Shown here piece after piece: positions 1 through 64,000 of a stretch of 64,000 nucleotides of DNA. Positions within the stretch are counted from its first letter, which is position 1; each line of letters opens with the position of its first letter. A program made the position numbers and the translations under genes. The notes under the pieces were generated by a model. The model had not been told where the DNA came from and made no database searches. It saw only the letters and a program-made list of their open reading frames with translations. The DNA is from a virus: the IMG/VR virus record IMGVR_UViG_3300041583_000284, positions 308 to 64,307 of that record; one strand, written 5' to 3'.

Positions 1-12
1 GAGAGGTAAGCC

Positions 13-489
13 ATGGAGTTTTCAACAGGCGGGGGGATGCCACCCCCACAGGGCATGCCACAGGCGGCACCGCAAGGCATGGGTCTCCCGCAGTTGCTCC
101 CCGGCGCGCAGCAGATGTTCGGGGCACAGCTCTTGAACAGGGTGCAGCCGTCTCCAGAACTGATGGCGGCACCACCGACGGCCCCGCCCGGCATGCAGAT
201 CAACATCAACACTCCGAACTTTGACGCCTTGGCCGCGGCACAGGCTGCCACACGAGACCGGGCGGCCCTCGCTCTGGCGGGGCAGGCACAGGGGCAGTTT
301 GGTAAAGGCGGCGGCTTGGCAGGAAAAGGGTCTGGCGTATCCGGGCTTGTTGGGCAGATGGGTCCGACAGGGCTTTTTCAGGGGGGTGGCCAGCAAGTGG
401 AGGAAAGGTCGCGCCTCAGCGACAACACCCCGTACAACATGCCCGGCGGCCGGCCGGCCCCTGACAACCGCTTCAACGGCATTTATTGA
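13..489 (+). CDS. hypothetical protein, Gly/Pro/Gln/Met-rich low complexity
   Basis: ORF with a GAGAGG RBS just upstream of the ATG. 158 aa, no recognisable domain. Lies immediately upstream of the portal gene. Confidence 0.5.
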   Translation: MEFSTGGGMPPPQGMPQAAPQGMGLPQLLPGAQQMFGAQLLNRVQPSPELMAAPPTAPPGMQININTPNFDALAAAQAATRDRAALALAGQAQGQFGKGGGLAGKGSGVSGLVGQMGPTGLFQGGGQQVEERSRLSDNTPYNMPGGRPAPDNRFNGIY

Positions 490-507
490 GCACCAGAGGT
501 AAGAAAT

Positions 508-2955
508 ATGGCGATTGAGAAGCCAATGCAGCCGTCAGACTTTCTGGCGCAAGAGGACCTCCACGAGATAGAGGTCGAGGTGCTTGACCCCCTGTCGGTT
601 GTAACCGAGGGGGACGACGGTAGTGTCACAATAGAGTTTGGTGACGAGACTGAGGCTAAGCCCGCCGCCATGGAGCACTCTGCCAACCTCGCTGAGTTTC
701 TTGACGAGGGTGAGCTGACGACGATCGCCACTGATCTGGTTGAGGGCTTCGAGATGGACCGCCGCAGCCGTAAGGACTGGGCCGAGTCTTACATCAAGGG
801 TCTTGAGCTGCTTGGGATGCGGATCGAGGACCGCATGGAGCCGTGGGACGGCGCGTCGGGCGTGTTTCACCCCATGCTGGCCGAGGCTGTGGTGCGGTTC
901 CAAGCGCAGGCCATGGGCGAGATGATGCCGTCGGGTGGCCCAGCAAAGACCAAGATCATGGGCAAGTCCACCCGGGAGAAGGTCGAGCGGGCCCAGCGCG
1001 TTGAGCAGGAGCTGAACTACCAGATCACCGAGCGCATGCCGGGCTACCGGGAAGAGACCGAGCAGATGTTGTTCAAGCTCCCGCTGGCGGGCTCTGCGTT
1101 CAAGAAAATTTACTTCGACCCCACCACCAAGCGGGCGCGGGCGGTGTTCGTGCAGGCTGAGGACTTCGTTGTGTCCTACGGCGCGTCTGGGCTGGAGGAC
1201 TGCCCTCGCTATACCCATGTGATGAAGCGGACCCCCAACGAAGTGCGAAAACTCCAAGTGGCGGGGCTCTACATCGACGAGGATCTCCCAGAGCCCACGC
1301 GGGAGACGACTGACATCGAGGAGGCATACGCCAAGATCACGGGCGTTGATGTCCCAACGGAGCAGGAGGAGCGGCACACTCTGCTCGAGATGCACGTGGA
1401 CATCTCCCTCCCTGCGCCGTTTGACGACCCCGAAGGGATCGATCGGCCGTATGTGGTCACCATTGACCTCACTTCACGCACAGTTCTGGCCATCTACCGC
1501 AACTGGTACGAGGACGACGAGACGCGGACCAAGCGGCAGCACTTCGCCCACTACCCGTACCTGCCGGGTATGGGGTTTTATGGCACGGGTCTAACCCATC
1601 TGGTGGGCGGCCTCACGAAGTCTGCCACCTCAATCCTTCGCCAGCTGATCGACGCTGGCACTCTGTCCAACCTACCTGCGGGTTTGAAGTCAAGATCGTT
1701 GCGCATCAAGGGGGACAATAGCCCCCTGAAGCCGGGCGAGTGGCGGGACGTGGACATCGTGGGCGGATCGCTCCGCGACTCGCTGTTTCCCATGCCCTAC
1801 AAGGAGCCCAGCGCTGTCTTGTACCAGCTGCTCGGGAACGTGGTGCAGGAAGGCCGGCGGATCAGCTCCATGGCGGACCTGCAGGTCAGCGATATGAGCG
1901 CACAGGCACCGGTGGGGACCACACTGGCCCTCCTCGAGCGCAACATGAAGGTGATGTCGGGCATCCAGCACAGGCTGCATGCCGCGATGAAACAAGAGCT
2001 CCGCCTGCTTGCTCGGGTCATTCGGGACTTCATGTCCAGCAAATACGACTATTTTGAAGATGATGATTTTGACCGGGCAGAGGACTTCGGGACGGGGGTA
2101 GACATTATCCCGGTGTCGGACCCCAACGCGGCCACCACAGCGCAGCGCATCATGCAGTATCAGGCTGCACTGCAGCTCTCTACACAGGCTCCGCAGCTGT
2201 ACGATATGGGCAAGCTCCACCGGCAGATGCTGGAGGTGCTGGGCATCCAAGACGCAGCGGAGATTATCAAGCTCCCAAGCGAGCTGAAGCCCAAGGACCC
2301 GGTGGCCGAGAACATGGCCATCCTGAAGCAAGAGCCTGTGAAGGCGTTCCTGTATCAGGACCACGAGGCGCACATCGCAGTTCACATGGCTGCGGCGCAG
2401 GACCCCAAGCTCATGCAGATCGTGGGCCAGTCTCCGTTTGCGTCGGCAATCCAGAACGCTATGGCGGCTCACATCACGGAGCACGTGGCTCTAGCGTACC
2501 GCAAGTCGCTGGAAGCGCAGCTGGGCGTACCGCTGCCCGCAGAGGACGAGCCCATGCCCGAGGATGTTGAGCTGGAGCTGTCAAGGCTCGTGGCTGCGGC
2601 GGCGGGTAAACTGTTGCAGAAGAATCAGGCCGAGGCTGCACAGCAGCAGGCCGAGCAGCAGGCCAAGGACCCACTCACCCAGATCCAGCTGAAGGAGTTG
2701 GAGCTCGAGGAAATGGGCATCAAGCTCGACGCGGAGATCAAGACCAAGCGCCTCGAACTCGACGCAATGAAGGCGATCGACGCATCTGCTATCCAGCGCG
2801 AGCGTATCGCGGCCGAGGACAAGCGGGAAGGTGCTAGGCTCGGAGTGCGTGTTGCAGAGGATGCCACCAACGCGACACGGGAAGACAAGGCCAAGGGGCT
2901 CGCCATGGGGATTGACATCGCCAAGCAGCTCGCAGGAAATAGGGGGAAAACCTGA
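508..2955 (+). CDS. portal protein (putative)
   Basis: 815-aa ORF with an AGAGGTAAG RBS, upstream of the scaffold-like and capsid genes. Long C-terminal coiled-coil segment (QKNQAEAAQQQAEQQ...ELELEEMGIKLDAEIK). Assigned by size and synteny, not by a diagnostic motif. Confidence 0.7.
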   Translation: MAIEKPMQPSDFLAQEDLHEIEVEVLDPLSVVTEGDDGSVTIEFGDETEAKPAAMEHSANLAEFLDEGELTTIATDLVEGFEMDRRSRKDWAESYIKGLELLGMRIEDRMEPWDGASGVFHPMLAEAVVRFQAQAMGEMMPSGGPAKTKIMGKSTREKVERAQRVEQELNYQITERMPGYREETEQMLFKLPLAGSAFKKIYFDPTTKRARAVFVQAEDFVVSYGASGLEDCPRYTHVMKRTPNEVRKLQVAGLYIDEDLPEPTRETTDIEEAYAKITGVDVPTEQEERHTLLEMHVDISLPAPFDDPEGIDRPYVVTIDLTSRTVLAIYRNWYEDDETRTKRQHFAHYPYLPGMGFYGTGLTHLVGGLTKSATSILRQLIDAGTLSNLPAGLKSRSLRIKGDNSPLKPGEWRDVDIVGGSLRDSLFPMPYKEPSAVLYQLLGNVVQEGRRISSMADLQVSDMSAQAPVGTTLALLERNMKVMSGIQHRLHAAMKQELRLLARVIRDFMSSKYDYFEDDDFDRAEDFGTGVDIIPVSDPNAATTAQRIMQYQAALQLSTQAPQLYDMGKLHRQMLEVLGIQDAAEIIKLPSELKPKDPVAENMAILKQEPVKAFLYQDHEAHIAVHMAAAQDPKLMQIVGQSPFASAIQNAMAAHITEHVALAYRKSLEAQLGVPLPAEDEPMPEDVELELSRLVAAAAGKLLQKNQAEAAQQQAEQQAKDPLTQIQLKELELEEMGIKLDAEIKTKRLELDAMKAIDASAIQRERIAAEDKREGARLGVRVAEDATNATREDKAKGLAMGIDIAKQLAGNRGKT

Positions 2956-3137
2956 TGGAAACCCTAGAACGCCTCCGGCGGACACTTGCCACCCAGCGCC
3001 AAGACCTCGCGGACCATCTGGCGCTGGGTGGCGCAGCAGACTTCAACGCCTATTCCAAAGCAGTAGGGGCTATTCAGACCCTAGATATGGTGTTGGGAGA
3101 GATTGCCGACATCGAAAAGAAGCAGCTTGAAGAATAA
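2955..3137 (+). CDS. hypothetical small protein
   Basis: 60-aa ORF whose ATG overlaps the portal stop (TGATG), suggesting translational coupling. Confidence 0.5.
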   Translation: METLERLRRTLATQRQDLADHLALGGAADFNAYSKAVGAIQTLDMVLGEIADIEKKQLEE

Positions 3138-3221
3138 ACTGCTCCTCGCTATCATATGACCCCATACCGTGGGACCAGCCCACGCTAGGTAACGGCGTAC
3201 CTTAAACGCTGCGGAGAGACC

Positions 3222-3593
3222 ATGTTTACACCAACCGGCGTCAAGATCGACGAGGAGTTGCGCGCCAAACTCCCGGAACCCAAGGGCTACAAGCTCCTGA
3301 TTGCTGTTCCCAAGCTGAACAAGACGACCGAGGGCGGGGTACACCTGCCCGATGAGCGTCGGGACGCAGAAGAAACTGCCTCCATCATTGGATACGTTCT
3401 CAGGCTAGGTTCCGATGCCTACGGAGACACGACCAAATTCCCCGGCGGCCCGTGGTGCAAGGAAGGCGACTTCATCATCTTCCGTTCGTACTCCGGCACG
3501 CGCTTCAGAGTGCATGGGGACGAGTTCCGCATCATCAATGATGACACTGTGGAAGCAGTTGTCGAAGACCCACGGGGGTACAGCCGCGCATGA
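3222..3593 (+). CDS. GroES/Cpn10-like co-chaperonin fold protein (putative)
   Basis: 123 aa with a GGAGAG RBS. Pattern YKLLIAVPKLNKTTEGGVHLPDE...GDFIIFRSYSGTRFRVHGDEFRIINDDTVEAVV resembles the Cpn10 layout (K-x-L-x-V, GGI-LP, GD-V-F, G-E-Y-I). Recalled similarity only. Confidence 0.5.
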   Translation: MFTPTGVKIDEELRAKLPEPKGYKLLIAVPKLNKTTEGGVHLPDERRDAEETASIIGYVLRLGSDAYGDTTKFPGGPWCKEGDFIIFRSYSGTRFRVHGDEFRIINDDTVEAVVEDPRGYSRA

Positions 3594-4492
3594 ACGAGAA
3601 AGCCAAAAAGCCCGCTGAAGACGACGACTTCGAGATTGAAATTGTCGATGATACGCCTGCGGATGACAAGGGTCGGCCACGCCGCCCGGAAGGCGCCGCA
3701 CCGGAAATCCCGGAAGATGATGATCTGGAGCAGTATTCTGATGGCGTGAAGAAGCGCATCAGCAAGCTCAAGTACGAGTTCCACGAGGAGCGCCGCCGCG
3801 CGGACGAGTCCGCCCGGCTGCGGGACGAGGCTGTTTCCTACGCCCAGCGCCAGCAAGAAGAAATCGCTGGGTATCGCAAGCGCCTCTCTGATGGCGACGC
3901 AGCCTTCGTTTCGCAGGCTCAGGGCCGGGTAAAGTCCCAGCTGGAGCAGGTGAAGGCTAAGATGAAAGCCGCCTATGAGGCAGGGGACTCAGATGCGTTC
4001 GTGTCTGCAAGTGCCGAGCTCGCCGACATCAAGGGCGAAGAAGGACGGCTCGCGTCATACCGGCCACCTCAGCCACAGCAGGCGGCCACCCCGGCCCCCG
4101 CTCCGCAGCGCCCCTCAGTGCCAAAACCGTCGCCCCGGGCAGAATCTTGGGCCACGACAAACGACTGGTTCGGCAAGGACGCGGAGATGACGGCTCTTGC
4201 GTTCGGCGTCCACGAGCGCGCGGTGCGCGAAGGTGTTGCGCCAGACAGTGAAGCGTACTATACTGAGATAGACACCGCTATGCGACAGCGGTTTCCAGAC
4301 AAGTTTGCGACCAGCGGGGAGTCAACACCCCGGAAGCAACCGGGTTCCGTGGTGGCCCCCGGCGGTAGAAGTACCGCAGCAACACCTCGCAAGGTTACGT
4401 TGACAGCGACGCAGGTTTCTCTCGCCAAGAAGCTCGGGTTGACGGTAGAACAGTACGCGGCGCAGATTATCAAGGAGATGAAGAATGGCTGA
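3590..4492 (+). CDS. scaffolding protein (putative)
   Basis: 300 aa, highly charged with helical/coiled-coil character and a Pro/Gln linker. ATGA overlap with the previous ORF. Lies between portal and capsid. Confidence 0.5.
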   Translation: MNEKAKKPAEDDDFEIEIVDDTPADDKGRPRRPEGAAPEIPEDDDLEQYSDGVKKRISKLKYEFHEERRRADESARLRDEAVSYAQRQQEEIAGYRKRLSDGDAAFVSQAQGRVKSQLEQVKAKMKAAYEAGDSDAFVSASAELADIKGEEGRLASYRPPQPQQAATPAPAPQRPSVPKPSPRAESWATTNDWFGKDAEMTALAFGVHERAVREGVAPDSEAYYTEIDTAMRQRFPDKFATSGESTPRKQPGSVVAPGGRSTAATPRKVTLTATQVSLAKKLGLTVEQYAAQIIKEMKNG

Positions 4493-4931
4493 TCGTACCC
4501 CCAGAGAGTCGGAGACTCGTGAGGCCGAAGCCCACGACACACCGTGGAAACGCCAGTCTATGCTCCCCACCCCCGAACCGCGTGATGGTCTCCATTATCG
4601 TTGGGTTCGCACCTCGTCCCTCGGCAATGCTGACATGGCAAACGTCTCACGTCGCTTTCGTGAAGGTTACGTCCCTGTCAAAGCCTCCGAGTACCTCGAA
4701 CTGAAGATCATGTCTGACGTGGACTCTCGGTTCCCGGACAACATTGAGGTTGGTGGTCTGTTGCTCTGCAGCATCCCCGACAAACAGGCGGCCCGACGTG
4801 TTGTCGGTCAGGCCCAGCAGGCGCAAGCCCAGATGGATGCCGTTGACCGGAACTACATGAAGGAGTCCGACTCACGGATGCCCGTGCTCGCGCCGGAGCG
4901 TTCGTCCCGCACTTCGTTTGGCAAGGGATAA
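4485..4931 (+). CDS. hypothetical head-module protein
   Basis: 148-aa ORF overlapping the scaffold stop by 8 nt, same strand and operon. No domain recognised. Confidence 0.5.
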   Translation: MADRTPRESETREAEAHDTPWKRQSMLPTPEPRDGLHYRWVRTSSLGNADMANVSRRFREGYVPVKASEYLELKIMSDVDSRFPDNIEVGGLLLCSIPDKQAARRVVGQAQQAQAQMDAVDRNYMKESDSRMPVLAPERSSRTSFGKG

Positions 4932-4966
4932 CCTTGCCTCCTCAACACGATTCTGGAGGATGAGAA

Positions 4967-5587
4967 ATGGCACTTACTGCCGCTCCCTATGGCCTGAAGC
5001 CCGTAAAACGCGCTGACGGTATGGCTTATGCTGGGGCTATGTCCCAGTACCTGATCGACCCCGCTGGTGAAGCGACGAACCTGTTTGTAGGGCAAGTCGT
5101 ACACATCGGCGCGGACGGCTATCTTGCTTTGACCACCGCAACTGGCGCCGATGGCACCACCAACGCGTTTGCGACTGGCACAACCCTCCGGGGTTCGCTG
5201 GGCGTCTTCATGGGTTGTGAGTATATCAACGCGCAAGGTCAGCTGATCTTCTCGCAGCTTTATCCTTCGGGTTATGCTGCACCGGCGGGCACTGAGATCA
5301 AGGCGCTTGTCGTCGATGATCCGAACGTCCTGTTCCAAGTTCAGCTGGACGGCGTTGCCGATCAGTCGGACATCGGGGCCAACACCTTCTTCGCCGCTGC
5401 CCAGACCACTTCGACTGGCAACGTGGTGACGGGCGTATCCACCTCGGCGCTGGAATCCACCACGGTCACCACGACCGCGGCGTTCCGCATTGTGTCCGCG
5501 GTATCCCCGCTGACCGACGCTTTTCCAGATGTTCTGGTCAAGTTCAACCCCGGCTACCACAGCATGACCAATGCTGTTGGCCTTTAA
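4967..5587 (+). CDS. hypothetical head-associated protein (decoration candidate)
   Basis: 206 aa with a GGAGGA RBS. Ala/Gly/Thr-rich, beta-rich composition. Immediately upstream of the major capsid gene. Confidence 0.5.
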   Translation: MALTAAPYGLKPVKRADGMAYAGAMSQYLIDPAGEATNLFVGQVVHIGADGYLALTTATGADGTTNAFATGTTLRGSLGVFMGCEYINAQGQLIFSQLYPSGYAAPAGTEIKALVVDDPNVLFQVQLDGVADQSDIGANTFFAAAQTTSTGNVVTGVSTSALESTTVTTTAAFRIVSAVSPLTDAFPDVLVKFNPGYHSMTNAVGL

Positions 5588-5600
5588 GGAGGGCTAACCC

Positions 5601-6506
5601 ATGGCAATTTCGCGCGCACAGGCCCTCAAAGAGCTTCTTCCCGGATTGAACGCTCTGTTCGGTCTGGAATACAAGAAGTACGAGGACGAGCATTCGGAGA
5701 TCTACGAGACCGAGACATCCGAGCGGTCGTTTGAAGAAGAACTGAAGCTGTCCGGCTTCGGCGCTGCCCCCATCAAGACCGAAGGGGGCGCACTGTCCTA
5801 TGATAACGCGCAGGAGTCCTACACTGCACGTTATGTCCACGAGACCGTGGCTATGGGTTTCGCCATCACTGAAGAAGCGATGGAAGACAACCTGTATGAC
5901 TCCTTGTCCAGCCGGTATACCAAGGCGCTCGCTCGTGCCATGGCTTACACCAAGCAGGTCAAGGCCGCGTCGCTGCTGAATACAGGCTTCACGACGTTCC
6001 GGTCGGGCGACGGGGCTTTCCTGTTCTCGGCAGCACACCCAACTGTATCGGGCGTAGTCAACGCCAACACTCCTTCCGTTGCTGTTGACTTGAACGAGAC
6101 GGCGTTGGAGCAAGCTGTGATCGACATTGCGGGGTACGTGGATGAGCGTGGCCTGCTGATCGCTGCAATGCCACGCAAGCTGATCATCCCACCGGGCCTC
6201 ATGTTCGTTGCAACTCGTCTGCTGCAGACTGATTTGCGTGTCGGCACTGCTGACAACGACCTGAACGCCCTGAAGACGAACGGCTCCATCCCTGAAGGCT
6301 ACCGTGTCAATCACTATCTGACTGATGCTGATGCGTGGTTCCTTACAACTGACGTGCCGAACGGGATGAAACACTTTGTTCGGGCGGCGATCACCACAGC
6401 GATGGACGGCGATTTCGACTCAGGAAATGTGCGTTACAAAAGCAGAGAACGTTACAGCTTCGGGGTGAGCGATCCCTTGGGCATCTACGGCTCCGCAGGA
6501 GCTTGA
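5601..6506 (+). CDS. major capsid protein (putative)
   Basis: 301 aa with a strong AAGGAGG RBS, followed by a strong rho-independent terminator. Position after the scaffold-like gene. N-terminal pattern LKELLPGLNALFG...KLSGFG recalled from phage major head proteins. Confidence 0.7.
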   Translation: MAISRAQALKELLPGLNALFGLEYKKYEDEHSEIYETETSERSFEEELKLSGFGAAPIKTEGGALSYDNAQESYTARYVHETVAMGFAITEEAMEDNLYDSLSSRYTKALARAMAYTKQVKAASLLNTGFTTFRSGDGAFLFSAAHPTVSGVVNANTPSVAVDLNETALEQAVIDIAGYVDERGLLIAAMPRKLIIPPGLMFVATRLLQTDLRVGTADNDLNALKTNGSIPEGYRVNHYLTDADAWFLTTDVPNGMKHFVRAAITTAMDGDFDSGNVRYKSRERYSFGVSDPLGIYGSAGA

Positions 6507-6534
6507 TAGCAATATCAAGCACTTAGGCTACAGG

Positions 6535-6564
6535 AGGCCCGCTTCGGCGGGCCTTTTCTTTTGT
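6535..6564 (+). terminator. rho-independent terminator after the capsid gene
   Basis: AGGCCCGC-TTCG-GCGGGCCT stem-loop (8 bp) followed by TTTCTTTTGT. Confidence 0.8.
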
Positions 6565-6565
6565 G

Positions 6566-6595
6566 TTGACCGCAAGTGGTAACTTACCGTATAAG
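6566..6595 (+). promoter_or_regulatory. sigma70-like promoter candidate for the endonuclease cassette
   Basis: TTGACC (6566-6571), 18-nt spacer, TATAAG (6590-6595). A TATAAGAGG motif occurs twice (6590, 6609) before the ATG at 6629. Confidence 0.35.
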
Positions 6596-6628
6596 AGGGA
6601 ACACCCGCTATAAGAGGTAACCCAGCCT

Positions 6629-8164
6629 ATGAAAACCCTTGAGCAAACGCTTGCCCTGTTCCCCTTACAAATACTGGAAAGGTACGATTTTAGCAACGCC
6701 ACCTATAAAGGCGCGTTGGTGCCTATGACAGGTATTGTGTGCCCTACACACGGGACGTTCCAACAATACTCAGCACAGTTTCGCAAAGATGGCGCGGGGT
6801 GCCCTTCCTGCGGGGCCGCCCAGCGAACTTTAACAGTGCGGATGGACCCAGAAGAGTTTCTTAGGCGGGCGGAATTGGCCCATCCGGGAAAATATGACTA
6901 CTCAAAAACGCGTTACCTCACCATGGTGGAGAAAGTCGTGGTCACCTGTCCAGAGCATGGGGACTTCGAAGTGCGACCCCTTAAGCTGGTGCATGGCAAG
7001 CAGGGGTGCCGTGCATGTGGGGACCGCAGGAAGGGGCCGACCCCCCAGTCCCACAGAAACGCAGCGGCCACCAAGAAGAAAAAGTTTCAGGCCCTATTCC
7101 CAGAGCGGGCCCGAGAGGTTCACGGGGACCTGTATGATTACTCCCAGCATGGGTACACCACCGGGCGCAACAAGGTGACTATCCTGTGCGGCAAACACGG
7201 GGCTTTCGAGCAGGCCGTGTACCACCACCTAGCAGGGCAGGGGTGCCCTAGTTGCGGGCAGAAATCAGCCCCAGAAGACGCCGTGGCGGCCTACCTCTCA
7301 CAGTTCACAACAGTTGTCCGCCGCGACCGCACGCTGATCGGGCCCAAGGAGCTGGACATTTACCTGCCTGAGCATAACCTAGCTGTCGAGTTCTGCGGGG
7401 TGTACTGGCACAGCCACGGCGACAAGGACGACGAGCGCAAGAACAAGCTGCGCCATGCTGAGAAGCACCGCCTGTGCGAGGCTCAGGGCATCCGCCTCAT
7501 AACGCTCTACGAGACAGAGTGGGCAGAACGGACGGCCACGATCAAGCGGATGCTACGCAACGCCGTTGGGAAGACCCGGGGCAGGCTGATGGCCCGCAAG
7601 TGCGAGCTGCGCAAGCCTACAGTGCAGGAGTCCCGAGAGTTCTATGAGAAGTTCCACCCGCAGGGCGGCGGGGGATCTGGAGATCATTATGGCCTCTATC
7701 ACAAGGGCAAGCTCGTTGCCTGCATGAGGTTCTCCTTCGGGAACAACGATCGGGGTGCGGGGGCAAAGGTGCGCCAATGGACCTTGAGCCGGTACGCAAC
7801 ACGCCTTGCAGTGGCAGGGGCGGCCAGCCGGTTGTTCAAAGCGTTCGTGAAGGAGCATGACCCAAGCGAGGTCAAGTCGTTCTCCGACAACAGGTTGTTC
7901 GGCGGGGGCATGTACGCCCAGCTAGGCTTCGAGAAGGAAGCCGACGTTGTTGCGGACTATCAGGTCTGGAGCCCCAAGCTAGGGTTGCGCCCGAAACCCC
8001 ACTATCAGCGGCGAGTCTTGCCGACCCGGTTGAAAGATCACGGGATCCTAGAGGTGTTTGACCCCGCCACAGACAAGCGAACTGAGGGGGAGATGACCTA
8101 CCTCATGGGTGCGCGGCGGATCTTCGATTGCGGCAAGAAAAGATGGGTGTGGCAAAGGCCGTGA
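6629..8164 (+). CDS. free-standing homing-endonuclease-like protein (zinc-ribbon repeats plus Vsr/PD-(D/E)XK-like core)
   Basis: 511 aa. Three repeats of C-P/G-x-HG-x-F...G-C-P/R-x-CG. Followed by ELDIYLPEHNLAVEFCGVYWHS, recalled from Vsr-like phage endonucleases. Interrupts the capsid-to-tail gene order. Confidence 0.6.
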   Translation: MKTLEQTLALFPLQILERYDFSNATYKGALVPMTGIVCPTHGTFQQYSAQFRKDGAGCPSCGAAQRTLTVRMDPEEFLRRAELAHPGKYDYSKTRYLTMVEKVVVTCPEHGDFEVRPLKLVHGKQGCRACGDRRKGPTPQSHRNAAATKKKKFQALFPERAREVHGDLYDYSQHGYTTGRNKVTILCGKHGAFEQAVYHHLAGQGCPSCGQKSAPEDAVAAYLSQFTTVVRRDRTLIGPKELDIYLPEHNLAVEFCGVYWHSHGDKDDERKNKLRHAEKHRLCEAQGIRLITLYETEWAERTATIKRMLRNAVGKTRGRLMARKCELRKPTVQESREFYEKFHPQGGGGSGDHYGLYHKGKLVACMRFSFGNNDRGAGAKVRQWTLSRYATRLAVAGAASRLFKAFVKEHDPSEVKSFSDNRLFGGGMYAQLGFEKEADVVADYQVWSPKLGLRPKPHYQRRVLPTRLKDHGILEVFDPATDKRTEGEMTYLMGARRIFDCGKKRWVWQRP

Positions 8165-8170
8165 CTACAG

Positions 8171-8200
8171 AAGGCCCGCCGAAGCGGGCCTTTTCTTTTG
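8171..8200 (+). terminator. rho-independent terminator (second copy)
   Basis: AAGGCCCGC-CGAA-GCGGGCCTT stem-loop followed by TTCTTTTG. Confidence 0.8.
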
Positions 8201-8278
8201 TCAAGAGGTAGTGTATCCTTCGGGCTATCCCTGACAGCGTGCATTGTGCCGCTGACCTAACCCTGACAGGAGATTCTC

Positions 8279-8515
8279 ATGGGTACTACAACATTTTCGG
8301 GCCCCGTCATTTCGACCAACGGTTTGGTCGCTGACGTTATTGGGGCTATCAAGCTCCCCACATACACTGTAGCCTCCGCGCCCTCCGCAGCCACCGCTGG
8401 TGCAGGCACGCTCATCTATGTGTCCAACGGCGCTGCTGGTGCAGCAATCCTCGCCTTCTCCGACGGCACAAACTGGAAGCGCTCTGATACCGGCGCAACC
8501 ATCGCAGCAGCATAA
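8279..8515 (+). CDS. hypothetical small structural-module protein
   Basis: 78 aa with a CAGGAG RBS. Ala/Gly/Thr-rich. Confidence 0.55.
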   Translation: MGTTTFSGPVISTNGLVADVIGAIKLPTYTVASAPSAATAGAGTLIYVSNGAAGAAILAFSDGTNWKRSDTGATIAAA

Positions 8516-8526
8516 GGGCAGCTCCC

Positions 8527-8652
8527 ATGAAAAAAGCTATTGTTTGGGCGGCTCCGTCCGCTGAGGAACTGGAAGCCCGGGGGGCAACCCCGGCTCCTGC
8601 CGAGGCCCCGAAGCCCGCCCCCAAGAAGGCTGCCAAGAAAGCCAAGGAGTAA
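8527..8652 (+). CDS. hypothetical small Lys/Pro/Ala-rich protein
   Basis: 41-aa ORF read by hand (MKKAIVWAAPSAEELEARGATPAPAEAPKPAPKKAAKKAKE). Fills the gap between flanking ORFs. Weak RBS. Confidence 0.3.
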   Translation: MKKAIVWAAPSAEELEARGATPAPAEAPKPAPKKAAKKAKE

Positions 8653-8655
8653 GTC

Positions 8656-8964
8656 ATGGCCCGCAATCAAGAAGTCGTAAACTGCCTGCCAAAAGTGTGG
8701 ACGGAGTTGACAAACTCCGACGCTGTGTCGATCACCTTTCAGGTGCAGTCGGGGGCTATCAAGGTGCGGGCCACCACGGGGGCGGCGCCCAGTTCTTTAG
8801 CTGATGGCGGGTACATCTACCACGCACATGCCACTGGCCAGCAGACAGAGGAGGGTGAGCTGCGGATACTCCTCAGCGACCTTACTGCAACAGCGGGCGC
8901 TGATCGGGTGTTTGCTACCCCCATCGACGGGCGCCCCTCGAACGTAATTGTGGACCATGCGTAA
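8656..8964 (+). CDS. hypothetical protein
   Basis: 102 aa with an AAGGAG RBS. Its stop overlaps the next start (TAATG). Confidence 0.55.
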   Translation: MARNQEVVNCLPKVWTELTNSDAVSITFQVQSGAIKVRATTGAAPSSLADGGYIYHAHATGQQTEEGELRILLSDLTATAGADRVFATPIDGRPSNVIVDHA

Positions 8965-9701
8965 TGCGTAACTGGCACCGCCTCAAGTCGCCGTTTGGCT
9001 CTTGGCACAGCGGCCTCTCCCCCGCGCCCTTCTCCCCTGCAACACTATACAGCGCCGCGCAGCTTGGCGACTATATTACAGCCGACGACGACACTCGCCA
9101 ATGGCAAAACCAAGCCGGGTCAGTTGCGCCTGTTGTTGATAGCCCGATTGGCAAGATTAACGGCGGGCAGGGCGTAATGTCGTGGGGTCCGGGTGACGCG
9201 AATGACTCAAGGCGTCCGGCGCTAAGGGCTGCCGGCGCGTTGCGGTATTGGGAATACGACGGAATAAATGACGGGATGGGCACAGGCATTAGTTACGGCG
9301 CAACTCTGATGGACTTGTTTTTTGTTTCGCAAAGAGCAACTACGCCTAACTTTCTGCAAGCTACAGCTATCTACGGCGCAGGTAGCTTTTTGGGAGCGGC
9401 ACAAGCTACCACTACACGCCCAGATCAAGACCTTGGTACTCCAACGTACTTTATAAATGGGAACGCAATCGACCGCACTAGATTGGCAATTTTTAACGCA
9501 ACAACCCCCGACGTACCTTTTATTATGGAAGTACGCGGTTGTAACATGGTGTCATTCTGGCCGGAATTGTGGACTGGTTTTTACCCGACATATAGTAGCC
9601 TGCGACGCGTTTACGCAGTAGTTGCCCGCCAAACGTTGTCCACCGACGAGCGAAATTTGCTGATGCCGTGGCTGGCAGCAAAAGCAGGGATTACACTATG
9701 A
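8964..9701 (+). CDS. hypothetical tail-module protein
   Basis: 245 aa, coupled to both neighbours. Locally lower GC at about 9280-9600. No motif recognised with confidence. Confidence 0.5.
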   Translation: MRNWHRLKSPFGSWHSGLSPAPFSPATLYSAAQLGDYITADDDTRQWQNQAGSVAPVVDSPIGKINGGQGVMSWGPGDANDSRRPALRAAGALRYWEYDGINDGMGTGISYGATLMDLFFVSQRATTPNFLQATAIYGAGSFLGAAQATTTRPDQDLGTPTYFINGNAIDRTRLAIFNATTPDVPFIMEVRGCNMVSFWPELWTGFYPTYSSLRRVYAVVARQTLSTDERNLLMPWLAAKAGITL

Positions 9702-10471
9702 GCATGGTAGCAATTATCCCCGCTGTACTTCTGGATGCGGCAAACAAGAAACTTGAGGCGGCTGGCTTTGGTCCAAGCAATTTCAGCGTAGCTGCGTACA
9801 CTGGCCCCGGCATCTCGCACGCTGCGTTTCATTCGTGGAACGATCCTGCCTTTGAGGCTGATGTGCAGGCCATTGCTGGCGTGGTCTGGGAAATCAGTGA
9901 GGGCAATCATGAAGCCCGCGTTACGGCGATGATCAAGGCGCAAGGGGCAAAGTGGGGCGACCGGGCAGCCGCATTGCCTGACAAGGGAACAGTCAAAGCG
10001 GGCGACCTGTTGCGGGATACGGACGGCAACCTGTGGTCAGTGATCCAGCCATTCAGCCGCACCACCTACGGCGCAGCACCGGAAACCTACCCGGCCCTGA
10101 TCCGCCGCGTTCGTGACCCCAAAGCGACCGAGGAATACAAGCAACCGATTGACCAATACGACAGCTACAGCCTCAAGAACCCGTTCACGGGCGCGGCTGA
10201 CCGCGTTACCGTAGAGGGTAAGACCTACGCGTCACTAGTCAACGCCAATGTATGGAAGCCACCAAGCGCACAGTGGCAAGAGATTGACCCAAAGACGGGT
10301 GAACCTATCGTGCCAGTCAAAACCGTGGCCGCGTGGAAACAGCCTGCGGGGGCGCATGACGCCTATAAGGCGGGCGATCAAGTTACCTTTGGGGGCAAGA
10401 CCTACGCAAGCGCAATTGACGCTAACGTCTGGTCGCCAACAGCCTACCCGGCTGGCTGGAAAGCGATCTGA
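9698..10471 (+). CDS. protein with two CBM5/12-like carbohydrate-binding repeats
   Basis: ATG at 9698 overlaps the upstream stop (ATGA); the track offers an alternative GTG at 9668. Two repeats, VTVEGKTYASLVNANVWKPPSAQWQEI and YKAGDQVTFGGKTYASAIDANVWSPTAYPAGWKAI, match the recalled Y-x-G-D-x-V-x-x-G-K-x-Y...W-x-P...W pattern of CBM5/12. Confidence 0.55.
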   Translation: MSMVAIIPAVLLDAANKKLEAAGFGPSNFSVAAYTGPGISHAAFHSWNDPAFEADVQAIAGVVWEISEGNHEARVTAMIKAQGAKWGDRAAALPDKGTVKAGDLLRDTDGNLWSVIQPFSRTTYGAAPETYPALIRRVRDPKATEEYKQPIDQYDSYSLKNPFTGAADRVTVEGKTYASLVNANVWKPPSAQWQEIDPKTGEPIVPVKTVAAWKQPAGAHDAYKAGDQVTFGGKTYASAIDANVWSPTAYPAGWKAI

Positions 10472-10836
10472 TGCTCTGCGCCCTGATCATCGCAACACAT
10501 ATGGGCGGCAGCATCTCGGATGCGACAGCCGTTGCGCGATGGGCCGATAAGTCAGGGTGCATTGTTCGGATTGAGGGTCAATGCGCAAGCGCCTGCGTCA
10601 TGCTCGTGAAGCTGGGCTGTGTAACACCTAGTGCTAGGCTTGGTTTCCATGCCCCTACGCGCAACGGAAGGCCCCTTGTGGGTGATGACCGGGCGTTCTG
10701 GGCACAACGTATGGCAAGTCACATGCCTGCCGCTATGGCGCGGTGGTATCTGGCAGGTCCAGCATACAAAGCAGGCCTGACATGGCTGGATGCAAGGAAT
10801 GCAATTATAATGGGGGCGAAACCATGCCGCTCCTGA
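10471..10836 (+). CDS. hypothetical protein
   Basis: 121 aa with a TGATG overlap with the previous ORF. Cys-rich (CASACVML). Confidence 0.45.
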   Translation: MLCALIIATHMGGSISDATAVARWADKSGCIVRIEGQCASACVMLVKLGCVTPSARLGFHAPTRNGRPLVGDDRAFWAQRMASHMPAAMARWYLAGPAYKAGLTWLDARNAIIMGAKPCRS

Positions 10837-10968
10837 TATTTCACAGCACAAAGGAATCCCCCATGAAATACATACTCGCAGGTCACGGCTACGCCTTTGA
10901 ACCCGAGGGCGAGATTTAATGGCAACGCTTGCCGCGATGGGGCTGACGCAGGTGGTGGTGGACATCTG

Positions 10969-11223
10969 ATGGCCAAGTCCCCTGCATGGACCCGCAAAGA
11001 TGGCAAGAGCGCCAAAGGCGGGTTGAACGCCAAGGGGCGGGCATCCTACAACAAGGCCAACCCCGGGAAGCCGGGGCTGAAGGCCCCCCAGCCGGAAGGG
11101 GGCTCCCGCAAAGCGAGTTTCTGTGCTAGAATGACAGGTATGAAGAAGAAGTTGACCTCGAAGAAGACGGCCAGCGACCCGAACAGTCGCATCAACAAAA
11201 GCCTGCGGGCTTGGAAGTGTTAG
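10969..11223 (+). CDS. small basic protein
   Basis: In-frame ATG inside track ORF 10897-11223 (MAKSPAWTRKDGKSAKGGLNAKGR...). Lys/Arg-rich. Confidence 0.45.
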   Translation: MAKSPAWTRKDGKSAKGGLNAKGRASYNKANPGKPGLKAPQPEGGSRKASFCARMTGMKKKLTSKKTASDPNSRINKSLRAWKC

Positions 11224-11237
11224 ATGGAGGATACCCG

Positions 11238-11423
11238 ATGATGAACCGTGCGATGATGGGCAGCCAGATGACGGGCAACCAGATGGCGATGCCTAGCGCC
11301 CAACCGATGATGCCCGTCGCTCCCATGAAAAATGGGGGCAAGGTCAAGAAGATGGCCAAGGGCGGCAAGGTCCGCGGCGATGGCGCCTGCATCAAGGGCA
11401 AGACCCGGGGGGCAATGAAATGA
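11238..11423 (+). CDS. small Met/Lys-rich protein
   Basis: ATG preceded by a GGAGGA RBS, inside track ORF 11211-11423. MMNRAMMGSQMTGNQMAMPSAQPMMPVAPMKNGGKVKKMAKGGKVRG. Confidence 0.5.
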   Translation: MMNRAMMGSQMTGNQMAMPSAQPMMPVAPMKNGGKVKKMAKGGKVRGDGACIKGKTRGAMK

Positions 11424-11650
11424 AGAAACCCGTCAAGAAGGCTGACTACAAGTCCTCTAAGTATCGGGACGGCAGATCGCAGGGGGCTGCTGCACCTCTC
11501 GGTACAAAACGATCTATCAAAGACCGTGCAGACCCAGCGTATGGCACTCCCGCGCAGCAAGCTAAAGGGGCAGCTTTTCGGGCAGCCGCATCCCTCAAGA
11601 GCAATAAAAAGGCTGGCAAAGACGTAAAGCTAGCTAGAAATGGCAAGTGA
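11420..11650 (+). CDS. small basic protein
   Basis: 76 aa, Lys-rich, ATGA-coupled to the previous ORF. Confidence 0.5.
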   Translation: MKKPVKKADYKSSKYRDGRSQGAAAPLGTKRSIKDRADPAYGTPAQQAKGAAFRAAASLKSNKKAGKDVKLARNGK

Positions 11651-11760
11651 TGTCGAAGAAACCCACCAAGAAGGCCGACGAGGGCAAGATGTCTGGCAAA
11701 GACCGCTTCCTCGCGATGATCGAGAAGAAAAAGGCGAAGAAGCCTAAGAAGAAAAAGTGA
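11650..11760 (+). CDS. very small basic protein
   Basis: 36-aa ORF read by hand (MSKKPTKKADEGKMSGKDRFLAMIEKKKAKKPKKKK). TGATG overlap with the previous ORF. Confidence 0.35.
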   Translation: MSKKPTKKADEGKMSGKDRFLAMIEKKKAKKPKKKK

Positions 11761-11763
11761 CCT

Positions 11764-12138
11764 ATGGGCCGCACGAACGAGAAGCTGTGGGGCAAGGCTA
11801 AGGCGGAAGCCAAGGCTAAGATGGGCGGGAAACACTCCGCCCGGGCCATGCAGCTCGCAGGTAAGATATACCGTGAGGACGGCGGCGGATACACTGGCAC
11901 GAAGACAAAATCCCAGTCCTCCCTGTCAAAATGGGGCAACGAGGACTGGGGTACAAAGAGCGGCAAACCCTCTGGCAAGACGGGCGAGAGATACCTGCCA
12001 AAGAAGGCGCGTGAGTCTTTGTCCGATGCAGAGTATAGTGCCACCTCAAAGGCGAAGCGGGCGGGCACTGCCAAGGGCAAGCAGTTCGTAGCGCAACCGA
12101 AGAAGATCGCGAAGAAGACCGCGAAGTTTAGGGACTGA
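11764..12138 (+). CDS. basic protein (Lys-rich)
   Basis: 124 aa. The SARAMQLAGKIYREDGGGY segment is recalled from a widespread uncharacterised phage/bacterial family. Confidence 0.5.
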   Translation: MGRTNEKLWGKAKAEAKAKMGGKHSARAMQLAGKIYREDGGGYTGTKTKSQSSLSKWGNEDWGTKSGKPSGKTGERYLPKKARESLSDAEYSATSKAKRAGTAKGKQFVAQPKKIAKKTAKFRD

Positions 12139-12140
12139 CC

Positions 12141-12806
12141 ATGGCCGCCATCGTACCAGACCTGTCGGAACTCTTTGAGGAAGCCTACGAGCGGGCAGGC
12201 CTCGAGATGCGTTCAGGGTATGACCTAAAGACCATCCGCCGCAGCCTGAACCTGCTGTCGTTGGAGTGGGCGAACCGGGGCCTGAACCTCTTCACCATTG
12301 AGGCGGGCACGATTCCTCTCACCGCCGGCACTGCGTCATACGAGATGCCTGTGGACACGATTGATCTGATCGAGCACCAGCTGCGCACCGGGCAGCAAGA
12401 TACGTTCTTGGAGCGGATCAGCGTGTCAACCTATGCGCAGCAGTCCAACAAGGCGATGATTGCGCGCCCCACCCAGATCTATGTGAGCCGCGGGGCCACT
12501 GGCACGACGGTGACGCTCTGGCCCGTGCCAGACAGCACGCAGGCCTACACCCTTGTCTACTACCGGCTCAAATACATAGAGGGCCTGTCTGGTGGTATCG
12601 GTGGCGAAGTCACGTCCATCCCACCCCGCTTTGTGCCTGCCCTCGTGGCGGGCCTCGCCTACTACATCGCGGGCAAGCGGCCGCAGGCGGAAGGGCGTAT
12701 CCCCCGGCTCCAAGCAGAGTACGAGGCGCAGTTCGATCGCGCAGCGGGCGAGGACCGGGAGCGCGCGTCTGTCAGGCTGGTGCCCACTGGCCCACGGGGG
12801 TACTGA
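12141..12806 (+). CDS. hypothetical structural protein (head-tail connector/adaptor candidate)
   Basis: 221-aa ORF in the structural operon. Assignment by position only. Confidence 0.45.
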   Translation: MAAIVPDLSELFEEAYERAGLEMRSGYDLKTIRRSLNLLSLEWANRGLNLFTIEAGTIPLTAGTASYEMPVDTIDLIEHQLRTGQQDTFLERISVSTYAQQSNKAMIARPTQIYVSRGATGTTVTLWPVPDSTQAYTLVYYRLKYIEGLSGGIGGEVTSIPPRFVPALVAGLAYYIAGKRPQAEGRIPRLQAEYEAQFDRAAGEDRERASVRLVPTGPRGY

Positions 12807-13129
12807 TGACATACGCACGTGCGAGCAAAGCGTTTGGGTTCTGCGACCGGACGGGGTTCAGATACCCCCTGAAAGACCTTGTGTATGAAGTCCGCGATGG
12901 CCAGCAAACTGGTTTCAGGGTCGGCCGCGACGTTGTAGACCCCGACCACCCGCAGAATTTTGTAGGGCGCCTCAAGGTGAACGACCCGCAGTCGCTCTTT
13001 GACCCACGCCCGGACACATCACAGGACGCAGCAAACGCGCTGTGGGGCTGGAATCCCGTAGGAAACCCCGCACAATCTATGGTAGGCTCCGTTGGAGTCG
13101 TAACAGTCAACATTGAGGAGGCCTCCTGA
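12806..13129 (+). CDS. hypothetical structural-module protein
   Basis: 107 aa, TGATG-coupled. Confidence 0.5.
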   Translation: MTYARASKAFGFCDRTGFRYPLKDLVYEVRDGQQTGFRVGRDVVDPDHPQNFVGRLKVNDPQSLFDPRPDTSQDAANALWGWNPVGNPAQSMVGSVGVVTVNIEEAS

Positions 13130-13362
13130 TGAAATCCCCACGCCCCAAAGCCGATCCCCGCAAGAGCGCCCCCAAGATGCGCCCGAAGCCCCGCGATCAA
13201 AAGAAGATCGACGCTATCGTGGATGACAAGGCCGCCAAGGGCGCGGTCGAGCGCGGCAATCGCAATGCCCAGCCTCCGGGGCCCACTGGCTACGCCAAGG
13301 GTGGTACTGTCCGCGGGATGGGTGCAGCTGCCAAGGGCGGCAAGTTCAACAAGAACGGGTAA
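13129..13362 (+). CDS. small basic protein
   Basis: 77 aa, Lys/Arg/Pro-rich, TGATG-coupled. Confidence 0.5.
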   Translation: MKSPRPKADPRKSAPKMRPKPRDQKKIDAIVDDKAAKGAVERGNRNAQPPGPTGYAKGGTVRGMGAAAKGGKFNKNG

Positions 13363-13365
13363 GCC

Positions 13366-14013
13366 ATGACGTATGCAGAGCTGGTGCAAGCGATCACGGA
13401 CTACACGGAAAACCTTGAAGCGACTTTCGTTTCGAGCATCCCTACGTTTGTCAGGCAAGCGGAAAGCCGCATCCAGCGGTCGGTTCTCATCCCAGAGTTC
13501 CGTACCAATTCCTTGGGAACGGTGTCTACGGGCAACCGCTATCTTGCGCGACCTGCGGACTTCCTATCCGTATTTTCTGTGGCTGTGATCGCGGCCAACG
13601 GGGCATACACCTACCTGCTCGACAAAGACATGAACTTCATGCGTGAGGCTTACCCGAACCCAACTGTGACGGGTGTGCCGAAGTATTATGCCCAGTACGC
13701 AGGGGACAGCGCTGATGTCCCCACTGGGTCCTTCTTGATAGGCCCCACGCCCAACGCTGACTATCAGGTGGAGCTGCAGTATTACCGCGACCCTGCGTCC
13801 ATCGTAGACGCGGGCACGTCGTGGCTCGGGGAGAACGCGGCCCCGGCGCTGCTATATGGTTCGCTGATCGAGGCCTACACCTTCATGAAGGGCGACGCAG
13901 ACATGGCTGCCGTCTACAAGGGTCGGTATGACGAGGCCCTTGCCCAGCTGGGGATCATTGACGTGCGGAGCAAGCGTGACAGCTACCGCGATGGGGATAT
14001 GAGGGTCGAATGA
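13366..14013 (+). CDS. hypothetical structural protein
   Basis: 215-aa ORF in the operon. Confidence 0.5.
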   Translation: MTYAELVQAITDYTENLEATFVSSIPTFVRQAESRIQRSVLIPEFRTNSLGTVSTGNRYLARPADFLSVFSVAVIAANGAYTYLLDKDMNFMREAYPNPTVTGVPKYYAQYAGDSADVPTGSFLIGPTPNADYQVELQYYRDPASIVDAGTSWLGENAAPALLYGSLIEAYTFMKGDADMAAVYKGRYDEALAQLGIIDVRSKRDSYRDGDMRVE

Positions 14014-14438
14014 GCTTCTCTGGCAACTATATGTGCACGAGCTTCAAGGTGCAGCTTTTTCAGGGGGTCCACGACTTCCCGGACCACGTATTCAAGCTCG
14101 CCCTGTACACGGAAGACGCGGTGCTTACGGCGGCAACAACGGCGTACACCACCACGGAGGAAATCCCAGCCACTGGTGGTTATACCACGGGCGGGGTCAC
14201 GCTCACGCCCACAGCACCGGTAGCTGCAGGCACGGCCGCTGTTGTGTCTTTCGCTCCGCTCACTTTGGCAGGGGCGCAGGTGCGGGCCCGCGGGGCGCTG
14301 ATCTACAACAGCACTGTGGCGGGCAACCCAGCCGTCGCTGTGCTGGACTTCGGGCTCTTGCGCGGGGGTACAGCGTCGGGGATCACCATCAGCTTCCCCC
14401 TCGCGACGGCCACTAATGCCATCTTGCGTGTCACATGA
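14010..14438 (+). CDS. hypothetical structural protein
   Basis: 142 aa, ATGA-coupled. Beta-rich, Thr/Ala/Gly composition. Confidence 0.5.
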   Translation: MSFSGNYMCTSFKVQLFQGVHDFPDHVFKLALYTEDAVLTAATTAYTTTEEIPATGGYTTGGVTLTPTAPVAAGTAAVVSFAPLTLAGAQVRARGALIYNSTVAGNPAVAVLDFGLLRGGTASGITISFPLATATNAILRVT

Positions 14439-14570
14439 GCTGGAGCCCTGTGAACCCGGTCCAGACGCCTGTTTACACAGCCGTTGCCCCAAACCAGAAT
14501 CCGGGGTATTCTCCCGACAATCCGAACCAGACCCCATCGTGGGTCACCATCGCAGCGTGAGGCCTAGACC

Positions 14571-15839
14571 ATGCCAAGTACCTATACAACGAACCTCGGT
14601 GTAGAGAAGCCCGGCTCTGGCGAGCAGTCAGGCACGTGGGGTGGCACTGTCAACGACAACATGGACATCGTGGACCGGGCGATTAACGGAGCAGTATCGC
14701 TCACGCTTGTGGGCGCCACGTCCACGCTGACGACATCCGAGGGCACGCTGTCGGACGGGCAGAACAAGTTCCTGCGCCTCTCAGGGTCGCCCGGCGGCAC
14801 CCACACTATTACTGTGTCGCCCAACGACGCCCAGAAGGTTTACTTCGTGACCAACGGGAGCAACCAATCGGCGGTGTTCTCCCAAGGCTCAGGTGCCAAC
14901 GTCACAGTTCTGGCAGGCGATGCCGCTGTAATTTACTGCAACGGCGCCGGGGCGGGCGCAGCTGTGCTCAGTATGCTCGACGCCCTTGCCATGGGCGCGG
15001 TGCGGATCACCGGCGGCACTATCACAGGCATCACTGACCTTGCTGTCGCGGACGGCGGCACGGGGGCTTCGACTGCCGCCGCTGCTCTGATAAATCTGGA
15101 CCTGACGGCCACGGCGGCGGAGCTGAACATCCTCGACGGGGTTACGGCCTCGACGGCGGAGTTGAACCATGTTGACGGGGTGACTTCTGGCATACAGACG
15201 CAGCTGGACGCTAAAGCGCCGCTGGCAAGCCCCGCCCTGACGGGGAACCCGACAGCCCCCACGCAAACCCCATTAAACAACTCAACGCGGGTCGCGACAA
15301 CGGCTTATACAGATGCTGCTGTTGCAGCAATACCGGCGGCTGATCCTTTCCCCGCAGGTGCAGTGGCACAGTTTGCTATGAACACTGCCCCCTCTGGGTG
15401 GCTAAAAGCTAACGGAGCGTTGGTTTCTCGGGCTACCTACGCCGCTCTTTTTACGGCCATTGGCACCACCTTTGGGGTTGGGGACGGGAGTACAACCTTC
15501 GGTTTGCCCGACCTTCGTGGGGAATTTGTTCGGGGTTGGGATGATGGGCGAGGCGTTGATACCGCGCGGGCTTTTGGTTCTGCGCAAGACGACCTTCTCG
15601 AAACGCACACCCACACGGGTACGGCTGCATCTGCGGGGGCACATACGCACACCGTTGCCATTAACGGTTCAGGCGATAACGGCGGGTCTCAATCTTCGGC
15701 AAGCGCCAGTAAGGAAAATCCGGGTAATTACACCACTTCCAGCGCCGGGGCGCACACGCACTCTGTGACCGTAGACGCAACAGGGGGTGCAGAAACACGC
15801 CCGCGCAACGTTGCGCTCTTGTTCTGCATCAAACACTGA
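14571..15839 (+). CDS. tail fiber protein with C-terminal phage tail-collar domain
   Basis: 422 aa. C-terminal FAMNTAPSGWLKANGALVSRATYAALFTAIGTTFGVGDGSTTFGLPDLRGEFVRGWDDGRGVD matches the recalled tail-collar pattern (P-x-GW-x-x-NG...Y-x-x-LF...FG-x-GDG-x-TF-x-LPDLRG-x-F). Confidence 0.75.
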   Translation: MPSTYTTNLGVEKPGSGEQSGTWGGTVNDNMDIVDRAINGAVSLTLVGATSTLTTSEGTLSDGQNKFLRLSGSPGGTHTITVSPNDAQKVYFVTNGSNQSAVFSQGSGANVTVLAGDAAVIYCNGAGAGAAVLSMLDALAMGAVRITGGTITGITDLAVADGGTGASTAAAALINLDLTATAAELNILDGVTASTAELNHVDGVTSGIQTQLDAKAPLASPALTGNPTAPTQTPLNNSTRVATTAYTDAAVAAIPAADPFPAGAVAQFAMNTAPSGWLKANGALVSRATYAALFTAIGTTFGVGDGSTTFGLPDLRGEFVRGWDDGRGVDTARAFGSAQDDLLETHTHTGTAASAGAHTHTVAINGSGDNGGSQSSASASKENPGNYTTSSAGAHTHSVTVDATGGAETRPRNVALLFCIKH

Positions 15840-15884
15840 AACACCGCGCCTGCCGGAAGCAGGTAACAACCTACGGAGACTAAA

Positions 15885-16217
15885 ATGAAGACTTTCCTTT
15901 ACGCAATCGTGGCGATGATGACTACGGCAGCCGCCGCAATGGCTGGTGGCATGTACGAGGTCAGCCGCACGTCCACCCTTGAAGCTGGCATCTTTGTGCC
16001 TGCTTTGGCCGTGCTGGTCGCTGGTGAACGCCACATTCTGAAACTTGGTGAGAATGGCCTGACCCGCAATATTGTGTTCGACGCTGACAAAGCCAAAGCC
16101 TTCGCCGTGGCCAACGTTGCTCTACCCGCTGGCGTTGTCTTGCAGGTCGCATTGCGCGGCGGCGGTGCTGTGGATGCACTTGGCGTTGAAACCTCCAGCA
16201 ATGGTCAGAGCTGGTAA
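15885..16217 (+). CDS. small secreted protein (signal-peptide-like N-terminus)
   Basis: 110 aa with a GGAGA RBS. MKTFLYAIVAMMTTAAAAMAGG looks like a signal peptide. Followed by a terminator. Confidence 0.5.
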   Translation: MKTFLYAIVAMMTTAAAAMAGGMYEVSRTSTLEAGIFVPALAVLVAGERHILKLGENGLTRNIVFDADKAKAFAVANVALPAGVVLQVALRGGGAVDALGVETSSNGQSW

Positions 16218-16232
16218 AGCGACAAGACTCAG

Positions 16233-16258
16233 CACGGGGGACAAGTTGATCCCCCGTG
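16233..16258 (+). terminator. stem-loop terminator candidate
   Basis: CACGGGGGA-(8 nt)-TCCCCCGTG 9-bp stem followed by TACTTATTT. Confidence 0.5.
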
Positions 16259-16292
16259 TACTTATTTGAGTCTAAAAACAGAAAGAGCGCGC

Positions 16293-16622
16293 ATGCCACC
16301 ATCTATAGCAAGCCAAGTCGCCGCCATGGCCGCAATCCTAGAGCGGATGGAACGGCAGGCTGATGACGATCGCAGAGACCGTAAATCGGCTCAACGTGAA
16401 ACTGAACTTACGCGGGCGGCTGTTTCTGCGGAATTAGCTGACATTCGCCACAGCCAGATTGACGTAGTGAAGCGTCTCGACAAGATCGAGCCAATCACAG
16501 ATTTGGTCACCTCTGTTCGCAGCCGGGTGACTGGCGGCCTGATGTTGCTGGGGGTGCTTGGCGGCGTCGCTTGGGCTGGCGTCTTGTTTTTCAAAGAGAC
16601 AATTTTGGGGTGGTTCCAATGA
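16293..16622 (+). CDS. membrane-anchored coiled-coil protein in the lysis cassette
   Basis: The ATG at 16293 is preferred over the TTG at 16266. C-terminal transmembrane segment GGLMLLGVLGGVAWAGVLFF. ATGA-coupled to the endolysin. Confidence 0.45.
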   Translation: MPPSIASQVAAMAAILERMERQADDDRRDRKSAQRETELTRAAVSAELADIRHSQIDVVKRLDKIEPITDLVTSVRSRVTGGLMLLGVLGGVAWAGVLFFKETILGWFQ

Positions 16623-17305
16623 GATACAACTACAAAATCGTGCAGCCGTGGGTGCTGGCATACGAGGGCGGGTACGTCAACCATCCAGATGACCCCGGCG
16701 GAGCGACCATGGAAGGCGTGACGCAGCGCACCTATAATGCTGACCGGCGGCGGCGCGGTCTCAGCACAAGGCCAGTGATCCGGTTGGAACCCCTTGAGCG
16801 CGACGCGATCTATAAGATCCAATACTGGGATGCAATCCGTGGCGATGATCTGCCAAGCGGCATTGACGCTGCGGTCTATGACTACGCGGTCAACTCTGGG
16901 CCGAGCCGCGCGGCGCGCGAGTTACAGGCGGTGCTGGGCGTGACGCAGGACGGCGTGATCGGGATCTTGACACTGGAAGCGGCGATGCGGGCAAGCCCTT
17001 TCGTGGTCATCAAGGCCCTGTGCGAGCGGCGGTTGGCGTTCATGCGGCGCGCCCGGCATTCCAAGACCAAAAAGCTGCTGTGGCCCACTTTCAGCGTCGG
17101 CTGGACCCGGCGCGTGATGGGCGACATGCCCGGCATCCAAGACGCCGACACAGGGATCATTGACCGGGCGACACGGCTGGCCCGCGGCGCTCCGCACATC
17201 CCCGCGCCGAAGATCCGCGACGACGGTGCCGGGCAAGCTGCCACCGAGACTTTGCTTGGGTTCTGGGCGCGGCTGTTCGCGCTGTTGTTTGGAAAGGTCG
17301 CGTGA
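16619..17305 (+). CDS. endolysin, GH108-type muramidase with PG_binding_3-like C-terminus
   Basis: The ATG at 16619 overlaps the upstream stop. LAYEGGYVNHPDDPGGATMEGVTQRTY is the recalled GH108 signature. The C-terminal DGVIGILTLEA segment resembles a peptidoglycan-binding domain. Confidence 0.85.
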   Translation: MRYNYKIVQPWVLAYEGGYVNHPDDPGGATMEGVTQRTYNADRRRRGLSTRPVIRLEPLERDAIYKIQYWDAIRGDDLPSGIDAAVYDYAVNSGPSRAARELQAVLGVTQDGVIGILTLEAAMRASPFVVIKALCERRLAFMRRARHSKTKKLLWPTFSVGWTRRVMGDMPGIQDADTGIIDRATRLARGAPHIPAPKIRDDGAGQAATETLLGFWARLFALLFGKVA

Positions 17306-17514
17306 TGGGAAAGTTTGTGAGGCTCGGGGTCTACCTCGCCGCGCTGGTGGCGGGTGTGTTGGCCATGGCGGGATACGGGGATTTCGATATGTCCACGTTT
17401 GAGTTTGACCTGTATCCGTTCAATGTCAAAGAGGCTGTGCTGACGCTAGGCATGATGGGCGGCAACGCGCTGGCAGCGTTTGCGTTCTTGCGCGGCTGGA
17501 AGGGCAAGAAATGA
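17302..17514 (+). CDS. holin-like protein (two transmembrane segments)
   Basis: 70 aa. Hydrophobic segments LGVYLAALVAGVLAMAGY and AVLTLGMMGGNALAAFAFL, basic C-terminus. ATGA-coupled to the endolysin. Confidence 0.55.
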   Translation: MMGKFVRLGVYLAALVAGVLAMAGYGDFDMSTFEFDLYPFNVKEAVLTLGMMGGNALAAFAFLRGWKGKK

Positions 17515-17744
17515 TTACCTTGATCCCTGTTGAGGTGTGGGCGGCGCTCGGTGCGATCATCGCGGCTATCGTGGCGTGGTTCGGCCTCCGCCGCAGCGGG
17601 GCAAAAGCGGAGCGGAGCAAGACCGAACGCGACGACGCAGCAGCGTATCGCAAAACAACGGGGGACATGCAGAATGCGGATATTGGTCGCGGTGATCCTG
17701 ACGATGACACTGAGTGGCTGTCCAAGCGCAAGGACAAGCGATAG
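17511..17744 (+). CDS. i-spanin (Rz-like) candidate
   Basis: 77 aa. N-terminal transmembrane segment VEVWAALGAIIAAIVAWFGL followed by a charged periplasmic segment. Confidence 0.55.
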   Translation: MITLIPVEVWAALGAIIAAIVAWFGLRRSGAKAERSKTERDDAAAYRKTTGDMQNADIGRGDPDDDTEWLSKRKDKR

Positions 17745-17871
17745 CGCGCTGGTTACGAATTTGCGGGGGCCTATGGCTGATCTTGCCGGGGCGCTTGTGA
17801 TTGACGGGGGTCCACTGTCCAAACGTGCTGGGCGAGTGGTTATTGCAAAATTTGACGCGGGGGCGCCATAA
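17674..17871 (+). CDS. o-spanin (Rz1-like) lipoprotein candidate
   Basis: Internal ATG in track ORF 17530-17871. MRILVAVILTMTLSGC has a lipobox (LSGC). Overlaps the 3-prime end of the i-spanin gene in another frame. Confidence 0.6.
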   Translation: MRILVAVILTMTLSGCPSARTSDSALVTNLRGPMADLAGALVIDGGPLSKRAGRVVIAKFDAGAP

Positions 17872-17872
17872 T

Positions 17873-18151
17873 ATGAAATACCTTCTAGCAGCTCTACTGG
17901 CATTTGCGGCGTATCCCGCTCTTGCGATCCAGCAATGCAACACCCGAGAGAGCATCCTCTCGCAGCTTGAGAAAAACTACGGAGAGGTTCGCCTCATGGC
18001 TGGGCTGGCCGGGAACGGCAATATGCTGGAAGTTTTTGCCAACACTGCGACAGGCACTTGGACGATCACGGCGACCAGACCAGATGAGATCACGTGCCTG
18101 ATCGGTAGTGGCGGCAAGTTCGAGGCTATCGAGCCCGGCATAGACGGCTGA
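17873..18151 (+). CDS. small secreted protein
   Basis: MKYLLAALLAFAAYPALA signal-peptide-like N-terminus. ATG at 17873 lies inside track ORF 17801-18151. Confidence 0.5.
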   Translation: MKYLLAALLAFAAYPALAIQQCNTRESILSQLEKNYGEVRLMAGLAGNGNMLEVFANTATGTWTITATRPDEITCLIGSGGKFEAIEPGIDG

Positions 18152-18208
18152 TCCGGGCTATCGACGCGGGGCTTATTTCGCGGTATATTCCCGCCACAGG
18201 AGAACCCC

Positions 18209-20074
18209 ATGCCATTCATCAAGCTGCAGTTCCGCCCGGGCATCAACCGCGAGACCACCGCCTACACGAACGAGGGCGGTTGGATCGACGGCGACAAGAT
18301 CCGGTTCCGCGCAGGGCTCCCCGAGACTATTGGGGGCTGGGAGCGGTACAGCCAGCAAGCCATGCTTGGCGTACCCCGCAGCTTGTTCCCATGGGCAGCG
18401 CTGGACAGCAGCACCTATATCGGGGCGGGGACACAGCTTAAATACTACATCCTTGAGGGCGGTACGCCGAACGACATCACGCCGATCCGGGCAACCACGG
18501 CTGCGGGGGACGCCACGTTTGCGGCCACTAACGGCTCTACCACCCTCGTCGTGTCGGACACCTCCCACGGCGCTGCCGTGAATGATTTTGTCACGTTCTC
18601 CGCCGCCGTATCGCTGGGTGGGGTGGTCACAGCAGCAGTGCTCAACGTGGAGCACCAGATCACCAGCATCGTCGATTCCAACAGCTATCAGATACAGATC
18701 GCCGTCGCCGCAAACGCTTCGGATACCGGGAACGGGGGCGCGGGGACTATTGCTGCCTACCAGCTCACAGTTGGCCTAGATAGCGCAATTCTCGGCAGCG
18801 GGTGGGGCGCGGGGGCGTGGTCTCGCGGCGGGTGGGGCTCTGCAGCGGATGTCAGCATCCCCGGCGCACAGCTGCGGGTATGGAGCCAAGACAACTTCGG
18901 TGGGGACCTGCTTATCTGCCCCCGCGGCGGGGCTATATTCTTGTGGGATACAAGCGCGGGGCTCGCGGCGCGGGCAGTCAACATCGCGGCACTTGTAGGG
19001 TCTTCTGAAGCTCCGACCGTTGCGCAGCAGGTGATCGTATCAGAGCGGGATCGGCACACTATTGCCTTTGGCTGCGACAGTCAGTTCTCGGTGGGGGTTG
19101 CGGACCCCTTGCTGGTCCGCTTTTCCAGTCAAGAAACCTTGCTTGACTGGGATGTCACAAGCGCCACAAACACGGCTGGGGAAATCCGGCTGGGGTCTGG
19201 CTCCAAGTTCCTCACAGCGGTGCAGACCAAGCAGCAGATTGTTATCTTCACTGATATGTCGCTGCACGCCATGCAGTTCATCGGCCCCCCCTTCACGTTT
19301 GGCACTCAAGAAGTGGCAGCGGGCATCTCCCTGATTGGACCCAACGCGGCACTTGCCGTGGGCGATGCCGTGTACTGGATGGGCCTTGGCGACTTCCACA
19401 TATATGACGGCGCGGTGACCCCGCTCCCCTGCGATGTGAAAGAATACGTGTTCAGCAACATCAACCGGATACAGGGCGCCAAGATATGCACGGGGCACAA
19501 CAGCGGCTTTTCAGAAATTTGGTGGTTCTATCCGTCCAGTAATAGCCTGAGCAACGACCGATACGTCGTGTATAACTACGCCCAGAAACTCTGGTATTAC
19601 GGGACTATGGACAGGACCGCGTGGGCGGACACGGGGCTTGTGCAGTACCCTCTGGCCTCGACGAGCGATGGGGAGGTGTACTTCCAAGAGTTCGGTCTGG
19701 ACGATGGGAGTACCAACCCTCCGGTGGCGCTGGCCCCCTACATCGAGTCCAGCGTGGTCGATATGGGCGAGGGCGATCAGTTCATGTTTGCTTCGCGGCT
19801 TATTCCTGACATCACGTTCCGGTCGTCCCCTGACAGCGGGCCCTCGGCTACGATGACGATCTCCGCACGGAACTTCCCGGGCGACGCCTTCAGTGGTGCC
19901 GATGCAAACCCTGTGGTCAAGACGGCCACGCTGCCTGTTGAGAGGTTCACGGACCAGCTCTTCATCCGCATCAGGGGGCGGTCAATGTCTTTGCGGATAG
20001 AGTCCGCACAGGTTGGAACTGCTTGGCGACTGGGCAGTCCCCGGCTTGAAGTCCGCACCGATGGGAGGCGATAA
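18209..20074 (+). CDS. large tail structural protein (tail tubular/nozzle candidate)
   Basis: 621 aa with a CAGGAG RBS, beta-rich. Precedes the putative internal virion protein genes. Assignment by position only. Confidence 0.5.
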   Translation: MPFIKLQFRPGINRETTAYTNEGGWIDGDKIRFRAGLPETIGGWERYSQQAMLGVPRSLFPWAALDSSTYIGAGTQLKYYILEGGTPNDITPIRATTAAGDATFAATNGSTTLVVSDTSHGAAVNDFVTFSAAVSLGGVVTAAVLNVEHQITSIVDSNSYQIQIAVAANASDTGNGGAGTIAAYQLTVGLDSAILGSGWGAGAWSRGGWGSAADVSIPGAQLRVWSQDNFGGDLLICPRGGAIFLWDTSAGLAARAVNIAALVGSSEAPTVAQQVIVSERDRHTIAFGCDSQFSVGVADPLLVRFSSQETLLDWDVTSATNTAGEIRLGSGSKFLTAVQTKQQIVIFTDMSLHAMQFIGPPFTFGTQEVAAGISLIGPNAALAVGDAVYWMGLGDFHIYDGAVTPLPCDVKEYVFSNINRIQGAKICTGHNSGFSEIWWFYPSSNSLSNDRYVVYNYAQKLWYYGTMDRTAWADTGLVQYPLASTSDGEVYFQEFGLDDGSTNPPVALAPYIESSVVDMGEGDQFMFASRLIPDITFRSSPDSGPSATMTISARNFPGDAFSGADANPVVKTATLPVERFTDQLFIRIRGRSMSLRIESAQVGTAWRLGSPRLEVRTDGRR

Positions 20075-20325
20075 TGGCGTCCACTAACCCAGCACCGTTT
20101 TTTGCGGCACCCCCGGCGGCGTACGACCAGCGGTACTTTGCACAGGTCACACGTGCGTTTTCTGTGTTCGTACAGCAGACTAGAAACCCCGGGCCGAATG
20201 TGGCGTCCACGTTGCGCCTGACCAATCTGGCTGTCCATGCAGACAACGCCGCCGCCGTTGCTGGGGGCCTGTCTGTGGACGACGTTTACAAGACCGCGAC
20301 GGGCGAGCTCCGCATCGTGGTGTGA
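20074..20325 (+). CDS. hypothetical protein
   Basis: 83 aa, TAATG-coupled to the previous ORF. Confidence 0.5.
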   Translation: MASTNPAPFFAAPPAAYDQRYFAQVTRAFSVFVQQTRNPGPNVASTLRLTNLAVHADNAAAVAGGLSVDDVYKTATGELRIVV

Positions 20326-20381
20326 CCTAGCATTTCTCGTAGGATCTTGCTATTCTGCGCGCAGCCTTCAGGAGATAACCC

Positions 20382-21533
20382 ATGGTACTGCCCCTTCTAT
20401 TTTCCTTCCTCGCCCCGCAGCTGCTCGCTGGGACCGGTATGTCGGCCCTCGCCGCAAGTGCGCTCGGTGCGGGTGTGGGGGGCGCTGTGCAGACAGGAGA
20501 CCTCGAGAAGGGCCTGCTCACTGGGCTTGGGGCGTTCGCCGGCGGATCGCTGCTGGGCCCTCTCATGGGCGGAGGTGCGGAGGCGGCGGCGCTGCAGCCG
20601 GGACAGGTGGCCACAGGCACGGGCAGTAACGCCGCGACAGCGCTTGCACCGGGTAACCCGGGGATCACAGGGCTGCCACAAGCTGCGCTGCTGCCTCCGC
20701 CAGCTGCTCCATCAGGCATGTTTGGCAATATGATCGGGGATGCCAAGGCGTTTGCGATGTCCCCAACGGGCATGGGTGCAGGCCTTGGTGCTATGGTGGG
20801 CCCAGAGCTCTCAGGCCTGTTCAAGGGCAAAGACGATGGCAAGAAGACCAGCAAGTACGCAAACACTGAGATGTCACCGATCCCGAGGATACCCACGATG
20901 CCCGGTGCAGATTACCAGCCCGGCGTTTCTGGGGAGTTCAACTACGGGGTCGGCACGCCCCAGTCCGCGGGGGACATCATTGATTATAACCAGAAGAGAA
21001 ACCGCTTCGCCGATGGGGGCATGATCCAGCGGTTCGCGAACCCCAACATGCCGGGCCTTGGCCCCGTCCGTCTTGCGAGCGGGGGTATCGTTGCCTTGGC
21101 CGAGGGCGGCGAGATGCCCCAGCAAGCGCCAAACGAGCGAGAGATCGTATCGGGAGCCGTCGCTGCTATCAAGGGCAACTCAGCCCAGCCCGAAGCGGCC
21201 CTCGGCCTGTTCCTTGCCACCTACGGGGAAGAAGCCCTCCGCGACCTTGTGGATAAGGTGCAGTCTGGCGCAGTGGACGAGACCGCCGAGAGGTTCCGCA
21301 GCGGAGAGAACGGCGAAGTCCGAGGCGTTGGCGATGGCTCTGGCACAGATGACAAGGTGCCCGCACGGATGGCTGACGGCTCTGGCGATGTGTTGTTGTC
21401 CGACGGGGAGTTCGTGATGCGCAAAGATGCCTCCGATTCTCTGGAAAAGCAGTTCGGAGACGGCTTCCTTGATGAGGTCAACGACGCCGGGCCCGGGGCC
21501 GGAAACGCCGCGAAGCGCCGGGTGGCCGCATGA
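20382..21533 (+). CDS. putative internal virion protein (hydrophobic Gly/Ala-rich N-terminal region)
   Basis: 383 aa with a CAGGAG RBS. N-terminal MVLPLLFSFLAPQLLAGTGMSALAASALGAGVGGAV is hydrophobic. Confidence 0.45.
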   Translation: MVLPLLFSFLAPQLLAGTGMSALAASALGAGVGGAVQTGDLEKGLLTGLGAFAGGSLLGPLMGGGAEAAALQPGQVATGTGSNAATALAPGNPGITGLPQAALLPPPAAPSGMFGNMIGDAKAFAMSPTGMGAGLGAMVGPELSGLFKGKDDGKKTSKYANTEMSPIPRIPTMPGADYQPGVSGEFNYGVGTPQSAGDIIDYNQKRNRFADGGMIQRFANPNMPGLGPVRLASGGIVALAEGGEMPQQAPNEREIVSGAVAAIKGNSAQPEAALGLFLATYGEEALRDLVDKVQSGAVDETAERFRSGENGEVRGVGDGSGTDDKVPARMADGSGDVLLSDGEFVMRKDASDSLEKQFGDGFLDEVNDAGPGAGNAAKRRVAA

Positions 21534-21958
21534 GCGAGGTCCAGTGCCTCGCTGTGCACCGTGAGCACCTCGCTCACATCTGGCCTGTGGTTGAGCCTAT
21601 GCTTGCAAAGGCAGTGCTCACCGCCCCGGACAAGGTCGCAGTCGATGACATCCTAGCAGGGGCGCATGCGGGGGCATACGTGATATGGGTTGTCACAGTG
21701 GACGGCACTATCACAGCGGCGATCACCTCACGGGTTATTGAGTACCCCCTGCGACGCGCCATGGCCCTCGACTGGATCGGGGGCACCCGCATGAAGGTAT
21801 GGTTCGGTCTGGCGATGCGTGTTATGAAAGAGCATGCCGCCCGCAACGACTGCGCGCACATGGAAGGCTACGGCCGCGAGGCTTGGATGCGGTGGCTTGG
21901 CAAAGAGGGTTGGCGCCCGGAGTACGTGGCGTTCAGGATGGAGCTAGACAATGGGTAA
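21530..21958 (+). CDS. hypothetical protein
   Basis: 142 aa, ATGA-coupled. Acetyltransferase-like size, but no motif confirmed. Confidence 0.45.
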   Translation: MSEVQCLAVHREHLAHIWPVVEPMLAKAVLTAPDKVAVDDILAGAHAGAYVIWVVTVDGTITAAITSRVIEYPLRRAMALDWIGGTRMKVWFGLAMRVMKEHAARNDCAHMEGYGREAWMRWLGKEGWRPEYVAFRMELDNG

Positions 21959-22970
21959 AGGTGGCGGCAATACCACTTCAACAGTTACGCAGCAAAACAT
22001 CCCTGATGAGTTCAAGCCGTATTTCGAGCGGATGCTCATCCGGGGCGAAGCCGCGTCCCAAGAGCCCTACACCCCCTATGGGGGCCAGCGCTTGGCTGGG
22101 CAGACCGGTGACACACTTGCCTCGCAGCAGATGGTGCGTGACATCGCCTCCAACCCACAGCCGGGGCTGGATCTTGCAACAGGCATGACGGCGAACAACG
22201 CGCTCTCCGCGCAGGGGATGTCGGGCCAGCCTAACGCCCAGTTCTCAGAGTTCGGGTTCTCTCCCGTGCAGCAGTTCTCCGGGGACGCTGTGCAGCAATA
22301 CATGAACCCGTACATGCAGAACGTGGTGGACATCCAGAAGCAGCAGGCTGCCTCGGACTACCAGATCGCGCAGCAGTCTCGGAACGCCGGGGCTATCCAA
22401 GCAGGGGCCTTTGGGGGCTCGCGGCAGGCCGTTGGCGAAGCTATGGCCGAACGAGACCTGCTGACCCGCACCGGGCAGATACAGGCGGAGGGGCTGTCAA
22501 ACGCCTACACCGACGCCCAACGGATGTTCGAGGCTGACCGCAACGCAGGGTTCATGACCCAGCAAGCGCAGGCTGGGGAGCTTGGGCGCGTGCAAGGTGC
22601 GCGGGCAGGTGAGGGTCTATCCCGCGATCAGTTCGGGCTCGACGCTCTCGCGCAGTCCAGCGGTATGGCCCAGCAGCTCGCAGGGCTGTCAGAGCAGGCA
22701 CGGTCTGGCGATATTCAAGCAGCGCAGCTGCTCGAGGTCATGGGTCGGTCCAATGAGGCACGCAGTCAGGCAGGCATGGACATTGCCTATCAGGACTTCT
22801 TGCGCCAACAAGGCTACCCGATGGAGCAGCTGCAGCAGTTCTCGGCCATGATTAACGGGCTCCCCGTGCAACCAGCGGGCACCACGAGCACACAGACGCC
22901 CTACAACCCCGTGCAGCAGGCGCTGGGCATGGGTATTTCGGCCCTCGGCCTCTACAAAGGGATGCAGTGA
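21951..22970 (+). CDS. putative internal virion protein (Gln-rich)
   Basis: 339-aa ORF in the operon between tail and giant-protein genes. Confidence 0.45.
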   Translation: MGKGGGNTTSTVTQQNIPDEFKPYFERMLIRGEAASQEPYTPYGGQRLAGQTGDTLASQQMVRDIASNPQPGLDLATGMTANNALSAQGMSGQPNAQFSEFGFSPVQQFSGDAVQQYMNPYMQNVVDIQKQQAASDYQIAQQSRNAGAIQAGAFGGSRQAVGEAMAERDLLTRTGQIQAEGLSNAYTDAQRMFEADRNAGFMTQQAQAGELGRVQGARAGEGLSRDQFGLDALAQSSGMAQQLAGLSEQARSGDIQAAQLLEVMGRSNEARSQAGMDIAYQDFLRQQGYPMEQLQQFSAMINGLPVQPAGTTSTQTPYNPVQQALGMGISALGLYKGMQ

Positions 22971-25147
22971 TGAATATCCTCGACCAGCAGGATAAACTCA
23001 AAGGGCTGTCCGAGCAGCAGCTCGTGTCCGAGATGCAGATGCCCACGGGCCAGATGCCACAGTTCCTTGTGTTGTCGGAGATCACCCGGCGCAAAGGGCT
23101 GCGCGATGAGATGGCGGCACGCGAGCAGCGGGGGCCCCAGTCTACCGTGGCCGAGGAGGCCGTCGCTGCTGCAGGTATGCCCCAGCAGGGTCTGGGCCGT
23201 ATGGCCGCAGCCATGGCACCGAAGTCTGACGTTGTTGGCAACACTGGCATCGCCAGCCTGCCACAAGCCCCGCAAGCCATGGCCGAAGGCGGCCGGGTCG
23301 GCGGGCAAACTTATGACGTGCCTCCGACAGCATATCTTCGGGACCCCGCGGTGCAGGCGCTCGCCGCTCGCATGGGTATCCGCCCCGCACAGATGTGGGA
23401 CCAGATGTCCGAGGGCCAACGGGCAAGCGAAGTCGCGCGTCTCGCAGCGCAGGACAACAACGCGTCGGGCCCCGTTACCCGCGAGGACTTCGTTGCAGGG
23501 CTCACGCAGATGGGGAGCGGGGTAAACCCCAGCTACGACCCTGTCGCCACGGAACAAGGCACCCGTGCAGACTTCATCATGCCCTCACAGGGAGACATGG
23601 ATCGCCGGTTCAGCGAGACTGTCGTGCCCCGGGGGTTCCCACCGAACCTCAGCCCACAGCCTGCGTCCACCGGGTTTGGTGTGCAGCTGCCCTCCATGCA
23701 GGACGCCCCGGGGGTGTTTGGCGCTCCGCAAGCACCGGGAGTCGATATTGACCTTGACCTGACGGGGCCAGCCTTCGAGCAGCAGGGCCGTAGCCCAGCT
23801 ATGCCCGCGTCGTTCCCCTTCAACCCAGACGCTGCGGCGATGGCCTTGGGGCGGACAGACTTTGCACCGAACATGCTGCAGGCGTCCCAAGCGGGCTTGG
23901 AAGAAGACCGCGCCGCGCGCAAAGATTTTGGCGCGAAAACCGATGCCGCTGTGCGCAACTTCCTTTTTCCGGGCCCAGACCCGGCCGTCGCCGCGCGTCT
24001 TGCAGAAATCACAGCTGCAAACCCTCCTGCTGTCAAAGACTACAGCGCGATGACCCCCAACCAGCTGCGGGCTGCGATGCTCGCCGCGGAGACCCCCAGC
24101 CTTGGGGAAGGGTTAGGTGCCCTAGCAGGACGCGGGGCCGGGGGTATTCGCAACGCAGGCGAGGTTGTCCAAGGCGGGCTGGGCACCTTAGCAGCGAGAT
24201 TGGGCTTCCCTGATGCGGGGGCGTTCATGTTCGACCAAGCTGACAAGACTGCGAGTCTGAGCGCGCAGCGTGCAGGGGAGTCGGTCGAAGCTGCGGCTGC
24301 CAGAGCGGCAAAAGTGGCGGAGATAGGAGCAGCAAGCACGGGTCTGGCACCCGTGTCACCTGTGCAAGACCTCCAGCGTAGGCCTGAGCCGAGACCAGAC
24401 CCCGCAGCCTTAGAGGCCGCGATACAAACCCGCGTAGCAAATGAGGCAGCTGCTGCGCCCGCGGTTACGCCTCCGGCCCCTGCGGTTACGCCGCCGGTTC
24501 CAGATACGGCGACGGACCCTGTGGCAGACCCTGCTGCCGCCCCAACAGCCAACCCTGCTATTGCCGCGGGCGCTGGTGGGTCAGGTGGGTCAGGTGGGTC
24601 AGGCGGATCAGGCGGCGCGGCTGCCACAGGCGGCATGTCTTCCTACGAGCAGGAGCTTACCAACGCCATCACCCGTGGCGAGAAGCGCGCGCAGCAGGAC
24701 AAGTGGCTGGCACTGGCACAGGCTGGTATGGCCCTCATGTCGTCCAAAGAGCCAACGCTCGGTGGCGCCCTCGGCGAAGCTGGGGCCACAGGGCTTGCTG
24801 CGTTCCGCGGCAGCCGCGACTCCGCAGAAGAAAGCCGCATGAAACTGCTAGAGCAGCAGTTCGGTGTGCAGATGACCCGTCAGCAGATGGCCATGGCACA
24901 AGCCAAGGCAGCGAGAGGCGGTGGCGGCAGTGGCGGGTTGACCCCACTTCAGCTGATTAAATTGCAGCAGGACGAGCAAAAAACCCTCCTATCCGAGATT
25001 GAGGTGTTGAGCGGTATGGCGGGGGACTTCAATTTGACAGAGGCCCAGCGTATGCAGGCAACCGAGGCTATGCGAGTCAGGATGGACCGCGCGTTCGGAG
25101 GGGCGTCCGTCGCCGCTGACCGCCGTGACTCCATGGCTATCCCTTAG
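22967..25147 (+). CDS. putative internal virion protein
   Basis: 726 aa, ATGA-coupled. Pro/Ala-rich linkers and a (GGS)n tract. Confidence 0.45.
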   Translation: MMNILDQQDKLKGLSEQQLVSEMQMPTGQMPQFLVLSEITRRKGLRDEMAAREQRGPQSTVAEEAVAAAGMPQQGLGRMAAAMAPKSDVVGNTGIASLPQAPQAMAEGGRVGGQTYDVPPTAYLRDPAVQALAARMGIRPAQMWDQMSEGQRASEVARLAAQDNNASGPVTREDFVAGLTQMGSGVNPSYDPVATEQGTRADFIMPSQGDMDRRFSETVVPRGFPPNLSPQPASTGFGVQLPSMQDAPGVFGAPQAPGVDIDLDLTGPAFEQQGRSPAMPASFPFNPDAAAMALGRTDFAPNMLQASQAGLEEDRAARKDFGAKTDAAVRNFLFPGPDPAVAARLAEITAANPPAVKDYSAMTPNQLRAAMLAAETPSLGEGLGALAGRGAGGIRNAGEVVQGGLGTLAARLGFPDAGAFMFDQADKTASLSAQRAGESVEAAAARAAKVAEIGAASTGLAPVSPVQDLQRRPEPRPDPAALEAAIQTRVANEAAAAPAVTPPAPAVTPPVPDTATDPVADPAAAPTANPAIAAGAGGSGGSGGSGGSGGAAATGGMSSYEQELTNAITRGEKRAQQDKWLALAQAGMALMSSKEPTLGGALGEAGATGLAAFRGSRDSAEESRMKLLEQQFGVQMTRQQMAMAQAKAARGGGGSGGLTPLQLIKLQQDEQKTLLSEIEVLSGMAGDFNLTEAQRMQATEAMRVRMDRAFGGASVAADRRDSMAIP

Positions 25148-25161
25148 CCGCAAATAGCGTA

Positions 25162-25190
25162 TACTGCGCCCTAACCATGGAGGCGCAGTA
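25162..25190 (+). promoter_or_regulatory. stem-loop occluding the RBS and start codon of the giant gene
   Basis: TACTGCGCC (25162-25170) pairs with GGCGCAGTA (25182-25190). The GGAGG RBS (25079 offset: 25179-25183) and the A of the ATG (25190) fall in the loop and 3-prime arm. Confidence 0.4.
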
Positions 25191-28100
25191 TGGCTATTCT
25201 CACCATCCCCGGGCAGTTCAGCGGGAAAAACTACACTGTGAACATCCCCGGCGAGACGCCGTCGGTCGATGAGCAAAACAAAATTGATGCTTTTGTTCGC
25301 CAGCGGGAATCTGATTTTCTCGCAGAGTACGAGCAGGTTTACGGCAAGCCCTTGGATACGGGCGAAGGCTCGGGCTTCGGCAACTATCTTGGCGAGATAC
25401 CCAAAGGTCTGGCCCGGGGTGCCGTTGGCATGCTGGAGACTGGCGCGCTCGGCGCTGCTGCCTTGCTGCCTGAGCGCTTCGAGGACCCGACGCGGGAGTT
25501 TATTCGTGGCACGGCCTACAACCTTAAACCCCAGACAGACATTGGCCTCGAAGACAGCCTCGTGGGCAAGCTCTCGGAAGGTGTGGGTTCTTTCGCGGGC
25601 ATCCTTGCTGCTGGTGCGATTAACCCCGCAGCGGCCGTGGCCTTGGCTGGCGCAGCGGGTTCCGGGGAAGCCTCGGAGCGGGCCCGTGCCAAAGATGCAA
25701 CAGAAGAAGAGCGCACCCTCGCTGCGGCACTGGGCCTCGTCCCCGGCATGTTCGACTACATCCCTGTCGCGCGAATTTTTAACCGGCTAGGGGCCACGAG
25801 AACACGGGGCCTGAAAGCCTCGTTGGGCCGCATCCTCCAGCAGAGCGGCGAGGAAGCCTTGCAGGAAGCCGCGCAGGAAGTGGCGCAGAACCTCATTGCG
25901 CAGGGCGTCTACGACCCTGACCAAGACGCACTTGGTGGCGTTGGCGAGGCGGCAGCACTTGGCGGCGGTGTTGGTGCTATCGTGCAGGGGCTCGTAGAGC
26001 TTGTACTCCCCGGCAGACGGCGCGGTGCCGCGACAGGCACTGAGGCAGGAGAGAGCGCGGATGCAGGCACTGAGGCCGGAGAGAGTGCGGATGCAGAGCC
26101 GTTCGACGATGCGGACATGCTTTTTCCCCCGGGGATGGAGATGCGCCCCGCCATCACAGGCGACGCCTTCGCGGCGCTCACACAGCAGCAGCAAGCCCAA
26201 GAGACTGCGTTCGCACAGGCTGAAAAGTTTGTGGTGCAGAAGCAGATCTTGGCAGACGCTGCCAACGGCATGTCTACGGCCGATAGCGCCAAGAAGCGGC
26301 GGGATACGATCAAAAACCTGACCGCAGGTGTTGAAAAGGGGGCTCAACTCGGGGTCCTGACTGATTTCGTGCAGCAAGTGCGCAACCGCATTGGTGTCCC
26401 TGTTGTGAGGCCCGAGCCCGAGTTCTCCGCAGACGACCAACTAAAGCTAGACAAGTGGCGGGCTTCGACGAAAGCGTTTCTCGACGCTGGGAAAAAGGCG
26501 GGCCCCGAAATGGTCCCTACGCCAGTAAGCGGGACGCAACTCACCGCAAAACAAAAGAAAGCTGCGGAGGCAGCTGCGAGGAAGGCTGCGAAGGAAGCTG
26601 CTGCGGGCGTAGTGCCCCCTGCTGCCGCTGTGGAGCCTGTTGCCACTGCTGATGCAGGCCCCCCTGCCGCCATTGCTGATCTGTTCGCTCCCGCCGCCAC
26701 TGCGGAGCCTGTCGTCACACCTGCCGCCGCCACTGCTGATCTGTTCGCTCCCGCCGCCGCTGCGCCGGTTATCGCTTCGGCTGATGCTGTCGCTGCTGCA
26801 CCCGTAGGTGCGCCTGTCGTCGCTACGCCCCCTGCCGGCGAAACCCTGTTCACCCCAGAGTTTGTGCAGTCGCTCGGATTTTCTAAGGGGTCGCCTGTCA
26901 CAAAGGCTGCGACAGCTCCTGCGGGAGTCCTCGCGGGCAAACCCTTGTCTGACCCTGCGGTGCAAAAACGACTGAAGGAGCTGTTGGCCAACGCTCAGGT
27001 GCCGTCCGCGAACAAAGCCGCGATCCGCGCTGCGATGGCTCCTGCACCTTCAGCTGCTCCTGTGCTCGATCCTGCACCCACGGCTTCTGTGGCCGAGACG
27101 CCTGCACCCACTGCGTCCGTGGCCGAGCGCGAGCCTATGCGTGGGGCGATCCCCGGCGAGGTGTCGGGTACAGCAGGACAGAACATCGCCCAAGGGGTCC
27201 GCGGAGTAGCGTCTTCCCCGGCACCATCAGTTGTGACCCCCACAGCGGCGGCAAACCCGAATGACAGCAAGGCGCTGGGCGAGCAGATCGCGGCCTATGT
27301 GCGCAGCACGCTGCCGCAAGAGCAGCAGGACTTCCTCTACGCGGGAGGAGCTGGGTTTATCGGGGTGGACTCTACGGATGCCACAGATAAGAGCCTCATT
27401 CTTGCGCTGCTCGCGCAGGGTGGAGCCAAGACCCCAGAGGAGAAGGCCGCGAAGAAGTTCTTCTCAAAGTTTACCAACCCCACAGAAGCCTTGGAGGAGA
27501 TCGCTGCGCAATCGGTGCTGTCCCCAAAAACCTTTGACAAGCGCGGCGACTCTGCTGAGGCTTCCGCGTTCTACGCAGGGATGGGTAGTGATGCTGCTGT
27601 TCTGGCAGGCAAGTGGGCGCTCACCCGCGTGTCCGCCCCGGCGCGCGCTGCGTTCCGCAAGGCTCGGCAAGATGCCCGGTCTGCGAAGGCCCGCCTCTAT
27701 GTGCAGAGCACCGCTGGCCAAGACCCGGTGACCACCCCACTGACAGCAGTCAATACGGAAGCCCCCACCGCAGAAGAAAAGGCAGCTGGGGAGGCAGCGT
27801 TCGCTGCGCCGATCACGCCTGAAGAGCGAGCCGGGTGGGCGACTGGAGTCGCAGAGGCGGCAGAAGCTACCAAAGCCGAACAAAACCTTCTTCGGGCAGA
27901 GCGGGCCGCCGCCCTTGCGCGACGCGACGCCGAACCTGCAGCGATCAAGCGGGCAGGGCTGGCTCTTCTCCGGGCCCAGCGGGAAGCTGCGATGACCCCA
28001 GAAGAGCGTAATGCCCGGGCTCAACGGGACATGGCGAAGCGTGCGGCTGTGAGTGCAGAGCAAGACCTTGAGAATGCGGTAGACATTATCATGCGGACCC

Positions 28101-31100
28101 GGGCAACCTTGGCACTCAAGGCATCCGCCGTCACGGGGCTCGACCAACCCCTGTTGCCGAGCGTTCGGCGCCTTCTGGCCAAGGGGGATCTGAAGCGGGC
28201 TCTGGAGGCTATCGCGGCAACCGCGGAGAGCTCTGGCGTGGCCCGCGTTGCTCGGGCGCTCTCCCGTGTGTCTGGCACCACGAAGGTGGAGCTCGTCACC
28301 GACCTGACTGCTGAGGACGGATCGCCCGCCTCTGGCCGGTTTGACCCCGCGACAAACACGATCTCCCTTGACGCTTCCACGGGCCTGAATTTCCACACGG
28401 TGCTGCACGAGATGACCCACGCAGCAGTGTCCAAGACCCTTGCCAACCCGAGCCACCCCCTAACAGTGCAGCTGAAGACGCTGTTCACCAACACGAAGCC
28501 CGCTCTGGGGGCTGCCTACGGCACCACAAGCCTGCAAGAGTTCGCCGCGGAAGTCATGGGCAGCGTCAAGTTTCGGCAGTCTCTGGCCCAGCTGAACGAG
28601 CGGGGAAAAACTATCTCTGCGCTGGACCGCGCGATGCACGCCATCAGCAACTTTGTGCGCCGCTTGATGGGCATGAACCACCGGACCATGGACTCGGCGC
28701 TGTCTCGCGGCGACCAGATCGTTATGGGCATGCTGGCCCCGGCCCCTGAGTCCCGAAACTCAGGCGTGCTCTATATGGCAAGCCGTAGAGGGACCGGAGG
28801 GCGCCTTCTCAGCAACCTGCTTAACGCGGGCACCGTGGAGCCGACCGCAGAGCGTATGGAGAGGCTCACGGAGGTCCTGACCGACGCGGGTTCTGACGCA
28901 AAGTACGGAATTACCTACTTGTTCCGGGAGGCGCTGCTGCGCCTGACGCCGCTGCACTACATAGTGCAGATAGCTGCACCGTACTTCCCCAGTGCGCCCC
29001 GGCTGAACGAGCTGGTGAACGAAGCCAACGGGGAAATAGCAAGGGTTCTTGAGCGGACCTCCGCGCTGAACAATGCTATTGGTAAGTGGGCAAGCGGTAA
29101 CCGGGAGCTCGTGGACCGGTTCAACTCCCTCATCAACTATTCGACGCTCTATCAGGTGGACCCGGAGATCAGTGGGGCTGCGGCCCTCAAGGCCTACGGC
29201 TCTGACACAGACCGCATGCAGCAGTACCGCGCGGTTATGGCAGACTGGAACGCCGTAGACCCCTCGGGGCAGGCAGAGTATCGCCGCATACGCAACGTGT
29301 TTCGCACCTTGCAGTCAGACCTCATGTCCGCGCTTGATGCCCGGCTCGAGGCTGCTATCCCTGACGCGCAGGTCCGCGCCCGGGTGCGCAAAGACTTGTA
29401 CACGCAGCTCACGAAGAAAGATCAGCTCTCGGTCTACTTTGCGCTGGGCCGTGATGGGGACTATTGGATGACTTACAACGCCTATGACCCTCGCAGCGGA
29501 TCGGTTGAGTATTTTGTGGAGGCGTTCAAGTCCCAAGCAGACCGCAACCGTGCCCAGTTGGAGCTCCAGAGTGATCCCGACACTCAGGCGGGCAACTTTA
29601 ACCACATGCTGCGGACTGACAGTGAGGGGTTCGCCAACGCCCCTCCGGCGTCGTTTATCGCGAAGCTCAACACACAGCTCCGGGGGGCGAGCGTGGATGA
29701 GGACACCATCAGGCTGGTCACGAACTTGTACCTAGACACGGTGCCAGAGACCTCATTCCTGCAGTCATACCGGCAGCGGAAGGGCACGTTGGGCTTCAAC
29801 AAGGACGCGATCCGCACCAACACGTCCAAGGCCAACTCACTCGCGCGCAATATCGTGCAGCTGCGGTTCGGGTCAAAGTTCTCGGCGCTGAAGACGAAGT
29901 TCGAGAAAGAAGCCAAGCAGCTTGGTTCCGAGGCTGCAGAGGTGCGGCAGATCCGAAATCAGTTGAACGCCTTCGCCAACTTCGCATCTAACCCTGCCCT
30001 CCCCGGCTGGTCCCAGACGCTGAGGTCCTTTGCGTTCAACATGACCCTCGGGTTCAACATCTCCACAGCCATGCTGAACCTCATGCAGATGCCTATGATC
30101 GGGCTGCCCTTCCTCGGAGCGAAGTATGGCTACCGGGAAACCACTCGTGCCATGGGCGCAGCCACGCGGCTGATCGCTGGCAGCGGCACCATGCGGGAGA
30201 TCGACGCCTTCAACCCTGACGGCACTGGACTGGTCAAGGAGCGGGTGGAGGCACAGCCGTCGCTGGAGAACTATGACTTCACCGCGCCGAACCTATCACC
30301 CGAGCTGCAAAAGCTGCAGTATCTCGTGGCTGAGGGACGCACCAACGGGCAGTTCAACCGGTCCATTACGCTCGACACCCTCGACATTGACGGGTCTCAG
30401 GGCCTTTCGGAGAAGTTCAACCGGGCAACGGGCTGGATGCTCCACCACTCGGAGCGCTACAACCGTGAGGTCGCACTGGCATCATCGTACATGCTCGAGC
30501 TGGGCAGGTTGGAAAAGGCGGGCACCGCGCTGACCTCTGAGGTTATGCGCAACGCGGCCAAGCAGGCTGTGTACCTGACGGAGATGATAAACGGGGGCAC
30601 CGCAGCGGCGTCTACGCCTCGCATCGCCCAGAACGGGCTCGGCTCTCTTGTGTTCATGTACAAGCGGTACGGCGTGTCTATGTATGCCCTGATGTTTGAC
30701 TCGGCCAAGCGTGCCCTCAAGGACCAGTCGCCCGAAGCAAGGCGCATTGCGCAGAAGCAGATCGGGGGCCTCGTGGGCGCAACAGCGCTCCTGTCCGGTA
30801 TCGCTGGCCTGCCAATGTTCGGCACCGCCGCCATGCTCTACAACTTGCTGTGGGCCGACGACGACGAGGAACAGTTCGAGTCTGTGGTGCGGGAGTACAT
30901 TGGGGACGGTGCAAATCGAGGGATACTTGATTACGCTCTGGGCATCAGCGTTGCGCCCCGCATCGGCCTGTCAGACATCTTGTTCCGGGAGCCTATGATC
31001 GAGAAGGAGCAGTCCAGCCTATGGACTGTTGCGGAGGTGCTGGGGGGCCCTGCTATCGGCACCTATCTGAACCTCGAGCGCGGCGTCAAAGACATGGCCG

Positions 31101-31582
31101 CTGGTCAATGGCAACGAGGCATCGAGTCAGCATCTCCTGCGGCGGTCCGTTACTTCCTGAAGGCTGGCCGGTATGCGGCTGACGGTTCCGTGACGCGCTC
31201 CGGGGACACTATTGTCGAGGAGATACACCCCGGCCACGTTCTTGCGCAGGCCCTCGGCTTCGCCCCGGCGGAAATCATCGCGGTGCAAGAGGTCAACTCT
31301 GCACGAAAAAGGCTGGATCTGGGTATCAATAAGCGCAAGTCCAAGCTAGCTGATCGCTATGCAATGGCGCAGAAGGAAGGCAACTCCGAGGCCATGAAGG
31401 ACATTATCGCGGACATAAAGGACTTCAACGCGGATCACCCATACACGGGGATAGACCGCGATTTCCTTCGGAGCTCTATGAAGAGCCGGGCGAACACCGA
31501 CAAGCGGACCTACAACGGGGTGTCGTTCGACGCCAGATTGGTGGATGAGGTGCGGGCCCGGTTCAAGGACTATCAGGGATGA
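25190..31582 (+). CDS. giant virion-associated (ejection/polyvalent-type) protein with an HExxH motif
   Basis: 2130 aa, the largest ORF, at the end of the structural operon. FHTVLHEMTHAAVS is a zinc-metallopeptidase-type HExxH motif. Long Ala/Pro-rich repeats. C-terminal third has hydrophobic helices (FAFNMTLGFNISTAMLNLMQMPMIGLPFLG, GLVGATALLSGIAGLPMFGTAAMLYNLLW). Confidence 0.55.
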   Translation: MAILTIPGQFSGKNYTVNIPGETPSVDEQNKIDAFVRQRESDFLAEYEQVYGKPLDTGEGSGFGNYLGEIPKGLARGAVGMLETGALGAAALLPERFEDPTREFIRGTAYNLKPQTDIGLEDSLVGKLSEGVGSFAGILAAGAINPAAAVALAGAAGSGEASERARAKDATEEERTLAAALGLVPGMFDYIPVARIFNRLGATRTRGLKASLGRILQQSGEEALQEAAQEVAQNLIAQGVYDPDQDALGGVGEAAALGGGVGAIVQGLVELVLPGRRRGAATGTEAGESADAGTEAGESADAEPFDDADMLFPPGMEMRPAITGDAFAALTQQQQAQETAFAQAEKFVVQKQILADAANGMSTADSAKKRRDTIKNLTAGVEKGAQLGVLTDFVQQVRNRIGVPVVRPEPEFSADDQLKLDKWRASTKAFLDAGKKAGPEMVPTPVSGTQLTAKQKKAAEAAARKAAKEAAAGVVPPAAAVEPVATADAGPPAAIADLFAPAATAEPVVTPAAATADLFAPAAAAPVIASADAVAAAPVGAPVVATPPAGETLFTPEFVQSLGFSKGSPVTKAATAPAGVLAGKPLSDPAVQKRLKELLANAQVPSANKAAIRAAMAPAPSAAPVLDPAPTASVAETPAPTASVAEREPMRGAIPGEVSGTAGQNIAQGVRGVASSPAPSVVTPTAAANPNDSKALGEQIAAYVRSTLPQEQQDFLYAGGAGFIGVDSTDATDKSLILALLAQGGAKTPEEKAAKKFFSKFTNPTEALEEIAAQSVLSPKTFDKRGDSAEASAFYAGMGSDAAVLAGKWALTRVSAPARAAFRKARQDARSAKARLYVQSTAGQDPVTTPLTAVNTEAPTAEEKAAGEAAFAAPITPEERAGWATGVAEAAEATKAEQNLLRAERAAALARRDAEPAAIKRAGLALLRAQREAAMTPEERNARAQRDMAKRAAVSAEQDLENAVDIIMRTRATLALKASAVTGLDQPLLPSVRRLLAKGDLKRALEAIAATAESSGVARVARALSRVSGTTKVELVTDLTAEDGSPASGRFDPATNTISLDASTGLNFHTVLHEMTHAAVSKTLANPSHPLTVQLKTLFTNTKPALGAAYGTTSLQEFAAEVMGSVKFRQSLAQLNERGKTISALDRAMHAISNFVRRLMGMNHRTMDSALSRGDQIVMGMLAPAPESRNSGVLYMASRRGTGGRLLSNLLNAGTVEPTAERMERLTEVLTDAGSDAKYGITYLFREALLRLTPLHYIVQIAAPYFPSAPRLNELVNEANGEIARVLERTSALNNAIGKWASGNRELVDRFNSLINYSTLYQVDPEISGAAALKAYGSDTDRMQQYRAVMADWNAVDPSGQAEYRRIRNVFRTLQSDLMSALDARLEAAIPDAQVRARVRKDLYTQLTKKDQLSVYFALGRDGDYWMTYNAYDPRSGSVEYFVEAFKSQADRNRAQLELQSDPDTQAGNFNHMLRTDSEGFANAPPASFIAKLNTQLRGASVDEDTIRLVTNLYLDTVPETSFLQSYRQRKGTLGFNKDAIRTNTSKANSLARNIVQLRFGSKFSALKTKFEKEAKQLGSEAAEVRQIRNQLNAFANFASNPALPGWSQTLRSFAFNMTLGFNISTAMLNLMQMPMIGLPFLGAKYGYRETTRAMGAATRLIAGSGTMREIDAFNPDGTGLVKERVEAQPSLENYDFTAPNLSPELQKLQYLVAEGRTNGQFNRSITLDTLDIDGSQGLSEKFNRATGWMLHHSERYNREVALASSYMLELGRLEKAGTALTSEVMRNAAKQAVYLTEMINGGTAAASTPRIAQNGLGSLVFMYKRYGVSMYALMFDSAKRALKDQSPEARRIAQKQIGGLVGATALLSGIAGLPMFGTAAMLYNLLWADDDEEQFESVVREYIGDGANRGILDYALGISVAPRIGLSDILFREPMIEKEQSSLWTVAEVLGGPAIGTYLNLERGVKDMAAGQWQRGIESASPAAVRYFLKAGRYAADGSVTRSGDTIVEEIHPGHVLAQALGFAPAEIIAVQEVNSARKRLDLGINKRKSKLADRYAMAQKEGNSEAMKDIIADIKDFNADHPYTGIDRDFLRSSMKSRANTDKRTYNGVSFDARLVDEVRARFKDYQG

Positions 31583-31587
31583 AAAAA

Positions 31588-31607
31588 GCCCCCGCCGGAG
31601 CGGGGGC
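31588..31607 (-). terminator. rho-independent terminator at the convergence of the two arms
   Basis: GCCCCCGC-CGGA-GCGGGGGC 8-bp stem. The A6 run on the plus side gives a T6 tract for minus-strand transcripts. Confidence 0.7.
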
Positions 31608-31676
31608 AGTAGGCTAGGAACAACCTTGGGAGGTACGACAGGAAGCAGGTGGCTCTGTTCTGTCAAGGTAACTATA

Positions 31677-31910
31677 TCATGGGGTTCGCCATATACGCAA
31701 CCCCAAAATGTTGTCTTTGAAGGCCCGCCGACAGGCGATACGGATCTCCAGTTTTCTCGCTATGACCTCGGCCTGCTTCTGGCAGGCTTGGGCGTTTATG
31801 CAGGGCACGAACACTGACATCCCGGGATAGAGCTCCTTCCACGGGACCACGATGCGAAGCCCGTCCGGGCATAGGTCAAGTAGGGTCCGAACTGTCATGA
31901 GGTGCCTCAA
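31677..31910 (-). CDS. hypothetical small protein
   Basis: 77-aa last ORF of the minus arm before the terminator. VVPWKELYPGMSVFVPC resembles a recurrent phage small-protein motif (recalled). Confidence 0.4.
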   Translation of the reverse strand: MRHLMTVRTLLDLCPDGLRIVVPWKELYPGMSVFVPCINAQACQKQAEVIARKLEIRIACRRAFKDNILGLRIWRTP

Positions 31911-34785
31911 AATGCATGGGGATCTTCAGCACGTCCACCGGGGGCAGGCTCATCGAGGTGCCTTTGGACAGCCGCACGCGGACTTTCTCAGCCTTGACCT
32001 TCTTCGTCAGCTCATCTTGCACCGATGCATAGTTGATCTGCTGCTCGGACAACCACTCCTTGAACGGACGGATCAACAGGTACAACTGCTTGAGGTCTGT
32101 CTCGTACCGCCCCGCAAAGTCTGTGCTGCGGGGCATCTGCTCTGGCACCGCCATGTGCTCCATCGTGGTCGATGTGCCCCGGGCCCGAAGGTCTATGGTC
32201 GATTTGATCTGCAGGATGCGGCCCCAGTTCTCGTAGACGTACTCGTTGACCAGCGCCACTGCGTCAATCGTGAGTTCCCCGCTCGCCTGCTGGTTCGGGC
32301 GCAGCACCTTGGCGATGACGTAATCGCGGAGCGTCTTGACGTTGTACTGTAGCAGACCAAGGTGGTTGCAGATCACGGCCGCGGCGATAGATGCTGCCAT
32401 GGCGGACGACCAGAAGCGGTTCTCCGGCCCCAAGTTCGCTGTGGTGTCGATCTGGCGCTGGACAGTCTGCACCAGTATCTGGACCTCCTGCAGGTTCTGG
32501 AGGACGTACTGAACGAAGGGCACACCGGCATGACCGTAGTGCAGGAGCAGGTCCCGGCTGAACTTGTCGGTGTCCTCCTTGTCAGACTTCTGCGAGAACA
32601 GCCGGCCAACCTCAATCTCGAGGACCCGCTGGGCTTCTGCTTTTGGCATGGCCTTGGCGCTGGCCACCTTGTCGATCAGGCTGGCATTGCCAGATGTGAT
32701 GAACAGCAGGTTCCAAGGATCGCCGCGGAAGCGCTCCGAGTTGCCGCTGGACGACATCCTGTTGCGCTGCTGGCCCCCGGTCACCTGATAGATGAGGTCT
32801 GATGCGTGGTCGGGGCGGATGTTGGTCACCTCGTCCATGCACACAGGGATGCTGTGCATCACGTCAGCCCGGTTCATGCGAGAGTTGTGGGTGTCCCGCT
32901 CGTCAAGGATCAGCTTCTTCGGGTTGCCCCAGATAGATAGCGCTGCGAGCTTCGCTGTGGTTTTGCCGAACCCAGAATCTTTGGACCACAGGTGGATCAG
33001 GGCAGCGCTTTCCGGCAGGAACTTCATCAGGGCAGAGCCGAACCCCGCGCAGACCACGAGCTGGTGCAGCTCGAAGCCGGGCCGATTGTAGAAGGCCATT
33101 GTCTCCTTCCAGCCCTCCAAGGTGCCTTTGGGGGTGAAAAACTCGGTCAGCCCCCGTGTGCCTGCTGCTGGTGCATTGTGCTCGATACGGTCGCTTTGGA
33201 TGACTTGCTCACCCAGCACGAACCCGTTGAACTCGCCGACCCAGCCAAACTGGCGGTGCGCGTTGTCTGCTTGCGATCTATATTGCAATTCTCTCACCCA
33301 TGTTTGTGTGTACTGCATAAGCGCGTCCACTTCTTTGTTGATAGCCGCCACACCCTGCATAGCGAGGGCGCGTCGAAATTCCTCTTTCGAGGTGACTGCG
33401 TAGAGGGGCACAACGAACGTGCGGGCCTTGTCTTGGGGCAGATGATACCGCATCTCGATAACCTCGCCTTGCTCGGGATCAACCAGCCGCCGGAGCACGT
33501 AGATGTCGTGGAGCCAGACCAGCTTTGAGTCCACCACCCCTTCGGCATCCTTGGTCTCTAGGTATACTCCGCCCCCGATACCGCGCTTGTAGGGGTACGG
33601 CAGAGGAGGAAGCACCATCTTGCCGTCGCCGCGGACTTCCACGACCAGCTTCGTGCCTTCTGGAGCCTCGAACACTTCCACAGGGCCCTCGGCCTGTATC
33701 AGGGAGTTCCCCAAAACAATCGGGGACTTGATTTTGCCCCAGTGCGGGCAGCCTTCGCAGCCGCCGGGGTTCAACTCGTCAAACCGCACACAGAGATAGG
33801 GACCCTTGATCTGGGAGGCCTTGTACGCAGTGTCTTCAGCGTCGTAGTCCGGGTGCCCCGCAGACAGCCAATGGATGGCCTGCTGCTCGGCGCAGTGTGT
33901 CGCGATGGACAGCCCTGCACGCCACAATGGTTCTGGCACAGTTGTCGGGTCTGACAGCATGGCCCCTATCTGTGCGCAGCCGGTGCCCGCAGCGGTCTTT
34001 CGGGCGATCTTCTTGAACGATGCTTCTATGTTGCCCCGCAGGGCATCCATGACAGCGCTGGTGCCTACCACGGCGGCGGCCGCAGCGGAAACCTTCATGG
34101 CAGGGTCTGCAAACAGGCCTGCTGGTGCCGAGACCGCTGCGTGGGGCGCTATGCACGCATTGAACAGCTCAAGAGATGTTGCCTCATGATCCCCGTTGGC
34201 CAGTATCGTGACCGGGTTCGGCGGGGTGTCCTTGTAGTTGTGGGTGCCCGGCATGCGCAGCACCCGTGCAGCATCTGCAGTTGCCGTGGTATCGCAGCAA
34301 AAGCCTAGTGTCTTGCAGGCCGACTTGAACCGTGTCGCCACAGGCAGCCAGCTTGCATAGGGCACCGCAGAAGTGAGCGGCCAGTAGACATGCAGGCCCC
34401 GGCCCGAGTTTACGATGATCGGTTTTGGCAATTTCAGCTTCTTGACGAAGCCGCGCAGAGACAGCAGTGCTTCTCCTTGGTTGGGGTAGTCCTTGCCCGC
34501 CCCGCAGTCCAGATCGAGAAAGAAAGACCCCATCGAAGTAACGTTGCCAGCCTCACGGCTGTCTGCTGTAGCGAAACGCCCCAGCGCGAAATAGGCATCA
34601 CGCTCGTTGCTGTCGAAGTTTAAGGCCGCATGGATAGCGGCCTCTGGGGTATCGTAGAATTTCTGGGTGCGTTTGCCCTTGTCGGGCCCTAGTGCAAGGA
34701 TGCTGTAGTATCCGGCGTCCCCCGTGACACGCCTTACGAAGTCTGTTGTTTCCATAGCCGCCACTCTTTGGATGATGCTCGCCAA
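31876..34785 (-). CDS. bifunctional primase-polymerase / SF3-type helicase
   Basis: 969 aa. FFLDLDCG (DxD) and GRGLHVYW are the prim-pol signature. A CEGCPHWG zinc motif follows. Walker A is DSGFGKTT and Walker B is VCMDEV. Confidence 0.8.
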   Translation of the reverse strand: MASIIQRVAAMETTDFVRRVTGDAGYYSILALGPDKGKRTQKFYDTPEAAIHAALNFDSNERDAYFALGRFATADSREAGNVTSMGSFFLDLDCGAGKDYPNQGEALLSLRGFVKKLKLPKPIIVNSGRGLHVYWPLTSAVPYASWLPVATRFKSACKTLGFCCDTTATADAARVLRMPGTHNYKDTPPNPVTILANGDHEATSLELFNACIAPHAAVSAPAGLFADPAMKVSAAAAAVVGTSAVMDALRGNIEASFKKIARKTAAGTGCAQIGAMLSDPTTVPEPLWRAGLSIATHCAEQQAIHWLSAGHPDYDAEDTAYKASQIKGPYLCVRFDELNPGGCEGCPHWGKIKSPIVLGNSLIQAEGPVEVFEAPEGTKLVVEVRGDGKMVLPPLPYPYKRGIGGGVYLETKDAEGVVDSKLVWLHDIYVLRRLVDPEQGEVIEMRYHLPQDKARTFVVPLYAVTSKEEFRRALAMQGVAAINKEVDALMQYTQTWVRELQYRSQADNAHRQFGWVGEFNGFVLGEQVIQSDRIEHNAPAAGTRGLTEFFTPKGTLEGWKETMAFYNRPGFELHQLVVCAGFGSALMKFLPESAALIHLWSKDSGFGKTTAKLAALSIWGNPKKLILDERDTHNSRMNRADVMHSIPVCMDEVTNIRPDHASDLIYQVTGGQQRNRMSSSGNSERFRGDPWNLLFITSGNASLIDKVASAKAMPKAEAQRVLEIEVGRLFSQKSDKEDTDKFSRDLLLHYGHAGVPFVQYVLQNLQEVQILVQTVQRQIDTTANLGPENRFWSSAMAASIAAAVICNHLGLLQYNVKTLRDYVIAKVLRPNQQASGELTIDAVALVNEYVYENWGRILQIKSTIDLRARGTSTTMEHMAVPEQMPRSTDFAGRYETDLKQLYLLIRPFKEWLSEQQINYASVQDELTKKVKAEKVRVRLSKGTSMSLPPVDVLKIPMHFEAPHDSSDPT

Positions 34786-34835
34786 GGCTGGTGCCTTTAC
34801 CCCCTCGGCGAGCTTTGTTTCAGTGACCTGCGACC

Positions 34836-35816
34836 TTATTCGTCGTCATCGTCATCCCACTGCCCAATGATGCTGGCCAGATCCGTCTTGGTCTCCGCAA
34901 CAGCCGCAGGCTTGGTCGTGCGCTTGATGGGCGCATCTTCGTCCTCGTCTTCGACCGGAGCAGGCTTGGGCTTCGGCTTGGGCTTTGGCGCGGGCTCTTC
35001 GTCCTCTTCTTCGACCGGAGCAGGCTTCGGCTTCGGCTTCGGCTTCGCCTTCGGCTTCGGGGCAGGGTCCGCCGACTTAGGCTTGACGCCGTCGCCTTGG
35101 GACACGGTCATTGTCAGTGCAGCCTTCGCCGCATCGCTGTCCCGTGCGTCCACAGCAGCGCGGAGCTCGTCCTCATCCAGTGGGCGGACAGGCTTGAAGT
35201 ACAGCTTCGGCGTCTCTGTGTCTTCGTCGAAGGACACCTCGGTCACGATGGCCGTGATCGGAGTACTGTGGACCCCCAGCAGCTTGGCATACGCCTGCAT
35301 GCCCATCAGGCCCTTGTTCGCCTCGCCGAAGATTGACGTGGCAGGGAGCTGCATCTGGTACACGGTGTTCTCCGGGTCGCCTTCCAGCACCACGGCAAGG
35401 CGCTGGCTGAAGCGGCATGCACGTGAGTCGCCCTGCCCAGAGCCCTTGATGTTCATCGGGCAGTCAGTGCAGCTGGCCGACATCTTCTGGTCTTCAGGCA
35501 CGTCTGGGCTCGGCACCCGGGTATCAGAGGACCAGCAGACTGGCGCCGTGGCGCTGTTCGGGTCGTAGGTGCCTTCATAATAGGTGCGCGCCAGAGGGGC
35601 AGCGTTCGCGATGATAAGGTTGAGCTGGCCACCTTTGAACACGCGCACTTGCTCGCCACCGATGATCTCACGGAAGCGGCCGCCTTTGATACTGATACGC
35701 GGGATGCCGATAGGGTTGCCCGCAAGGGTTTTGTTCGTATCCAGCAGGGACTTGAACAGGTCGCTGGTCACCATCGAGTTCCCGGCGCCACCGAAAAGGG
35801 TCATTGCATCACTCAT
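34836..35816 (-). CDS. single-stranded DNA-binding protein (putative)
   Basis: 326 aa. Acidic C-terminal tail ...GQWDDDDDE, typical of phage and bacterial SSBs. Duplicated PKPKPKPKPAPVE(E/D)EDE linker. Sits between the primase and helicase genes. Confidence 0.5.
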   Translation of the reverse strand: MSDAMTLFGGAGNSMVTSDLFKSLLDTNKTLAGNPIGIPRISIKGGRFREIIGGEQVRVFKGGQLNLIIANAAPLARTYYEGTYDPNSATAPVCWSSDTRVPSPDVPEDQKMSASCTDCPMNIKGSGQGDSRACRFSQRLAVVLEGDPENTVYQMQLPATSIFGEANKGLMGMQAYAKLLGVHSTPITAIVTEVSFDEDTETPKLYFKPVRPLDEDELRAAVDARDSDAAKAALTMTVSQGDGVKPKSADPAPKPKAKPKPKPKPAPVEEEDEEPAPKPKPKPKPAPVEDEDEDAPIKRTTKPAAVAETKTDLASIIGQWDDDDDE

Positions 35817-36039
35817 TGTTATCTCCAGAGGTTGTAGGTTTTTGTTGTGCAGCCTCAGCGTGGGACTGCAGGGCAGTGACGACCGCGGGCAGGTTAAAGC
35901 GGTACACGGAGCCCAGTTGGATGTATGTATCCTTGGGGACTGTGCCCGCCCGCACCCAACTGCGGAAGGTAGAGAGGGACACCAGAAAATGCTTCGCAGC
36001 GTCCTCCAGCGTCACATAGGGAGTGGGGTTCGGTGTCAT
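35809..36039 (-). CDS. helix-turn-helix DNA-binding protein (excisionase/MerR-like HTH)
   Basis: 76 aa. YVTLEDAAKHFLVSLSTFRSWVRAGTVP...YRF matches the recalled HTH_17-type pattern. Confidence 0.55.
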   Translation of the reverse strand: MTPNPTPYVTLEDAAKHFLVSLSTFRSWVRAGTVPKDTYIQLGSVYRFNLPAVVTALQSHAEAAQQKPTTSGDNNE

Positions 36040-36443
36040 GCTTTCCTCACAGAAATGGAATACTCCGAATCGACGTTCAACGCCGGGAGCGTGATTTCAG
36101 GGTTCTCCTCAATGTACGCCTTAACCGCCGTCTGGTTCAAGCGCTTCTCAAGGAACTCGGGTAGGCTGTGCTCCATGATGAAGGCATGCATCGCCTGCCA
36201 ATCGCCCGTCCAGTAACGGGTCTTCGTGGAGCGGTAGAACAAGCCGCTGGCCGTGCGGACAGAGTCCACGCCATGCTCCTTGCAGTGGTCCAACAGCGCC
36301 CGCTTGATGGTGTCCATCTGCTCAGTGAACTTCTTGTCCTCGGTGTCGTACTCCAGCTTCAGCTTCGCCTTCGCGTCGCGGATGCGGATGTAGGCTTTGG
36401 TCATCTTGCCCACCATTGCCGACTCTGTGTTCTCGGTTGTCAT
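36036..36443 (-). CDS. hypothetical protein
   Basis: 135 aa, ATGA-coupled. Confidence 0.5.
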   Translation of the reverse strand: MTTENTESAMVGKMTKAYIRIRDAKAKLKLEYDTEDKKFTEQMDTIKRALLDHCKEHGVDSVRTASGLFYRSTKTRYWTGDWQAMHAFIMEHSLPEFLEKRLNQTAVKAYIEENPEITLPALNVDSEYSISVRKA

Positions 36444-36491
36444 TAGCTGTTCTCCAGTGGTTATAGCGCTTATCTAATAGTGCGCGGTTAC

Positions 36492-38033
36492 TTAGTCAAG
36501 TATTTCTTTGTAGAGGGTCGTAAGTTTCATGTGGTCACCTTCGCGGGTGTCCAGCATGCTGTACAGGTGTCGCTCCACAGGCGATCCCTGCAGCTGCACC
36601 ACCGTGCACTTATCCGTCTGGCCAGACCGGTGTACCCGGGCGTTGGCCTGTGCGTATATTTCCAAGGACGATGTTGGCCCCCACCAGACCACGACGTTCG
36701 CCGCTGTCAGGGTCACACCATGCGCTGCTGCCTGCGGCTGGATCAGCAAGACCTGCGGGTCTGCTTCACGCTGGAACCGCTGGAAAATCTCCGTGCGCTT
36801 GCTCACAGGCACGTCGCCTCGGATGATGTCCACAGAGTAGCCGTCAGCCCGCATCTTCTCTGCCAAGATGTCGGTGATGTGCGTATAGGGCACGAATACC
36901 AGAACCTTCTTGGACGCCTCGGCTATGACTTCCTTGAGCACCGTGTAGCGGTTCCCGATGTCGAACTCCAACACGTTGCCGTCGTCGTCGTACACGGCGC
37001 CGCAACTAATTTGGATTAATTTATTCATGCCCACCGCAGCGTTCACCGCGGACACGACAGACCCCGAGGTCTCCAGCAGGAGGTTCTTGCGCAACTTCTC
37101 GTAGTAGGTTTTCTGCTGCTTTGTGAGCTCCACGGCGCGCTTGACGTACACCATATCTGGTAGGTCCATGCACTCTTCCTTGGTGAAGCGGATGGCCGGC
37201 TGCAGGGCTTTGTGCACGATCTGGGACGACTCTTTTCGGGGCACCCACTTGAACTGGGTGATCTTAATCATCACCATGTCCTTGAAGGAGCTGAACGTGC
37301 GGGGCACCCCGGTGGGGTTCACGAGCTTCGCCAAGCCGTAGGCGTCCTCTGGGCCCTGCGCGGCAGGTGTGCCAGTCATCATCCACAGCCACGTGTCGGG
37401 GCACGCCTTCAGGATCGCGTTGAGTGTCTTCCACCGCTTGCTCTGGGCGTTCTTATAGGACGTGGCCTCGTCCACGATTATCAGATCGAAGCCGCCGTTG
37501 ATGATCTCGTCTTCCACAATCTCCACGCCGTCGTAGTTGATGATGACGAACTCCGCGCCCTCGGCGAGAATCTTCTTGCGCTTGACGGGGGTGCCGTGGG
37601 CGATGCTCACCGTGCGGTGCATGGCGAAGCTAAAGAGGTCGCCCTTCCATGCCACGTCCATGATTGACACTGGACAGATCACCAGCACCCGGCGGATGCG
37701 TTTGGTTTTCATCAGGAAGTCCGCGGCCCATATGGTGCTGGCTGTCTTGCCTGAACCTGCCTCGGAAAAGCAGAACGCCTTCTTGTGCAGCGTGAGAAAG
37801 GCTGCGGTCTTCTTCTGGTGGGACATAGGCTTGTGCAGCCCGGTCCACTGATAGCGGCCCTCGATAGGAGAGGGGACCTTTATGTTCATGGCGATCAAGC
37901 GCTGCACTGTGGGCATGTCCCACCGCACCAGCACCTCGTGCTCCCCCAAGAGGTGGGCTTTGTCCACCGCCGCCATGATGTGGGCAGGCTCCTTGACTCG
38001 CAAGAGCAAGGCTTTGTTGTCGATGATCTGCAT
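36492..38033 (-). CDS. SNF2-family (SF2) helicase
   Basis: 513 aa. Motif I EAGSGKT, motif II DEATSYKN, motif VI QANARVHRSGQ. Confidence 0.85.
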   Translation of the reverse strand: MQIIDNKALLLRVKEPAHIMAAVDKAHLLGEHEVLVRWDMPTVQRLIAMNIKVPSPIEGRYQWTGLHKPMSHQKKTAAFLTLHKKAFCFSEAGSGKTASTIWAADFLMKTKRIRRVLVICPVSIMDVAWKGDLFSFAMHRTVSIAHGTPVKRKKILAEGAEFVIINYDGVEIVEDEIINGGFDLIIVDEATSYKNAQSKRWKTLNAILKACPDTWLWMMTGTPAAQGPEDAYGLAKLVNPTGVPRTFSSFKDMVMIKITQFKWVPRKESSQIVHKALQPAIRFTKEECMDLPDMVYVKRAVELTKQQKTYYEKLRKNLLLETSGSVVSAVNAAVGMNKLIQISCGAVYDDDGNVLEFDIGNRYTVLKEVIAEASKKVLVFVPYTHITDILAEKMRADGYSVDIIRGDVPVSKRTEIFQRFQREADPQVLLIQPQAAAHGVTLTAANVVVWWGPTSSLEIYAQANARVHRSGQTDKCTVVQLQGSPVERHLYSMLDTREGDHMKLTTLYKEILD

Positions 38034-38047
38034 GGTTTCTCCAGTGG

Positions 38048-38332
38048 TTAGGGCTTCTCGCCCTTCTTGTGCCCGTTGCGGGCCCGGTTCTTCGACGGTG
38101 CCTCGAGCGTGTAGCCGTCAGAGTTCTTGCCACCCTTGGCGATGGCCTTCTTGTGGCTGACATCCTTGCCCTTGCGGGGGACGCCCTTCTTGTCCAGCGC
38201 GCGGCGGGCACGCTGCCGCTCCATGCGACCCTCGTGTTCACCGCGCGACTGTTGCAGTTCATATTCGCGTTTGTAGGGTCGTGGCGACTTCGTGTACGGC
38301 ATGGTGGCCTCCTTTAGAGCTTCGGTCGCCAC
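38048..38332 (-). CDS. small basic protein
   Basis: 94 aa, Arg/Lys-rich. An alternative start MPYTKSP lies at 38302. Confidence 0.45.
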   Translation of the reverse strand: MATEALKEATMPYTKSPRPYKREYELQQSRGEHEGRMERQRARRALDKKGVPRKGKDVSHKKAIAKGGKNSDGYTLEAPSKNRARNGHKKGEKP

Positions 38333-38365
38333 TTATACCACGGGATACGCGCAGAGTGAGCAGGC

Positions 38366-39040
38366 TCATTGTCCATGGTGGGGGCACTCCGTTACAGGGC
38401 AATAGTTGCGGCACAGGCCCGAGGGGCTCGGGTTCCATACGCCAGTCTCGAACGCTCCGAGCAGCTTGGAGTATTTGGCCAGCCACCCCGCCCACATCTG
38501 CTTGCGATCGCGCCTGTGGTAGGTGGCCTTTATCATCTGGTTCGGGACCACAAAGAGCAGGGCCCCGCGCACTTCCTTGATCTCAGGGTACAAGGCGAAG
38601 ATCATGATCGCCATGAGCTCCAGCTGCCCGGTGTCTGCGTACCGGCTGGACTTGCCAGTCTTGTAGTCCACGTAGAAAGCCACGCCCTTCTCACGCTGCA
38701 AGATGATGAGGTCACCGATGCCCCGCACAAAGCAGTCCTTGGCGAAGAAGGTGCAGCCCTCCAGCTTGGTGTTCAGGGCCATCTTGAGTTCGCACAACCG
38801 CTCCCCCTTGATATTCTTCAACGCGTCCAGCACTGGCTTCACGTGGACGAACCGGCCCTCGAGCTCGGTGTCGTCCCGCACGTACTCCTCGCATGCGGTG
38901 TGGAACTCCTCGCCATAGGCTGTCGCCGCGGTCGGAGCACTCGTGTACTCCTTGGTGACGCGGGTGTGGTAGTATTGTTTGGCGCATGTCAGAAAGCCTT
39001 TGAGGCTGCTGAACGACCATGCTGGTAGTTTGTTCATCAA
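38366..39040 (-). CDS. PD-(D/E)XK Cas4/RecB-like exonuclease
   Basis: 224 aa. N-terminal Cys (FLTCAKQYY), core GIGDLIIL...YVDYKTGK...QLELMA, and a C-terminal CRNYCPVTECPHH cluster. Four-Cys Fe-S arrangement as in Cas4-type nucleases. Confidence 0.75.
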   Translation of the reverse strand: MMNKLPAWSFSSLKGFLTCAKQYYHTRVTKEYTSAPTAATAYGEEFHTACEEYVRDDTELEGRFVHVKPVLDALKNIKGERLCELKMALNTKLEGCTFFAKDCFVRGIGDLIILQREKGVAFYVDYKTGKSSRYADTGQLELMAIMIFALYPEIKEVRGALLFVVPNQMIKATYHRRDRKQMWAGWLAKYSKLLGAFETGVWNPSPSGLCRNYCPVTECPHHGQ

Positions 39041-39990
39041 GTGTCTCCATAGTTCTGGGCAGAGCCCGCTTCACAATCGACTGGCAAGCCCTTGGCCCAC
39101 TTAGGCAGCCAGCGCATGCAGTCCTCCACGTAGGCCTTGGCTGTCTCTTCCTCCGCCTTGGGCACGACAATAAGTGCGGAGTCGTGCACGGTCAGGGCGA
39201 TGGGGTATTCTTTTTTGATCTGGAGCATCTGCTCCGCCACGATGATGCGGGCCAGCGCTTGTGTAACATTCTCGATCACAAGAGCGCCGTATACCTTCTT
39301 GCGGCTGGTGCCGCGCCCTGCGTAGTCGAACTGCCACCCTCGCTCGGTCTGGTGCCCTTGCAGGTCGGGGTACTGCACGTAGAGGCCGGAGGGCAGGCGG
39401 ATGCCGAACCGGTCTGGATCCACCCCAAGGACACCGGGCTTGCCGAAATGGTAGGCCGTCTCACGGGTCATGTAGGTCAGCATGTTCCCCGCGTCTTTCC
39501 ACAGCTTGACGATACGTGGATTGGCCGCGCGGTAGATCTTCACGATACGCTGGCACTCGTCCAGCTCGAGGGGGATGCCGTAGGTGCCTTTCATGGTCCC
39601 CTGAAACTTGTCGGGGCCCATGCCAAATCCGCAGCCCAGAACCACACCCTTGCCCACCTGCCGCTGGTCTTTGGTAACGTCGGCTTCCAGCACGCCGTAG
39701 ATGGGGACCGCCATCTTCTTGTAGGGGTCTTCCTTGTCCCGAAAGGTCTGGAGCATGTCCGCCTGCTCCGCGAGCCACGCCAGAACACGCGCTTCGATTT
39801 GGGAGGAGTCGGCCTCGATGATGACATACCCGGGAGGAGCTTCGATGGTGGACTTTATCTTCTTGGCGTTGGGCCCCCGGCTCGGCAGGTTTTGCAGGTT
39901 CACGGAGTCTGAGTTGTGCACGAGCTTGCCATTGGCCACGAACCGGTGCCGGGGCCCGCAATTCTTGATGTCATAGACTGGGACGAGCAT
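39037..39990 (-). CDS. DNA polymerase I family, C-terminal fragment preceded by a 26-aa C-intein-like segment
   Basis: Begins MLVPVYDIKNCGPRHRFVANGKLVHN then SDSVNLQNLPSRG...IIEADSSQIEARVLA (family-A motifs). The extein part is 39040-39912. Confidence 0.85.
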   Translation of the reverse strand: MLVPVYDIKNCGPRHRFVANGKLVHNSDSVNLQNLPSRGPNAKKIKSTIEAPPGYVIIEADSSQIEARVLAWLAEQADMLQTFRDKEDPYKKMAVPIYGVLEADVTKDQRQVGKGVVLGCGFGMGPDKFQGTMKGTYGIPLELDECQRIVKIYRAANPRIVKLWKDAGNMLTYMTRETAYHFGKPGVLGVDPDRFGIRLPSGLYVQYPDLQGHQTERGWQFDYAGRGTSRKKVYGALVIENVTQALARIIVAEQMLQIKKEYPIALTVHDSALIVVPKAEEETAKAYVEDCMRWLPKWAKGLPVDCEAGSAQNYGDT

Positions 39991-40904
39991 ATTTGCGCCT
40001 CTTTGTTATCTCTGTGTTGCTTTGCCCCTGCTTGATCCACATTCGCAGGGTCTCATATGTCAGGTCTGGGCGCTGCGCTTGGAGGGCCCGGATGCGCTCG
40101 CCGGTTATGGACCGCTTGTAAGCCCTCTTGTTGCACGCCTGTTCCTTGCGAGTAGCCCAGCGCAGATTACCCGGCTCGTAGTGCCGGTTATTGTCGATCC
40201 GGTCTATGCTGTGGTCCTTTGAGGGGCGGGGGCCTGTGTTGGCTAGAACCCAAGCAGCTGCGGCGAGGGGCGTCGGGAAACAAAACTGTATCCCGCGCCC
40301 TCCATAGTCAGAGTAGGAAGCACCTGCGGGGTTGGTACAGCGCTGTCTGGCGCCCACCATGATGGACACTAGCGCACGGGCATGCGCAAGGGGGTGCGGG
40401 GTACGGGGGCGCGCGGCGGCTGCATCTGAAGCCTTCTTGGCCAGCTGCGTTCTTTGCGCCGGGGGGAGTGTAGCCATCCGGGCCTTGGAAGCGCAGCTCC
40501 GGCACATCCTCGTCCCTCCCGACAGCAGGTCCGACACGCGAATTGAAGCCCCGCGTCCGCAAGTACACTGACACAAAACCTTAGACTTTGATGCGACCGC
40601 GCCTGTGCACGTTCGGGTCCACTGCGTCAGGATCAGGGCGCCCTCCAGACGTGAGGTAGTGGCCTCCCTGCATCGCGTCTCGTAGGCCAATCTCTCCGGC
40701 GTCCGTAAATACAACATGGTCTTCTGTCCCCCTCACCCCATCCCACTCGATCACTTCAGCAAACCCGCTGAACACGACCCCCTCGTGCTGTACGAAAGCT
40801 ACCCCGTCCCATACGAGGTCGTCGGGCATGACATCTGTTATCTTCTTCTCGTGCATAGTGCCTGAAGTGTCAAGCACTGTGACCGCAGTATCGGCCACTA
40901 AGCA
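39913..40904 (-). mobile_element. split-intein-like element with an embedded free-standing HNH gene (fractured polymerase gene)
   Basis: N-intein-like part 40584-40904, HNH ORF 39971-40717, C-intein-like part 39913-39990 ending VHN|S. The insertion splits the conserved TGRxS / NLQN motif. Confidence 0.6.
39971..40717 (-). CDS. HNH homing endonuclease
   Basis: 248 aa. Cys-rich zinc region (CQCTCGRG...CRSC), YSDYGGRGI, and HSIDRIDNNRHYEPGNLRWATRKEQ (HNH core). Lies between the two polymerase fragments in a different frame. Confidence 0.75.
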   Translation of the reverse strand: MLYLRTPERLAYETRCREATTSRLEGALILTQWTRTCTGAVASKSKVLCQCTCGRGASIRVSDLLSGGTRMCRSCASKARMATLPPAQRTQLAKKASDAAAARPRTPHPLAHARALVSIMVGARQRCTNPAGASYSDYGGRGIQFCFPTPLAAAAWVLANTGPRPSKDHSIDRIDNNRHYEPGNLRWATRKEQACNKRAYKRSITGERIRALQAQRPDLTYETLRMWIKQGQSNTEITKRRKYARPSL

Positions 40905-41870
40905 TCCAGACCAGCGCCCTGTGTGTGCCCCATAGTACCGAAGCGGCACCGGGAACATACCCCGGTCAGCGATCCCGATGAACCGCGCGGTGCGCGTCTC
41001 TTCGAGGGTGGACTTGTTCCCAAGCCGCGCTGCAACGAGGGCCTGCACGTCAGGGTCGTCGTGCTCAAGCAGCGCCTTGAACTCCTCGTCGGTCTTGGCG
41101 AAGGCCCACGCTTCCTTGCCGGTGGTGGCGCTGACCTTGCGTGGGGGGTCCACGCCCATGTCCTGCAACAACCCTGCAAACTTATCGTTGGACATCAGGT
41201 CCTTCTTGTCCGCCCCCACGCGGTCCAGCAACGCCTGCTTGGCCCTGACAGTCTCGATCAGGTGGGCTTCCAGCTTGGGCTTGTTCAGTTGCAGCTGGGG
41301 TTCTGTGAACATGCGCAACGTCATGTCAATCAGCTGGAGTTCCTTTTTCGGGAACCCCCCGGGGATAGAGCCCATGAAGATGTTGAAGAGCTGATAGCAC
41401 AGGTCAGTGTCGTGCTTGCAGTATTTGCCGTAGGCTGCCAGCTCGGTAGGGGTGAAGTCTGCCCGCCGCATCCCCATCGCCCGCAGCACCTCGTCCCCCT
41501 TGGGCGGCAGGTTGTACCGCTTGGCGAGGGCTGCGAGGCCGTGCGATGCGTCGGGGCCATGAATGGCCCGTGACATAGACAACGTGTCCAGCCACAACTT
41601 AGGCTTGATGCCTAAGCGCCACGCAAGGATCGCCCCGTCGAACAGGGTGTTGTGCGCGAGGATCGCAGCGTTTGACCAGTCGATGGTGTGCAGCGCCGCG
41701 TATATCTCGAGGATGTCGCCCGAGAGCCACTTGGCTTTCTTGCCATTCTTCTTGACGGACAGCCCGATAAGTTCAAACCGGGGGTCCCGCACGTATTCTT
41801 CCGTGGTGATCTTGGATAGGCTGTACTCCTTGGAGTAAAACGTCTCCGCGTCTATCGTATAAAGATCCAT
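40581..41870 (-). CDS. DNA polymerase I family, N-terminal (3-5 exonuclease plus N-terminal polymerase) fragment ending in a 107-aa N-intein-like segment
   Basis: The extein (40905-41870) ends ...YYGAHTGRWSG. It is followed by CLVADTAVTVLD... (intein block-A-like Cys-Leu-x-x-Asp-Thr) up to the stop at 40581. Confidence 0.85.
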   Translation of the reverse strand: MDLYTIDAETFYSKEYSLSKITTEEYVRDPRFELIGLSVKKNGKKAKWLSGDILEIYAALHTIDWSNAAILAHNTLFDGAILAWRLGIKPKLWLDTLSMSRAIHGPDASHGLAALAKRYNLPPKGDEVLRAMGMRRADFTPTELAAYGKYCKHDTDLCYQLFNIFMGSIPGGFPKKELQLIDMTLRMFTEPQLQLNKPKLEAHLIETVRAKQALLDRVGADKKDLMSNDKFAGLLQDMGVDPPRKVSATTGKEAWAFAKTDEEFKALLEHDDPDVQALVAARLGNKSTLEETRTARFIGIADRGMFPVPLRYYGAHTGRWSGCLVADTAVTVLDTSGTMHEKKITDVMPDDLVWDGVAFVQHEGVVFSGFAEVIEWDGVRGTEDHVVFTDAGEIGLRDAMQGGHYLTSGGRPDPDAVDPNVHRRGRIKV

Positions 41871-41916
41871 TAGTTATTCCTCCTAATCCAGTCTGCAAAC
41901 AACTTCTAGTGAGCTG

Positions 41917-42399
41917 CTAGGGCACCTTTCTCCAGTAGCTGCCGAGGGCGCTTGCACGCTTCGACAAGATTAGATCAGCGCGCCTCCCCGCAGCCCACAG
42001 CGTTATGCCATGGCCGGGGGACTTGCCGACAGAGCCGTCGGGCCGCTCGAACTTCGGCTTGCCCAGCACCAACATCATCCCTTTGGCTCTCTTGGCGGCG
42101 TCTTGCCACCACGGGGCGCTTGTGCGGTCGGGCGTCAGTGCGATCCCGTTACCGTGCAGGAAGAACTTGTCTAGCCACGGCGAAAGCCCGTTGCGCCCCC
42201 CAAAGGGCGGGTTCATCCAAACAAAACCTTGCCATTGCGCGGTCAGGCTGTCCGAACTGATCCATCCTTTGCAGGGTACGTGTTGCGGCCCTTCCAGTGG
42301 GGCTGCAACGTCGAGGTCAAAAGTTACGCCCAAGGCGTCAAAGATATATTTTGGGGTATACCAATCGTCTGTTGCGCCGGGGGCTTCCCACGCGCTCAT
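41917..42399 (-). CDS. DNA N6-adenine methyltransferase (phage Dam-type)
   Basis: 160 aa. DDWYTPKYIFDALGVTFDLDVAAP and the WMNPPFG catalytic motif. Confidence 0.8.
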   Translation of the reverse strand: MSAWEAPGATDDWYTPKYIFDALGVTFDLDVAAPLEGPQHVPCKGWISSDSLTAQWQGFVWMNPPFGGRNGLSPWLDKFFLHGNGIALTPDRTSAPWWQDAAKRAKGMMLVLGKPKFERPDGSVGKSPGHGITLWAAGRRADLILSKRASALGSYWRKVP

Positions 42400-42548
42400 T
42401 GGTCACCCTCGTCGGCGTTCTTCTCCCGGCGCGCGAGAGCTTCGCCAACATCCCGATGGATGCGCGCGGCCATCAAAGCCGCGGCACCAACCAAGAAAAA
42501 CAGCACGAGCCACAGGATTGAGGTGGCTACGTAGCCCAAGCACGCCAT
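42396..42548 (-). CDS. small membrane protein
   Basis: 50-aa ORF read by hand (MACLGYVATSILWLVLFFLVGAAALMAARIHRDVGEALARREKNADEGDQ). Coupled at both ends (TGATG, ATGA). Confidence 0.4.
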   Translation of the reverse strand: MACLGYVATSILWLVLFFLVGAAALMAARIHRDVGEALARREKNADEGDQ

Positions 42549-43081
42549 CACAGGAACTCGCCATGCTTGGCACTGATCGCGATCAAGTGCTCTGCCTGCG
42601 AGCGGGCGTCGTCCAGCGCGTTGTGGTGGGTGCCGCTGCGAGCCATCTTCACGTCAGGATACATACCCTTAACAGTGCGGTAGCACTTGTCTTTCCGGAA
42701 CTCCCACATCGGCACGCCGCATCGCCTCCCCGACTCGCGCGTCAATACGTTGTCAAAAGGTGCCCCTTTGCCCCATACGCCTTTTAGGCTGTCACCGTAG
42801 GCGCATACAAACTGCATAAAGTCGCGCAAAGCCACGTCAAGTCCAATGGCTTCGTCTTGGGCTTCGGTCAGTGCGTTGCGAGCACTGTCTCCTTGCCGCA
42901 GCCACCACATGACAGTGCTGGGGTCAATAACGGCACCTGAGCGCACGGCGCTGTGAAGCGACACAACGCGGTAGAACGTCTCGTCAGTCACGCCCATGGC
43001 GTTAAACGCCACGGCACCAATAGCCACGATTGGTGCATCCGGGCGAGTGCCCATGGTCTCTAGGTCAAGCATGATGTGCAT
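42548..43081 (-). CDS. DEDDh 3-5 exonuclease
   Basis: 177 aa. IMLDLETMG (Exo I) and HNALDDARSQAE (Exo III with His). Confidence 0.8.
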   Translation of the reverse strand: MHIMLDLETMGTRPDAPIVAIGAVAFNAMGVTDETFYRVVSLHSAVRSGAVIDPSTVMWWLRQGDSARNALTEAQDEAIGLDVALRDFMQFVCAYGDSLKGVWGKGAPFDNVLTRESGRRCGVPMWEFRKDKCYRTVKGMYPDVKMARSGTHHNALDDARSQAEHLIAISAKHGEFL

Positions 43082-43377
43082 CAGTTTGTCTCCTCAATAA
43101 GCAGATAACAGGCTGCGAGGTAGACGATTGCCCCAAGCACCTCGGCCTGCGCGCGGGCGGGTTCCTTACGGCCCAGCATGCCAGAGGCTTCCTGTGTTTT
43201 CTTCATGGCTTGGCCGAGGGAGTACCCGGGCCCCACCATACGTCCGATCTCCATGATGGGTTGGCGGTCAAAGGGCTTGCCGTTGGCGTGGCGCTCCTTG
43301 CCTTTGCCTGCGGCCGCTTGGTTGTAGGCCGCGCCCAAGACGCGGCCCAGCCCTACGTAGTCGGGATTCTCAATCAT
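43081..43377 (-). CDS. dATP/dGTP pyrophosphohydrolase-like (MazG-related) small protein
   Basis: 98 aa. AAGKGKERHANGKPFDRQPIMEIGR...GQAMKKTQEA matches a recalled phage nucleotide pyrophosphohydrolase N-terminal pattern. Confidence 0.45.
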   Translation of the reverse strand: MIENPDYVGLGRVLGAAYNQAAAGKGKERHANGKPFDRQPIMEIGRMVGPGYSLGQAMKKTQEASGMLGRKEPARAQAEVLGAIVYLAACYLLIEETN

Positions 43378-43401
43378 GTGCTTTCTCCAGTGGGTTGTTG
43401 T

Positions 43402-43593
43402 TTAAGACGGTGTATCACGCTGCGCAGCGGTGCGCAAGGCAATCATAGCGTAGGCGTTGGTAAAGAATGGTCTCAGACCTCGTTTAGGGTCTTTTGCTAT
43501 CCAATGGGCAGCGGTCAACTGCGCCGGGGACATCTTATTCAGAGTCGCCAAGAGCTGTGTTTGCTTTGGCGGCTTGTGCTTGCGTCGGGTCAT
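43402..43593 (-). CDS. hypothetical protein
   Basis: 63-aa ORF in the minus-strand operon. Confidence 0.4.
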   Translation of the reverse strand: MTRRKHKPPKQTQLLATLNKMSPAQLTAAHWIAKDPKRGLRPFFTNAYAMIALRTAAQRDTPS

Positions 43594-43886
43594 GGCTTGG
43601 CCTCCTGTGCGGGGGATAAGGCACGTATCTTGAGCGTTATAACTGACGCCTCATCTTCGCGTATTGGTGCGCTGGAATGGGCTGACATGAAGGCCGTGCG
43701 TGATCTGGCAAGACTAACATCGGAGGCATCTTTAAGCCCCTCCGCATACCCATCTGCCTTTGCCGATGCCAGCGCGGCCTCGGCAACGGCAAGGCTGGCT
43801 GATAATGCCGCTATTTGGTCTATGTATGGCTGGCATACTCGCCGGGTTTTCGGTGGGTATCCCATCGGTAATATTTCGTCGGTCAT
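43590..43886 (-). CDS. hypothetical protein
   Basis: 98 aa, ATGA-coupled. Confidence 0.45.
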   Translation of the reverse strand: MTDEILPMGYPPKTRRVCQPYIDQIAALSASLAVAEAALASAKADGYAEGLKDASDVSLARSRTAFMSAHSSAPIREDEASVITLKIRALSPAQEAKP

Positions 43887-44218
43887 TCCCCGTTACCTCT
43901 CTCCCAATATCCGCGTTCATAGGCGGCGCGGGCGTTGTCACGCTCGTCCTCAAGTTTTTGCTCAAGCACCACCTCACGCGCCAAGGATGCGGCAAGCTCG
44001 CGGTGCAGGTCTGGTGCGGCGGCGATTAGGGCCGCGTTCCAATGATTAGGTGTTTCCCCCGCTGTTGGGTAGTAGGTTGTATCACAACCAAAATTGCAAA
44101 CTGCGGTTTCGCCGCTATAAAATCCTCCCAGCCAATCACCTTTACCGAGGTCAAGTTCCCACGTCCCAGGCGTAAAGCCTGTCAGGCGTGCGATTAGTTC
44201 TTGTGGTGTTTCGGTCAT
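43883..44218 (-). CDS. hypothetical protein
   Basis: 111 aa, ATGA-coupled. Confidence 0.5.
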   Translation of the reverse strand: MTETPQELIARLTGFTPGTWELDLGKGDWLGGFYSGETAVCNFGCDTTYYPTAGETPNHWNAALIAAAPDLHRELAASLAREVVLEQKLEDERDNARAAYERGYWERGNGE

Positions 44219-44427
44219 AGCTTTACCTTTTGCATAAAGTCATCAACCTGATCGAAGTGCAGCCAGCCGTCTTTGTACCTCGGGCGGCTATTCGTGGCGG
44301 GTTGGATAAACTCGTCAACACCCCACATTTTTACCAATGCGCAGGTATCACCCAACTCGCAAAGTTCTTTGCCTTCGAGGTCTTTGAAGGCGTAGTAATT
44401 CTTAGGTAGTTTCCAGTCGGGTTTCAT
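44215..44427 (-). CDS. hypothetical protein
   Basis: The internal ATG at 44427 (MKPDWKLPKNYYAF...) is preferred because an upstream micro-ORF stop overlaps it (ATGA). Confidence 0.45.
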   Translation of the reverse strand: MKPDWKLPKNYYAFKDLEGKELCELGDTCALVKMWGVDEFIQPATNSRPRYKDGWLHFDQVDDFMQKVKL

Positions 44428-44570
44428 AGCATCCTCCAAACAAGCCAGCCCAGACCTGCCCATGTGGACAGGCATAGCGTGGCGAAAATAATCAGTACAC
44501 CAGCGCCGGATTTACTCACGCGGTGCGGGCAGTCGCGGCCTTGGCGGCAATTGTGATTGCAGCAGGTCAT
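44424..44570 (-). CDS. small Cys-rich membrane protein
   Basis: 48-aa ORF read by hand (MTCCNHNCRQGRDCPHRVSKSGAGVLIIFATLCLSTWAGLGWLVWRML). Confidence 0.3.
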   Translation of the reverse strand: MTCCNHNCRQGRDCPHRVSKSGAGVLIIFATLCLSTWAGLGWLVWRML

Positions 44571-44639
44571 GGCTTCACCTCATCGCGGCATGCGTGTAAA
44601 GTACACTCGGGAACGCTGGCCCGCCTGTGTTGATCTTGG

Positions 44640-44846
44640 TCATGGCTTGGCCTCCAGCGCCTTGATGGCTTCACGCGGGCGTGGGTCGCGGTATCCGTCA
44701 ACCTTGCATCGCTGTCCGGGCAGCAGAATTGATGCGTGGGCTTTTGGTCGTGCAATCGCGCATTGCGGGCAATCTATGCCGCGTTCTGCACGGTCAGCTT
44801 TCCGCGCGTCCCGAATGTCGTTGTAGTAGTCGCCCATGTCACCCAT
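44640..44846 (-). CDS. small zinc-ribbon-like protein
   Basis: 68 aa with CPQC...C. Confidence 0.4.
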   Translation of the reverse strand: MGDMGDYYNDIRDARKADRAERGIDCPQCAIARPKAHASILLPGQRCKVDGYRDPRPREAIKALEAKP

Positions 44847-45134
44847 CGGTCAGTCTCCATTTGTTGCGTTGCAGTTCCAGCGCCGGCCGATACAGGGCCT
44901 TGCGCAAATCGGTTGGCATCGTTGCCAGCGGGCCAAGGTCGCGGCCAAGGCGGACCACGTCTGCTTTTGTTAGGTTTGTCATTGTGTTGGTTCCTTTGGT
45001 TGGGTTGGTTGTGGATCGTGGTAGGTGCTATGTCAGCCAAGGCTTGCGCCGCCAGACAGTCACCGTGCCCCCGTAGGTTTGCGGCCGGCTCTCGACGATT
45101 TGTAGCTTGGGATTGCCGGGGCAGGTGGGGCAGG

Positions 45135-45413
45135 TCAGCATGACTCGCACTCCCCATCACAATCCTGCTTCTTGAGCCGCACAATTATGCGGTACTTGGC
45201 GCTGCTGGTCTTTTTCTTGGTCAAGCCCACGGGGCCAGTGTACCTCATGTGACCATAGGTGCAGATGTACGCCGAGACCTTGACAAACCCGACGTTCGAC
45301 AGGCACCGAAGGGTTTCTGTCCGCCCAATAGCGAAGTCACTCCAACGAGTGCCCTCGGGCTTACCAGACCAGCGGCGCTGGTTTGGGATGTAAGTGTACT
45401 GGGTCTCCGTCAC
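45135..45413 (-). CDS. hypothetical protein
   Basis: The GTG at 45413 overlaps the upstream stop (GTGA). 92 aa, Cys-rich C-terminus. Confidence 0.4.
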   Translation of the reverse strand: MTETQYTYIPNQRRWSGKPEGTRWSDFAIGRTETLRCLSNVGFVKVSAYICTYGHMRYTGPVGLTKKKTSSAKYRIIVRLKKQDCDGECESC

Positions 45414-45874
45414 GCCCGGTCCTCCCACTCGTCAACGTCAGCGCGGTGTGGGCTGCACGTGAACCATTCCTTTGCTGGGTTGGTCGTGCTTGGCGAGGTG
45501 CGCAGCTCAAACTTGGAACAGCCGCCCTCATTGAAGAGGGTCAGCAGGTGGCCACGGGCCACGCCTACATCGTGCCAGCCCAGCGCGGTGTTCACTTGCT
45601 CAGGGGTCCATACGCCGCCTCGCGTCAGGACATTCGCCACCAAGCCCAGCGGGGTTGGCGCTCCAGAGAGGAGCTTCATAGACAGCACCTGCCATGGCGT
45701 GCGTTCCGTATCGCGCGGGTTCGGCACAAGCGTTGCGTCGTAGGCGCTGCCTATCGTTGCGTTCAGGGAGTCGGCAATCCGCCCCGGCACAAACACGGAA
45801 TCGGCACGGCCTTCCGTGGTCACAGCAAACGTCGAGCCAGAGGGTAGTCGGTGGGTGATTGTAATCTGCGGCAT
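45410..45874 (-). CDS. hypothetical protein
   Basis: The internal ATG at 45874 (MPQITITHRLPSG...) lies just after the upstream stop at 45877. Confidence 0.5.
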   Translation of the reverse strand: MPQITITHRLPSGSTFAVTTEGRADSVFVPGRIADSLNATIGSAYDATLVPNPRDTERTPWQVLSMKLLSGAPTPLGLVANVLTRGGVWTPEQVNTALGWHDVGVARGHLLTLFNEGGCSKFELRTSPSTTNPAKEWFTCSPHRADVDEWEDRA

Positions 45875-45876
45875 TG

Positions 45877-46170
45877 CTAGGTCTTTCTGTTGAGGGCAGA
45901 GGTTACCTCTGCGATATTGGTCTCGTTTATTACGAGCGCGATGCCCCCCGCGGCTGTGATGGCCGCGAGGTTCTTGCTTTGTAGGGGGGTGGGCTTGTTC
46001 GTCCCTGCCTTGCACTCGATGCCGAAGAACAAGCCTTTGTGGCAACCCACTATGTCGGGAACGCCCGAGGCACCGTAGCCGCCCGTAGCGGGGAAGAAGT
46101 AATACGCCTCCATGCCCTTCAGCAGGGCGACGACCTCCCGCTTTACTTTTTTCTCGGGGGTGTCAGCCAT
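45877..46170 (-). CDS. VRR-NUC domain nuclease
   Basis: 97 aa. GVPDIVGCHKGLFFGIECKAG is a PD-(D/E)XK core of VRR-NUC type. Confidence 0.7.
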   Translation of the reverse strand: MADTPEKKVKREVVALLKGMEAYYFFPATGGYGASGVPDIVGCHKGLFFGIECKAGTNKPTPLQSKNLAAITAAGGIALVINETNIAEVTSALNRKT

Positions 46171-46508
46171 TACGTTTCCTTAGTTGGGGCAATGATCCAG
46201 AAGACCGTTGCAGACATCCGAAGCCCAACACCTTCGATGGGCCGGGGCGGAGGAGGTATCTCCATAAGCCCCAACGCCATCAGCCGGTCAGTGACCCACA
46301 TAGGCTCGGTGCCCATAGTATAATCACCACTTGGAAGTAGATCAACACATACCTCACTGAATGGTTGTAGCACAACACGTGTCGCGTCCATAACTTCAGC
46401 ACGTATCGTGCGGTCCCGGTTCTTGCCCATCCAGTGCATGACCCCCGCGTGTAGCGTCGCTGCGGGGCCCCACTTCAACAAGTCCCCTACGGCCTGCCAT
46501 CTTGCCAT
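46170..46508 (-). CDS. hypothetical protein
   Basis: The internal ATG at 46508 overlaps the upstream stop (TGATG). 112 aa. Confidence 0.45.
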   Translation of the reverse strand: MARWQAVGDLLKWGPAATLHAGVMHWMGKNRDRTIRAEVMDATRVVLQPFSEVCVDLLPSGDYTMGTEPMWVTDRLMALGLMEIPPPPRPIEGVGLRMSATVFWIIAPTKET

Positions 46509-46705
46509 CAGTGCGCCTTCCCCGCCACTGGGCCAACGGAGGCTACAAGCAGCCGGATCTTGCGGATCGCGTTGCGCAGCTCTGTGTGGTCCTCGGGGTC
46601 GCTGACCCCGTATGTGGCCCCCGTGGGTTGGTGGCGCACCTGCCACCCCGTACCACAAGGTTCAATCACGAAGTTGGGGGTCGCCCCCCGGCTGTCCTTA
46701 ATCAT
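46508..46705 (-). CDS. hypothetical protein
   Basis: 65 aa. AAAGGA RBS directly after palindrome copy P1. Confidence 0.5.
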   Translation of the reverse strand: MIKDSRGATPNFVIEPCGTGWQVRHQPTGATYGVSDPEDHTELRNAIRKIRLLVASVGPVAGKAH

Positions 46706-46719
46706 ATCGTATCCTTTCT

Positions 46720-46738
46720 CTTAGTCCCGAGGACTAAG
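46720..46738 (-). repeat. junction palindrome P1 (CTTAGTC-N5-GACTAAG)
   Basis: CTTAGTC CCGAG GACTAAG, between the stop at 46741 and the ATG at 46705. Confidence 0.85.
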
Positions 46739-46740
46739 TG

Positions 46741-47670
46741 TTACCAACCAAAGCCGGGCAGAGCTGCGATCGCTGCGTCCAGCTGCTTCTTTGTATCCGC
46801 CTTGTGGTAGGGGTCGTCCCGCAGAGCGAGGGCCGACGTGCCATTGAGGGTTTCGCTGAGGACACGCTGCATCCGCACCATGTCCGGGTCGTTGGTGATG
46901 TTGCACGTCTCCATCATGGCCACGAGGTCATGCGCCCGGTCAATCACGCTGTCGTAGATGCGCCGTGCCTTCTCCCCTTCCGCTGTCGGCTCCAGCTGCC
47001 GGGTCAGGGTGGTCAGGGTGTCGCGCAGCCGGGCCCAGATGTCGTCCATGGCGGACTTGATCTGCGTGTCGAAGTAGGAGGAATACTCCTTCTGCAAGGC
47101 TGCCTTGGCCTCGGCCTCCATATCCACACGCCAGTCGCCTGCATCAGGCAAGGGCACGAAGCTCATGCGGAACGCGAACTTGTCCCGGATGGAATCGACC
47201 GTGGGGTATTCCTCGCGGTTGAACAGGGTGCCCAACTTGAGCTCGGAGGCGGAAATCTCCCAGCTGTATGCCTTGAGGAACGCGTTGGCCAAGCGGTGGA
47301 ACTCGTCTTGCAGGGCCGTCATCTGCTTCTGGTACTTGAAGAACTGCGCCGTGGGGAGCAGGCGCAGGCCGAGGTCGGACCATGGCATGGTCATGGACCG
47401 GTGCAAGCTACGCACATTCTCCGAGAACTTCTGCACAGCATCGAGCTCTGCGCAGTCGCCCAGCAGGTTCTTGTTGACGCTGGCCACACCCCGTGCAGCA
47501 CCGCTGGAGCGGGTCACCGCCTCGGATGCCGTCTTGTCCCGCTTACGTGCCGTCCACACAGAGATGGACAGGTCCACCAGCATAGCCGCGCTGGACACCG
47601 ACGGGGCACTCTGCCCGAAACCCGCAGGCAGCTGGATCGGGTTAGGCTTGTTTGTGATATTGATTGTCAT
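46741..47670 (-). CDS. DUF3150-like protein
   Basis: 309 aa. LSISVWTARKRDK near the N-terminus is recalled from DUF3150, a family that accompanies CobS/CobT-like AAA and vWA genes in phages. Not verified. Confidence 0.5.
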   Translation of the reverse strand: MTINITNKPNPIQLPAGFGQSAPSVSSAAMLVDLSISVWTARKRDKTASEAVTRSSGAARGVASVNKNLLGDCAELDAVQKFSENVRSLHRSMTMPWSDLGLRLLPTAQFFKYQKQMTALQDEFHRLANAFLKAYSWEISASELKLGTLFNREEYPTVDSIRDKFAFRMSFVPLPDAGDWRVDMEAEAKAALQKEYSSYFDTQIKSAMDDIWARLRDTLTTLTRQLEPTAEGEKARRIYDSVIDRAHDLVAMMETCNITNDPDMVRMQRVLSETLNGTSALALRDDPYHKADTKKQLDAAIAALPGFGW

Positions 47671-47900
47671 GGTGTTTGGTCTCCTACAATGGATGTTAAT
47701 CTAAAAGCGACGATACGATCCGCCGCTATGGATACAGACTCCTTGTCGTTACGCAGGGTCAGGAACCCTGTGTCTCGTATCTTCTGGGTGAAGAACTCCC
47801 CGATCCCCGGGCCCACTGGCACGTGCAGCGCCACCATGCCTCCGCCGGTCACCTGCACTTCAACAAGGGACCACTCCGTGGGGTATTTTGGTTTTGTCAT
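47667..47900 (-). CDS. hypothetical protein
   Basis: 77 aa. AAGGAGAG RBS after palindrome P2. ATGA-coupled to the DUF3150-like gene. Confidence 0.5.
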   Translation of the reverse strand: MTKPKYPTEWSLVEVQVTGGGMVALHVPVGPGIGEFFTQKIRDTGFLTLRNDKESVSIAADRIVAFRLTSIVGDQTP

Positions 47901-47921
47901 TCTTTTTCTCTCCTTGGTTGG

Positions 47922-47942
47922 ACTTAGTCGGGATGACTAAGT
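47922..47942 (-). repeat. junction palindrome P2
   Basis: ACTTAGTC GGGAT GACTAAGT. Abuts the GR1 stop. 21 nt containing CCAACCAAGGAGAG precede the ATG at 47900. Confidence 0.9.
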
Positions 47943-48175
47943 TAGTTGTCGCCGTCGCCGGAGCCGTCGCCGGAGCCGTAGCCATCGCCGTAGCCGTTGC
48001 CGAAGCCGTAGCCGAAGCCGTTGCCGAAGCCATCGCCGTTGCCGTTGCCGAAGCCGTAGCCGAAGCCGTTGCCGAAGCCGTTGCCGAAGCCGTAGCCGTC
48101 GCCGTCGCCGTAGCCGTAGCCGTCGCCGTAGCGGGACCCCGCCCACACCAGCGGGCGCAGGAACGTCCAGATCAT
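47942..48175 (-). CDS. Gly-rich micro-protein GR1 (MIWTFLRPLVWAGSRYG leader plus Gly-X repeat core)
   Basis: 77 aa. Its ATG overlaps the GR2 stop (ATGA). Its TAA stop abuts palindrome P2. Confidence 0.7.
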   Translation of the reverse strand: MIWTFLRPLVWAGSRYGDGYGYGDGDGYGFGNGFGNGFGYGFGNGNGDGFGNGFGYGFGNGYGDGYGSGDGSGDGDN

Positions 48176-48348
48176 TGTTCACCTCTGTTCCCATTGCCGT
48201 AGCCGTAGCCGTCGCCGTCGCCGTCGCCGTCGCCATCGCCGTAGCCGTAGCCGTCGCCGTAGCCGTTGCCGTTGCCGTTGCCGTTGCCGTGGCCGTGGCC
48301 GTAGCGGGACTTCGACCACACCAGCGGCCGCAGGAAAGTCCAGATCAT
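48172..48348 (-). CDS. Gly-rich micro-protein GR2
   Basis: 58 aa, MIWTFLRPLVWSKSRYGHGHGNGNGNGNGYGDGYGYGDGDGDGDGDGYGYGNGNRGEQ. The ATG at 48348 overlaps the stop of the 278-aa ORF (ATGA). The 3-prime end encodes the GAGGTGA RBS for GR1. Confidence 0.7.
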   Translation of the reverse strand: MIWTFLRPLVWSKSRYGHGHGNGNGNGNGYGDGYGYGDGDGDGDGDGYGYGNGNRGEQ

Positions 48349-49181
48349 AGCGCTGCGTAGAGGCACTCTACCTGCATAGTGTGGGTTGAGCGCTCGAACC
48401 CGTGGTGTCTGATCTGGAAGATCCGCTCTGGTGCGAGGTCAGAGAGCTCGGTGTCCATGCCATTGGGCAATTCTGGGATCAGGTATGGCCGGTGGAGGGG
48501 CTGCTCGGGGCCGTGCCGATACCCTGAGCTGGAATACTTAGGCGCTAGCTTATGGGCGTCGTCGTTGCCCAGCGCACACCATGCGGTACAGGCCGCATGC
48601 AGATTGTGCAGAGCTTTCTTCTCCTCCGGGGTGCGCTTGACCGGCACACGGACCGGGATGTTGTCGCCGACGGCCTTGCTCTGCGGGCTGGGGATGTAGG
48701 CCATGGGCCGGTTGTAGTGGTTCACACCAACTGCCGACCACGCGGACGCCCACTGCCACGCGGCGTTGCGCCCCTTGTCGTTTCGGTAGTTGCTACCAAT
48801 ACCCACGCTGCGCCCGGTGCTCGCATCGAGGAGCAGGAGCTGCGAGTCTCCTCTGTTGATCCACGCCTTGGGCAGGGGCTTGGCTGCCAGAACGTCGGCG
48901 TCCTGCCTGCACAGTGCGAGCACCGCGCGTGCCTCGGGGGTCAGGCTGTCTTTGCCAAGCGACAGTGCGGGGCAGTCCCCTTCCACGCTGCTGACCACAC
49001 GCAGGTCACTCTCGCCCCGCCCGAGCCTGCGCTCCATGCCGCGATGATCGGGCTTGAAGTCCCGCGCCGAGAGCAGAACTTCGCCGCTCTCGAACACGAT
49101 CAGATTGTGCTCGGGCTCGTTGTAGAACCGCTTGAAGCGATCCCAGCGGGCGTCTTTGTTGTCGAATGTTGGGAGTTTCAT
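48345..49181 (-). CDS. hypothetical protein
   Basis: 278 aa. AAAGGAAAG RBS after palindrome P3. Confidence 0.55.
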   Translation of the reverse strand: MKLPTFDNKDARWDRFKRFYNEPEHNLIVFESGEVLLSARDFKPDHRGMERRLGRGESDLRVVSSVEGDCPALSLGKDSLTPEARAVLALCRQDADVLAAKPLPKAWINRGDSQLLLLDASTGRSVGIGSNYRNDKGRNAAWQWASAWSAVGVNHYNRPMAYIPSPQSKAVGDNIPVRVPVKRTPEEKKALHNLHAACTAWCALGNDDAHKLAPKYSSSGYRHGPEQPLHRPYLIPELPNGMDTELSDLAPERIFQIRHHGFERSTHTMQVECLYAAL

Positions 49182-49205
49182 GTTGTTTGCTTTCCTTTGG
49201 TTGGG

Positions 49206-49224
49206 CTTAGTCGGAATGACTAAG
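49206..49224 (-). repeat. junction palindrome P3
   Basis: CTTAGTC GGAAT GACTAAG, directly after the GR3 stop. Confidence 0.9.
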
Positions 49225-49365
49225 TCAGTTGCCGTAGCCGTAGCCGAAGCCGTAGCCGTCGCCGAAGCCGTAGCCGAAGCCGTAGCCGTAGCCGCCGCCG
49301 TCGCCGTAGCCGTAGCCGTAGCGGAACCGGGACCACACCAGTGGGCGTAGAAAGCCCCAGATCAC
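49225..49365 (-). CDS. Gly-rich micro-protein GR3
   Basis: 46 aa, (V/M)IWGFLRPLVWSRFRYGYGYGDGGGYGYGFGYGFGDGYGFGYGYGN. The GTG start overlaps the vWA gene stop (GTGA). The TGA stop abuts palindrome P3. Confidence 0.6.
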   Translation of the reverse strand: MIWGFLRPLVWSRFRYGYGYGDGGGYGYGFGYGFGDGYGFGYGYGN

Positions 49366-50621
49366 AGCTCGTGACCCTTGATGTGTGTCGTGGCCCCGTG
49401 GGCGGGGCGGGCGCTCTTGTTGTCGAGGATAGTCCACAGGACCGGGCAGGTCCACGTTCCCCAGCCGCCGCCGAGGTAGCCGTCAGTCAGCACGATGACC
49501 GCCTGTGGTGCGATACCATTCTTGTTGAGGAACTCCGGCACGCACTCGACCATGGTGCCGCCACCGCCCGCAGGCTTAGTCGAGGCGACTAAGTTGGGCA
49601 GGTCTTGCTCGAGATACACCTCGTGTCTGCACACTTCGGTATCCCAGTACAGCAGGTGGACGCGCTCGGGGCGCACGGAGTCTGCGATGCCGCGGACCTC
49701 GCTCAAAAACGATGCCAGTTGCGGTCCTCCGATAGACCCCGACGTGTCTATCGCCACGCAGATGTCCTTGACGCGCTCGGTGGTGCCACTGGGCATGTAG
49801 TAGCCGCCGATGAAGCGACGGTTGGGCCGCTTCCACGTGGAGAAGTCAGACCCTGCGCAGGTTGTCGTGATGAAGTCGCGCAGCGCTGTGCGCCAATCCA
49901 CCTGTGGCTGCATCAGGTCGTCGAGGGAGCGATCGCCACCGGACCCCGTCTTGCCTGCCATCAGCGCGCCTTGACGCACTGCCTCGTCAATGTCACGGGC
50001 CAGCGCTTGCTTGTCCGCATCGGGCATATCCTGCGCCCCGTCCCAGTCGTGCATATCGAAACCTTGACCGGACTGGCCCTCGCCTTGGCCCTCGCCTTGG
50101 CCCTCGCCTTGGCCCTCGCCTTGGCCCTCGCCTTGGCCCTCGCCTGACTTGGCGTTCTTGAGCAGATCGTGGAACACCGCAGCGCTGTCCCAGTCGCGGT
50201 ACTTCTCGTCGAAGCAACCGGTCCGCAGGGCACCGGTCATGGTGGCGAAGTGATCTGACTTGTTGTCATCTACCAGCTTGATGTTGATGACGAAGTCGCA
50301 AGCCTGATTGGCCATCTGAGCATGGCGCAGGTACATCCACCGCCACGTGGTCAGGTGCTTGTACAGCTTGTGATAGTTCTCGTGCAGGACGAGGAACCGC
50401 AGCTCGGAGTCCTTGAGCGATGCGATGAAGTCGGGGTTGTAGACCTCATTCATGCCGTCCGTGGCCGCAGTATTCACAGGGCTGCGACGTATGTGGGTAT
50501 CCACCGTGCGGCTGCCGATCATCAGCACGCCCGCCAAGGCGCGATACCTCTCGTGGTGCATGATCGCAATGACAGCCTTTTGCAGGCGCTGTTCTGGAGT
50601 GAGTTTGCCGTTCCCAAACAT
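49362..50621 (-). CDS. vWA-domain protein with an N-terminal putative metallopeptidase domain (CobT/DUF2201-like)
   Basis: 419 aa. HExxH in FLVLHENYHKLYKH. MIDAS motif in VAIDTSGSIGG. Internal perfect (GEGQ)6 repeat. Confidence 0.75.
   Translation of the reverse strand: MFGNGKLTPEQRLQKAVIAIMHHERYRALAGVLMIGSRTVDTHIRRSPVNTAATDGMNEVYNPDFIASLKDSELRFLVLHENYHKLYKHLTTWRWMYLRHAQMANQACDFVINIKLVDDNKSDHFATMTGALRTGCFDEKYRDWDSAAVFHDLLKNAKSGEGQGEGQGEGQGEGQGEGQGEGQSGQGFDMHDWDGAQDMPDADKQALARDIDEAVRQGALMAGKTGSGGDRSLDDLMQPQVDWRTALRDFITTTCAGSDFSTWKRPNRRFIGGYYMPSGTTERVKDICVAIDTSGSIGGPQLASFLSEVRGIADSVRPERVHLLYWDTEVCRHEVYLEQDLPNLVASTKPAGGGGTMVECVPEFLNKNGIAPQAVIVLTDGYLGGGWGTWTCPVLWTILDNKSARPAHGATTHIKGHEL
49575..49593 (-). 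repeat. palindrome P4 (intragenic copy)
   Basis: CTTAGTC GAGGC GACTAAG inside the vWA gene, encoding NLVASTKP. Confidence 0.8.
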
Positions 50622-50643
50622 GGGGTATTCCTTCCTTGATTGG

Positions 50644-50664
50644 ACTTAGTCGGGATGACTAAGT
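50644..50664 (-). repeat. junction palindrome P5
   Basis: ACTTAGTC GGGAT GACTAAGT, after the GR4 stop. Confidence 0.9.
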
Positions 50665-50888
50665 CAGTTGCTGTTGCCGTAGCCGAGGCCGAGGCCGTAG
50701 CCGTCGCCGCTACCCCATCCGTTGCCGCTGCCCCATCCGTTGCCGTAGCCGCGGCCGTAGCCGGGGCCGTGGCCGTGGCCGTAGCCGTCGCCGTAGCCGG
50801 GGCCGTGGCCGTCGCCGTAGCCGTAGCCGTCGCCGTCGCCGTAGCGGGACTTCGACCACACCAGCGGGCGCAGGAACGTCCAGATCAT
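50664..50888 (-). CDS. Gly-rich micro-protein GR4
   Basis: 74 aa with the MIWTFLRPLVWSKSRYG leader. ATGA overlap with GR5. The TGA stop abuts palindrome P5. Confidence 0.7.
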   Translation of the reverse strand: MIWTFLRPLVWSKSRYGDGDGYGYGDGHGPGYGDGYGHGHGPGYGRGYGNGWGSGNGWGSGDGYGLGLGYGNSN

Positions 50889-51061
50889 TGTTCACCTCCG
50901 TTCCCATTGCCGTAGCCGCAGCCGTCGCCGTCGCCGTCGCCGTCGCCATCGCCGTAGCCGTAGCCGTCGCCGTAGCCGTTGCCGTTGCCGTTGCCGTTGC
51001 CGTGGCCGTGGCCGTAGCGGGACTTCGACCATACCAGCGGGCGGGCAAAGAGCCAGATCAT
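50885..51061 (-). CDS. Gly-rich micro-protein GR5
   Basis: 58-aa ORF read by hand, below the track length cutoff: MIWLFARPLVWSKSRYGHGHGNGNGNGNGYGDGYGYGDGDGDGDGDGCGYGNGNGGEQ. The ATG overlaps the stop of the upstream 252-aa ORF (ATGA). Near-duplicate of GR2. Confidence 0.65.
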   Translation of the reverse strand: MIWLFARPLVWSKSRYGHGHGNGNGNGNGYGDGYGYGDGDGDGDGDGCGYGNGNGGEQ

Positions 51062-51816
51062 TCGCTACTCTTTACCCACGCAGTGAACGACCCGTAGTCG
51101 GGGGCGCTCGCGTGCTCCTCGGTGTAGTAGGCGTCGTGCTCCTCATACACAATTTTGCGGAGTTCTTTCTCTACTGCTGGCACCTCTGCCCCGTAGTCTG
51201 CGATCCCAGCGGAGACGCGCAGATTCTCCCACTGGTCCCGGTCCAGCAAGGCCACGAGGGTATCAGGCCAGCCCGGCTGCCCCCTGTGCATCTGCTCGTT
51301 ACCAAGCAAGGCTGCCATGGGCTTGTACCATGCGAGGAAGTCCTTGAGACCGGACACTTCCATGGCCTTGTTTGCCTTCTTGCGGTCTACCCGCACACGG
51401 GCGATAGGGCGCGTGTCCTCGCTGGCGTGGGTCAGCCTGCCCTCTGCGTCAAGGCGCACCTGGGCCCCGGGCTTATAGTAAGCATCGCCGGAACGAAGGG
51501 CCTTGCACTCCCCGCTTATGCCGGCGCCCCGAGGCATGAAGCGATCGGCGAAGGCCGCGGTGCTCTGGCTCTCGTAGTTGAGGTCCAGCGTGCATGTGTT
51601 GTCGGGGTGCCACTGCACCACCTCAGTGCTGTGATAGATGAAGCAGATCGTGCCGTCGTGGCTCTTTGACAGCCCGGTGAAGTGGGCGCTGTGGCGGGGC
51701 ATGGCATGTGTGCCCGAGCGACCGTAGGTGTTCTTGCGCAGCTTGGCCTTGTCGAACAGGGCTGCTGCCTCTGCGTAGGTGTTGAGGCGTCTGACGCCGG
51801 GCATTTGAAGTCTCAT
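51058..51816 (-). CDS. hypothetical protein
   Basis: The ATG at 51816 (MRLQMPGVRR...) follows palindrome P6 and an AAGGAAGGA RBS. The track ORF start at 51882 would read through the palindrome and GR6. Confidence 0.55.
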   Translation of the reverse strand: MRLQMPGVRRLNTYAEAAALFDKAKLRKNTYGRSGTHAMPRHSAHFTGLSKSHDGTICFIYHSTEVVQWHPDNTCTLDLNYESQSTAAFADRFMPRGAGISGECKALRSGDAYYKPGAQVRLDAEGRLTHASEDTRPIARVRVDRKKANKAMEVSGLKDFLAWYKPMAALLGNEQMHRGQPGWPDTLVALLDRDQWENLRVSAGIADYGAEVPAVEKELRKIVYEEHDAYYTEEHASAPDYGSFTAWVKSSE

Positions 51817-51839
51817 GGTTTTAGTCCTTCCTTGGTTGC

Positions 51840-51860
51840 ACTTAGTCGGGATGACTAAGT
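51840..51860 (-). repeat. junction palindrome P6
   Basis: ACTTAGTC GGGAT GACTAAGT, after the GR6 stop. Confidence 0.9.
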
Positions 51861-51952
51861 CAGTTGTGGTTGTAGCGGCCATAGCCGAGGCCGAGGCCGT
51901 AGCCGTAGCGGGATTTCGACCACACCAGCGGGCGGGCGAAGAGCCAGATCAT
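51860..51952 (-). CDS. Gly-rich micro-protein GR6 (shortest member)
   Basis: 30 aa, MIWLFARPLVWSKSRYGYGLGLGYGRYNHN. The ATG overlaps the HNH gene stop (ATGA). The TGA stop abuts palindrome P6. Confidence 0.55.
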   Translation of the reverse strand: MIWLFARPLVWSKSRYGYGLGLGYGRYNHN

Positions 51953-52584
51953 GTCACTGATCCTTTCTTTGGCACGAGTAGTGCTAGGCCCCGCACACCC
52001 TTGCGCCACCGGCTGTCCACTGTTGAGTACGGCAAGCCGTATTCTCGGACAGCATCTGTCAGGGCCAATCGGCGGTCGGGCAGGTAGACCCACCGGGTCT
52101 GGCGACGGTTGTTCAGTTGCTCAGTCATGGTGACCCAGCGCACGTTACCGGGCTCGTAGCCCCGCTCGTTATCAATCCGGTCCAGTGTACTGTGCCGATC
52201 TTGGGTAGGTGCGGGACCGATGTGGGCGTAGAACAAGGCAAAGTCCGCCTCCCACGCGGGGAGCATGGCTATGCCGCGCCCCCCATAGTTGTGGTATTTA
52301 GGGTTCTTTGGGTTGTTGCATCGCTGCTTTGCAGCAATCCACGCAACCCATTCTTTGCCGTGGGCCAGACCATGCCTAGCCCTACGGCGATTGCTTTCGG
52401 CGACGCCGCACTTTACCGAACAGGAGATAGCCCCTGTCCGCAAGTGGCTGCCGGTCTTTATGCAGATGTTCCCACAGTCGCATTGGCATTCCCACCGAGC
52501 TTGCCCGTCGTGGCTACTGTCCACTTGTCTAGTTACAAGTAACTTTCCTTGGCGTATTCCAGCCCACTGAACTAGGTTGCCCAC
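51949..52584 (-). CDS. HNH homing endonuclease (paralog of 39971-40717)
   Basis: 211 aa, GTG start. CQCDCGN...CSVKCG zinc region, YHNYGGRGI, STLDRIDNERGYEPGNVRWVTMTEQ. Same architecture as the polymerase-associated HNH. Confidence 0.75.
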   Translation of the reverse strand: MGNLVQWAGIRQGKLLVTRQVDSSHDGQARWECQCDCGNICIKTGSHLRTGAISCSVKCGVAESNRRRARHGLAHGKEWVAWIAAKQRCNNPKNPKYHNYGGRGIAMLPAWEADFALFYAHIGPAPTQDRHSTLDRIDNERGYEPGNVRWVTMTEQLNNRRQTRWVYLPDRRLALTDAVREYGLPYSTVDSRWRKGVRGLALLVPKKGSVT

Positions 52585-52600
52585 TTAGGTTTCTCCCCTG

Positions 52601-53701
52601 CTATTGATCCGCCCCGAAGAGGTAGGCATGGGCCTGAACCCAGCGAGTGAAGCTCTTGTTAAGCAGCACTACGGACTGCTTGGCATACTTCGGGGAGCGA
52701 ACACCGTTCGCAAACAGACCTTGCGCTTCCGCGTCTAACTTGTCAACGTAAATCATCCAGTTGTCCACCCAATCTGCTTCCATGGTTGACAGCGCCCGGT
52801 ATACTACCATGCACGTGGCAGCGGCCGAGGTGGGCACCTTGGCGTTGGCCGGGTCGTTCTTGATCGAGGCATGGCTGGGCAGGTCGTTGGCCAGCCTTAC
52901 GAAGGCCATCAGGTCCATCGCTGCCCGGTCCCCGAGGGTGCCCATCAGGGCGGCAGTCAGGGTCATGTCGTCCACCTTGCCCATGGTGGCCTTGATGATG
53001 TTGCTGGCCTTCTCCAGCGAACGCCCGGTCACGAACGCCTTGCGGCTCGGGTCACGTGGGTGGAAGATGTAGGGGTTCTGGTCTGGCTCCTTGACTTCCT
53101 CGAAGGACTGGAACAGCTGCGGGTTGTCGCGCACCCAGCCCAGCAACGTGTGGTCCACGCCGTTGGAGATACCCCACTCCAGCCACTCCATGTGGCTCGG
53201 CTTGCGCACGGTCAGCACCGAGATGCGGTTCCACTGGTGGGGCAGCAGCATATCCCCAACGCCTTCGGCGCCGAGGTTGGTGGTGGCAAACACAATGCTG
53301 TCTGGATGCATCGTGTACCCTGCCATCTTGCGCTCGTAGAGGATGCGGGTCAGTGCGTTCTTCACCGAGGGGTTGGCTTTGCCAAGCTCGTCGATCATCA
53401 AGATGATGGGCTGGTCGCACAGGTGCATGCCAAGCTCCTCGTTGGTGGCAAACCGCACGAAGGGTGCGCCGCCCGATGCCTCGGCGAGGTTGGGGATCAT
53501 GATGTCCCCGAGGTCCTTGGTTGTGCAGTCAAAGTAGACTGGCAGGTGGTTGGGCAGGCTCTTGCCGAGCTGGCCCAGCAGGGCTGACTTGCCGATGCCA
53601 ATACCGCCTTGCAGCAGGTAGGTCACCGTGTTGCCCGAGGCCTCGATGAGTGCTGCGCACTGGTCAAGGCTCACGTCGTAGATTGCGTTTGCTCGTGTCA
53701 T
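52601..53701 (-). CDS. MoxR/CobS-like AAA+ ATPase
   Basis: 366 aa. Walker A QGGIGIGKSAL, Walker B ILMIDELGKA, then IVFATTN. Confidence 0.8.
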   Translation of the reverse strand: MTRANAIYDVSLDQCAALIEASGNTVTYLLQGGIGIGKSALLGQLGKSLPNHLPVYFDCTTKDLGDIMIPNLAEASGGAPFVRFATNEELGMHLCDQPIILMIDELGKANPSVKNALTRILYERKMAGYTMHPDSIVFATTNLGAEGVGDMLLPHQWNRISVLTVRKPSHMEWLEWGISNGVDHTLLGWVRDNPQLFQSFEEVKEPDQNPYIFHPRDPSRKAFVTGRSLEKASNIIKATMGKVDDMTLTAALMGTLGDRAAMDLMAFVRLANDLPSHASIKNDPANAKVPTSAAATCMVVYRALSTMEADWVDNWMIYVDKLDAEAQGLFANGVRSPKYAKQSVVLLNKSFTRWVQAHAYLFGADQ

Positions 53702-53722
53702 TGTGTGTATTCCTTTGGTTGA

Positions 53723-53743
53723 ACTTAGTCGGGATGACTAAGT
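53723..53743 (-). repeat. junction palindrome P7
   Basis: ACTTAGTC GGGAT GACTAAGT, after the GR7 stop. Confidence 0.9.
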
Positions 53744-53934
53744 TAGTTGTCGCCGTAGCCATCGCCGTAGCCGTTGCCGAAGCCGAAGCCGTAGCCGTAG
53801 CCGTCGCCGTTGCCGTTGCCGTAGCCGAAGCCGTGGCCGTAGCCGTTGCCGAAGCCGTTGCCGAAGCCGTAGCCGTCGCCGTCGCCGTAGCGGGACCCCG
53901 CCCACACCAGCGGGCGGAGAAAGCCCCAGATCAT
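53743..53934 (-). CDS. Gly-rich micro-protein GR7
   Basis: 63 aa with the MIWGFLRPLVWAGSRYG leader. ATGA overlap with GR8. The TAA stop abuts palindrome P7. Confidence 0.7.
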   Translation of the reverse strand: MIWGFLRPLVWAGSRYGDGDGYGFGNGFGNGYGHGFGYGNGNGDGYGYGFGFGNGYGDGYGDN

Positions 53935-54173
53935 TGGCCACCTCCGTTCCCGTTTCCATAGCCGTCGCCGTCGCCGAAGCCGTAGCCGTAGCCATCGCCG
54001 TTGCCGAAGCCATCGCCGTTGCCGTTGCCGAAGCCGTAGCCGAAGCCGTTGCCGAAGCCGTTGCCGAAGCCGTAGCCGTCGCCGGAGCCGTCGCCGGAGC
54101 CGTTGCCGAAGCCGTAGCCGCTACCGTAGCGGAACTTCGACCACACCAGCGGGCGGAGAAAGCCCCAGATCAT
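53931..54173 (-). CDS. Gly-rich micro-protein GR8
   Basis: 80 aa with the MIWGFLRPLVWSKFRYG leader. The ATG at 54173 overlaps the upstream TAA by 1 nt (TAATG). Ends GGGQ, encoding the GGAGGTGG RBS for GR7. Confidence 0.65.
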   Translation of the reverse strand: MIWGFLRPLVWSKFRYGSGYGFGNGSGDGSGDGYGFGNGFGNGFGYGFGNGNGDGFGNGDGYGYGFGDGDGYGNGNGGGQ

Positions 54174-54451
54174 TATGCCAGTGCTTCGATCCATGCTGCG
54201 CTCTCATTCACAGGCAGGGCAAAGATGATGTGGATATTCGGCACCAAGATGAGAGGCGCCTTGGCGTCCAGCACGGTGTCTTTGGTCGGGCCGTCAAAGA
54301 GCTGGTTCAGCCCGTGTGCAGTGCCCCACTTGCGGATGGTGCGGGCATCGTAGAGTTCCACGAAGCCGTCGTTGCCACCCCGTGCCCGGCCGACCATAAC
54401 GTGGCCAGCAGTGATTACGAGGATCGCGAGAGTTGGTGTTCCAAAGTTCAT
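54173..54451 (-). CDS. hypothetical protein
   Basis: 92 aa from the ATG at 54451 (MNFGTPTLAILVITAGH...), with a GGAGA RBS after palindrome P8. The track ORF extension to 54688 reads the GR9 region out of frame. Confidence 0.5.
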   Translation of the reverse strand: MNFGTPTLAILVITAGHVMVGRARGGNDGFVELYDARTIRKWGTAHGLNQLFDGPTKDTVLDAKAPLILVPNIHIIFALPVNESAAWIEALA

Positions 54452-54474
54452 GGTAGTCTCCATAGGTTGTTGTA

Positions 54475-54495
54475 ACTTAGTCGGAATGACTAAGT
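54475..54495 (-). repeat. junction palindrome P8
   Basis: ACTTAGTC GGAAT GACTAAGT, after the GR9 stop. Confidence 0.9.
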
Positions 54496-54740
54496 CAGTT
54501 GTAGCCGTCGCCGTAGCCGTCGCCGTCACCGTTGCCATAGTTGTAGCCGTCGCCAGTGCCGTCACCGTTGCCATAGTTGTAGCCGTCGCCGTCACCGTTG
54601 CCATAGTTGTAGCCGTCGCCAGTGCCGTCACCGTTGCCATAGTTGTAGCCGTAGCCGTCGCCGTCACCGTTGCCATAGCCGTCGCCATTGCCGAAGCTGG
54701 ACTTCGACCACACCAGCGGGCGGAGAAAGCCCCAGATCAT
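54495..54740 (-). CDS. Gly-rich micro-protein GR9
   Basis: 81 aa with the MIWGFLRPLVWSKSSFG leader and a GNGDG(Y/T)G(D)GYNY-type core. The ATG overlaps the upstream stop (ATGA). The TGA stop abuts palindrome P8. Confidence 0.7.
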   Translation of the reverse strand: MIWGFLRPLVWSKSSFGNGDGYGNGDGDGYGYNYGNGDGTGDGYNYGNGDGDGYNYGNGDGTGDGYNYGNGDGDGYGDGYN

Positions 54741-55039
54741 TTCAGTCTGGCGTGCATCACCTGCCACTCCTCCGGCCACAGCAGGGTCGGCACATCCTTC
54801 AGTGCGAAGACTTGCGGCTCTCCGTCCTCCACACGGATGCTGTATGTGGCACGGAGCCAAGGCTTGTGGTTGTGATAGGAGCCGCTGCCTGTCTCCGTGA
54901 TCTGCATGGTGATCTTACCCTTGATCGACTTAGGCGGCATGCCTAAGAGGGTGGCGATCATGAACAGCTTCTTAAACTCTATGAAGGTTGCGATCTGCTC
55001 GTGCAGGTTGGCGATTGCTTTGTCGATGATGTCGATCAT
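54737..55039 (-). CDS. hypothetical protein
   Basis: 100 aa, ATGA-coupled upstream and downstream. Confidence 0.5.
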   Translation of the reverse strand: MIDIIDKAIANLHEQIATFIEFKKLFMIATLLGMPPKSIKGKITMQITETGSGSYHNHKPWLRATYSIRVEDGEPQVFALKDVPTLLWPEEWQVMHARLK

Positions 55040-55254
55040 AGCATCATCGCCCCAACAAGGGCGATCACCCCCAAGAGGGCAACCAGCACGATGGTGGCAG
55101 CCGCCAAGGCGTCACGCTGGTTGCCCGCAGGCTTCGCGGTCACTGATGCCAATTGTGCTACGATGCGGGCCCGTGCGGCGATGCGGGCGTCCGCTGCGGC
55201 CTTGTCGAGGATAGCCTCGATCGCCACGTCGATGTCAGATTTCGTTGTCATCAT
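55036..55254 (-). CDS. small protein with a C-terminal transmembrane segment
   Basis: The ATG at 55254 follows an AAGGAGA RBS. C-terminal AAATIVLVALLGVIALVGAMML. Confidence 0.45.
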   Translation of the reverse strand: MMTTKSDIDVAIEAILDKAAADARIAARARIVAQLASVTAKPAGNQRDALAAATIVLVALLGVIALVGAMML

Positions 55255-55525
55255 CGTCTCCTTCGTTGTTGTCTGGAAAGTACACCCACACCCAAGCGGA
55301 TATGTAGATGCCCGGGTCCTCGCCGGGCGAGAGCAGCACCTCGTCGTCAAGCTCCACCTCGCCGTCCACGTGGTGTTGGTACCGCGCCATTTGGATAGCC
55401 TCGGCGTACTCGATCTGGTGGGCGTCGTGCTGGGCGAGCCAATCTCTGGCGGCGCTGACTGCTTTCATCAAGTCGTCGGCATCTGATGCTACCGTGATGT
55501 TGCGCAGGATTTGCAGGACCATCAT
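55235..55525 (-). CDS. hypothetical acidic protein
   Basis: 96 aa. AAAGGAGAAG RBS after palindrome P9. Confidence 0.5.
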   Translation of the reverse strand: MMVLQILRNITVASDADDLMKAVSAARDWLAQHDAHQIEYAEAIQMARYQHHVDGEVELDDEVLLSPGEDPGIYISAWVWVYFPDNNEGDDDDNEI

Positions 55526-55543
55526 CGTCTTCTCCTTTGTTGT

Positions 55544-56050
55544 TTAACTTAGTCGTTGTGACCGAGTGGTTTTCCATGGGGCTTTGCCCGCGATCACGCG
55601 GCGGACTGCAGCGGCCGCTTGTGCCGGGCTGCACGGGTCTGGGGCCAGCACGGCGTCGAACAGCGGATGCCCCTTGTGCACCGCCATTTCGCTCTCGTGC
55701 AGATTGCGGCTGAGGCCGAGGAACCCCAAGGCGGCGTCTCTTGTGGCTGCCCAGTCGCCTTCCGTGTCCTTCAGCAAGGCCTGCTGCCGCTTGAGGGATG
55801 GGAAAATCTCCCCCGGCTCTGCGACAGACATGAGGTGTGCGGCCCCTGCGATGCAGCAAACGGTGCCACAGTCAGGCTTCAGCATCTCGTCCGTGCGCCG
55901 CAACAGGCTGCCCAAGGTGCTGCAATCGCCGGTGGCGTCGGCCACTCCGTCGTCCGTGGCGGCGCAGATACCCAGCTCCATGTTGAAATAGGCATGTGGT
56001 GCGCCGGCCTCGAGCCACTCGGCGAGCTGTGTCAGGTGTGGGATATGCAT
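55544..56050 (-). CDS. hypothetical protein
   Basis: 168 aa. AAAGGAAC RBS after P10. Its 3-prime end runs through degenerate palindrome P9. Confidence 0.55.
   Translation of the reverse strand: MHIPHLTQLAEWLEAGAPHAYFNMELGICAATDDGVADATGDCSTLGSLLRRTDEMLKPDCGTVCCIAGAAHLMSVAEPGEIFPSLKRQQALLKDTEGDWAATRDAALGFLGLSRNLHESEMAVHKGHPLFDAVLAPDPCSPAQAAAAVRRVIAGKAPWKTTRSQRLS
55547..55567 (-). repeat. junction palindrome P9 (degenerate arm)
   Basis: ACTTAGTC GTTGT GACCGAGT. Overlaps the 3-prime end of ORF 55544-56050. Confidence 0.7.
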
Positions 56051-56072
56051 CGTCTTGTTCCTTTCTTGGTTG

Positions 56073-56093
56073 ACTTAGTCGTTGTGACTAAGT
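56073..56093 (-). repeat. junction palindrome P10
   Basis: ACTTAGTC GTTGT GACTAAGT. Contains the stop of ORF 56088-56321. Confidence 0.9.
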
Positions 56094-56321
56094 GGTGTAA
56101 GTATGGGCCTCGGGCCGCCCAGCTTCTTGGTCAGCAGCCCACTTGTCATGCAGGTCGTTGTGCTGGACGAGTGCAGTGGCCTCGTCAGGGGCTTCCTGCC
56201 AGACATAGGCGTCGGCGTCGTCCACAATTGCCCGGCCAGCAGGCGTGGCGAAGGTTGCCTCAGTCATGCAGGCTGGCTCGAAGGCGTTGTCGCTGTGTTC
56301 GTAGGTGCAGTATCTTGGCAT
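56088..56321 (-). CDS. hypothetical acidic protein
   Basis: 77 aa. Its stop codon is the TAG inside palindrome P10. Confidence 0.5.
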   Translation of the reverse strand: MPRYCTYEHSDNAFEPACMTEATFATPAGRAIVDDADAYVWQEAPDEATALVQHNDLHDKWAADQEAGRPEAHTYTT

Positions 56322-56344
56322 TGTCTTGTTCCTTTCTCGGTTGA

Positions 56345-56363
56345 CTTAGTCGTTGGGACTAAG
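56345..56363 (-). repeat. junction palindrome P11
   Basis: CTTAGTC GTTGG GACTAAG. Contains the stop of ORF 56359-56649. Confidence 0.9.
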
Positions 56364-56649
56364 AGTGAAAGCCAAAGTGGCCATTGCTCTCGTCGGCTCT
56401 GGCGGAGTCTGGGTGCCACACGGCACAGATCTGGTAAGCGATCGGCCCCAGCGGGTCTGCACGATAGGTAGCTGTGATTTCGAGGCTGTCGGCGGACGCA
56501 TGACCAATCAACTCAGCATAAGCATACTGAGCGGAGCTGCTGGCCCACTGGGACAGATAGCCAATGGCTTGGTGCATGTCGTCGCGTCCAGTAACAGACT
56601 CAATCTTTGTGAGGGTGTCCGGCTCGATGTTCAGATGCGTGGTTCTCAT
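56359..56649 (-). CDS. hypothetical protein
   Basis: 96 aa. Its stop codon is the TAG inside palindrome P11. Confidence 0.5.
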   Translation of the reverse strand: MRTTHLNIEPDTLTKIESVTGRDDMHQAIGYLSQWASSSAQYAYAELIGHASADSLEITATYRADPLGPIAYQICAVWHPDSARADESNGHFGFHS

Positions 56650-56673
56650 TTGGTTGGTTCCTTCTGTTGTTGA

Positions 56674-56692
56674 CTTAGTTGTTGTGACTAAG
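56674..56692 (-). repeat. junction palindrome P12
   Basis: CTTAGTT GTTGT GACTAAG (one inner mismatch). Contains the stop of ORF 56688-57113. Confidence 0.85.
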
Positions 56693-57113
56693 CAGGGCGT
56701 GCGTCGCCCTGCGGGATCGGTGCAGCGAGGGCCTGCATGATGGCAAGGTAGTGCTCATCCACGATGGTGTGGCACAGTTGCTCCTTCTGCTCCTTCGACA
56801 GGCCCTTGAGGTGCTTCAGGTGCTTGGCCTTTTGCTTATCGAACACAGCTCGGGCGTCGGCGAGATCCTCTTCTGTATGACGCCACGGCAACGGGGTGCA
56901 CCACTGGGTGTGCAACGGGGTGTGCCACACCATCGTGTGGTGCAGTTGTTCCCTCGACATGCGCTTGAGGCGCTTGAGATGCTTGGCCTTTTGCTCCTCG
57001 AACACAGCTCGGGCGTCGGCGAGATCCTCTTCTGTATGACGCTGGGGGAAGATCAGCGTGCAGCGCGCGTTTTCGTACCGTGCGGCGGCGGCGGCCTTGC
57101 GGACTTTGGGCAT
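56688..57113 (-). CDS. hypothetical protein with an internal tandem duplication
   Basis: The ATG at 57113 (MPKVRKAAAA...) follows P13 and an AAAGGAAC RBS. RHTEEDLADARAVF(E/D)(E/K)QKAKHLK(R/H)LK occurs twice. The stop is the TAG inside P12. Confidence 0.5.
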   Translation of the reverse strand: MPKVRKAAAAARYENARCTLIFPQRHTEEDLADARAVFEEQKAKHLKRLKRMSREQLHHTMVWHTPLHTQWCTPLPWRHTEEDLADARAVFDKQKAKHLKHLKGLSKEQKEQLCHTIVDEHYLAIMQALAAPIPQGDARPA

Positions 57114-57134
57114 CGTCTTGTTCCTTTCGGTTGA

Positions 57135-57153
57135 CTTAGTTGTTGTGACTAAG
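57135..57153 (-). repeat. junction palindrome P13
   Basis: CTTAGTT GTTGT GACTAAG. Contains the stop of ORF 57149-57409. Confidence 0.85.
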
Positions 57154-57409
57154 CGCTTGTTGCAAACATAACTGTCACGTCGTGGCAATCGCACGGCAGG
57201 ACACCGTATTCGGCGGCGTCATGGTAACGTGCGAAGTGAGACTGCTCGGCGGCATCGGCGTAGGTCAGCGGGCCAAACTCCATCACCATGTCTGTTTCCC
57301 AGCGGGTGAAGGCGCGTGCCTCATTGTCGTCGAGGCCTGTCGTGTCGCCGTTGATGCACGCAGGCAGCCAGTGGGTCGGCAGTGCGAGGGTGAGTCGGTC
57401 GAATGTCAT
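57149..57409 (-). CDS. hypothetical protein
   Basis: The ATG at 57409 (MTFDRLTLALPTHW...) follows an AGAAGGAAC RBS. The stop is the TAG inside P13. Confidence 0.5.
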   Translation of the reverse strand: MTFDRLTLALPTHWLPACINGDTTGLDDNEARAFTRWETDMVMEFGPLTYADAAEQSHFARYHDAAEYGVLPCDCHDVTVMFATSA

Positions 57410-57428
57410 GGTGTGGTTCCTTCTGTTG

Positions 57429-57632
57429 TTAGATTTGAAAATCAGCGACGACGCCGTTTTTTTGGCACTGGGGGCAGATGCAGCTTGCATACTCATCCCA
57501 GTCGCTGTCCCAGTTGGGCAGTTTCTTGTCGTCTGTATCGAAGCCATCGGCGTCGTACCTGCCCCACACACTAGCAGTGATGTGGAAGGCCTTGTTCTGG
57601 CCACAGTTGGGGCACTTCATGTCTTCCAGCAT
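57429..57632 (-). CDS. small zinc-ribbon protein (first early ORF)
   Basis: The ATG at 57632 follows P14 and an AAAGGAAC RBS. MLEDMKCPNCG...CICPQCQ (two CxxC pairs). Confidence 0.5.
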   Translation of the reverse strand: MLEDMKCPNCGQNKAFHITASVWGRYDADGFDTDDKKLPNWDSDWDEYASCICPQCQKNGVVADFQI

Positions 57633-57653
57633 AGTGCGGTTCCTTTCGGTTGA

Positions 57654-57672
57654 CTTAGTTGTTGTGACTAAG
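57654..57672 (-). repeat. palindrome P14 (upstream of the first early ORF)
   Basis: CTTAGTT GTTGT GACTAAG. Sits in a 31-bp block identical to the P12 region. Confidence 0.85.
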
Positions 57673-57970
57673 CAGGGCGGTGTCGCCCCGCTGCGTTGTT
57701 TCCTTGAACGTCTGCCTTGTGTGTTCCTTGGCCTGTTGTCAGCAGGCATGACTTGACGGCTCTGTCGGTGTCGTGGGGTTTTAGTGGCTATCGCTTGGCC
57801 GTGCGTCATGCACGGGGGTCTGGAGGCTTCTTAGGCAGGTTCGGCGTCGCTTCACAGCGGGGCTTACTTCTCCGATAGCATACACCCTCTTGTCCGAGAG
57901 ACGTATGGCAGATCATCTAGCATCATCGAGGCATTGTTTCCGGCTATGCCATCTCTGGCGTAGCCAGATA

Positions 57971-57991
57971 ACTTAGTCGGGGGGACTAAGT
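57971..57991. repeat. palindrome P15 (non-coding leader region)
   Basis: ACTTAGTC GGGGG GACTAAGT. Confidence 0.85.
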
Positions 57992-58074
57992 GCCTCTAGC
58001 GTTTGGTTATGGTCCACGTGCCATGCAGGGCAGGCGGCTGATAAAGAGCTGGCAAGCGCCTCACGACGCGGCCA

Positions 58075-58093
58075 CTTAGTCGCAAGGACTAAG
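58075..58093. repeat. palindrome P16 (non-coding leader region)
   Basis: CTTAGTC GCAAG GACTAAG. Followed by a second inverted repeat, GAAGCGGC...GCCGCTTC (58096-58126). Confidence 0.85.
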
Positions 58094-58135
58094 CACGAAG
58101 CGGCACCAACTGCATCTGGGCCGCTTCGTACTATT

Positions 58136-58163
58136 AGAATATCATGGTGGCACCTCATATCAA
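58136..58163 (-). promoter_or_regulatory. leftward early promoter candidate
   Basis: Read on the minus strand: TTGATA (58163-58158), 16-nt spacer, TATTCT (58141-58136). Lies upstream of P16, P15, P14 and the first early ORF. Pattern match only. Confidence 0.3.
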
Positions 58164-58340
58164 GCAGTTTGTTCTAGAAGTGGGCATGTTTGTTTAGGAA
58201 GGTTTCGTGGTTTCTGATGGTGGGAGATGGCACACTTTTGTTAATGCTATGCTGTGTCTGTCGGTTTAGTGGTGGGAGGTGGCGGGGTGTGAGAACTGGC
58301 ATTGGTGGGCAGTGTTGGGGAGTGTGAGGTTTGTGGGGGG

Positions 58341-58359
58341 CTTAGTCGTCGGGACTAAG
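58341..58359. repeat. palindrome P17 (control region)
   Basis: CTTAGTC GTCGG GACTAAG. Confidence 0.85.
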
Positions 58360-58559
58360 TGGCAATGGATGGTATGAAAACAGAACTGCTACCCTGTGTC
58401 TGTCGGTTTAGACGTATATGGTGGTATGGGAACAGAACTGCTACCCTGTGTCCCAAAGTTTGGTGGTGTATGGTGGTTTATGCATGTATCTGCTGAGGGT
58501 TTTTCGGCGGTTTCGGATGGGGTCGGTATATGGTAGCATATGGTTGTAAGGGGTGGTAT

Positions 58560-58995
58560 ATGGGTAATGTTCTTATTGTCTTAGTAATGTTCTTAAAAAT
58601 ATATATATATAACAATGTCTTGCGGGAATGTAACAATGTTCCTGCTTGAAGGGTACTCAGCTACATTTTTTTGTGTTGTGCACGGAACATTGGTAAAACG
58701 GACCGCTTTTGCCAGAATCGCGTTTTCTAAATCCTACCCTACCCTTCAAAACGCGGAACATTACAACATTACTGCAATATCAATGACTTAGGGGGAACAT
58801 TGGGTCGGAACATTACAAACTGGCAAAATCGCTAAGTCATTGATATATAACGAATTGCAATGTTCCTGCAAAAGGCCAACTTCACTATAACTCACAGTCC
58901 CAGAGAGTTTAGTTATATAATATCTATTGACAAAAATACGCAGACTGTGACAAGTAGTGAAGTTGGCCGATTTTGGCCAAATCTGGAACATTACA
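58560..58995. other. iteron-like repeat region with an AT-rich core (replication origin or master regulatory region candidate)
   Basis: GGAACATT or its complement AATGTTC(C/T) occurs at 58566, 58586, 58635, 58684, 58755, 58794, 58807, 58859 and 58985. AT run AAAAATATATATATATAA at 58594-58613. 15-bp perfect inverted repeat ATATCAATGACTTAG / CTAAGTCATTGATAT (58777-58791 / 58832-58846). Lowest GC in the window. Confidence 0.4.
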
Positions 58996-59009
58996 AAAAG
59001 GGGCTAAAA

Positions 59010-59318
59010 ATGGCTACTGAGCGAGACCTCGACCGCGCGCAGGCAATCCACAATTACGGTAGAAACTGCTACTTTTGTGCAGCTGGCCCTCTGGAGCGAC
59101 GCGCTTTATTCCTGAAACCCCTCGGGCCCAACAACACCAACGTGCCTATGTGCAAAACGTGTTGCCATGCCGTCGATACAGGCGTGTCGCTGCGTCCCAT
59201 CCTGCTCGCGCACTTGAAGCGTGGTCGTGCACTTGAAGCTGTCGCCAGTCTGCGCCTGACCGAATACGGCTGGGCCACACCGCGCAGACCCGAGCACCTA
59301 CTTAGTCACGAGGACTAA
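59010..59318 (+). CDS. zinc-ribbon protein, paralog A
   Basis: ATG at 59010 inside track ORF 58860-59318. MATERDLDRAQAIHNYGRNCYFCAAGPL...CKTCCHAV. The N-terminus and CxxC spacing are shared with paralog B. Confidence 0.55.
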   Translation: MATERDLDRAQAIHNYGRNCYFCAAGPLERRALFLKPLGPNNTNVPMCKTCCHAVDTGVSLRPILLAHLKRGRALEAVASLRLTEYGWATPRRPEHLLSHED

Positions 59319-59379
59319 GTCCCGCCCCGGCCAAAGCCGCGGGGTTCCGAAGTCCCGTCGCTGTTGGAGAACTGGCTTC
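59297..59379 (+). repeat. 83-bp repeat element, copy 1 (palindrome plus GC-rich tail)
   Basis: CTTAGTCACGAGGACTAAGTCCCGCCCCGGCCAAAGCCGCGGGGTTCCGAAGTCCCGTCGCTGTTGGAGAACTGGCTTC. Confidence 0.85.
59300..59320 (+). repeat. palindrome P18 (plus-strand unit)
   Basis: ACTTAGTC ACGAG GACTAAGT. Contains the TAA stop of ORF 59010-59318. Confidence 0.9.
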
Positions 59380-59398
59380 CGTTTTGAAAGGACACAAC

Positions 59399-59707
59399 AT
59401 GGCTACTCAGAGAGATATTGACCGCGGGCTTGCGCAGCGCAGGTATGGCAAAAGCTGCTACTGTTGCGGGAAAGGCCCGCTGTCGGGGCACGGACTGTTC
59501 TTGGCGCCTATTGGCTACACCGAGTACGCAAACACTGCCCACCCGCTTGCCCCCGTGTGCGCCTCGTGCCGCACAGCGCTCAAAACTGTCCCGACCCTCC
59601 GCCACATTGAGAACCTGCGTAGGGACCTGCGTAAGTGTCTGGTGACCACGCGGCGCTGGGCGGACGAGATCCACGGACTGGACTTTGCTTACCTCAGTGA
59701 GAACTGA
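59399..59707 (+). CDS. zinc-ribbon protein, paralog B
   Basis: ATG at 59399 after a GAAAGGA RBS. MATQRDIDRGLAQRRYGKSCYCCGKGPL...CASCRTAL. Confidence 0.55.
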   Translation: MATQRDIDRGLAQRRYGKSCYCCGKGPLSGHGLFLAPIGYTEYANTAHPLAPVCASCRTALKTVPTLRHIENLRRDLRKCLVTTRRWADEIHGLDFAYLSEN

Positions 59708-59790
59708 CCCGCTTAGTCACGAGGACTAAGTCCCGCCCCGGCCAAAGCCGCGGGGTTCCGAAGTCCCGTCGCTGCTGGAGAACTGGTTTC
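59708..59790 (+). repeat. 83-bp repeat element, copy 2
   Basis: Near-identical to copy 1. Tandem with copy 3 at an 86-bp period. Confidence 0.85.
59712..59730 (+). repeat. palindrome P19
   Basis: CTTAGTC ACGAG GACTAAG, 5 nt after the stop of ORF 59399-59707. Confidence 0.9.
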
Positions 59791-59793
59791 TGG

Positions 59794-59876
59794 CCCGCTT
59801 AGTCACGAGGACTAAGTCCCGCCCCGGCCAAAGCCGCGGGGTTCCGAAGTCCCGTCGCTGTTGGAGAACTGGTTTC
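59794..59876 (+). repeat. 83-bp repeat element, copy 3
   Basis: Near-identical. Followed by an AAAGGAAAG RBS-like sequence but no ORF. Confidence 0.85.
59798..59816 (+). repeat. palindrome P20
   Basis: CTTAGTC ACGAG GACTAAG, in the third copy of the 83-bp element. Confidence 0.9.
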
Positions 59877-59890
59877 CGAAAGGAAAGCAC

Positions 59891-59921
59891 AAAAAAGCCC
59901 CCGAACCTTGCGGCGCGGGGG
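59891..59921 (-). terminator. rho-independent terminator candidate (distal of a tandem pair)
   Basis: Minus-strand reading: CCCCCG-(12 nt containing CCGCAAGGT)-CGGGGG then CTTTTTT. Confidence 0.55.
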
Positions 59922-59935
59922 TAAACGGCGGGCAC

Positions 59936-59967
59936 AAAAAAAACCCCGTAACCTTGCGGCTACGGGG
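59936..59967 (-). terminator. rho-independent terminator of gene 59978-60805
   Basis: Minus-strand reading: CCCCGTA-GCCGCAAGGT-TACGGGG followed by T8. Confidence 0.8.
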
Positions 59968-59977
59968 TTGATCTAGA

Positions 59978-60805
59978 TTACTTGATATCGGCGGGGTTCT
60001 GTTTCGCCGTCTGGCCCTTCACAGGCGCGGGACTCTTGCTAGCCTTTACTTTTGTTGCAAGGGGCTTGGGCTTCCGGTCAATCTTGGCGCTTGCCTTGTC
60101 AGCGGCCAGAACCGCGTCATAGGCGGCAAGGCACAACCGCGCCAAGTTTTGTTTTTCCTTCACAGGTGACAAGGCAAGCAAGGCAAGCTCGCAAAGACGC
60201 AAGTAAGCGGGCGCATCGACGTGGGGCGGTATCTGTTCGCCCTTGCCATTAGTCGCGGCAAGTGCCGTTGCCATTGCTTTCATTGGCGCACCCATTGCGT
60301 CGATAGCGCGTTGATCAATTGGCGCTTTGCGATTTGGGGCTTTCGTTCCATCCGCCGCGATAGGCGCGGCATTGTCCGCTTTGGTTTGCGCGATTGCTTT
60401 GGCAATCCGGTCCGTGATGCGACCGAACACCTTTCCCTTTTGCATCTGCCAATAGAGCCGCGTATTGCTTGCCATGCCTTTCTTGGGCGCGCCGATCATA
60501 TCCTTTGCGCCCTTGCCATTGTTCACCTTATCGGTGAACACCTTACCCCAAGCCTCCACGACCGCCGCGTCCTTCAAGATGATATAGGCGTTCCTTTCCT
60601 CTACACTTGCATCCTTGTCGCGTGATGTAGCAGTAAGGCAACGGGCAGACCCGAACGTGGCCACGGCGGCATCGTGTACGGCCATTGCCGCTGCCATTGC
60701 AATCACGCTGGCCGTTGCTTCCCTATCCAAGGCACGAATGGCCAAGGGGATAGTGGACAAGATAAGGTCTAGATTCGGGCGGGGGCTATTTGTTTCGATT
60801 TTCAT
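59978..60805 (-). CDS. hypothetical protein (stand-alone leftward gene in the control region)
   Basis: 275 aa, Ala/Lys-rich. Has its own promoter candidate and twin terminators. No domain recognised. Confidence 0.6.
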   Translation of the reverse strand: MKIETNSPRPNLDLILSTIPLAIRALDREATASVIAMAAAMAVHDAAVATFGSARCLTATSRDKDASVEERNAYIILKDAAVVEAWGKVFTDKVNNGKGAKDMIGAPKKGMASNTRLYWQMQKGKVFGRITDRIAKAIAQTKADNAAPIAADGTKAPNRKAPIDQRAIDAMGAPMKAMATALAATNGKGEQIPPHVDAPAYLRLCELALLALSPVKEKQNLARLCLAAYDAVLAADKASAKIDRKPKPLATKVKASKSPAPVKGQTAKQNPADIK

Positions 60806-60861
60806 TGTGTAGTCTACTTTCTGTTAAGGTTATATGGCAGGCTTTCCCTGTCCACATCTTA

Positions 60862-60890
60862 CTTATAGGACAGAGTAGAACCAATAACAA
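60862..60890 (-). promoter_or_regulatory. sigma70-like promoter candidate for gene 59978-60805
   Basis: Minus-strand reading: TTGTTA (60890-60885), 17-nt spacer, TATAAG (60867-60862). Confidence 0.35.
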
Positions 60891-60894
60891 TAGA

Positions 60895-60913
60895 CTTAGA
60901 CCCAAGGACTAAG
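60895..60913. repeat. palindrome P21 (one mismatch)
   Basis: CTTAGAC CCAAG GACTAAG, 5 bp from the -35 of the promoter candidate at 60862-60890. Confidence 0.6.
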
Positions 60914-61149
60914 GGAACGGGGCTGTTTTGTGGGGCTGGACGGCGCGACCCCACCTAGGGGGCAGGCCCGGTATTGGAGGGTGGCGGCGGCGCGGCTATA
61001 TATTACTATTCCAGACGAACCATTCTGAGTTTCGCTGCGTTGCAGCATAAATACACCCCGTTGACCATAACGGCCAATAGTTACATTTTTTAACTTGTTT
61101 TCAAGGGCTTGGGGTGGTGACCTCTTCCCCGCGTTGCAGCATAAATACC

Positions 61150-61308
61150 ATGTTGATTGTCGGCGCACTTATCGGAGCGGGGTTGGGCTATCTTTTTGGC
61201 ATGGTCGTGATTGCCATTGATGATAATTCAGCGTGGGTAGGTGCATTCCCTGCGGGGTTCGTCCTCATAGGCACAGTGATCGGGGCTGCAGTGGGCGCTT
61301 CGGGCTGA
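61150..61308 (+). CDS. small glycine-zipper membrane protein
   Basis: MLIVGALIGAGLGYLFGMVVIAI...FPAGFVLIGTVIGAAVGASG, two hydrophobic segments. Start uncertain (the track offers 61114). Confidence 0.4.
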   Translation: MLIVGALIGAGLGYLFGMVVIAIDDNSAWVGAFPAGFVLIGTVIGAAVGASG

Positions 61309-61433
61309 GAGACCCCCACCCCCATTTATTTTTCCAGCCCTTACCCCGCCAACAAAACGCCCCCCACCCCTATTTATTTAGGGACTCCCCTTTTCTATCA
61401 AGGGGGGCTATATTGTGTCAGGAGGCGCTCCTG

Positions 61434-62003
61434 ATGACCATATACCTGTCGCCCGAGGTGAACATAGACATGCCAGACAACGATGAGTTTGATCGGTTCG
61501 TGCCGACATTGAAGGCTGCTGCGGCCACGGCCCGGCTACTCGCTGAGGCAGGACTTTCCTTCGCCCCCACAGATGCAGACTTGGACTATGCAGCGGGGAT
61601 CACGCGAACGGCGGCACAGGCACCGGGCGAGCTGATGACGAAAGCTGCGTCTCTCGGGCTGCTGAAACAGACCCCAGCCGCGCTCCTGCTCACAGAGTCT
61701 ATCCTTGAGGAGTTTGGACACAGGGTCGTGCAGGAAGCCGAGCAGGTGCGGAACCTCGTTACCAACAAGCTGGTGATCGAGACAGAGAACCCGGACCCCC
61801 GGGTTCGCATCCGTGCCTTGGAACTGTTGGGCAAGATCGGCGACGTGGGCTTGTTCAACGAGAAGCGCGAGGTCGTCGTCACCCACCAGACCGTGGACGA
61901 CGTGAAGGACCGCCTGCGCGCCAAGCTAGAGAAGCTGCTGCTTGTGCAGGACGCGGAGTTCATCGACGAGGAGCCCGAAGCAGAGGAGGACGATGATGAG
62001 TGA
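61434..62003 (+). CDS. terminase small subunit (putative)
   Basis: ATG at 61434 after a CAGGAGG RBS, inside track ORF 61233-62003. VRIRALELLGKIGDVGLF resembles the recalled ALELLGKHLGMF motif of Terminase_2-type small subunits. Two genes upstream of the large terminase subunit. Confidence 0.55.
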   Translation: MTIYLSPEVNIDMPDNDEFDRFVPTLKAAAATARLLAEAGLSFAPTDADLDYAAGITRTAAQAPGELMTKAASLGLLKQTPAALLLTESILEEFGHRVVQEAEQVRNLVTNKLVIETENPDPRVRIRALELLGKIGDVGLFNEKREVVVTHQTVDDVKDRLRAKLEKLLLVQDAEFIDEEPEAEEDDDE

Positions 62004-62409
62004 TGTGATCCCGTCCCCCTCGAAAGTTGTGCCTGATACCATATGGGTGTGCGGCTGTGGCTGCTGCAGCTTCGCACTGCTTGACGGAGGCCGTACCACG
62101 TGCAGTGCGTGCGGGGGTGACACTGCTGGCTCAGCCGCAGGAGGCTGGTTCGTGCCACCATCACCGGGCTTGGTATGGGGAGGGAATACCCCTGTAACAC
62201 ACGTCACGGGCAACGGGTCGCCTGAGTTCGCCCGGCGGCGGATGACGCGCTTCGCAAACGAGGAGGATGTGGCGGGAATCATCATCATCCGGGACTCAGG
62301 CCAGCTCCACACATGGACCGCTGTGGACACCAACGAGGGCGTGCAGTGGTTGCAGGAGCGGATAAAGGACGCTGCGGGACTAATCACGGAAGACGCCGTA
62401 GATGAGTGA
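61993..62409 (+). CDS. zinc-ribbon protein
   Basis: The ATG at 61993 overlaps the 3-prime end of the small-subunit gene. CGCGCCSF...CSACGG. 138 aa. Confidence 0.45.
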   Translation: MMSDVIPSPSKVVPDTIWVCGCGCCSFALLDGGRTTCSACGGDTAGSAAGGWFVPPSPGLVWGGNTPVTHVTGNGSPEFARRRMTRFANEEDVAGIIIIRDSGQLHTWTAVDTNEGVQWLQERIKDAAGLITEDAVDE

Positions 62410-63946
62410 TGTTGGGTTCACTGAGGCCGAGCTGCGGGCACTGCTGGCAAACATTGACCAGCTGACGAGCGACGAGGCGGCGGAGGTGGAGGACATGCTC
62501 TCGGACCTGCAGGAGCGCTCCGCGCGGCAGGGAGCCTATGACGACCTGATCGCGTTCTGTAAGTACATGCAGCCTGACTACAAGGTGGGCCGACACCACC
62601 GCATCCTCGCGGATCAGCTGATGGCGTTGGACAACGGGGCCAAGGATCGGGTGGCGGTCAACATGCCGCCGCGGCACGGCAAGAGCCAGCTTGTCTCTAT
62701 ATACTACCCCGCGTGGTATATTGGGCGTAACCCCGGCAAGAAGGTCATGATGGTGTCGCACACCTCCGATCTGGCTGTGGACTTCGGCCGCAAGGTGCGG
62801 AACCTGATGAACGACACACGGTATCAGGAGATATTTGCGGGGATCACCCTCGCTCAGGACTCCAAGTCCGCCGGGCGGTGGAGCACGAACCACGGATCTG
62901 AGTATTACGCCACGGGTGTGGGCTCCAGCCTTGCCGGGCGGGGCGCGGACATGCTCATCATCGACGATCCTCACTCCGAGCAAGACGTGCTGGCAGGTAA
63001 CTTTGAGGTGTTCGACAAGGCATATCAGTGGTTCACCTTCGGCGCGCGGACGCGCCTCATGCCCGGGGGCTGCGTGGCTCTCGTGCAGACACGCTGGCAC
63101 CTCGACGACCTTACGGGGCGTGTTGTGCGGGACATGACCCAGAACGAGGACGCCGACCAGTATGAGGTGGTCGAGTTTCCAGCCATCATGGAGATCGAGC
63201 AGCCCGATAAGACGTTCAAGGAGAAGGCCCTGTGGCCCGCGTTCTTCGATCTGCCAGCCTTGCACCGCACAAAGGCCTCAATGCCTACGTTCCAGTGGAA
63301 CGCCCAGTACCAGCAGGACCCGACGGCAGAAGGTTCAGCGCTCATCAAACGAGAGTGGTGGCGGATATGGACGGAAACAGAGCCCCCTGAGGTGGACTAC
63401 GTCATCATGACGCTCGACGCTGCTGCGGAGCAAAAAGAGCGGGCCGACTATACCGCGATTACCGCGTGGGGCGTGTTTTTCCATGAGGAAGAGCGCACAA
63501 ACAACCTTATATTGCTCGACGCTGTTCGTCGTCGGGTCGAATACCCCGAACTGAGGGCGCTGGCCACGGAGATGTACCACAAGTGGGAGCCAGATGCGTT
63601 CATCGTGGAGAAAAAGAGCTCCGGGGTGGCACTGTTTCAAGAACTGCGGCGCACAGGCATGATGCTGCAGGAGTTTACCCCCCACCGCGGGTCGGGTAAC
63701 AAGTATGCCCGGATGCAGGCCGTGGCAGACATTGTGCTGGCGGGCATCGTCTGGGTGCCGACGACCCGTTGGGCCGAGGAGCTGGTGGAGGAGATCGCGA
63801 GTTTCCCGGTTGGCAGCCACGACGATCTCGCGGACGCAACTGTTCTGGCCCTGACAAGGTTCCGACAGGGCGGGTTCATCCGCTTGCCCACAGACGAGGA
63901 AGAGAACGAGGCCGAATATGTCCCAAAACGTGCAGCCTACTATTGA
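62402..63946 (+). CDS. terL: terminase large subunit
   Basis: 514 aa. Walker A-like NMPPRHGKSQ, Walker B MLIIDDPH. The C-terminal nuclease region with D...D acidic residues (TLDAA, SHDDLADA) is typical of Terminase_6-type large subunits. Confidence 0.9.
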   Translation: MSDVGFTEAELRALLANIDQLTSDEAAEVEDMLSDLQERSARQGAYDDLIAFCKYMQPDYKVGRHHRILADQLMALDNGAKDRVAVNMPPRHGKSQLVSIYYPAWYIGRNPGKKVMMVSHTSDLAVDFGRKVRNLMNDTRYQEIFAGITLAQDSKSAGRWSTNHGSEYYATGVGSSLAGRGADMLIIDDPHSEQDVLAGNFEVFDKAYQWFTFGARTRLMPGGCVALVQTRWHLDDLTGRVVRDMTQNEDADQYEVVEFPAIMEIEQPDKTFKEKALWPAFFDLPALHRTKASMPTFQWNAQYQQDPTAEGSALIKREWWRIWTETEPPEVDYVIMTLDAAAEQKERADYTAITAWGVFFHEEERTNNLILLDAVRRRVEYPELRALATEMYHKWEPDAFIVEKKSSGVALFQELRRTGMMLQEFTPHRGSGNKYARMQAVADIVLAGIVWVPTTRWAEELVEEIASFPVGSHDDLADATVLALTRFRQGGFIRLPTDEEENEAEYVPKRAAYY

Positions 63947-63947
63947 G

Positions 63948-64000
63948 ATGCAGGAAGAATACACGAAGATGCGGAAACGGCGGCGGCAACTGCTCCAGAG
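63948..64000 (+). CDS. hypothetical protein (5-prime fragment, truncated by the window end)
   Basis: The ATG lies 2 nt after the terL stop. MQEEYTKMRKRRRQLLQ... Confidence 0.3.
   Translation, partial: MQEEYTKMRKRRRQLLQ

Follow-up and report, generated by a model that had tools for sequence, protein, structure and literature searches.

An uncultured 64-kb phage carries a 19-base palindrome, CTTAGTC-N5-GACTAAG, in nearly every early intergenic gap, and repeats of this kind, with lineage-specific arms and a clustering at the start of the early operon, occur in at least 45 of 81 related loci. Between near-identical phages the arms are replaced in concert, which points to a sequence-specific factor acting in trans, a partner absent from the first, sequence-only reading of this DNA. 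We regard it as the most likely reading, at about even odds, that the palindrome is a double-stranded DNA operator for a dimer of a phage-encoded protein, with the early gene product E1 as the best candidate, serving as a global repressor of early genes or a roadblock to their transcription.

In the window, by which we mean the whole 64,000-nucleotide stretch analysed, a search for the palindrome with up to three mismatches gave 24 copies (22-24 as summarised) against 1.1 expected, and none of 100 shuffles scored as high. The pattern ACTTAGTC gave 26 matches against 0.7 expected, a number reached in 0 of 100 shuffles. The entire set lies within 41598-60913, and 16 copies are perfect. One arm contains TAG and the other TAA, so that two of three reading frames are closed, and because of this the site is rarely found inside a gene; the three in-ORF copies of the window are each read in the sole open frame. 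The features on which the argument draws are these:

57654..57672, minus strand: palindrome CTTAGTC-ACAAC-AACTAAG, followed by the spacer TCAACCGAAAGGAAC and an ATG at 57632
57429..57632, minus strand: first ORF of the early operon, 67 aa, zinc-ribbon-like, with a TAA stop and then the spacer CAACAGAAGGAAC
57409-57431, minus strand: junction with the spacer and without the palindrome; the orthologous junction in L001 does have the palindrome
57135..57153, minus strand: palindrome whose arm TAG (57149-57151) is the stop of the 86-aa ORF 57149-57409
56674..56692, minus strand: palindrome whose arm TAG is the stop of the 141-aa ORF 56688-57113
56345..56363, minus strand: palindrome whose arm TAG is the stop of the 96-aa ORF 56359-56649
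56074..56092, minus strand: palindrome whose arm TAG is the stop of the 77-aa ORF 56088-56321
55548..55566, minus strand: degenerate copy CTCGGTC-ACAAC-GACTAAG; the 168-aa ORF 55544-56050 runs through it, with its TAA just after
47923..54494, minus strand: six middle copies (54476, 53724, 51841, 50645, 49206 and 47923) with the loop ATCCC or ATTCC, each adjoining the stop of a Gly-rich microprotein ORF and with AAGGA-ATG 22-24 nt on
46720..46738, minus strand: copy 3' of a DUF3150-like gene, 14 nt ahead of the next ATG
54929..54947, minus strand: variant in-ORF copy CTTAGGC-N5-GCCTAAG, both half-sites altered
49575..49593, minus strand: copy within a DUF2201/VWA gene, in the sole open frame
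41598..41616, minus strand: variant copy CTTAGGC-N5-GCCTAAG in the N-terminal half of the DNA polymerase gene
57972..58359, minus strand: three leader copies (58341, 58075 and 57972) 3' of the early promoter, which is host-type; no ORF begins after them
58136..58163, minus strand: sigma-70-like early promoter TTGATA-16-(TG)TATTCT; its L006 counterpart is TTGACA-17-TATTCT
59301..59816, no strand assigned: three copies (59301, 59712 and 59798) in a long repeat, flanking two plus-strand 102-aa ORFs; the long repeat also carries a GC-rich hairpin and the motif GAAACCAGTTCTCC
60895..60913, no strand assigned: copy immediately upstream of TTGTTA-17-TATAAG (60862-60890), the candidate promoter of E1
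59978..60805, minus strand: E1, first early gene, 275 aa, all-helical, of no known family, candidate palindrome-binding factor
59942-59969 and about 59895-59930: two intrinsic terminators after E1

Thirteen of the 24 copies are followed, 14-24 nt after the palindrome, by the spacer, AAGGA and an ATG. Of the others, three are in genes, and eight are divided among the non-coding leader, the rightward unit and the region of the E1 promoter. The spacer lies 3' of the palindrome and reads T-CAACC-(A/G)A(G)AAAGGAAC on the minus strand, which is the transcript sense, and the distance from palindrome to ATG is 21-24 nt for early copies, 22-24 nt for middle copies and 14 nt for the one at 46720. The AAGGA ribosome sites are strong, lie 5-8 nt 5' of each ATG and are unpaired in every junction fold. 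The sequence-only reading had described these junctions as a cassette of stop, palindrome, spacer and start, and much of that description holds. Four consecutive early ORFs stop on the TAG of the 5' arm (stops at 57149, 56688, 56359 and 56088, minus strand), six Gly-rich ORFs end with a TGA or TAA directly abutting the 7-bp arm, and the TAG and TAA arms together with the spacer do supply stops in two frames and a uniform ribosome site. The spacer was likewise correctly seen to be kept at 57409-57431 where the palindrome is missing, and a 95%-related contig (L001) has the palindrome there. The statement that nearly every copy is followed by spacer and ATG captured a real pattern and overstated its frequency, the count being only 13 of 24.

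An ATG lies exactly 21 nt 3' of the in-gene copies in all three window cases and in one further lineage, among about 12 independent in-ORF copies; as a general rule this does not extend further. A role for the junction copies as intrinsic terminators was rejected, as no copy is followed by a U-tract and the arms are AT-rich (3/7 G+C) and followed by CAACC. The terminator scan flagged a single copy, 50643-50665, on the opposite strand, and left the junction copies on the transcribed strand unflagged. The promoter scan of the window found none at the palindrome junctions.

The relatives give the repeat its most informative property. Four or more perfect copies are present in each of 45 of the 81 related loci, where the commonest loop length is 3 nt, and in the window and five complete relatives the palindromes occur only at the early end of the genome. 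Across the family the upstream stop lies a median of 2 nt from the palindrome, and the arm TAG is the stop codon of 47 of the 150 upstream ORFs. Two phages of 94-97% identical DNA, L046 and L047, differ in that GTTAGGC-N3-GCCTAAC in the one is exactly swapped for TGTAGTC-N4-GACTACA in the other at four or more orthologous sites, with the flanks of the palindromes unchanged around the swapped arms. A second pair, L032 and L039 (89% identical), has GTTAGTC against GTTAGGC at 5/5 orthologous sites. The concerted swaps call for a sequence-specific factor in trans and imply one that is made by the phage and co-evolves with its sites. Phage records yielded no close relative of the window, and a literature search returned nothing on this specific repeat. 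Pseudomonas phage Rollin, the nearest cultured relative (primase 30% identity), has no such repeat in its 42.5 kb.

Between L046 and L047 the ATPase, VWA and DUF3150 proteins are 99-100% identical, and in E1 the segment KRWIQQQIGSRLNRVIQHV becomes RRFVTTEMGSRLGKVIRHV. The E1 helix K-R-W-x-Q-Q-Q-x-G-S-R changes with the palindrome arms, and because of this E1 is the best candidate for the factor. Two other small genes also diverge (p68 about 45% and p117 about 60% identity, by eye), and the comparison spans 15 kb of the two phages, so that the factor may be encoded outside it. In 15 genomes the Thr of the E1 motif V-T-x-[HY]-V is present in 6/6 phages with GTTAT-type arms and 0/9 with GTTAG or TGTAG types, as raw counts that ignore phylogeny. 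In every locus that covers the region E1 comes first among the early genes, and sequence search detects it in only some loci. Its AlphaFold model (pLDDT 86) is all-helical; Foldseek, PDB-profile, PDB-sequence and Pfam searches returned no assignment and no recognisable DNA-binding domain, and Pfam gave sub-threshold winged-helix matches in 8 of 37 members. No repressor, ParB or KorB homologue was detected, and no integrase among the ORFs scanned.

The position of one copy bears directly on how the site is read. In all 14 genomes where such a copy was located it lies 90-165 nt before the E1 ATG, and in most genomes scanned a promoter of the TTGACA-17-TAnnnT type stands ahead of the start of E1. 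Where the copy was located, this promoter comes after it and before the ATG, so that the copy falls outside the E1 transcript. The early operons of the window and of L006 also have a host-type promoter ahead of them. The symmetry of the repeat tells a similar story. Half-sites vary independently and pairing is not kept, for example in L112 and L059 (both GTTAG[T/C/G]C), L113, L108 and L110, and among 38 copies with two deviations from consensus both pairs were lost in 29. The dyad extends into the nominal loop: in four lineages A-N-T triloops make up 29/42, 8/9, 6/6 and 14/17 copies, of 82 centres of 4 nt 48 have complementary outer bases against 25% expected, and L106 has a perfect 18-bp palindrome, GTTATAGAGCTCTATAAC. 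The length of this central spacer is uniform within 34 of 44 scorable loci and variable within 10 of 45, and it was altered together with the arms between L046 and L047. Taken together, the independent half-sites, the dyad symmetry reaching into the loop, the lineage-specific spacer and the copy upstream of the E1 promoter point to recognition of double-stranded DNA, probably by a dimer, in preference to an RNA hairpin. The variation within 10 loci counts against a rigid dimer, which would not tolerate it.

Under the operator model, host RNA polymerase would transcribe E1 and the early operon, each from a sigma-70-type promoter. Growing amounts of E1 would then fill the site ahead of the E1 promoter and the 5-24 sites distributed over the early operon, and the bound sites would give global repression or a roadblock of early transcription, much like Cluster A mycobacteriophage stoperators or the OB sites that KorB binds on plasmid RK2. 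The layout of stop, palindrome, spacer and ATG would then be a matter of packing, the tightest slot being directly after a stop and directly before a ribosome site. The roughly 40 nt common to the junctions makes them recombination points for gene gain and loss, as a secondary effect. The repeat and its layout, its lineage specificity, the concerted arm swaps, the independent half-sites, the promoter-upstream copy and an enrichment of breakpoints at the junctions are directly supported; from these we infer that the site would act as DNA, that E1 would be the binding protein and that the effect would be repression. A bolder extension, which we hold to be possible and well short of even odds, is that this large clade of uncultured 60-68 kb aquatic phages has a private operator code, in which E1 would be immediate-early and of a new all-helical fold, and its helix and the 5-24 dispersed palindromes that it binds would switch specificity jointly, even at 94-97% identity, so that co-infecting relatives would compete through a heteroimmunity-like exclusion in phages that look lytic.

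The strongest competitor, to which we would give perhaps one chance in a few, is that the palindrome acts as RNA, folding in the polycistronic early mRNA into a hairpin with a stem of 7-10 bp about 20 nt before the starts, where a sequence-specific phage RNA-binding protein or endoribonuclease would read it. By analogy with Cas6 and CRISPR repeats, or with T4 RegA and RegB, it might process or stabilise the early cistrons or shut off their translation. RNA folds of 12 junctions have the hairpin dominant in 12/12, with the ribosome site and ATG free, and the sense-strand loops are A/C-rich, with a length that varies within the 10 genomes already mentioned. Of 290 distinct copies in the family, 166 lie no more than 45 nt (median 20) ahead of a start with its ribosome site, as compared with 9 when the opposite direction is read, and the first early gene, too, carries a copy in its 5' UTR; with genes in the same direction and tiny gaps, this position before starts does not separate an RNA from a DNA model. 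Double changes were fully compensatory in 5 of the 38 copies against about 1 expected, and these include both CTTAGGC copies of the window. However, the independently varying half-sites break the pairing, with C.A mismatches in mid-stem, the symmetry extends to positions unable to pair in a hairpin, and the conserved copy upstream of the E1 promoter lies outside any early transcript. Rfam covariance models gave no match to 44000-64000 at E <= 1. G.U mismatches, which a sense-strand RNA stem might favour, show no excess over A.C mismatches: the raw counts of 12 and 28 shrink to 5 and 7 after de-duplication.

We consider it improbable that the palindromes are chiefly recombination sites, that is, cassette boundaries for modular gene exchange like PeSLs or integron attC sites. 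The sequence-only reading had expected gene content to change at the junctions of close relatives, and it does. L001 is without the window genes 56321-55544, the deletion being joined inside palindromes 56345 and 55548; a replaced gene has its limits at 57650 and 57436, and L001 also lacks the 77-aa gene 47667-47900. Early genes are highly variable among the relatives, and junction segments contain about four times as many homology breakpoints between close relatives as expected (19 of 145; expectation 3.1%). Nevertheless, 87% of the breakpoints fall outside these segments, such enrichment is to be expected of any short intergenic gap, and neither the arm swaps within unchanged flanks and genes nor the E1-promoter copy is explained. 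No recombinase, integrase, HUH/RAYT or integron integrase was found in ORFs scanned with Pfam and PHROGs, and membership of the REP/RAYT or integron attC families was rejected, the scanned ORFs holding no cognate HUH transposase or integron integrase.

Promoters of the N4 type, in which the palindrome would be extruded as a DNA hairpin and a phage RNA polymerase would start a few nt downstream, are very unlikely here. The stem size does fit: N4 and LUZ7 promoters have stems of at least 4 bp (LUZ7 early), 5-7 bp (N4) or at least 6 bp (LUZ7 middle), loops of 3-4 nt and a start 13-15 nt from the centre of the hairpin, with nine early promoters in LUZ7 (PMC4496689, PMC9163698). As a type, N4 hairpin promoters have a 5-7 bp stem, a conserved 3-nt loop and a start 11-15 nt from the middle of the loop. 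Arrangements of a terminator followed by a palindrome exist, and a 2130-aa virion protein has the N-terminal domain of the N4 vRNAP (family profile, E = 1.9e-10; phrog_2206). Against this, its homology is limited to that N-terminal (ejection) domain. The remaining 1131 aa model as all-helical (AlphaFold pLDDT 73), with an HExxH motif and LPD39, and gave no polymerase match in Foldseek and no match of any kind below E = 0.06; phmmer against PDB found nothing for the protein. No phage RNA polymerase was found, nor any RNAPII-like genes among the window ORFs, and a PF00940 scan of the genome gave no match, but its control was silent as well. Both E1 and the early operon have consensus host promoters ahead of them, and loop sequence is not conserved, with no G-N-A pattern of the N4 type. 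We set aside a virion RNA polymerase with hairpin promoters as unsupported.

Least probable of all, and to our mind hardly credible, is the part of the earlier interpretation that fell while its stops, ribosome site and gene-content change stood, namely that a terminating ribosome melts the hairpin and that expression of the downstream gene depends on termination-reinitiation: stops do lie in or a few nt from the 5' arm, but the ribosome sites are strong and independent, one junction (57409-57431) works without a palindrome, copies are found in genes, in the non-coding leader, upstream of a promoter and ahead of the first early gene, where a host-type promoter and no upstream ORF precede it, the stop-to-palindrome distance ranges from -5 to more than 40 nt across the family, and the lineage-specific arms and their concerted replacement are left unexplained.

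Multicopy intergenic palindromes have already been reported more than once in phages (Cluster O, SAS/ESAS). The clade described here offers clean natural experiments, with near-identical phages in which all sites are swapped, few candidate partners and dozens of specificity variants, so that what such repeats do and what reads them becomes directly testable. If the operator reading is true, the clade would provide a new family of DNA-binding regulators with a set of orthogonal protein-site pairs, and a means by which abundant environmental phages shut off early genes or exclude one another. It is also a caution that junction layouts of this sort may look translational where simple packing suffices.

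Several known systems resemble parts of this arrangement. N4-like hairpin promoters are also short stem-loops upstream of early or middle genes, and the N4-like phages share with the window phage the N-terminal domain of the giant ejection protein and an ATPase/VWA module; in contrast to them, the window phage has host-type promoters, loops that are not conserved and no polymerase domain that we could find. The PeSLs of T4-type phages are units of about 100 bp with a sigma-70 promoter and a terminator-like GC-rich stem-loop (PMC2839356, PMC4122927). They too are repeated modules between small variable early genes that end in a ribosome site and ATG (Arbiol et al. 2010; Comeau et al. 2014), and indels between close relatives are bounded by the motif, as in the window and L001 and in the breakpoint count above. 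Unlike PeSLs, the window junctions show neither a promoter nor, on the transcribed strand, a terminator in the scans, the stem is AT-rich with no U-tract, the arms are lineage-specific, and the 14-24 nt from palindrome to ATG leave no room for a PeSL-type promoter.

Cluster A stoperators and RK2 KorB OB sites are many dispersed copies recognised by one element-encoded protein, with a site that co-evolves with its binder, and they are found both between genes and within transcribed stretches. The stoperator is an asymmetric 13-mer recognised by a lysogeny repressor, and KorB is a ParB-family HTH protein. The likeness to our repeat lies in the many dispersed short sites, with E1 as the candidate binder, in a phage with no detected repressor, ParB or KorB homologue. 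Stoperators are mentioned in the report on the SAS of Cluster K (PMC3203893).

The closest described analogues are the start-associated sequences and extended SAS (SAS/ESAS) of Cluster K mycobacteriophages and the 17-bp dyad repeats of Cluster O. SAS is a repeated motif with a ribosome site before the starts of non-structural genes (Pope et al. 2011, PMC3203893). Inverted repeats stand ahead of about half of the copies, their spacer being variable and their consensus differing by subcluster; upstream stops sometimes fall in the motif, and a role in translation was suggested (PMC3203893). In SAS, however, conservation rests with the asymmetric 13-mer, and the arms of ESAS are imperfect and 17 bp long, whereas here the palindrome is invariant and the ribosome-site spacer is uniform only regionally. 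The Cluster O mycobacteriophage dyad is TGTTCGG-N3-CCGAACA, with tens of copies in each genome and 34 in Corndog (Cresawn et al. 2015, PMC4351075). Like the repeats in most relatives here it is multicopy, with invariant 7-bp inverted arms and a variable 3-bp centre, and as here it lies between ORFs or near gene 5' ends, with few copies inside genes. By the features that define that type (7-bp arms, a 3-5 bp centre, more than five copies, mostly intergenic) the window palindrome belongs with it, although its arms are 7-8 bp and its centre 5 bp. The phages and hosts are unrelated, and the Cluster O copies are genome-wide whereas ours are restricted to the early region. For Cluster O, neither lineage-specific switching nor a candidate partner protein has been described.

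The palindrome CTTAGTC-N5-GACTAAG is a real and strongly non-random feature of the window: 24 copies were found at up to three mismatches where 1.1 are expected, for the 8-mer ACTTAGTC the count is 26 where 0.7 would be expected, and every palindrome copy is confined to window 41598-60913. The window represents the whole 64,307-bp viral contig minus its first 307 bases; the contig is classed by IMG/VR as having direct terminal repeats, its CheckV completeness estimate is 100%, and no close phage record was found for the window. Structural genes, including those for terminase, portal, tail fibre, ejection proteins and a virion protein of 2130 aa, occupy the rightward stretch from ~61.2 kb across the ends to 31.6 kb. 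Genes of the early and middle phases and of replication point leftward, between ~60.9 and 31.8 kb, among them a MoxR-like ATPase, a DUF2201/VWA protein, a DUF3150-like protein, an Hjc-like resolvase, Dam, an exonuclease, a split family-A polymerase, an SNF2 helicase and a DUF927 primase-helicase. Between 44 and 58 kb, where genes were mapped, neighbours share an ATGA or adjoin directly, except at the gaps that bear palindromes.

Palindrome copies in the window
57654 to 55548, minus: six early copies, loop ACAAC
54476 to 47923, minus: six middle copies, loop ATCCC or ATTCC
46720, minus: single copy
54929, 49575 and 41598, read on minus: three copies inside ORFs
Downstream of a host-type promoter: three leader copies
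Within a long repeat that surrounds two ORFs of the plus strand: three copies
60895: one copy

At the early copies the palindrome is followed by T-CAACC-(A/G)A(G)AAAGGAAC, with the ATG 21-24 nt after the palindrome, while each middle copy adjoins the stop codon (TGA or TAA) of an ORF for a Gly-rich microprotein. An earlier sequence-only reading had described these junctions as a cassette of stop codon, hairpin and ribosome-binding site, and its description was correct, including the four ORFs it named as stopping at the TAG of the 5' arm; the palindrome it saw to be missing at junction 57409-57431 is present in L001, a 95%-related viral contig. The three in-ORF copies are all read in the sole open frame. 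An in-frame ATG lies exactly 21 nt (7 codons) downstream of each of them (41598, 49575, 54929), and also after an in-ORF copy in the polymerase gene of another lineage (L012 10405, L021 10629); other in-ORF copies are without an in-frame ATG at 21 nt.

The Gly-rich ORFs are nine paralogues of 30-81 aa (window 47942-54740, minus) reading MIW(G/T/L)F(L/A)RPLVW then (Gly-X)n; the start of each overlaps the stop before it (ATGA), and one or two immediately precede each middle palindrome. An HNH endonuclease gene and an adjoining 252-aa gene (51949-52584 and 50885-51816), with Gly-rich ORFs, are absent in L001, and it is in the conserved heads of the Gly-rich ORFs, rather than in palindromes, that this deletion ends. 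The opposite strand of the palindrome-rich leader carries a pair of paralogous ORFs, Cys-rich and 102 aa long (window 59010-59318 and 59399-59707, plus), both with GAAAGGA-N6-ATG; the first stops at the TAA within palindrome 59301-59319. They have homologues in L003, and a Pfam search with them gave no match. A motif GA(A/T)ACCAGTTC(T/C) stands 4-8 nt after a subset of leader palindromes, including those of distant relatives (window 59300-59900; L006 5781-6080; also L033, L024, L007, L062, L111 and L113), with an intrinsic terminator next in some of the genomes, which suggests tandem units of 60-120 nt, possibly small RNAs or a further site for a protein. An iteron-like GGAACATT/AATGTTCC array flanks a (TA)n run and is kept in relatives (window 58560-58995; L006 6100-6400; L046 near 5590 and 6491), and a palindrome copy directly adjoins an AATGTTC unit in L046, L047, L107, L108, L111 and L112. 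This region is likely an origin or control region.

Using the VWA protein as probe we collected 80 related viral contigs (49-95% identity), giving 81 loci with the window. In 45 of the 81, one hairpin-type repeat, its arms 7 bp long, is present in at least four perfect copies, and among these 45 the arm sequence is lineage-specific, with variants such as GTTAGTG, GTTAGGG, GTTAGGC, GTTAGTC, TTTAGGG, GTTATAC, GTTATCA, GTTCTAC, GTGTAAC, TGTAGTG and GTATGCG; half of the family copies have a 3-nt centre. As in the window, copies in five complete relatives are grouped within 3-10 kb where the early operon begins, and are near-absent elsewhere, two of the five having lone outlying copies. The distant cultured relative Pseudomonas phage Rollin was checked and is without the repeat. 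Over 290 distinct perfect copies, a ribosome site and start follow within 45 nt in 166 (median distance 20 nt, interquartile range 17-24). The median distance back to the closest upstream stop is 2 nt, and the arm TAG is the stop of 47 ORFs.

L046 and L047 share 94-97% DNA identity over ~14 kb (VWA protein 99.3%, ATPase identical, DUF3150 protein essentially the same), and at least four orthologous sites show GTTAGGC-N3-GCCTAAC in L046 exactly swapped for TGTAGTC-N4-GACTACA in L047 with flanks unaltered, the exceptions in L047 being one hybrid site and one of the old type. Likewise L032 and L039 (89% identical) carry GTTAGTC and GTTAGGC respectively at 5/5 orthologous sites. Such concerted replacement requires a trans-acting, co-evolving reader and is, by analogy, the pattern of promoter-polymerase or operator-repressor pairs. 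We regard as the best reading, at about an even chance of being right, a network of operators private to the phage and read by an early protein that co-evolves with them. Mixed palindrome types also occur: L106 (11433 and 18157) has GTTATAG five times together with GTTAGGG twice, and L047 keeps a single GTTAGGC copy at 8649 among TGTAGTC sites. Such mixtures may be left over from a switch of specificity, or may be a sign of a second reader.

A candidate for the reader is E1, the gene that comes first in the leftward direction (window 59978-60805; 275 aa, but 167 aa in the L046 group). It has its own promoter and strong terminators and encodes a conserved helix, K-R-W/Y-x-Q-Q-Q-x-G-x-R, which reads KRWIQQQIGSRLNRVIQHV in L046 and RRFVTTEMGSRLGKVIRHV in L047. 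At least 200 E1 homologues were found. With eight more contigs added via E1 homologues, the Thr in V-T-x-[HY]-V was found in 6/6 phages with GTTAT-type arms and 0/9 with GTTAG/TGTAG-type arms, counts that ignore kinship. The E1 model is all-helical and confident (pLDDT 86) and gave no known match, and winged-helix hits in Pfam were all sub-threshold. Since two further small genes (p68 and p117) also diverge in the L046/L047 pair, E1 is a lead rather than a result.

The main rival is an element acting in RNA, as a stem-loop. A hairpin is predicted at every junction (12 folds), compensatory changes appear in 5 of 38 doubly deviant copies against ~1 expected, and centre length varies inside 10 of 45 genomes. 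However, both pairs are lost in 29 of those 38, no G.U excess was seen, and in several genomes, among them L112, L059, L113, L108 and L110, half-sites vary independently within a small repertoire, breaking pairing. Centre length is elsewhere uniform per genome and switched along with the arms. Dyad symmetry also reaches positions unable to pair in a hairpin: four lineages have A-N-T centres, the outer bases of four-base centres are complementary in 48 of 82, and L106 has a perfect 18-bp palindrome. Finally, a copy stands 90-165 nt ahead of the first early gene's start in 14/14 genomes where it was located; most scanned genomes have a TTGACA-17-TAnnnT-type promoter before E1 (window TTGTTA-17-TATAAG, 60862-60890), between copy and ATG where the copy was located, which places that copy outside the early transcript. 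From these patterns, duplex DNA read by a dimer appears roughly twice as likely as a stem-loop.

The sequence-only reading had proposed that downstream expression may depend on termination-reinitiation, which we found unsupported: ribosome sites at the junctions are strong, and unpaired in 12/12 RNA folds. The cassette layout is probably packing. A site of 17-19 bp carrying TAG and TAA in two frames is hard to fit within genes, and its tightest placement would be right after a stop and right before the 10-15 nt needed for a ribosome site; the layout by itself is thus no pointer to translational function. The further suggestion of the sequence-only reading, that the junctions could promote modular recombination, held in part. 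Aligned with L001, gene content does differ at these junctions in three clear cases: a two-gene indel has its joint within palindromes 56345 and 55548, a gene replacement is bounded at 57650 and 57436, and a 77-aa gene in the window but not L001 has the palindrome spacer as its boundary. Homology breakpoints in 18 close pairs number 145, of which 19 are in junction segments, where random positions would put 3.1%; this enrichment is real but modest, and is expected of any shared 40-nt junction.

The early operon has a near-consensus sigma-70 promoter in front of it (window TTGATA-16-TATTCT, 58136-58163; L006 TTGACA-17-TATTCT). Separately, a conserved early protein of ~73 aa (C-x2-C ... LGY-x-TCL-x-CG) was seen at 32 loci (L046 6719-6940; L047 within 6738-7064; L006 6785-7005); by eye we take it to resemble TraR/DksA-type zinc fingers and, if so, it would fit a phage that uses and modulates the RNA polymerase of its host. 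The geometry of N4-type hairpin promoters matches the palindromes (PMC4496689, PMC9163698), but this idea is unsupported: host-type promoters are present, and the 2130-aa virion protein (window 25190-31582, plus) is related to N4 vRNAP only in the N-terminal ejection domain (E = 1.9e-10), which is followed by a long Ala/Pro-rich linker and a 1131-aa module. That module, with an invariant HExxH and LPD39, has a predicted helical fold in place of a polymerase, and its model gave no polymerase match; the protein resembles an N4-type ejection protein that has no RNA polymerase part. As to the concerted arm swap in near-identical phages, neither drift nor turnover of duplicated junctions can account for it.

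Among known systems, PeSL (PMC2839356) have two defining features, a promoter and a terminator, that are absent from the window junctions. The palindrome junctions resemble the SAS/ESAS of Cluster K (PMC3203893), and the proposed mode of action would be like that of stoperators and KorB operators. The closest architecture is that of the Cluster O mycobacteriophage repeat TGTTCGG-N3-CCGAACA (PMC4351075), which equals that of the family repeat.
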